Notes: generated by a model not told the origin, from the sequence alone. DNA of 29,288 nucleotides from Caecitellus pseudoparvulus (GCA_965644315.1 CBFFRQ010000173.1:1-29288); one strand, 5' to 3'; shown: positions 1 through 29,288, counted from the first letter of the stretch. A program made the numbers and translations.

Positions 1-340
1 TAACCCTAACCCTAACCCTAACCCTAACCCTAACCCTAACCCTAACCCTAACCCTAACCCTAACCCTAACCCTAACCCTAACCCTAACCCTAACCCTAAC
101 CCTAACCCTAACCCTAACCCTAACCCCAACCCTAACCCTAACCCTAACCCTAACCCTAACCCTAACCCTAACCCTAACCCTAACCCTAACCCTAACCCTA
201 ACCCTAACCCTAACCCTAACCCTAACCCTAACCCTAACCCTAACCCTAACCCTAACCCTAACCCTAACCCTAACCCTAACCCTAACCCTAACCCTAACCC
301 TAACCCTAACCCTAACCCTAACCCTAACCCTAACCCTAAC
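1..340. repeat. Telomeric repeat array (TAACCC)n = (TTAGGG)n on the minus strand; left chromosome end
   Basis: About 56 tandem TAACCC units from base 1, perfect except one T>C variant at 127; ends abruptly at 340 (…taaccctaac|tttccaaatg). Confidence 0.98.
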
Positions 341-419
341 TTTCCAAATGTCAAGCTAATCACAAGTTGTGAAGTGCTAACATTGCCTAATCCAGGCGCT
401 CGTGCACCCAAGTGTGGTG
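330..419 (+). repeat. 90-bp perfect direct repeat, copy 1 (11 bp telomeric + 79-bp element 5' leader)
   Basis: Identical to 8172-8261 (offset 7842); first mismatch at 420/8262. Confidence 0.95.
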
Positions 420-561
420 CTGCACAGCGCCAGTGCATGCATCGGGTGCGCGGAGTGAGCAGCAGCGCGATTTCCGCACGCCACGCTCCCCACGCGGTGC
501 GAGTCGCGGCTCCGGCTGGACGCTCGCACCACTGCTTGCCCGAGACCATTGCTTCATCATC

Positions 562-2743
562 ATGTCATCCAAGGCCAGCCGAGTCCTCGGCGTGCTCGCT
601 GCATGGACCAGTGCCTGGAGCAGCGTGGTGTCAGGGCGGCCACGAACAGGCGTGCTGACTGACATGTCACGCCGAGGGGCAGCTCCGGACTTTCCAGCTC
701 GGTGGCATGGACATTGACTGCACGGATGGCCAAGATGCATCATTTTTCGTCCGCAAGTTGGGCTTGGCATCTTCGGAGATGAGCTGGAGGCCGAGTTTCC
801 TGGAGCTGCTCCTGTGATGGTGCGCGCCAATTCCGCGCTGAAACAATCCGCACCAGGGCAGACCATTCTCCTTGTCACGCTGCCGAGTGACGGTGAAGGC
901 CCCGCCATTGCCAAGTCCCTGCGCGTTGCTGCTGCTGTGCGAGAAGACTTCATCATCATGTTGAAGGGGGGCGGCTCTGGTGGGCGTGGTGTACTCCAAC
1001 GCCGCGGCAGTTCACGTCAGAGCGCGCCAGGGTCAGCGTGATCGCCCCTCCCTCTGTAGTGAAGGTTGCTCTTCAGATCTCTGAGGCAGCAACCAACATT
1101 GCCTGTGAGAGTGGGGATGTGTCCAAGATCTTGAAGCTTGGTCCATGCCCACGTCACCGCCTTGCTCACTCCATCGCCAAGCGTGCTCCAAAGCCTGTCG
1201 GACACTCCCGTCTCTCCAGAAGATGAGCGCCTCTGTCGACAAGCTGCCAAGCCACACTGCCCAGCCAAAGCCCCTGCTGAAGAAAGGCGGTCCCAAGAAG
1301 AAGGAAGACACGGAGGGGCAAACGCAAGCCATCTGACAAAAAAAGAGCTCTCCTCCTCGGCGCTTTGCTGAACTGTTCAAGGAGGGCGTCGTGACTACTT
1401 CGCCCCACAGCGCCCCCTCCCCTCCATCTGCACCCGCCGAGTCGCCACGTCCAGGCCAAGCTGCTCCTTCCCCTGAACATGTCCCTCTTCCGTCCACCAG
1501 AGTCAAGCGCCCGACCTTCAGCAGATGGGACTCGCCCAGCCCACGCAAGGGACCTCTCCTCCCGTGTCCCCGACAGCTGCTGCGGCACTATCGGGCGGCG
1601 GGGCACAGCCACCTCTTTGCAAGCTCCCGCAAACACGGCACCCACTACGCTGCTAAAACTTGCTGACTGCGGTCAGCCGACCAGCACGGCTTGGACAGGC
1701 AAACCTTGACTTGGGTTCCCCCTTGCAGCAACTCCTCGCCTCTGCGCACGCGTTCCGCAACAAGGACCAACGACACTGTGTCCAGGCCTGCTTTGAAACA
1801 GCAGCAGGAGAGCCACTCCTTCAATGACGTGGATGACCTTGTCCTTCTTCAACACGCAGCCACCATCCAAGCGGCGCAGACATCCTTCTGTGCTGTGGCA
1901 GAAGAAGAGCAAGCGCGCGTCACCCTGGCACACCAGACTCGGAGGTCCATGCTGTCTGTGGAACAGAACCTTCCATGCCGACCACCGAGCAAGACAAGCT
2001 TGACCTCTTTCAATCGTTCCTGTACCGACATGCGCCTGATGATGCAGCGCACTCACCAGTGCCTGTCCACCTGTGCTCCTCCCTGGTCTTCATCCTCTTG
2101 CTCACGCGTATCAACGAGGGCCGATCGGGAGCTTGAAGGCGGCACAGTGTCTGGACACTGCCTGGTCGATGTCAAGGCAGAGAAAGAGATGGCACCTCCG
2201 AGGCAAAAAGTCTTTTTTTTTGCTGGGGTGTACTTCTGCGTTTGCTCTCAGCTTGGTTGACACCGGAGGTGGTCTCCCACCTTCAGCTCATTGTCGTCAA
2301 CGCTGAGAAGTCCACACTTGTACTGTGGAACCCTGTCGAACCCTTCAAGAGCACCAACATTCCAATCGACGACCGCCTGAACACCATCGACTCGATGGGC
2401 ATTGAGTCTGTGTACCGTGTCTCATCCCTCCCCGCTGAGTGGCAAGCCGATTCCCTTCAAAGACAGAGTGCGGCTGGCCATGCTGTCCCTCAGGTCTGAC
2501 TTTCCCCACTCCCGTTCGTAGCTGAGGACGAGACTGCCCGCTCCAAAAGACTCTCATCACTGGCAAGACAACACGGGTGTACCTCCCTGTAGGCCGCACC
2601 ACGCGCCAACAAGCAGCTGCCGATGAGAGAGAGCCGAAGACGGTTGACCCCATACTGTCACTCATCCCAGCATCTGTACAAGTCGCCGACCAGATCAGTA
2701 GCGATGCACCCCATGCCCCTGTCGGCCGCGGGAAGACACATGA
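562..2743 (+). pseudogene. Element 1 ORF1 (multiple frameshifts): unknown N-terminal domain, basic KKK..TRRGKR patch, Pro-rich linker, putative cysteine-protease domain
   Basis: Frame fragments align in order with element 2 ORF1: PRTGVLTDMSRRGAA/PRTGVFTDMPRRGAA, IACESGDVSK/IACQSGDVAK, CVQACFETAAGE/CVQACLETAAGE, LLQHAATI in both, HLQLIVVN..LVLWNP/HLQLILVD..LVLWNP, GRTTRQQAA/GRMTRQQAA. The catcATG start context is conserved at 562 and 8406. The 3' end is approximate. Confidence 0.8.
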
Positions 2744-5700
2744 CACTCGCACTTGCTGCTTGGAGTAATTGCGCACGGCTCCTGCGGCCGGTGTGTCCAC
2801 GATCGTCGTCGCCTGTCGGCCAGTCTGTGGTGCAGTGCGTCGTCCATGTTGGCACTCTGTGTCGCAGAGCCTGGGGTGCACGGCCTGCTCGACACGGAAG
2901 TCACGGGCCTTGAATGCTTCTCCGCGCCCAAGCCACGCCTGATCGGCCTGTCGGGCGGAGTGAGGTTGCCTTGCTGCTTGACTCGAAGACTCCAATGGCT
3001 CAGTGATCCCGGGCCTCGACGTTGATGGTCGCTGCGCAATTGCTTGCATCGGATCCCTGCAAGCCCACAACCCATCGCCATCATAGCCACGTACGTACCC
3101 AACTGGCACTCTTGGCAGCGAAAAGAAGCCAGTCGCTGATCCGGACACGAAGCTCCCGTACCGGCAAGAGGCTTGGCGGCAGCTTGAGTCTGCTGTTCAA
3201 CAGCGCCCGCCCTCGCCCACATGATTACTGTCATCATGGGTGACTCGAACACTCATCCAGGTGACGAAGGGGTAGGCACGTGGGGAGCAGATCACTGGGA
3301 GAAATCCGGACCGGCATTCCCGAGCCCACTGAAGACATCCTGCAGATGCAGCTCCTCTGCGAGCAAGGCCCACACTGATCCCAGCCGGACTTGGTGGCCT
3401 GCCAACGCACAGGTATGGTCGGGCTCTGGACCAGCATCCTGATGACTGAGGACCTCCACAGCATGTTGAGCAGACCACTGCACATCACAACAACGTTCTT
3501 CCAGCGGGACGAAAAAGAGTGCCGCCTGGACTAGCTCCTCAGTGACCATCATCTTGTTGCAGCAGAAGTCCGAGTGAAGCCCGCCAAGCGAGTGTGGAGG
3601 CATCATCCAAGAGCCCCCATGTACGAGGCGGTGCCACCCTGGCGGACCTCAGCGACAGAGGCTGGGCTGGCAGCGCAAGCGATGCTTCGAGGATCCCTCA
3701 GCTCGCGTGGCCACCGCGCTCCAGACAGGGCAGCGCCGCCCCGAGCCTATCCTTTTCTCAACGGTGCTATCGAAGCCGCCGGCTATGGACACACATCGCA
3801 AGGCCAAGACCCCACGTGACCCTCTGCCCCAGCTGAAGATGGACATCAAGGCGGCCAGCGGGCTCCAGAAGTCCATGACTGCACGCGCGTCCAAGCTGCG
3901 GAAGACCATTGCCAAGCTGCACCGGAAGCCTGCCAGCTTGGCCGCCCGCGGTCGGCGTCCTCAGCCGGGGCCAGCGCCCGTGCCATCCGAGAGGGAATCT
4001 CCATGGCCACTGAAGAGCGGCTACACGCCACGCTTCAATGCCGCAAGGATGTGCAATGCGGAAGTGCACGAGGCTTGTGAAGAAGAAGCGACATGTCACT
4101 CTGCCCAGGATCCGAGCACGCTTGGGGAAACTCGCTGTCACGGATCCCTTCACCGCCCACCAACACATCAGCCGCCTGTCAGGTCGGGGTCGTCGAGCCC
4201 GTCGAGCTCCCATCAGGTCCGTGAAGTCCATGCAGGGAGCAGCTTCATCCCCTCCCCTTGATCTGCAGTGAAGGAGGAGGTTGCCAAGCAGATGTCTGGC
4301 ATCCTGCGTCCACAACAAGCCCAGGCCAACATCGCTGGAAGTACGGGCTGGCAAGGTTCCTTCCCTCAGCCCAAGAGTCCTTCACCCCGCCAGTGACATG
4401 GCTTCCCTCCAAGAAGCAAGTCAAAGTCCTCCACTGGGATCACTCAGCTTGCATCGACACCCAGGCTCTGGCAAGTTCCAATCAGAGCATCACTGGGAGT
4501 ATGCCGGGCCAGGCTTCCAAGACATCTACTCCCAAGCCGTCATCCAAGCGTTGCAACACTTGGCACCTGCCCGCCAGACTACCATGCAGGCATTGGGTCA
4601 CTCATCCCCAAGAAGACGAGTGAAGCCGGGCGCGCGCCTCGCACATACCGCTTGATTGTATGCCGCCCCCTCCTGCAGCTCTTCTTCTCAGTGGCCGCTG
4701 CATGCCTGGAGTCCTGGATGCAAACATGGGCAGCTCGAAGCGAGCAGGCTGGCTTCACTGGACACCGCAACACGCATGAGCACATCTTGGCTCTCCAAGG
4801 AGGTGATCGGAGGCCACCTGCGACAGTCAACAGCGCCAGTGCAAGTCCTGGTACTCTTCGTGGACTTCCGGGGGAGCATTCGACTCTGCTGAGCCACGCA
4901 GCCATCACAGAGATCGCCTGAGGCTGCCTCCCTCCCTGCGCTCACTCCTGGCCGTCATCCAAGGAGTACATGTTCCGAGGCGACGGTCGTGCCAGTCAAC
5001 ACGCGCCATGGTCTTTGTCGCCCCTTCCTGCGCATCGCTTAAATGGTGTCCCCGCTGGAGGAGCTCTGTCCCCCCTCCTCTTGCTGGGTTGCGATAGATG
5101 TGCTGGTCGCAAGAGGCTCCACGAGATGCCCCTCCAAGGCATCCAGGGAGTGGGCATCCCAACACCAGCAGGCCATGTCACCCACACCCTGTATGCAGAC
5201 GACCACGGCTCGCATCGGCAATCTTGCCCGCCACGGCCTGGCACTGAATCTTCGTAGAGGTGAAGGCCATCGCTGCCCGGGTTGGCCTTGCCATCAACCC
5301 GTCGAAGGTCCGGGGTCATGATCCCCGCCAACTCCGTGCGAGAGGCAGCCGGACACCAGTCAGGTGAAAGGAAGAAGCTGGTGGGAAGCGCTCGGCTGCC
5401 CTCAAAGCGGGCAGCATGCTGAAGGTTGCTGCAGTCCATCCAACGGGTGGCGAGTACGCCTACCTACTTGGGTGTGCCGATGTCCGAACATCCTGCCAAG
5501 ACCCGTGCACTTACCCTGCAACAAGCTGGGCTTGCTTGCATCCAGGCCGGGTTCACTGCGGGCGCTGCTGCTCAGTGCCACCTGGCTCGATGCGCAGCAG
5601 CGGCACCTGGTTGGGTATGCCACTGTCACGTCAGCCGCCGACCATTGCTGTCCACCCAAGCCAACAGTTCCCTGCTTCCGCTGCGCTGACGTTGACCGCG

Positions 5701-7331
5701 GCGCTCGCCCTCGCCTTGGACGGGACCCAAGTCGGCCTCGCAGAGTGCACTCATGCGCCCCCACAGCTACGCCAAGCTGGCTCTATGCGGTCCTCGCCTG
5801 CCCACATCCGCTCCACGCAACTGCGGACTGGGATGTTTGTCAAGGCTCTCCGGATGCTGCACTCGGACACCCCTCTTGCCCGAGCTCTGTGCCTGACCAT
5901 CCACGCAGGCCCTTGACCTTATGCCTGCTTCGATGTCGACGACCGCCATCGTCGACACCATTGCTGATGGAGGTCGACTCCGGGGCTGCCAGTGTCCCTG
6001 CTCCGTGGGCACTGCATGCCCTCTTGGACCTCTGGCTTCATGGGCTGCATGCCAGACCTTGCACAGCTTCGGCTTGCATGTGCACCTGGCTCTGAGCATG
6101 CTGCCACAGCCCTTGCCCAAGTCCTTGCCGGACTTGCGACCACCCCGGGCCTCCACAGGTCTGCGGTGGTTGGGGTGGCCGCCAGCGAGACGTCGTCCAT
6201 GGCCGAACCCCCGGCCTTCTGCGGCAGACACCCCCTGGGCCCTGCGTCGCCAAGTCCTCGTCGTGCATCTTCATGTAGCCCCGGCAGTGCCAGGTGCAGC
6301 TGCCCACTACACTCACCGACAGCCGAGATCCCCCAAGTGCAGAAGCTCCAGGCCGCATCGATCTCTGGGCCTGGTGCGCAGCACTTCGTGTGGCTACATC
6401 CACTACTGCCACACGGGGTGAACCCCCTCTTCTGGGTCTGTCCTGATGACAGGCCCACCAGAGTGATGGTCCATCACTTCCAGACCTTACAGCTTCTTCA
6501 TGGGGGGGACAGTGCCACTCTGTACGGTAGCTGTCCGATTTGCGGGACTCAACACCGACACGTACAGCTGCACGTGCACATCCTGCTGCACTGCACCCAC
6601 CACGAACTCACCATGGCACGCCAGCACACGATGACCAAGTTCAGAGAGCCGGCCCAGCAGGTCAGCTGTGCCCGAGTGCCGCGGGCCAAGTGCAGTGCCT
6701 GCCCATCCCCCTGGTTCTAGCCACGCCCCTCCTTCGTGCCCCCGACCCAGAGCCGCGAAGCCTGCGGGACCCCGAGGTCCTCCACAGGCTCCTGCTCTGC
6801 GGGCAGTGGGAGCCTCACCGGTGGGGGCTGGCCGACGAAGAGCAGCTTGTCTCTATGAAAGAGGCGGCTGTCCCCTTCCCACCCCCACCTCGTCCACCGT
6901 TGCTGGGTCCTTGCCGTGTCCGTGCCCCAGCTGTATGGCAGAGCATCCTGCGCAGCGCGGTCGAGTTCACAGCAAAGGCGTGGCGGGTCACAGTCACTTA
7001 CATAGCTGCGTATGACCGATGCCCACCACCTTTGCTGTCCAGAGGCATGCTGAGTACCTGGTGGGCAGTACATGGGCGCAGGGCGCCGCTGCTGCAACCG
7101 CACGGCAGCCAGTGCGGTCAAGCGGCCACGCGGCACACGCGCAGGCCCCGCACTCGCCGCAGGGCACGCACCTTTTTCCCCTGGCCAAGGCTGGCCAAGT
7201 GCCGTCCACGGAGGGCAAGGTCCAGAGGGACTGCCAGGCAGCACCCCATGGGGCCTCAGCCAGCCCATGCAGACACTGATGGTGAGGGGGAAGGGCCCGA
7301 TGGTTCCTGTGAAGAGAGCGAGGGGGAGTAA
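2740..7331 (+). pseudogene. Element 1 ORF2/pol: AP-like endonuclease + reverse transcriptase + CCHC zinc finger, broken by many indels
   Basis: APE: MTLALAAW(S)N at 2740, ALCVAEP, SGGV, IAIIATYVP (~3074-3100), VIMGDSN (GD at 3239-3244), SDHHLV (3541). RT: LIPKK..TYRLI (~4601-4660), QAGF..RNTHEHI, VLFVDFRG/AFDS (~4850-4885), GVPAGGALSPLLL (~5045-5085), YADD (5192-5203), GLAINPSK (~5285-5310), YLG (5465-5473). CCHC: CPIC-x11-HILLHC (6532-6594). Confidence 0.9.
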
Positions 7332-8171
7332 GGCGGAACGCAGGCGTGCGAGGCGGGGAGTGGAACAGCCACGCTTGTGGCCGGGTCCACCCTCCCCGAG
7401 TGTCCTGACGTGGTGAACTCTGTGTGAAGCTGTGGTGATAACCACGGCAGCCCGAAGCAGATGCCCAAGACCTTACCTTTTACTTGCTACATAGCCTGCA
7501 GCGAGTAGCGGTGGAGTGAGCAGGAGCGTGCGTCGGTGCCGCGGCGCGTGTGCAGCCGCAGTGCTGCACGGCCACCGCAGCCCGGATGGCGGCTGACAGA
7601 TGAAGCAAGCTCACTCACCACGAAACCAGGGCGTGACAGGCCGAAGAGATCCCTTTTCCTTTCTGTATCCCCCTCGACGTGCGCGCGATGCGCTCTGGTG
7701 GCGCGGGCGCGTGTGTGCGCACGGGTGCTGGTGTGCCGATCGAATTCCCGCACCGCGCACCCGGCCGAGTTCCCGCGCAGAGGGCGGCTGCACACACCTC
7801 ACAGAAGGGGCGCAGAGAGGCCTATGAGGGCCACAGAGGAGGTGGGTGAAGTGAACCTGGGTGCATGATCTGTTGTCAAGACTGCGCGGATGCCTGGGTG
7901 TGCTCTGGTGTGCCCCAGGTGTCTGGCGCTGGCGGGAGCAAGGGATGAAGTGTAGCGGAGGAGGGCCAAGATGATGAATTGGAGCGGGCAGGGACCTGCC
8001 CTAGCAAGTGGCGGCAGATATAACGGGTGCAAGCCTGTGTTTGTTGCGAATCCGCGCCAAGCGGTAGCCGCTGTGGCGTCCTACATGTGCAGAGGTGCAT
8101 TGTGGGGCGCCCGTGTGACGCTCAAGCTGTACGGTGCCAAGCTGTGCCGAGGTGAAATGCATTGTGAGTTG

Positions 8172-8261
8172 CTAACCCTAACTTTCCAAATGTCAAGCTA
8201 ATCACAAGTTGTGAAGTGCTAACATTGCCTAATCCAGGCGCTCGTGCACCCAAGTGTGGTG
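8172..8261 (+). repeat. 90-bp perfect direct repeat, copy 2; junction between element 1 and element 2
   Basis: ctaaccctaactttccaaatgtcaagctaatcacaagttgtgaagtgctaacattgcctaatccaggcgctcgtgcacccaagtgtggtg is identical to 330-419. Confidence 0.95.
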
Positions 8262-8405
8262 TTGCACAGTGCTTGCTGGTTGGGTGGTGCGCACCGGGGC
8301 GGGGTAGTGCGAATTCCGCACACCATCGCACCGTGGCTCCCAGTTTGCGCCCTCGGTCGGGGCATGCACCTGGGATCGACATCAAAAGCATCATTGACAA
8401 GCATC

Positions 8406-10489
8406 ATGAACGCCCAAGTGGATCAAGTCCTGGGGGTCCTCTTCGTGGAGGGGTGCCTGAAGCGCAAGCAAGTGCTCGGCCCCAGAACAGGTGTCTTCAC
8501 TGACATGCCACGTCGGGGTGCCGCACGCACCTTCGAGCTTGGAGGACCCCTGCCCAAGACTGATCATGATAGTTCATCTTCGGCACGGGACATGTGGCTC
8601 GAGGTCTATGGGGAAGCCGCCGAACGGCTGATCCCAGGGCTGAGTGCGGAATTCGGCAACGCCAATGCGGCCCTGCGCCAGGGACCCACCGGATCGCCAA
8701 CCATCCTCGTCACGCTCGGAAGTGAGGGTGATTCACCAACAGTGGCACGTCAACTTCGCATTCTTGCTGCTCAAGAGGACGACTTCGCCATTCGAGTCGG
8801 CCAAGGTGGGTTCGTCGCCGTGGCCTACACCAACACCAAGCAGTTCGCATCGGCGAAGGCGAAAGTGAAGGTGAAGGCCCACCCCACCGCCATCCAAGTG
8901 GCCCACCAAGTGACCAAGGAAGCAACCGAAATCGCCTGCCAGTCAGGTGATGTTGCCAAGGTCATGTGCCTCGTTAGGTCCCACTTCGACCATGGCCCCG
9001 TGCCAGCCCAAGCCGTCCGTCCCAGTGTCAGACAATCCGTCCCCTCCGAGGGTGATGCACCTGTCGACACCAAGACACCATCGACCTGGACTGACACTCA
9101 GCTCGACAAGGCACCGAAGAAGAAGAAGACCCGTCGAGGCAAGCGAGGAAAGGGCAAGTCAGCCGGACGATCCCTCACCTTCGAGGACGTCTTCATCAAG
9201 AACGTCCGGCCACCTGCACCTCGACCAACCTCACCACCTGCCACCCAAGGCTCACCCAAAGATACCGTCACCACCCCTGTGGTGCATGCCATGTTGCCTT
9301 CATCAAGGGTGCAGCGGGGCGTCGACCGCAAGTGGCCGTCCCCCACCCCGTCGGGCGAGGCAAGCCCCGAGGTGCACCGGTATCGGCCGTCTGCAGCAGC
9401 AGCATGGGAGGTGATCACAAGGGTGGTGCCTCTTCATGACAGTGTGCGGACACCCGAGCACCTGGCCGAGTACCCCATCAAGCCTGGCCCTCTGGCCGAC
9501 CTGCTGTCATCGACCCACGTGTACTCTAACGTGGGGGGCGGGCCTGTGTCCAGGCCTGTCTCGAGACGGCAGCAGGGGAGAGGGTCTTCGAGGCTGGGGA
9601 CCTCCTCCTACTCCAGCATGCAGCCACCATCAACGCTGCCCAGCTTGCCTTCAAGCACATGGTCAGGCAGCTGGAGGGGGTGGTCAGTGACTCGTCCAGC
9701 TCGGACATCATGGACGTCGGCCAGAAGCCACCCTCCCCCTTCCGCTCAGACGGGCAACGGGTGGCCGTCTTCCGCAACATGCTGCACCAGCACTCGCCGG
9801 ATGACACCTTCCTGGCCCCAGGTACACCACCAGTCCTGCTTCCCGGCCTGCACCTGCTCATCGACCGCATCAACCAAGGGTACCGTGCCCCAGCCGGGCA
9901 TGATGACCTTGGCCAGGCCGGCGTCGACCCCAGCCAGGTTGATGAAGAGGGTGACCAAGAGGGGCACCTCGACGGAGTGCTGTATGCCTTCGCACTTCGA
10001 GAGGTGTGGACCGACAACACGGCCCATCTGCAGCTCATCCTCGTCGACCATGATCGAGGCAAGCTGGTGCTGTGGAACCCCGACATCCCTGACCTCCATG
10101 ACGAGCTGCCCCTGCACAAGTGCATGACCCGGCTGGCAGCCGAAGGCATCAACGTCTTGTACCGGATCTGGACCACACCCGAGGCGGGCAGTCCAGCACC
10201 CTTCCGGGACAGGCTTCGAGGGGCACTCCAGTCTCTCCGAGATGACTTCCCCCCCCTGCCTCACAAGGCCACCGACGGCACCGTGCACCCCCAGACCCTC
10301 ATCGCTGGCAAGGGCACAAGGGTGGCCATGCCTCATGGGCGGATGACCCGACAGCAGGCCGCCACCCTGGAGGCTGAGGTCAAGGACCCCCTCAAGCGGC
10401 TGGTGCCTGAAGACGGCGAGGGTCGCCTGCCCAAGGTCAAGGATGTGCCCCACATCTCGATCGGGCAGATGGGTGGACGCCTGATGTAA
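8406..10489 (+). CDS. Element 2 ORF1 protein (~694 aa if one frameshift in the G6 run at 9533-9538 is corrected); putative papain/Josephin-like protease domain in the C-terminal half
   Basis: The 8244..10127 frame matches element 1 ORF1 up to ~9535, then homology switches to the frame of 9659..10489 (open from 9530). Adding one G gives HVYSNVGGRACVQACLE, colinear with element 1 HAFRNKDQRHCVQACFE. Confidence 0.8.
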
Positions 10490-11104
10490 GTCACCTGTGG
10501 GGGCATACTCCCTGTGCCACACATGACTGAAGCTTTGTGTCGCGACCGACGCACATAGCTGACATCGGACATTGGAAAGTCCAACCCAACCTCACCATCA
10601 CCAACCCAACATCGATACCAACACATCAGGACTCGGCTCAGTGGAAGGGGAAGGCACTTGCAGCAAGATCTGTGAGGCCGCCCCCAAACCTGAGCCGAAG
10701 GGACAGCCGGGCTGGGTCGTGTGCTTGCATCTCAGCAACACCCAGTCCGTGTCGAGTCCATATCCTCCAGCCCACACCGCCACCCAAGCCAAGCAAGTCG
10801 GGTCTCCACCCCTGGACATCGGACCGAGACGGACGAGACTGGACTGGACGGACAAGACAAGAGTGGACCGAGACCTGGACCTACACCTCAAGACCATCCC
10901 ACCGGGGCGGGCGCTGAAGCGCCAAGACAGACGGCGACTTATACAACGGACACGAGTCTGTGCTAGTCGCAAAGCCGTGCAAGCGGTGCCGTCGTGGTGT
11001 CTGTGTCACTGCATTCTGTTGTGGCGCAGGTGGCACCACATGTCCAAGCCCAAGCTGTACCATGATGTAGCCTGCATGGAGGCAATCTGCAATGCATTGA
11101 GTAG

Positions 11105-11114
11105 CTAACCCTAA
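11105..11114 (+). repeat. Interstitial telomeric decamer CTAACCCTAA at the junction between element 2 and host DNA
   Basis: Seen directly; same terminal motif as element 1 (8172-8181). Confidence 0.85.
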
Positions 11115-13882
11115 GTGCTATCCCCTCTACACCTCTTGTTCGCATGTTTGTCAGATGCTTTTGGTCTGCCCGAAACTGTCTCTGGCTTGTGGCTTTTCGG
11201 ATTTGTGGCTCGTACTGCCACAAGCACACTCGTACTTGTGGATGCAGTGTCCTGAGAACTAGCAGACACTCTCTGGGCGCCTCCGTGCCTACTTGACATC
11301 TCCGATGCATCCACAGCAACCTCCCCATCACCTAGTTGGGGTTCTGAGCACATCGGGTTCCCAACAAGTTGCTGCTGCTTTGATTCGATTCCTGCCTCTG
11401 GCTCTTTACCAATGGGCTGTTCTCCACAGCAAGATGCTGCACAGATCCCTACGGATCCAGATTCTGCCTCACCGATCCCCCACTCCACGTGCTTGCTTCT
11501 GCGAGAAGCAGACTGTACAATTTTCCATAGCTGGGCCGCCTTCTCTTGCAGCGGTGATGGGAGACCAGCGAAAGTGCCACCTTCCAGCCTTCCCCCACTC
11601 TTGCTCAACAAAGTCTGCGAGGCTGTATCCCCCTTCGTCGGACTTCCAGCAGCTTCAGCGGGTCCTTGACTTCTCTTTGCTTTGTCCAGCTCATGGCTTT
11701 CGCTCGCCAGCGCAGTGCAATGCGTCAACAGTTCGCAAACGACATTGAAGCTGCAATGATCGCACACCCACCTGAGCCACTGATCCCCACGAGCGCGAAC
11801 GTCAATGGCACGACCACCTTCAAGCCGCAAGAGCTCACGTAAAACAGCTACATGACCCCGCTTACACGTGAGCCGGAAGCCGCCATCATCGCCCGCATGC
11901 ACATCGATTTCCCTGTGCCCCTCCAACGCCAGCAGCTCCTTCACCACCTCGACATGGCCTTCTCGGCATGCAAGTCGAAAGCCAGCCTCGGACCCGAATC
12001 TGCTGCTGGCATGCACATCAACCTCGCGCTCGCCTGTCAGAGCCAGAAGTTCGCGCACGATACCGAGGTGGCCGTTGTGGCATGCCCACCGGAACCCTGC
12101 CTCAGGCCCAACCGCGTTGCTCGCGTGCACGTCCACTGCCTCATCTCCTTCGAGGGCGAGCAGCTCTTGGAGCAAAGCCACGTCGCCAGTTCGACATGCT
12201 GAAATAAACGTGGCATCTTGTGCAGCACTCTTTTGTTCCACCTGAAGTCTGGCGATGCGCATGCTCTGTGCCCCAATGCCACGAAGCCTCGCTTCGAGGG
12301 ACACAATACTGTCGCGGTCAAGTTCGCAAGCTCGACAGGCAAGAGCGTACAAGTCTGCAAAGTCGAGATTCGCATCCCTTTCTAAGCCTGACAAGGCTCC
12401 TTGCCATGCACTTGAGTCGCCGTCGCCGAAGGATGTGAACACTGGCATCGCGCCTACCGTCTCTGTCGCAGCTCCAAGAATAGCTCTTCCAAGGGACGCC
12501 CCCTTCTCTCGAGATGCCCCTCCGCCATCACTCACCCAAATCTTTGAGCAGGCACTGAGGAGCACTTGGCAACTCCCGGACCTCAAGGACTCGACAAAAC
12601 TCCCAACACTGCAAGTGCTCAGGCCGATGACCACAAAATCAGCGACGCAGGCACTGTCCACCTTCACTCCACAAGCCTCTGCAAAAGCAAGGCTTCCAAA
12701 GACCTGAGCACATAGCAACTCCTTGGACTCAAGTTCAACGTCTCCCCATGCCTCGTCTTGCAGCATTCGGCTCAAGGGCCAGCAGCGCTCGCCATGCAGC
12801 TGCACTGCCGCAACATCTCCAACACCTCGTTGGCATGACTTGAGTTCGTCTGGCAGCTTGCAACTGAATGCCACGCTTTGCAGTGTTTGGGCAAAGCGTG
12901 GCAAGCCAAAGGCAATGCGAACCGCCTCAGCTTTTGCCACGCCCCCTGCACATTGGGCAAGAGCCTCGGAACCACTCCGCAGCTGCAGAGCCCACTGGCA
13001 GAGTTTGTCTACTTCCGTACCCCCTGATGCAGCGAGTGCGACTTTGCTGCTGTATACGCATGCGTCCTCAGCAGTAAAACAGCTGAGCTCGTCTGGCAGG
13101 TTCAGATCATCCTCGCGGCGAAGGGCGTCCACATCTACGGCCCCTGCAGACCCCAGGAGTCCCTGAAACTTCTCCACAGCACAAGCAGTCTTTTCAATCT
13201 TTTTGGATGCTGTTTCGCATTGCATGCGCCCAGCCGCAGATCCACAAAGCCAACTTGCTTGTTGGCGCAAGGAAGTGACTGCCTCCGTGATTGCCGTACT
13301 TCCCGCAGCGCTTGCCAAGGAAGCATCTCCAAAGGGAACAGGTGCCACACTTCTCGCCTTGCGGTCCAACCACCACCGAGTAAGATCCGCAAGTACGCCT
13401 TCTACTGGCCCTGGTCCGGCGCGAACGCTGTTCCAAGCCTCCACCATCGGACCCCACAATGCTTCACCATCCGGCACGACACTAGGGCTGGCACTGAGAC
13501 CAACTTGATGCAGCATCTCAATCGCAGCGAAACAGCGAAATGACAAGTACTGCAACGCAGGGCACACTTCCTCTCGCTCGCGTTGTCCTTGCAGGAGGCG
13601 AGCTTGATCCAAAAGCGCCCTCCCAGCATCCTGGAGCAGACCTACCAGCTCACCTAGCCCCACTTCACCCGATTCCTCAGCAGCAGGAGATTTCCCCTTT
13701 TCGAGGGATGTCAGGCCGCGCAAGGCATCAAGGTGCTCCATCGGCCAACCCGGCAAGCATCTCAGCTTGTCCAAACCATCGAGGACTTCACGGGGCAAGC
13801 TTCCAAGAGCAGCACCCCCGCCAGCTCCCGCATGCGCCTCAGCATGCGCAACCGCTTCATCCTGTGAGGCGAAATTGATCAT
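11111..13882 (-). CDS. Ankyrin-repeat protein (frame open to ~13981; first ATG at 13882); possibly truncated at the 3' end by the retroelement array
   Basis: 954-codon ORF with about 5 ankyrin-like repeats at ~11725-12210 (FISACRTGDVALLQELL, GFRWACHNGHLGIVRELL, GFRLACREGHVEVVKELL, GFRLTCKRGHVAVLRELL, WLRWVCDHCSFNVVCELL). Stop TAG is inside the telomeric decamer. True start or upstream exons are uncertain. Confidence 0.8.
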   Translation of the reverse strand: MINFASQDEAVAHAEAHAGAGGGAALGSLPREVLDGLDKLRCLPGWPMEHLDALRGLTSLEKGKSPAAEESGEVGLGELVGLLQDAGRALLDQARLLQGQREREEVCPALQYLSFRCFAAIEMLHQVGLSASPSVVPDGEALWGPMVEAWNSVRAGPGPVEGVLADLTRWWLDRKARSVAPVPFGDASLASAAGSTAITEAVTSLRQQASWLCGSAAGRMQCETASKKIEKTACAVEKFQGLLGSAGAVDVDALRREDDLNLPDELSCFTAEDACVYSSKVALAASGGTEVDKLCQWALQLRSGSEALAQCAGGVAKAEAVRIAFGLPRFAQTLQSVAFSCKLPDELKSCQRGVGDVAAVQLHGERCWPLSRMLQDEAWGDVELESKELLCAQVFGSLAFAEACGVKVDSACVADFVVIGLSTCSVGSFVESLRSGSCQVLLSACSKIWVSDGGGASREKGASLGRAILGAATETVGAMPVFTSFGDGDSSAWQGALSGLERDANLDFADLYALACRACELDRDSIVSLEARLRGIGAQSMRIARLQVEQKSAAQDATFISACRTGDVALLQELLALEGDEAVDVHASNAVGPEAGFRWACHNGHLGIVRELLALTGEREVDVHASSRFGSEAGFRLACREGHVEVVKELLALEGHREIDVHAGDDGGFRLTCKRGHVAVLRELLRLEGGRAIDVRARGDQWLRWVCDHCSFNVVCELLTHCTALASESHELDKAKRSQGPAEAAGSPTKGDTASQTLLSKSGGRLEGGTFAGLPSPLQEKAAQLWKIVQSASRRSKHVEWGIGEAESGSVGICAASCCGEQPIGKEPEAGIESKQQQLVGNPMCSEPQLGDGEVAVDASEMSSRHGGAQRVSASSQDTASTSTSVLVAVRATNPKSHKPETVSGRPKASDKHANKRCRGDST

Positions 13883-14967
13883 GAGATTGCGCTTGTCGGT
13901 GGAGCAGCTCTGGCTCTCACGTGCGTGGCGCAAACGCAAGTGCTTGTGGTAGCGCGCAACGTCACCGTGGTTCAATGCACTTCACTGTCGCGAATGTACC
14001 TACCATTGGAACGTGATTGCAGCAGCAGCTAAACCAATCTCAGATTGGAGTGCAAGCCTCCAAATCGTGCGCGCAGAAGATTGATGAAGATCCGGAGTGC
14101 TGGAAGGGTGAAGTTCAACTTCCGCAGCCCACCGATCCCACTCATGCAGTCAAATCAGGCGAGTCTTTCAACTGTAGACAAGAGATCAAGCTTCATAGAA
14201 GTGAGATTGCAAGTCAAAGTATAATACAATGGGGCCTTGGCTGGCGCCCTTCATAGCCCCCCCCCCCAGGATGCACATTCAATCTCAGGCGGTTTACGTT
14301 GAACTTGAGTTGCCTGGACCAGAACCACGCTTCCGAACCCCAGAGGCATAGAACTGATCTGCGAACGCAAACCGAACATGTTTTCGAGCATTCAAGCTCA
14401 CTCCGAGACTCAATCAGTTTGACTTGCTGCTCTTCGATCTTGCCACTGTTACGCTGATGCTGCGTGGCGTGTTGAAGCACCACACAACACCATTCAAACG
14501 TTTGTTCGCAACCCAGCCTTGGCATATGAAGAGCATCAATAACGGGGCCCGGTTTCTTAGCCGTGTTAGTCTTTCCATTTACCCCACGCAAGCAGGTGCA
14601 ACTCCATGACATCGAGTTTAGCGCAAAACTCAACGAGAGGCACTTTGACTCGCAACACAAACCACACCTGAGCCGAACTCGTAATGCAGCGCTTTCCCTT
14701 CTTTAAAGGCACGCTTAAACGTGCGTATAACACCACCCTTACCGTAACTCACCTGCTTGCCCCTTCGAGCTGCCACACTTTCATCACAACACTTCACAGG
14801 AGTCACAGCGAATCAACGCACAAGCGGAGCCAACATTGACTTGAGCACCCCCTTGGTCCTTTCAACTGCGAACTCCATGAGCTTGCGCCCACGTGGAGTG
14901 TCCTGCAGCCTGAGAGGCTGCCGGGCACTTGGGCTTGACATACCCTGCCTTGTCAAAATGACTAGAA

Positions 14968-15712
14968 GTGCTCGATACACTCAAGCTGGTGAACAATCCA
15001 CGCGCCTCCACAGAGGCTGCTCTTGGCACCCTTTCAGTCACGCCATCGTTGACCAGCGCCCCTTTCACTCCACGCGCTTTCAAGCCCACTCTCGTTGATG
15101 TTTTTCGTCCAGCAACGCTGCCAGGTTGTTCCGCAGACGATCGTGTCTTCCTCACATACCTCATGCACAGTTGTCAATCAGCCAGGCGCCTGGCTGGGTA
15201 CATGCACTGTCTCCTGACCAACCTGGCGTACTCCCAGCAGGCGGCTTGCAGCGCTGGACATGCTAGTGGCCAACATGGAGCAGCTCCCGCCGCCGGTGCT
15301 GGCGGAGCACACCAAACCCATGTTCGCGGCTCTTGTGCAGCGAAAAAGTGTGCCGTCCATGTTGCAAGTGCGTTCTGGTGTGGGCACCGTGCTGCTAAGC
15401 CTGTCGCTCAGTGTAGAGCCTGGGCAGGCAGGCAATATTCTGGACACGGCTGCGTCGTGGGCAGTTGGCGAGATCGATGGTGAAATTCGCCGAGTGGGGC
15501 AGCGAATGCAGGGCATAGCGGGCGCCAGCAGTCCACAGCTGCGTGTGGGGCGTCGTCTGGCCAAGGCCCTGTCACCGGCAGCGGAAGAGGTGGCCAGTGC
15601 AGTGCGTGCCATGCGCAGTGCCAAGGCAGAGCTGGCTGACGTAAAGAGCACCAAGCTGGCGGCGGGCGAGGTGAAGGCTGCTGCAGGGCGGGAGACATCT
15701 GGGCAAGACTGA
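14968..15712 (+). pseudogene. Possible frameshifted hypothetical gene (two overlapping protein-like frames joined near 15245)
   Basis: The first ~95 aa of 14968..15483 and the ORF 15260..15712 both have protein-like, helical composition and meet at one apparent frameshift; no recognisable domain. Confidence 0.35.
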
Positions 15713-17149
15713 CGGGGCTAGGTCGAGAAGGGTGATGGATCAGCCCTGACGCCTGCTTGTGAAAGCACGCAAGAGGGCCAGGTAGGGAGCACAGCCTCGT
15801 CAGACATGCCGCATGCCCAGCACGTGGGGGACGAAGACGCCATGGCAGATAGCAATGGCGATGGGATACATATTCAGGGCAGTTGTGTGAAGTGAAAGAG
15901 GGCAGTTTGGCGTTGGTGGCTGCGTCGGCTGGAACGAGTGAGACGAGGACGCCCGCTACTGCACGTGCTGTACCCATTCAAGAGGCAGACGACGGTAGAG
16001 AGCAAGGAGGCGACGATTGTGAAGGCAGTAGTGACGGGGATGTGGCCAGGTGGGGGCTTGTGGTGATGTTCAATGTGGCTTCAGGGTGACACAGGCCTTG
16101 GAGCCTGCCGCATCCCCGCTGTGGGACGCAGCGTACTACACGTGTATCGCCCGGTAGCGTCTGTGGAGGGCATACCCTCATGTGCTGCACAACGCAGCTT
16201 CCACTGGCTAGGGCGGGGGCAGGGGCAGGGGTAGTGGTGGAGGCAGTTTCCACCCCGAGGCAGGTAGTGAAAACAACGCCACCAACTCTTGCATAGCACC
16301 CACACGACCATGGAGGCAAGCAAGAAGTAATAATCACCCCACACTAGCACAATATCTGCCATGAGCAAGCAGTGCTGAGTCCCCATCCCGCCGCCTGCGC
16401 CTTGGCCAGTCAGTAGTCAGGGCCAGACAAGAAACCATCTACACAGCACAGATGATGTTCCCTGGCAGCAGCGGGGCCAATGAAGACTCACAGTTTTCAT
16501 GCCTCCCAAAGCGTGCTCCATTAAACAACTTGATGTGTCTTTCACACCAGCCTCACCCACTCGCGACGGCCTCATGCAGAATCAATCGCGCTGGCCATGG
16601 CAACCACAACCGATTTCCGCAGCAGACTTGCGTTCAATGAAAAGCTTCCTGGCAGTCTGTCACTGGGCAAGGGCAGAGTGAAAAGTCTCAGAGGGTCAAG
16701 CACCAAAAAGAGGTTTTCCATGTCCCACAAGGCCGCTTGTTCTTGACGCCTTTGCTGCCAGGCTGCAGTGGCTCTGCTTGGTTCAGGGTTACACAAGGAG
16801 CTTAGACAAAAAGACAACGTGTGCATTCTCTTTCTGGCGAAGCGAGTTGCTGAACACTGCCATGAACCTCATAGCATTCCATGTTTGCTTGGAGTTTGCA
16901 CGTAGAATTGAGGAAAGCACTGTGTTGCTTGCCCCATTCCCGTGCCACAAACTTGTCGCGCAGGATACTCACAGATTTGCACGCGACACCTGTGGATTAA
17001 TTGATCGCACCTACATCTCCATTCGGGCCTCTGCCGCAATTGAATTGCCTTTGTTGAGTTGCCGAAATATGACTGCGCACATGTACGAGCTCAACAAATG
17101 CAGCTGACAGAAAATGCATTCAGAGGAGGCCGGAGGCGCACAGAGGAAG

Positions 17150-20100
17150 TCACCCTTGGTGTCTTGGGAGCGCGATGGTCGGTCGCGCAAGCGCAACAGT
17201 TTCGCCTCCCCACACGCACAGTGGGTCAGGGAGGGGCATCGCATGCGGTACTTCCTCGACCTCCACTGCAACGTGCTTTCCCAACTCCACTGTTTCAGGA
17301 TCCCACTCTTCGTCCATCCAGTCAGCGTCGTGCAGCACCAGGATGGAGTCGTCTTCTGGAGCGGGAAGCCCCACCGCCGCGTAGCAGGCCGCAACTTGCT
17401 CCGCAAAAGTCTGAATCGGATCTAGCTGGACCGCAACGGGGCCAGCAAGCACTTCGCGAGAACCTAAATGAGCATCGCCGGCCAGCTGCATGTTGCCTGC
17501 GTCCTGCTCTTCAACACTCACCACGTACAAGGCCACATAGCTCGCCTGCCTTGGACGAACGTGGATGCTTTGCAGCACCACGCCAGACAGGTCACTGCCA
17601 GGCGCCTTGGTTCCAGCAGAGGTGCACAATTCCACGACGAACTTGTCTCTGGAGGATGCTGGAACGTGCACCAAGTCGAAAATTGCCCCCACGTCCACCC
17701 GCACGCGGATGTCGAGCTCGATCTCTGTTTGCGCTTCGAGCTCCCGCCCAGTTGGGCCGTCGCCAGGCAGCCCCAGCAGCAGCAGGGGAACTGTTTGCAT
17801 GCATGCATCCGTGCTCACCACACCCACACTGAAGCCTTTCTCGCTCGGCGAGCGCAGGGCTGTCTGGAATGCAGCAAAGTTGGCTTCGTTCAGGGCCACT
17901 GGAGTCGGGATGCTAGCCCATTTGAGCATGAAGCAGTGCTCACTCGGAAGGCTGCGCTTCTTGAGGCCTTTCAGCACTGCAGCTTGGAACTCTGGGATGG
18001 ACTCCAGCATGCTATCCTTCAGCCAGATCGTCTTAGGCGTTGACGTACTGCGCGCGAAGCAGGAGTCCGAGCTTGGGTCACTCACATCAAGCAAAGTCAG
18101 GGAAAGATTGATGCTTCTGCTTTCCTGGCCAGCACTGCTTGGCGCGTGCTGCTCAACAAGGTCGTCTACGCCGTTTGTGAACTGGATCACCTTGAAGTCT
18201 GACAATACATCACGCAGGTCACCATCCAAAGCTTCGCGGACACGCGAAGCGAGGTGCATGCTTTCGTCGTCCAGCGTGCCGCAGGCCAAGGCAGACGCCT
18301 TCAGGTGCGCCAAAGCATTGACCACATCTTGCTCACACTCAAGCGGCATTTCACCGGGAGACTGACCGATTCGACGCATCGGCTGTTCTTTCTTGGCCGC
18401 TGCCCCAGCCTGTGGGTGTCCACCGCCAAAATGTGAGCTTCCTCGTCCCCCAGTGCACATTGGCTGAGGCATGGCCTGCCCTCCGCGTGACTGCGCTTGG
18501 GGCATTGCTTGGCCTCCAGTTGGCTCCAAGCGCGCAGCTTCCCTCTCTTGCTCCCGCATTTGCTTGTGTGCGTCCAACTTCAGAGCCTCATCCGCTGCCA
18601 AGGCGTGACCGATCGGCGCACTGTCCAGGAAGTCTGGTGTGCTTGCGTCTGACGCAAAGCGGAGCTTCGGAGCATATTTGCCGCGCGAGCCCATCCCAGA
18701 GCCGTCACCCTGCTTCAAGTCTTCCGCGCTCTGCAAAATCGTGCGAAGGCGTTGAGAAAGTTGCTGGATGGTATTGGTGACAAGGACAAATGCGCCTACA
18801 AGCACGCCGTCGGCGGCCGACCCGTCATTCTTCTTGATGCCCAGCAGAACATGAGCCATGGAGATCTTTGGCTTCTTTTCTCCGTACAGTGCTGCGTGAA
18901 CAAACTGGTTATCGGCCAGCAGCGACTCTGAGGAGCTTTGGGACAGCCACGAGACGGATGCTTCCGCGAGTGCGTTCTTGAGGTGCTGCAGCATGTCCAG
19001 ATCACTCTGGGCACTCTTTGTGTCACCTTCAGCAACAAGCTCCTCAATTGTGCGAAGACGATTGTCCACTTCTTCCATGATTGACGCTGGAAGAGCGTTC
19101 TCAGCCGCCTCCTTTTCCAGGTGCTTCTGGAACTGTCGCACGAAGGACCTGTAGCTCCCCACTGCCAGTCGTCTGAGCCTTCTTGAGGTACCGGACACTT
19201 TCCCGCTGAACAAGGCCTTGTCGAGGCTGGTAGCTAGGATGCCTTCCTCGAGCAGCTTCCTCACGGAATCTGTGGCGGAGCGCAGGAGTTCGCGCCACTG
19301 CTTGTCTGTGAGTGACGAAGCCATAATCTTGCTGTCCTTCCACTCAACACCAGCTTCATCGCAGAGCAGCAGGGCTTCTTCAAGCAGGGACTGCTCCTCG
19401 GACACTTCAGGAACTTCGGGAACTTCGGGCTCTTTCTCTGCATGATCTTCATGTTGGTCAGACCGCGAACCCTCCTTGGACTCCGTTCCCGCAGGAACAT
19501 CCAGACCTGGCTTGACCTCGCTGGGCGCCGCTTGCCCACTCTTTTGCTTGAACATAAAATCCTCTCCCAAATCTGACACCTCCAACAGCATTTTCCCACG
19601 CATGACCAGCGGGAGGAGGAAGCGGGCCAGGTTCTCAATGTCCACGCTCACGTGCCCAGCAGCAAAGGGCTGCGAGTCTGCGGAGGCAGTTGTCCGTGCT
19701 GCGAGCCACTTTGCACGCGCCTCGTCACTGCTCAAGCGAAGCTTGTACTTCTCCGGCAGGAAAACATCCAGTGGCGGCTCATCAGCCCTTGGTTTCGGCA
19801 CTCTTTGAGCTTCGTAGCTGAAAGTTGCCCCACATCCACGCTTCTTCCCGCTCTGCCTCTCCGCTTCAAGACGTGCCGCAGTCTCGGCGGCACTCTCATG
19901 CGAATGCTGGCCACAGACGCCATCGTCACAGTACATCGTCCATTCCATGAGGCGCTGGCAGTCTGGGTTTGGACAGATGCTGTACTTTTGCTCATGCATG
20001 AGCTGCTGCGTACTTCGCCCTTCGTCGAAAGCAGCTTCTCGCTCCTGCTGATCAAGAATGTCGGCCTCCTCCAATGCCTTTGAGTCGTGCCCGGGTTCCA

Positions 20101-23100
20101 CATCGTTGTACTCCACATCCGCTTCCCAGCGCAGGAAGAAGGGAATGAGTCGGCGAAGCTTGTCCACGAGTGAGAGAGGGGCGCCTTCGCCTTCTGCCTG
20201 ATCAGCGTAGGGATCGACCTCCCCGGTGTGCATGACAAGATCACGGAACGAAACTGCAGTGCTGGCAACGTGCTTCAGCGCGCGACTGCCATGTGTTGCT
20301 TCCAGCAAGCACCCTCCTCGATTGATGCCAGTCAAGGCTGTCATCGCTCTCAGCTGCCTTGTTGCATCCAACTCCATCATCGCGTTCTGAGACTTGACAA
20401 GGCGCTCTCTGAGCATGCGCAGGGGCAAAGCTCTCTCCATTTCGCTCTGGGTGAACGAAAAGCTCAATACATCGCTCACCATGAGCTGCTTACAGCCGTC
20501 TTCGTTGCCGGTGGAAAGCCTGGGAATGCCCTGCTCGAGCTCAGCCTGGTGGCCACACACAGCTTCGTACATGCCAAATGTTGCTTGCAGCAAGTTCCAA
20601 CTCTTCACAAACTCGTCAAGCTTCTTCCTGCCTACATCGACCGTCACTTGATCAAGCATCTTTCTAGACAGCGCATCCACCACTGGCAACTCCCAAGCTT
20701 CAGCCTCACTGACCTTGCCTGCGAGCTCCTCATTGCACCACTGGTAGAACGACAGCATGACGGGGATGTGGGTGGCGAAGTGCAAGGAGTTACCGTGCTG
20801 GCCATCTACAAGCTCGTGGAGCACCGCGCCTGCCAGGAGAGGCCCAGGCAGCTCCATTCCCTCTTCCGCTTTCACCTTCGCATCGCCGGCAGCAGCTTCT
20901 AGTCCGAGAACAAGCTGTGTGGTCGGGCTTGTCAGCCAGTGGGCGCAGCGGTGGCTCTTCAAGCCGGCGGCACAGCGACCGAGGGCGGGACGCAGAGCCA
21001 ACACTTTGGAGCTGCAAGCCTTAACAAGAGCGACCAATTTGTCGTGAAAGTCGTCAGCAGACAAGGGCGTCGAGACGAACTCCGCACACACAGCTTTTGC
21101 TTCCTCTGAGCTTTCAGCAAAACAAGCCAAGTGCCAGGCCTCCAAACCCAACTCCTTCAGAACGCTTTCATGTGCCAGAACTCTGGTCAGGCGGTCGTAC
21201 CCCCTCTCTGAGCCTGCGATGTGCGCCATGACCACTGCACCCCATGCAGGACTGGCCCCCTGGAGCCGTTTCATTGCTTCCTTCACAGGCCGTGCACGAA
21301 CACTTTCGTGATCTGGATTCGATCCAAGCATTGCAGCGAGCAGTTCGCAGAACACCAAGCTCTGTGCAGCAAACCTGGCCTTGTCCAGGGGTGACCGCGC
21401 ATCCGCGTGTCTGGAGGACAGTACTTCAGCGGCCGCTGGCTCCAGCGGGCATGTGTTTGTGGGTCCGATGCGAAGGACGTGCTCAGAAGTGTGCTTCGCA
21501 AGCATCCACACGAGCAAGTCGTAGGAAGTATGGGTCTCAAGATGCGCAACCTCCCACCCGTACAGCGCTGCAACCTGGCGTGACGGAGCAATACAGAGGG
21601 CAGTCGGCATGAACGTGGCACTGCCTGTCTCGAACGAGACTTGTGCAAGTTGCTCACTGAAACCAGGGTGGGTGTGCAACTGGCTTAGCAGCTGCACCCT
21701 TGCCAAACATGGCAGCGCACTCAGTGCATCGTTGTTGAGCAGCTCCAGTAAGCTCTCTGGCTCCTCTCCTCCAGGCAAGGTCAAGGGAGTGCTCGGCTCC
21801 ATGAACAGGGCTGCACGGATGACTGCCTGCTTTGCTGAAACCGAGCCAAAGGCGCCCTCACAGCCAGGGAGGATCCACCGGAAGCAAGCCAGGAAGGCTG
21901 AAGACATCATGCAGCGGAATTCCTCCAAGAAGCCATCAGGGACGTCTGCAGAGAGTGACGCAAACTGCCCCAGCACAAACAGCATGGTGTCCAGTGGAAG
22001 CTGGCCCCGCAGACCAGGATCATTCGCCGCAGACCTCGTGCGGGCAATGAGCAGGCCCAGGATGCCCTCCGGGGCCCGCATGAGAACTTCAGACATGCAC
22101 ACCACCTGGACACACTTGCCAAACAACTGCTCGTCATGGCAAACCCCTTCTGCTGTCCTGCACGGCCCTTGGCGGGCAGCAGCCACCCGCCCCAGCCACT
22201 CACACATCTGCGACTCAGACTCGGGGCCGATATGTAAGTCCTCGACTGCCGCTTGCACCGCGTCCAGGATTCGGCCAGCCCCACTTGCAGCACCAGAAAC
22301 AGGAACAGCGGGAGCAGCGCCCAGTGATCTGGAGCTGTACACAGAGGCGATGGCCTCGGAGACAAAACGAGTCAAGGCTCTGTGTCGAAGGAAGAACGTC
22401 AGTGGAACTGACCCAGGGAAGATGTGCTGGTTGGCTAATGCCCTGACTCTGTGGAGCAGCTCCCCAGCTATGTGGTCAAACTCGCGGGGCATCATTGGCA
22501 CCACGGCTTTGGCGAAGCCCTGCAGATGCCGCCCCTCACTCACGAAATCTGCATCGTCAACTTCCACAACGTTGCAGTACAGCTTCAAGAAATCGCGGGA
22601 CAGGAGAAGCATGAGCTCGTCCCGCTCTTGCAGGAGCTCAAAACAAGGTTTCATGTGCTCGAACCCAAGCTGCACATCACCGTCAGCTGCGAGCAAAGAT
22701 CTTGCCAGTGCGAACTGTCCCTCTAACCCCTCAACACGCTGCTTGCAGGCGTCAGACACAAGCTTCAAACTGCGGAGGACAGTGAAGCCGAAAGGAAGCT
22801 CAGCAGCGGCTGGAACAACTGGAGAGGGCACTTTCTCACGGCCTTGCTTGCGGGACACGCTTGTCAAGGACACGTGCCTGCCGACTTCGATGTTCAGGAC
22901 GCTCTTCACCGCCTCAGCTGCGAACTCGAGCAGCAAGGGCGATGATCCTTCAGCACGCAGCTTGCACAAAGCCTCGAAGCCGAAGTCTCTCGCCGACCGA
23001 GCCAGGAACGCCTGCACCATGCCAAAGCTCAAGTCCTGCAACCGTTTTCGAAGGTGTACGACCATGCTCTCCGTCATTGCCGAGCTCCACACACCCTCAG

Positions 23101-26100
23101 CGGCGTCGCTTGTGAGCGTCCCCACAAGCCCCCTCCACACCAGCGCAAACATGTCCATGAGGGCATCCAGTAGCACTCCATGAGCCACGGATTCTTGCAT
23201 GACTTCTCGGGCTTTCTTTCGCAGAGGAGGAATGGCTTGATAAATCGCAACAGACAGCACCACTCCTCGCTTGGCCAGAGCCTCTGCTCTCATCCCCATC
23301 ACAGATGCATCCAGGTTGGAGCACGCTTTTTCCACCCCACTCTCCACAGAGGGGCGCAGCTTAGACTTGAACCACGAAATGTCCTTAGACAGCTCTCGCT
23401 GGGCTGCTGCGAGCAACCACTGCTTGGCTTCTTCATCCGCGCTTGCCTGGGCTGCCGCGTCACTCTCGCTTACCTCATCCACAGCATCCGCCACAATGTG
23501 CTGCCAATCCAATCCAGTTGGGACGTACGGGAACCGCTCCACCAAGTTTCGGTCATCCGAGCCAGTGTGCAGCACGAGCACAGCACGGGGCTGCAAGGCC
23601 CTGAGGCGTTCGTGAAGCGAGCCCCACTTCCTCGACAGCATGCGTTTCATGAGCGCCACTCGCGGGTGGCTTCCCTTGTGCACGTGTTCGTTGATGGTGA
23701 AGATCAGCGTCGGAAGCACTGCATCTGGCGAGCGGTCCGCAGTGGCAACTCGCGAGCACACCTCCAGGAACTCGTCCACCAGGTGCTCAACCGTCGCGAC
23801 CGAGGGGCAGTCGGAAAGAGCAGCAACAAACGCACATGGCTGCCCGGATTCTAGATCCGAAACCTTCTTCCACTTCACTTCGCGGTGTCCCTTGGTCACG
23901 TGTACAACTGGGCAGCCAAGCATGATGCCGGCTCTCTCCTCATCTTGCTGCAGCTGCAACACACCAGTGGACGACCTGCAGGTCAGCAGACTCAAAGGCC
24001 GAGCGTTGCTTCCCCGCCCAGAAGTGGCGATTGCGTTTCGCAGGAACTGCGCCCCGCTGAAGTGCTCCTGCTCCTTCATGTACACATCGATGTACGCGCT
24101 TGGAAGTCGCTTCAAGACACCACTTTGCATCACAAAGTCGGGTCGCAGGATGCTCAGCAGCTCCATGTTGCACCGCTCAACGAGCTCAAGCGCCAAAGCA
24201 TCATCCGTCATGGCTGGCGATGTGCCACCCGACTCGGCCGCCTTGCTCAAAACTTGCAGGATCAACGCGGGGATCGTCTCACTGGAGTCAAAGCCAGTAA
24301 ATGCAGCTTCTGGTTGGCTGCTACAAACAAACGTTACATAGTCGCGGACACCGTGCAAGACGTTCTGGAGCAGGCGGCTTTGCGCTGCGACTTCGCCCTG
24401 AAGGAACTCAAAGCTCTCCAGGTACCTGTGCGCAGAAGCCTTGAGTATCTGAGCAGCATTCAGGGAGAACTTAGAGAAACGATTCAAGAGTGGGGAAGGT
24501 AGCTCTGGCAGCTTCCAGAAGGGCACATGCACGACGAGTCTGAAGTCCTGGTGCACTGCAACCGCCAGCGACAAGGCTCCGATCGTGATGTTGGCGTAGT
24601 ACGCATGCCCGCTGCCAGTGGTGATGGTGTGGTAGCGGCGATTCAGCAAGTCGTACATGGCTGTGAAGATGACTTGATTGCAGTTCACCAGCAGCAGTGT
24701 CTTGCCGCCTTCAGCTGCAGCCTTGACTTGACGCAACACTTCAGCGGTGCGCAGCTGCTCTGCATCCACCCCAAGGTCAGCCACGTTCACCTCAATGGTG
24801 AGGTCTTGCTGTAAAATTCCGCGCTGGAAGAGCCAGTGCACGCCTGCTTCAGTGTCAGATCGGTCGATGATCATGGTGTGGCGGTGCGGCGACTCGGACG
24901 GGTCGTCAGCAAAGACTGCTCCGATGTTGCTCTCCATGGCGCGCAAAATGTCCGGTTTCAACTCTGTGGCGCTGATCTGGCGTTTCATGTCCACCACCTC
25001 TTCGCGCGACATGACCACTTCGAAGCCGCACCCAGGTGTAGCTGCAACCCCCCCAACATCTGACGAAGATGTCACTCTGCCGTCCATGAAGGTCCGCGCG
25101 ATGGCCTCAAACTCATCCATAGCGTCGGGGCTGCTCTCAACAACTTGCATGCAGCGCTGCAACGCGAGGAGCAGAATCTTGGGCGTAAGCGTGTCCAGCG
25201 GCTTCTGACCCAGCTCGTACCTCAGGAAGCGGCAGAAGTACACGAAGTCGCGAAGGTGCAGCCAATTGAAGCACCGGTCCACACCTTGCACGAGTTGGAA
25301 CGCATCCGCTATCCCGCAGACAAGGTCGTAGCTTCGCTGGAGACGCTCTTCCAATGGCTCATCGGCCTTGACGATGACTCGGCTCACAGATGGGCGATTC
25401 CTCGGCAGCAACAGCAACGCAGAGCACAGTAGTCGCATGTCGTGGGAAGAAGCCGCAGTTTGTTGCACGTGCATGCACCGGTTGGTCTTGGCAGCGTCGA
25501 GAATGCTGTTTGACATCAAGATGGTCGGAACCCCGTTGGGGTCGTCCCACGTGTCATGAGCAGCCTTCAGCGCATGCTGCTTCTCATTGGGAAGCCCAGC
25601 CTCGTCCATGACAACGACAAGTCGAATGTGCGCACTTCCGGAACGAGTATGTCCTGCATGCTGCTCGTATGCCGTGGAGTACAGAGCCTCGATCTCCTCC
25701 GCTGACGTTGCCTGCGAGCACTGGTAGTTCAAAACCTTCATCCGTTTCAACTGGCGGAAGAGAGGCGAGCCAGACTCCCGGCCTTGGGAGTTCTTGGCAC
25801 ACATGCCCACAGCAAGGGTCTTTCCACAACCTGGCGGGCCGGTGATCAACAAAGACATGGCTGGCTCGACATTCACGCACAACACTGCGCTGAAGAAGTT
25901 CTCAAGCAATGGGACGGTCTCCGCCAAGCCGAGGGGCCGGAAAGAGATCTTGCTGAACAAGTGCCTCGTTGCAGCACTCACGGTGGAAGTAACGTCTTCA
26001 CAGACAATTCCGACTCCCTGGCAGTGCTCATGCAGGGCTTCACTGAAGTCTGAGCGAAGGTCTGGGAGATCAGAGCCGTCGTAGCCCTTGTGGCCTTCAC

Positions 26101-29100
26101 CTGGCAGGCGCATCCAGTACACACAGCCGATGGCGACAAGTGCGACCTGCACCACGTGGGCAAACAGCGACTCAGTGCTTGTGACGTGAATGCCGGGTGG
26201 GACAAAGGGGTTTACGACACGGGTCTTGTCCAGCAACGAAGATCCTCGCAAAGTTGGGTGCACTTTCAGCTGCAAAAGCCACTTGAACAGGTTGGTCGCC
26301 CGGACAAGGTCTCGGAAGGAAAGGTGCATGCGGTTCAAGTCATACGAGCGCACTTTCTCCTGTGCGAAGGAAAGCATGCTTCCAAACGCATCCAGCCCTT
26401 GCTGGAAAGCGGACATGACGCCAGCTTCCTCCTGCATGAGAGCTGCTCCAGCCCCGACTCGAAGCTGGGCGACAACGTTGGGGAGCCTGCCTGAAGATGC
26501 CTGCTGCATGATGCGTTCTTTGATGCCGGCGATGAAAGCCTCTTCAACACCAGTGGTCAGCTTTGGAGAATTCACAAGGAGTCGCTCAAGAGGACCGGGC
26601 AAGTGCTTCACCACAAAACTTGTTGTGGCAAGGCGTTCATGCTCTGACGCACCTGCGCCAACATGAGCTGCCCCTGACGGCAGGCTTGACCGAACGTGGG
26701 CTTGATCCACTGAGCTCCTCGACTCCCCAGCCCGGAACCCGTGAGGATTGATGGCGCCAGCCAAGAAGAGGGCATCTGGCAGAGGCTCCCCGTCCATGGT
26801 GTGGTTTGAGAATGCCTCAGCGATCATGTGCAGCGCGCCGGCGGTGTTCAGCTCGTCGATGAACAGCACGTAGACGAAGTCATCGCCATCACTGGCCAGC
26901 TCGGTGAGAGCTTGCACGTTGGCCTTGGCGTTGTTGATAATTGATCTCCAAACGTCAGGCGTCACACCGTCATGCATCAGGTGGCGCTCGAATTGTGGTG
27001 GTGGTTGAGCTGTCAGAGCTGCCTGGATCAGCCGCACAACATCTGAAACGTTCTCTGATACAGGCCGCAGCCTCTGCGGCGATCCTCGTTGTGGTCTGGC
27101 AGACTGGGCTTTCACGAGAGTGTTGGTGTGTGAGTGCAGCTTCCCCATTATACCCTTAAGCAAATTCAACCCCGGCAACAATCCTGCCCGTTTGATTTCT
27201 CGGATACTCTCCACGGCAGCAGTTGCTGGGACTTTACTCTTCATGTAATGCTCCACAGCATCTGTAGCAAGTGTAGCCACTTCCGACGGGATGAGCTTGG
27301 ACAGGGCAGGGGAGTGCTCCAGCACGACAGCAAGCACAAAGAGAAGCATGTACACGAATGAGCTTTGTTTGTGACCCTCAGAGCTCTCAACGACAGCTTG
27401 AATGGCTATAGCTAGATCTTGGGCAGAAGATGAAGTTTGCAAGTTGAAGGTGAAAGCGGCCATGTTGATCACGGGATGCCTATGCTTTGGCGTTGCTTGA
27501 GCGGCCGCGGCACCAGAACTACCGCTACCTGCAACAAACGCCCGAGCCTCCTCGGCACTCCGGAGTTGACCGATGGCTGCCAACCGCTGGGTCACGTGCT
27601 CAACTGCAGCGTCCAGTTCATCTTCTGGAGCTGCCTTCACAGCTGCAGACGTCTCGAACATCAGAAACCAACGCAATACAAACGCAAAGATGGAAAGAAT
27701 TGGGGCCATACTGTACTTGTGCATGAATGTCTCGTTGCGAACTGTGCTGTACGCCTGCATAATGAACGTCTTGCCCACTCCGGTGTCACCTGACATCAGC
27801 ACAGGCTGCCGCGAAAGACAGCGCTGGTGCACGTTAAGCATGTTCATGAGCACGAATGGCGTGAGTATGAAGCCTCGAGATTCCAGGGCAGGCTGCAGGA
27901 GACTCGTGTTCAGCATACCCAAAGTGGGCGCAATGGCTTTTCGCATGTGGGCCAGCTTGACTTGATCCATGGCGCGATCTTCACACACTGACAGCACGAA
28001 TGGATGCGACGAGTCAATGCCGAACACTGTCGCAGGGGGTTCTTGTCGGTCTCGGCTTGACACCATGATGCTCCAATCAAGCGCCTTCATCCAGTCTTTG
28101 GAACTTTCGTGACATCCTGCATCCATCACGGAGATGAACACGCTGCCGTACCTCACCTTCTCGCTGGAATCTGTGGCGACTCGGCAGCTCTCGGACAGGA
28201 TGACGTTCAGCACTGGTCGCCAGAAGTCGTCGATGCACAAGCCAAGCACCTTCTCAACAATCTTTGGCGATACTTTTAGCTGTTTCAGCACGTCCAAGTG
28301 GCGTTTCTGAAGGGAGAAAACTTCTGGAGTCGGGTTCAGGTAAACGATGCTTGAAACTGCCTTTCGTCGGCTGACATGCTGATCTGCAGGGGGTGGAATT
28401 CGAGCCGCGTTGTGCTCGCCCGCCTCCAGGAGTTTTCGCCACAGTCGAGACAGAACCTTGACAAAGGCTGCAAGGTGGCCAACGGTGGGTGAGCCGGTGC
28501 GCCAGCCGCCGCCTGCTGATGGCTGAGACTGCAGCGCTCGTAGCACGTCCAGGCTTGTCAGCCCTTGGTGCAGGATGTGCCGACATGCATCGTCCGTTAA
28601 TTCTGGAAGCTTGGAACGGACCAGTCGGCCCATCTCGCGGATGTCTTTCACGGACTCTTGAAACGCTTGGTGGACAGGGTCTGTCGCCCCGCCAAGAGCA
28701 GACGCGAGCCCGATCGCCAAGCATGCATCTCTCCATGTCTCATCGATGACTATGTGCTGCAGCCCTGAGTGAGTAGCAGTCCACGTGGCTGGCAGTAGGG
28801 ACAGAATAGGGAGCTTTGGCAAGAAGGGGTGGTCTCGGGGCTCGGTAGTGCCGGTCTCGGGTGGCCAAGCTGGCTGTTTTCCGTGCTTCACGATGGCAGG
28901 CAGCTCCACCACCACATGGAGCTTGAAGCCAGGGCGGAATCCAGAGACCGTGCCATGCGCTGAATCCCCTAGACAGTTGCACAAGGCGAGGTGTGCGAGA
29001 ATGCTGTCAAGCATAGCCAAGTCAGCCCCTTCTGTGAGCGACAAGTGCAGCCCCCAAACTTTCAGGGAGCTGTCTCCGCACAGCGCAGTCGTGTACGCTT

Positions 29101-29288
29101 CGATCAGCGTATCTGCAGTGAAGCCCTCATGAACGTGAAAGCTGCTCACGTTTGAGCCTGCTACTTTGCTCAGCTTCTGTAGAGCTTCAGTGGTTTTGCC
29201 ACACCCCGGGCCGCCTGTGACGACCTCAAGTCCGGCCAGGTGTTGCATGTTCTGGCCAATGTCTGCAGTCAAGGACTGGATCTCAGCC
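17150..29288 (-). CDS. Giant RNF213/mysterin-like dynein-related AAA+ ATPase, putative E3 ligase (>4040 aa; 5' part lies outside the window)
   Basis: RNF213-type motifs in order: GGPGCGKT, PVLMSGDTGVGKT (~27790), VLFIDELNT (~26860), AGAINP, SFRD, LLENFF..LLITGPPGCGKT (~25840), YQCS..TS, VVVMDEAGL, MSNSILDAAKTNR, LRDF, MYDLLN..Y, VHQDFRLVV, PSPLLNRFSK. The frame has no stop up to the window edge. Confidence 0.88.
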   Translation of the reverse strand, partial: AEIQSLTADIGQNMQHLAGLEVVTGGPGCGKTTEALQKLSKVAGSNVSSFHVHEGFTADTLIEAYTTALCGDSSLKVWGLHLSLTEGADLAMLDSILAHLALCNCLGDSAHGTVSGFRPGFKLHVVVELPAIVKHGKQPAWPPETGTTEPRDHPFLPKLPILSLLPATWTATHSGLQHIVIDETWRDACLAIGLASALGGATDPVHQAFQESVKDIREMGRLVRSKLPELTDDACRHILHQGLTSLDVLRALQSQPSAGGGWRTGSPTVGHLAAFVKVLSRLWRKLLEAGEHNAARIPPPADQHVSRRKAVSSIVYLNPTPEVFSLQKRHLDVLKQLKVSPKIVEKVLGLCIDDFWRPVLNVILSESCRVATDSSEKVRYGSVFISVMDAGCHESSKDWMKALDWSIMVSSRDRQEPPATVFGIDSSHPFVLSVCEDRAMDQVKLAHMRKAIAPTLGMLNTSLLQPALESRGFILTPFVLMNMLNVHQRCLSRQPVLMSGDTGVGKTFIMQAYSTVRNETFMHKYSMAPILSIFAFVLRWFLMFETSAAVKAAPEDELDAAVEHVTQRLAAIGQLRSAEEARAFVAGSGSSGAAAAQATPKHRHPVINMAAFTFNLQTSSSAQDLAIAIQAVVESSEGHKQSSFVYMLLFVLAVVLEHSPALSKLIPSEVATLATDAVEHYMKSKVPATAAVESIREIKRAGLLPGLNLLKGIMGKLHSHTNTLVKAQSARPQRGSPQRLRPVSENVSDVVRLIQAALTAQPPPQFERHLMHDGVTPDVWRSIINNAKANVQALTELASDGDDFVYVLFIDELNTAGALHMIAEAFSNHTMDGEPLPDALFLAGAINPHGFRAGESRSSVDQAHVRSSLPSGAAHVGAGASEHERLATTSFVVKHLPGPLERLLVNSPKLTTGVEEAFIAGIKERIMQQASSGRLPNVVAQLRVGAGAALMQEEAGVMSAFQQGLDAFGSMLSFAQEKVRSYDLNRMHLSFRDLVRATNLFKWLLQLKVHPTLRGSSLLDKTRVVNPFVPPGIHVTSTESLFAHVVQVALVAIGCVYWMRLPGEGHKGYDGSDLPDLRSDFSEALHEHCQGVGIVCEDVTSTVSAATRHLFSKISFRPLGLAETVPLLENFFSAVLCVNVEPAMSLLITGPPGCGKTLAVGMCAKNSQGRESGSPLFRQLKRMKVLNYQCSQATSAEEIEALYSTAYEQHAGHTRSGSAHIRLVVVMDEAGLPNEKQHALKAAHDTWDDPNGVPTILMSNSILDAAKTNRCMHVQQTAASSHDMRLLCSALLLLPRNRPSVSRVIVKADEPLEERLQRSYDLVCGIADAFQLVQGVDRCFNWLHLRDFVYFCRFLRYELGQKPLDTLTPKILLLALQRCMQVVESSPDAMDEFEAIARTFMDGRVTSSSDVGGVAATPGCGFEVVMSREEVVDMKRQISATELKPDILRAMESNIGAVFADDPSESPHRHTMIIDRSDTEAGVHWLFQRGILQQDLTIEVNVADLGVDAEQLRTAEVLRQVKAAAEGGKTLLLVNCNQVIFTAMYDLLNRRYHTITTGSGHAYYANITIGALSLAVAVHQDFRLVVHVPFWKLPELPSPLLNRFSKFSLNAAQILKASAHRYLESFEFLQGEVAAQSRLLQNVLHGVRDYVTFVCSSQPEAAFTGFDSSETIPALILQVLSKAAESGGTSPAMTDDALALELVERCNMELLSILRPDFVMQSGVLKRLPSAYIDVYMKEQEHFSGAQFLRNAIATSGRGSNARPLSLLTCRSSTGVLQLQQDEERAGIMLGCPVVHVTKGHREVKWKKVSDLESGQPCAFVAALSDCPSVATVEHLVDEFLEVCSRVATADRSPDAVLPTLIFTINEHVHKGSHPRVALMKRMLSRKWGSLHERLRALQPRAVLVLHTGSDDRNLVERFPYVPTGLDWQHIVADAVDEVSESDAAAQASADEEAKQWLLAAAQRELSKDISWFKSKLRPSVESGVEKACSNLDASVMGMRAEALAKRGVVLSVAIYQAIPPLRKKAREVMQESVAHGVLLDALMDMFALVWRGLVGTLTSDAAEGVWSSAMTESMVVHLRKRLQDLSFGMVQAFLARSARDFGFEALCKLRAEGSSPLLLEFAAEAVKSVLNIEVGRHVSLTSVSRKQGREKVPSPVVPAAAELPFGFTVLRSLKLVSDACKQRVEGLEGQFALARSLLAADGDVQLGFEHMKPCFELLQERDELMLLLSRDFLKLYCNVVEVDDADFVSEGRHLQGFAKAVVPMMPREFDHIAGELLHRVRALANQHIFPGSVPLTFFLRHRALTRFVSEAIASVYSSRSLGAAPAVPVSGAASGAGRILDAVQAAVEDLHIGPESESQMCEWLGRVAAARQGPCRTAEGVCHDEQLFGKCVQVVCMSEVLMRAPEGILGLLIARTRSAANDPGLRGQLPLDTMLFVLGQFASLSADVPDGFLEEFRCMMSSAFLACFRWILPGCEGAFGSVSAKQAVIRAALFMEPSTPLTLPGGEEPESLLELLNNDALSALPCLARVQLLSQLHTHPGFSEQLAQVSFETGSATFMPTALCIAPSRQVAALYGWEVAHLETHTSYDLLVWMLAKHTSEHVLRIGPTNTCPLEPAAAEVLSSRHADARSPLDKARFAAQSLVFCELLAAMLGSNPDHESVRARPVKEAMKRLQGASPAWGAVVMAHIAGSERGYDRLTRVLAHESVLKELGLEAWHLACFAESSEEAKAVCAEFVSTPLSADDFHDKLVALVKACSSKVLALRPALGRCAAGLKSHRCAHWLTSPTTQLVLGLEAAAGDAKVKAEEGMELPGPLLAGAVLHELVDGQHGNSLHFATHIPVMLSFYQWCNEELAGKVSEAEAWELPVVDALSRKMLDQVTVDVGRKKLDEFVKSWNLLQATFGMYEAVCGHQAELEQGIPRLSTGNEDGCKQLMVSDVLSFSFTQSEMERALPLRMLRERLVKSQNAMMELDATRQLRAMTALTGINRGGCLLEATHGSRALKHVASTAVSFRDLVMHTGEVDPYADQAEGEGAPLSLVDKLRRLIPFFLRWEADVEYNDVEPGHDSKALEEADILDQQEREAAFDEGRSTQQLMHEQKYSICPNPDCQRLMEWTMYCDDGVCGQHSHESAAETAARLEAERQSGKKRGCGATFSYEAQRVPKPRADEPPLDVFLPEKYKLRLSSDEARAKWLAARTTASADSQPFAAGHVSVDIENLARFLLPLVMRGKMLLEVSDLGEDFMFKQKSGQAAPSEVKPGLDVPAGTESKEGSRSDQHEDHAEKEPEVPEVPEVSEEQSLLEEALLLCDEAGVEWKDSKIMASSLTDKQWRELLRSATDSVRKLLEEGILATSLDKALFSGKVSGTSRRLRRLAVGSYRSFVRQFQKHLEKEAAENALPASIMEEVDNRLRTIEELVAEGDTKSAQSDLDMLQHLKNALAEASVSWLSQSSSESLLADNQFVHAALYGEKKPKISMAHVLLGIKKNDGSAADGVLVGAFVLVTNTIQQLSQRLRTILQSAEDLKQGDGSGMGSRGKYAPKLRFASDASTPDFLDSAPIGHALAADEALKLDAHKQMREQEREAARLEPTGGQAMPQAQSRGGQAMPQPMCTGGRGSSHFGGGHPQAGAAAKKEQPMRRIGQSPGEMPLECEQDVVNALAHLKASALACGTLDDESMHLASRVREALDGDLRDVLSDFKVIQFTNGVDDLVEQHAPSSAGQESRSINLSLTLLDVSDPSSDSCFARSTSTPKTIWLKDSMLESIPEFQAAVLKGLKKRSLPSEHCFMLKWASIPTPVALNEANFAAFQTALRSPSEKGFSVGVVSTDACMQTVPLLLLGLPGDGPTGRELEAQTEIELDIRVRVDVGAIFDLVHVPASSRDKFVVELCTSAGTKAPGSDLSGVVLQSIHVRPRQASYVALYVVSVEEQDAGNMQLAGDAHLGSREVLAGPVAVQLDPIQTFAEQVAACYAAVGLPAPEDDSILVLHDADWMDEEWDPETVELGKHVAVEVEEVPHAMPLPDPLCVWGGETVALARPTIALPRHQG

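Follow-up and report, generated by a model that had tools for sequence, protein, structure and literature searches.

Several groups of retrotransposons are known from the telomeres of eukaryotes. The insect TRAS/SART elements of the R1 clade contain two ORFs, with a gag-like ORF1 bearing a zinc knuckle, encode an APE-type endonuclease and a reverse transcriptase (RT), and insert into the telomere repeat at a constant site and in a constant orientation while coexisting with telomerase repeats, the sense strand of TRAS being continuous with the C-strand. The MoTeR elements are CRE-like and carry a restriction-like endonuclease downstream of the RT. The Drosophila elements HeT-A, TART and TAHRE, members of the Jockey clade, end in oligo(A), are not known to carry a protease-like domain, form head-to-tail arrays confined to chromosome ends with distal 5′ ends, and occur where telomerase and telomerase repeats are absent; HeT-A, the most abundant member, encodes a non-enzymatic protein only and obtains RT from a relative. 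In TRAS/SART, the poly(A) tail is needed for accurate initiation, and SART1 needs at least three repeats (PMC7265360). MoTeR has been placed in the CRE clade (PMC10088271), and instability or truncation of chromosome ends accompanies MoTeR1/MoTeR2 of Magnaporthe and the FoTeRs of Fusarium (10.1101/845669, PMC12857005). In the endonuclease-deficient Penelope-like elements Athena/Coprina, reverse-complement telomere repeats at the 3′ end are thought to anneal to the G-overhang, and the elements are telomere-restricted (PMC8557442), the same behaviour being credited to Gladyshev and Arkhipova 2007, as cited in PMC10088271. Moreover, some single-ORF target-specific non-LTR elements carry an N-terminal cysteine-peptidase domain (PMC4640811).

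The window analysed here is a stretch of 29,288 nt from Caecitellus pseudoparvulus, and its chromosome end was quite likely built by a telomere-repeat-specific non-LTR retrotransposon lineage and capped by telomerase repeats. A (CCCTAA)n C-strand terminal telomere tract (1–340) ends in ...CCCTAAC at the 5′ junction of element A, and is followed by element A up to the end of its telomeric sequence (341–8181), element B likewise (8183–11114) and a host gene; the telomeric and element features all lie on the plus strand. Outside the terminal tract, CTAACCCTAA was observed twice in the 29 kb (8172–8181 and 11105–11114), with 0.37 occurrences expected by chance. The first copy lies where A and B are separated by 11 nt of telomeric sequence, CTAACCCTAAC (8172–8182), a length that follows a 5 + 6n rule with n = 1, and the second is a 10-nt tail by which B is joined directly to host DNA. 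Positions 330–430 and 8172–8272 form a direct repeat of 101 nt with 98% identity, so A and B share a 5′ end that abuts ...CCCTAAC. An A-run was looked for at the 3′ ends of A and B in the window and none was found. The window sequence therefore confirms the preliminary description of two head-to-tail elements with 5′ ends outward, CTAACCCTAA ends, no poly(A) and 10–11 bp of telomeric sequence at the internal junctions.

Element A (341–8171) is a full-length copy of an autonomous family, 93–94% identical to ~18 other copies. Its longest ORF as assembled is ≤270 aa, and it differs from intact copies by ~172–263 substitutions and ~141 small indels, the more than 100 frame breaks being probably for the most part assembly noise. 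The Pfam search of its own ORF pieces gave no match, so its APE and RT can be identified only by comparison with the intact copies. What had been described as a full-length APE-RT LINE with ORF1 and ORF2 is thus full length as DNA and non-coding as assembled, and intact copies of A-type elements contain a single ORF instead, of 2207 aa or 2159 aa. The 2207-aa ORF comprises, in order, an N-terminal domain of no known family, a basic linker, a putative papain-like fold, APE, RT and CCHC, and the autonomous members as a whole encode one polyprotein of ~2200 aa. The corresponding remnants in the window are domain 1 (562–1158; aa 20–215 of the intact ORF), with a poor structure model, domain 2 (1702–2736; aa 385–720), with a putative papain-like, cysteine-peptidase-like fold and invariant Cys (CVQAC), His and Asn/Asp, the APE-type endonuclease (2777–3582), the RT (4604–5476) and a C-terminal Cys/His (CCHC-like) motif (6529–6603). 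The element terminates in AATGCATTG plus TGAGTTG (8156–8171), the AATGCATTG core of which was observed at 110 element ends. In an intact copy, the RT matched RVT_1 (PF00078) at 2.9e-29 with the YADD motif at aa 1511, and its closest PDB RTs were R2Bm (8.5e-17) and L1 ORF2p (4e-12). The APE matched PF03372 (Exo_endo_phos) at 1e-5 to 2e-5, just past the cut-off; intact copies harbor all of WNV, TEPG, YVPN, GDLN, LDHIL and SDH, and the catalytic motifs N, E, Y, D-N, D and S-D-H are kept in a 46%-identical relative. The 602 aa C-terminal to the RT have no Pfam match and contain the CCHC motif alone. Between the A-type element and a metagenome copy, the dN/dS of the APE-RT region was 0.13 over 1249 codons.

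The N-terminal part had been called protease-like, which is tentatively supported for the fold by a medium-confidence structure model of domain 2 (pLDDT 64, pTM 0.67) and fails for the sequence, as no curated peptidase family was matched in Pfam at E values up to 10, and a search of 1.84 billion representative sequences returned 0 matches. With the model, Foldseek found nothing at ≤1e-3, its weak matches being nearly all cysteine peptidases or DUBs, while VIA gave a top Z of 7.0 (calpain, Josephin, staphopain), a weak score, with most of its top 50 rows from clan CA. An Atlas comparison with Josephin yielded a TM of 0.60, a weak fold score, and the language-model neighbours were C48, C57 and YopJ at 0.76–0.81. 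In domain numbering, the residues Cys26/Cys30, His186 and Asn203/Asp205 do not vary between A, B and P0001, and the model places the Cys at a helix N-terminus and the His at a strand start, followed by Asn/Asp. As modelled, this Cys...His...Asn/Asp order appears to fit clan CA (Josephin or calpain-like).

Element B (8183–11104), the RT-less partner, was detected in at least 45 full copies that are ~100% identical and all sit at the ends of contigs, their 5′ ends facing outward. Its first coding part (8406–9539) covers domain 1 and a basic proline-rich linker and is 44% identical to A, and the second (9539–10489) covers the putatively papain-like domain 2 and ends where APE begins in A. A one-base offset separates the two parts at a G6 run (9533–9538); an independent metagenome copy of B, with a different G-run length, has an uninterrupted 694-aa ORF and no frameshift. 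Compared with a metagenome relative, dN/dS was 0.25 for part 1 and 0.08 for part 2, and the B protein is under purifying selection. The 3′ UTR (10490–11104) ends in AATGCATTG plus AGTAG, and over its last 100 nt it shares 81% identity with the 3′ UTR of another family and 68% with that of A. B belongs to a sub-lineage different from that of A, and because the 3′ UTR most similar to its own comes from another family, A and B are neighbours here and not necessarily a working pair. Apart from the N-terminal protein, B retains nothing but a 5′ UTR and a 3′ UTR of related sequence, so both APE and RT must be supplied to it in trans. The suggestion of an ORF1-only partner is accordingly kept for an RT-less element whose protein resembles the N-terminus of A, and not for a partner necessarily belonging to A itself.

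The conserved 5′ terminal block (TTTCCAAATGTCAA...GTGTGGTG), represented in the window by the B type (341–425), contains CCTAA/CTAAC telomere-like motifs and is common to families whose proteins are just 44–46% identical; it is a candidate internal promoter or 5′ cis element. A genome-wide pattern search revealed 68 occurrences of the shared 5′ terminus on 48 contigs and 110 occurrences of the shared 3′ motif with ~10 spacer types, and the reversed-pattern controls for both motifs gave 0 matches. Almost all matches fell at the ends of contigs with a single polarity and a fixed telomere register, those on the plus strand at contig starts and those on the minus strand at contig ends, and nearly all of the ~18 copies of family A start 260–830 bp from the contig end with the 5′ end outward. 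Dispersal through chromosome interiors in random orientation was thus hardly observed, and the telomeric location proposed earlier is borne out by contig-end enrichment, uniform polarity and telomeric junctions on 48 contigs. The full-length copies examined have a 5′ junction of ...CCCTAAC/TTTCC, and the 3′ junctions read AATGCATTG-N(4-8)/CTAACCC without poly(A). The tail is not the fixed 10-nt CTAACCCTAA first supposed; its length varies as 5 + 6n nt, with a minimum of 4–5 nt. The tracts that separate a 3′ end from the full-length 5′ end following it also measure 5 + 6n nt, with ~14 of 19 being ≤29 nt, terminal tracts range from 260 to 830 nt, and internal tracts of 348–899 nt are also present, a distribution that may be biased as long interstitial telomere tracts may be under-assembled. 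Every array examined is capped by TTAGGG tracts. Indel noise is clearly present in these repeats as assembled; some ‘identical’ copies have 0 substitutions and 1–8 indels, so single-base junction variants and G-run length may be unreliable.

Truncated copies of A begin at positions 485, 1624, 2337 and 5529 with 3′ ends and tails intact, B fragments of 14–512 nt each carry the 3′ motif and a tail, and 3′-end fragments as short as 14–110 nt still have tails. Such 5′ truncation with constant 3′ ends is the signature of target-primed reverse transcription (TPRT), and hence of retrotransposition. The same junction phases and head-to-tail order were found in two independent short-read metagenome contigs.

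Compared with the described systems, the lineage resembles TRAS/SART in its APE-type endonuclease and RT and in its single position and orientation among telomerase repeats, and shares the polarity of TRAS. Unlike TRAS/SART, it combines a single ORF and a putatively papain-like N-terminal domain with a telomeric tail, and an RT-less partner with coding capacity is abundant beside it; a TRAS/SART-type structure was rejected on the absence of poly(A) at the 3′ junctions and the single ORF of intact copies. The head-to-tail arrays confined to chromosome ends with distal 5′ ends recall the Drosophila elements, with B as the counterpart of HeT-A; the lineage differs from them in its 3′ ends and protease-like domain and in the presence of TERT and interleaved TTAGGG tracts, and the TERT gene together with the TTAGGG caps rules out that retroelements replace telomerase in the manner of HeT-A. 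MoTeR/FoTeR share the head-to-tail placement in TTAGGG telomeres, the fixed register and the combination of an RT element with a shorter RT-less partner having shared termini. The endonuclease here is, however, APE-type and upstream of the RT, with no Pfam match after the RT, which excludes a MoTeR/CRE-like identity, and unlike in MoTeR the B protein is homologous to the N-terminus of the autonomous element. Reverse-complement telomere repeats at the 3′ end and restriction to telomeres are features in common with Athena/Coprina, whereas the LINE-type RT (RVT_1) and conserved APE exclude a Penelope-like Athena identity, with its Penelope-type RT and no endonuclease. The elements of PMC4640811 likewise have a single ORF and target specificity, and their N-terminal cysteine-peptidase domain may have a counterpart in domain 2; they use a restriction-like endonuclease at spliced-leader or U2 genes in place of APE at telomeres, however, and sequence comparison identifies their protease as Ulp1, in contrast to domain 2 with no Pfam peptidase match.

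The telomeric RTs are 61–72% identical among themselves and form a single clade (support 98/99), and the closest other protein in the databases searched is ≤32% identical to them. The RT placement called for earlier was thus obtained as an isolated telomeric clade in a tree of database neighbours only. No described equivalent of the lineage was found in protein databases or the literature, in line with the earlier remark that the combination was unrecognised, and, set against database neighbours and literature descriptions only, it appears to be an undescribed lineage of telomere-specific non-LTR retrotransposons, although its RT may belong to one of the described LINE clades. The core reading is supported, namely a LINE family lacking a published description that targets telomeres, is accompanied by an RT-less partner, ends in a telomeric 3′ tail and is capped by telomerase.

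The host gene, an ankyrin-repeat gene on the minus strand (11111–13975), is 3′-truncated, its ORF continuing up to the junction, where the telomeric repeat supplies the stop codon (TAG), and a subtelomeric paralogue on C13 extends at least 79 codons further. A TERT gene was also found in the genome (Telomerase_RBD at 7e-21 in a 1389-aa ORF), and the claim of a telomerase cap agrees with this gene and the TTAGGG tracts on the arrays. Because the array sits directly on a truncated host gene, this jumping-gene lineage appears to help rebuild broken chromosome ends alongside telomerase.

In the proposed mechanism, the RNA would end in a short C-strand telomere tail, as the DNA junctions suggest, and this tail would base-pair with the 3′-OH of the G-strand, as the register suggests, which would then prime reverse transcription. 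The end of the full-length cDNA (the complement of AAC) may re-anneal to the C-strand, fixing the 5′ register, and telomerase would extend the new end after element addition. In the window, B would have been added onto a chromosome broken inside the ankyrin gene with a telomere seed of ≤10 nt, then A onto the 5′ end of B with 11 nt between them, and finally at least 340 nt of telomere distal to A. The priming 3′-OH might be generated by an APE nick within the repeats or provided by a chromosome end that is very short or uncapped. APE is conserved, but the junction statistics speak for minimal telomere seeds as the priming sites.

The same statistics bear on endonuclease-independent attachment as the main mode, as in HeT-A/TART, Athena or L1 at dysfunctional telomeres. 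In this mode the G-overhang, or an end that is broken or critically short, would capture the RNA tail by annealing, the chromosome's own 3′-OH would prime, and APE would be dispensable or otherwise used. Minimal tracts (5, 11 and 17–29 nt) are in large excess proximal to full-length copies, compared with 260–830 nt at the ends, and uniform insertion into a ~400-nt tract would yield tracts of ≤29 nt ~7% of the time. B sits 10 nt from the truncated host ORF, just 14 nt lie between the end of the L015 array and unique AT-rich DNA, and endonuclease-dependent SART1 has the three-repeat requirement (PMC7265360). Nevertheless, the APE motifs are conserved across 46%-identical lineages with the low APE-RT dN/dS, long internal tracts exist too, and template jumping between RNAs in one TPRT event could give minimal junctions, leaving this mode somewhat doubtful.

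Homogenisation could explain why B is ~100% identical on more than 40 ends and why six A copies have zero substitutions, and the ankyrin paralogue is subtelomeric, as expected if the arrays spread mainly by end-to-end recombination (break-induced replication or subtelomeric duplication) with the elements as relics. This is unlikely, as neighbours, order and tract lengths vary between ends, the register is fixed at the junctions, the many independent 5′ truncation points are accompanied by perfect 3′ ends with their own tails, and comparison with an environmental relative shows purifying selection on the coding regions. It is highly improbable that the layout is an assembly artefact in which repeat-containing long reads gave a chimeric or mis-joined contig end, for although the contig is just 29 kb, insertion-biased noise of the kind usual in poorly supported long-read consensus affects its distal 7.6 kb (341–7934) and further copies have 0 substitutions yet several indels, the architecture is repeated on 48 contigs, the two short-read metagenome contigs have identical junction phases, and B and both window junctions match the family exactly. 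A single variant unit was also observed in the terminal telomere tract, near 121–127.

The terminal 11.1 kb of the window consists of a telomere at 1–340, formed by (CCCTAA)n with one variant unit, element A at 341–8171 with its tail, an 11-nt tract, and element B at 8183–11104 with a 10-nt tail, after which host DNA begins. This order was deduced from the decamer CTAACCCTAA, which beyond the terminal tract was detected only at 8172–8181 and 11105–11114 (0.37 matches expected by chance), and from the 101 nt at 330–430, which are repeated at 8172–8272 with 98% identity. A-runs were sought at the 3′ ends of A and B and found in neither, which, together with the decamer positions and the 5′ repeat, bears out the layout that the preliminary description had given. 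Directly before the telomeric tails lies a shared 3′ motif (8147–8171 and 11082–11104 in the window, and 7640–7653 in the metagenome scaffold L040). In B and two other families this motif contains a perfect palindrome, CAATGCATTG, and A has AATGCATTG; the palindrome could be a hairpin, a dimer or a protein-binding site.

The assembly comprises 30.6 Mb in 215 contigs, the window being contig C173. About 18 relatives of A were found, nearly all with the 5′ end pointing outward and beginning 260–830 bp from the end of a contig, along with at least 45 full-length copies of B (~100% identity) in the same placement. The genome contains 68 occurrences, on 48 contigs, of the shared 5′ terminus, TTTCCAAATGTCAA preceded by CTAAC. 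The shared 3′ motif AATGCATTG, followed by 4–8 variable nucleotides and CTAACCC, occurs 110 times with ~10 spacer types, suggesting about ten families; reversed-pattern controls for both gave 0 matches across the genome. Plus-strand matches lie near contig starts and minus-strand matches near contig ends. The genome mapping that the preliminary description had proposed thus revealed contig-end placement and uniform polarity, with one 3′ motif, together with its telomeric tail, clearly in the interior of a contig (C18:155165–155186, plus strand, ~155 kb in); it could be an interstitial relic or mark an old fusion of chromosome ends. Copies truncated at the 5′ end are common and keep perfect 3′ ends and their own tails, the smallest fragments being 14–110 nt, and such a pattern is, at the sequence level, the signature of target-primed reverse transcription.

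The genome also carries a telomerase gene (Telomerase_RBD at 7e-21 within a 1389-aa ORF). One A copy begins 4.4 kb into its contig and is preceded by at least 1.5 kb of unbroken telomere repeat (C150:2904–4403), indicating that some ends carry long telomere tracts in interstitial positions or an additional distal element. A different, dispersed RT family, with a weak RVT_1 match (35 bits) and ORFs of 436–739 aa, was located at C142:4862–34324, where its copies lie ~5.5 kb apart, and in about 25 other places; it is non-telomeric and unrelated to the telomeric elements.

Two metagenome sequences share this architecture, indicating that it is not an artefact of the present assembly. The scaffold L040 (ENA ERZ23495255) carries a full-length element of a sister family with an intact 2159-aa ORF, 97.4% identical to copies in the genome (98 substitutions, 0 indels; dN/dS 0.13 over 1249 codons) and bordered on either side by CCCTAA repeats that join it in the same two phases. 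The contig L041 (ENA ERZ1643211, k127_4434497), from an independent short-read metagenome, reads telomere, B, a 17-nt tract and the 5′ end of the next element. Pattern scans of JGI metagenomes with the conserved 5′ block gave no matches.

Intact copies of A (e.g., L002:486–7109) encode a single ORF of 2207 aa, and not the ORF1 plus ORF2 that had been assigned to A from the window. The encoded protein contains, from its N-terminus, a conserved domain 1 (aa 20–215), a basic and proline-rich linker that includes the stretch KKKKTRRGKRK, domain 2 (aa 385–720), an APE endonuclease in which every catalytic motif is present (PF03372, 1e-5 to 2e-5), an RT with YADD (PF00078, 3e-29) and, last, a CCHC-like motif. 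Pfam searches with the window's own ORF pieces gave no match except for the host ankyrin gene. The nearest solved structures to the RT of A are R2Bm (8.5e-17) and human L1 ORF2p (4e-12). In the tree built from telomeric RTs sampled from the genome and their best database matches, every sampled telomeric RT falls in one clade with a support of 98/99, with mutual identities of 61–72%, while the next-closest protein in a collection of 5.8 billion sequences does not exceed 32% identity. Beyond the clade, the closest RT is P0002, which shares 29% identity; it is encoded on a contig from a marine metagenome (L042, JGI 3300009593) that lacks telomere flanks, and may belong to a relative with another target. 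At ~3300–3330 of that contig, in the 3′ region, the short repeat (TAAACAGG)3 stands in place of telomere repeats.

The N-terminal 779 aa matched no Pfam family and had 0 matches among 1.84 billion representatives, a search that also missed P0001, the third-lineage relative, though it aligns end to end; in the 5.8-billion collection P0001 was the sole match. The structure model of domain 1 (pLDDT 49) was too poor to serve as a search query. Domain 2 likewise belongs to no Pfam family and had 0 matches among the 1.84 billion representatives. Its AlphaFold model, computed from a three-lineage alignment (pLDDT 64, pTM 0.67), retrieved nothing at ≤1e-3 with Foldseek, and the weak list consisted almost entirely of papain-like peptidases and deubiquitinases. 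An exhaustive structural scan gave a top Z of 7.0 (calpain, Josephin, staphopain, C39), with most of the top 50 rows from the same clan, an ESM-Atlas shape search returned Josephin (TM 0.60), and the language-model neighbours were C48, C57 and YopJ peptidases (0.76–0.81). A, B and the third lineage all share Cys26/Cys30 (in CVQAC, where a helix has its N-terminus), His186 (where a strand begins) and Asn203/Asp205 without variation. Judging from the modelled fold, domain 2 is probably a papain-like cysteine-peptidase-like domain. The term "protease-like" in the preliminary description finds support at the level of fold only, and not in a match to a Pfam peptidase family. The only precedents for a LINE with an N-terminal cysteine protease are the NeSL and Utopia elements, whose endonuclease is of the restriction type (PMC4640811).

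The copy of A in the window departs from six mutually substitution-free copies by ~172–263 substitutions and ~141 indels (132 insertions and 9 deletions). These differences are private to the copy and evenly spread over 341–7934; the final 247 nt of A, the whole of B and the telomere tract show no such damage. The six copies themselves (L002–L007, from C154, C196, C111, C150, C151 and C19) show 0 substitutions and 1–8 single-base indels pairwise, a sign that the assembly retains some indel errors in telomeric repeats, and the full 2207-aa ORF is kept in only 2 of ~18 copies. Frameshifts in these elements as assembled are therefore a poor sign of decay on their own. Since "identical" copies differ by indels only, few full ORFs survive and natural divergence is free of indels, it is quite probable that the damage to this A copy is mostly long-read consensus noise. 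Part of the differences may be real, as suggested by two features: its substitutions are strongly biased from AT to GC (T>C 85 and A>G 59, against C>T 24 and G>A 21), and its first 85 nt (341–425) are of B type (8183–8267) at all six sites where family A (L002:323–407) differs. This B-type block could have arisen by template switching between families or by mis-correction in the assembly. The reading of the copy as an old, dead relic was set aside, given the 132:9 insertion bias, the private differences, their stop 247 nt inside A instead of at its boundary, and the 0 indels per 98 substitutions in the natural divergence of the lineage.

The protein of B comprises homologues of domains 1 and 2, each 44% identical to A, and its coding sequence ends exactly where APE starts in A. 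In this assembly a shift of one base separates the frames of the two coding parts at a G6 run (9533–9538). The B copy on L041, 97% identical to that of the window, has a G-run of different length and a single uninterrupted ORF of 694 aa, and the shift most likely reflects a systematic homopolymer error or is overcome during translation. Between these two copies domain 1 plus linker has a dN/dS of 0.25 and domain 2 one of 0.08, indicating purifying selection on the whole protein. Over its last 100 nt, B matches the 3′ UTR of another family (tail type AGTGAG) at 81% identity and that of A at 68%, so the RT donor of B is probably other than A.

Full-length copies are always preceded by ...CCCTAAC or variants ending in AAAC and always followed directly by CTAACCC. 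Tracts from a 3′ end to the next full-length 5′ end measure 5+6n nt, namely 5 (four times), 11 (four times), 17, 23 (twice), 29, 71 and 899, with off-register tracts of 19 (twice), 348 and 546. Upstream of 5′-truncated copies the tract ends in any phase, and the 5′ register of full-length copies would therefore most likely be set by the cDNA end (the complement of AAC) annealing to the C-strand. The 3′ register would most likely be set by pairing of the RNA tail (CUAAC...) with the G-strand end ...GTTAG-3′. Roughly 14 of the 19 tracts are no longer than 29 nt, whereas terminal tracts span 260–830 nt; uniform insertion into a 400-nt tract would yield such an excess of short tracts with a probability of ~1e-12, although long internal tracts are maybe under-assembled. 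The junction pattern, with this excess and the host junction, speaks for minimal telomere seeds as the sites of priming, or for template jumping from one RNA to another. The conservation of APE argues instead for insertion that depends on the endonuclease, as in TRAS/SART, and both routes may operate.

Families with protein identities of only 44–46% share conserved sequence in the 5′ 85 nt and in parts of the 3′ UTR, and these stretches are candidate promoter and RT-recognition elements. The consensus fold of the 3′ UTR from four lineages contains a hairpin whose pairing is kept through two compensatory changes, which is suggestive of conservation as a structure. The fold of the 5′ 148 nt has a z of −2.9, and the three near-identical lineages give no covariation. 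A ribozyme at the conserved 5′ end was rejected, as an Rfam scan of 1–11300 at E up to 10 returned nothing relevant, including no HDV-like ribozyme.

Telomere-specific retrotransposons are central to ideas on the relationship between telomerase and retroelements, and are known from few lineages, namely insects, Giardia, Chlorella, two fungi, an anole lizard and rotifers; the telomere-inserting retroelements listed in 2023 are SART/TRAS, GilM/GilT, Zepp, MoTeR, Tx1-1_ACar, Athena and Drosophila HTT (PMC10088271). FoTeRs were added in 2025. No telomere-inserting retroelement from a stramenopile was found in the literature searched, in agreement with the earlier remark that the combination was not recognisable as a described family. 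The kind of element is already known, and its lineage, domain architecture and tail appear to be new. The stramenopile example is unusual in combining a single-ORF APE-type LINE, a probable papain-like domain, a telomere-complementary tail without poly(A), a selected RT-less coding partner and coexistence with telomerase. HeT-A is alike in being a protein-coding, RT-less partner under selection, as B is here. The system provides a natural case for asking about telomere nicking versus end extension, the mobilisation of RT-less partners and the healing of terminal deletions.

For the last of these, the window offers a truncated gene that is linked to an element through just 10 nt of repeat. A subtelomeric ankyrin-repeat ORF of 954 aa (11111–13975, minus strand) runs into the junction and takes its stop codon from the TAG of the telomeric repeat. 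A paralogue ~13 kb from the end of C13 (C13:964500–970500) aligns to residues 5–948 with 67% identity (79% by a second value) and extends at least 79 codons past the alignment, indicating that the gene in the window is 3′-truncated. The simplest history of this end would be a terminal deletion, addition of B on a seed of ≤10 nt, addition of A with 11 nt between A and B, and extension by telomerase. A tentative and rather doubtful possibility is that the lineage, above all the abundant RT-less B with its conserved peptidase-like protein, is a chromosome-healing system beside telomerase, in which tailed RNA would be copied directly onto broken or critically short ends. The truncated gene, the 10-nt seed, and B and A with minimal junctions would then be its products, possibly of one event by template jumping. 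If true, this would be a Drosophila-like retroelement telomere pathway in a telomerase-positive stramenopile, from an unrelated LINE lineage with a new domain architecture. Further inward, an ORF of 4040 aa (17150–29272, minus strand) reaches almost to the contig end, and its weak AAA/P-loop ATPase matches (PF00004 at 4e-8 over residues 1141–1256, and dynein-type AAA_7 and AAA_5) indicate a giant multi-AAA protein.
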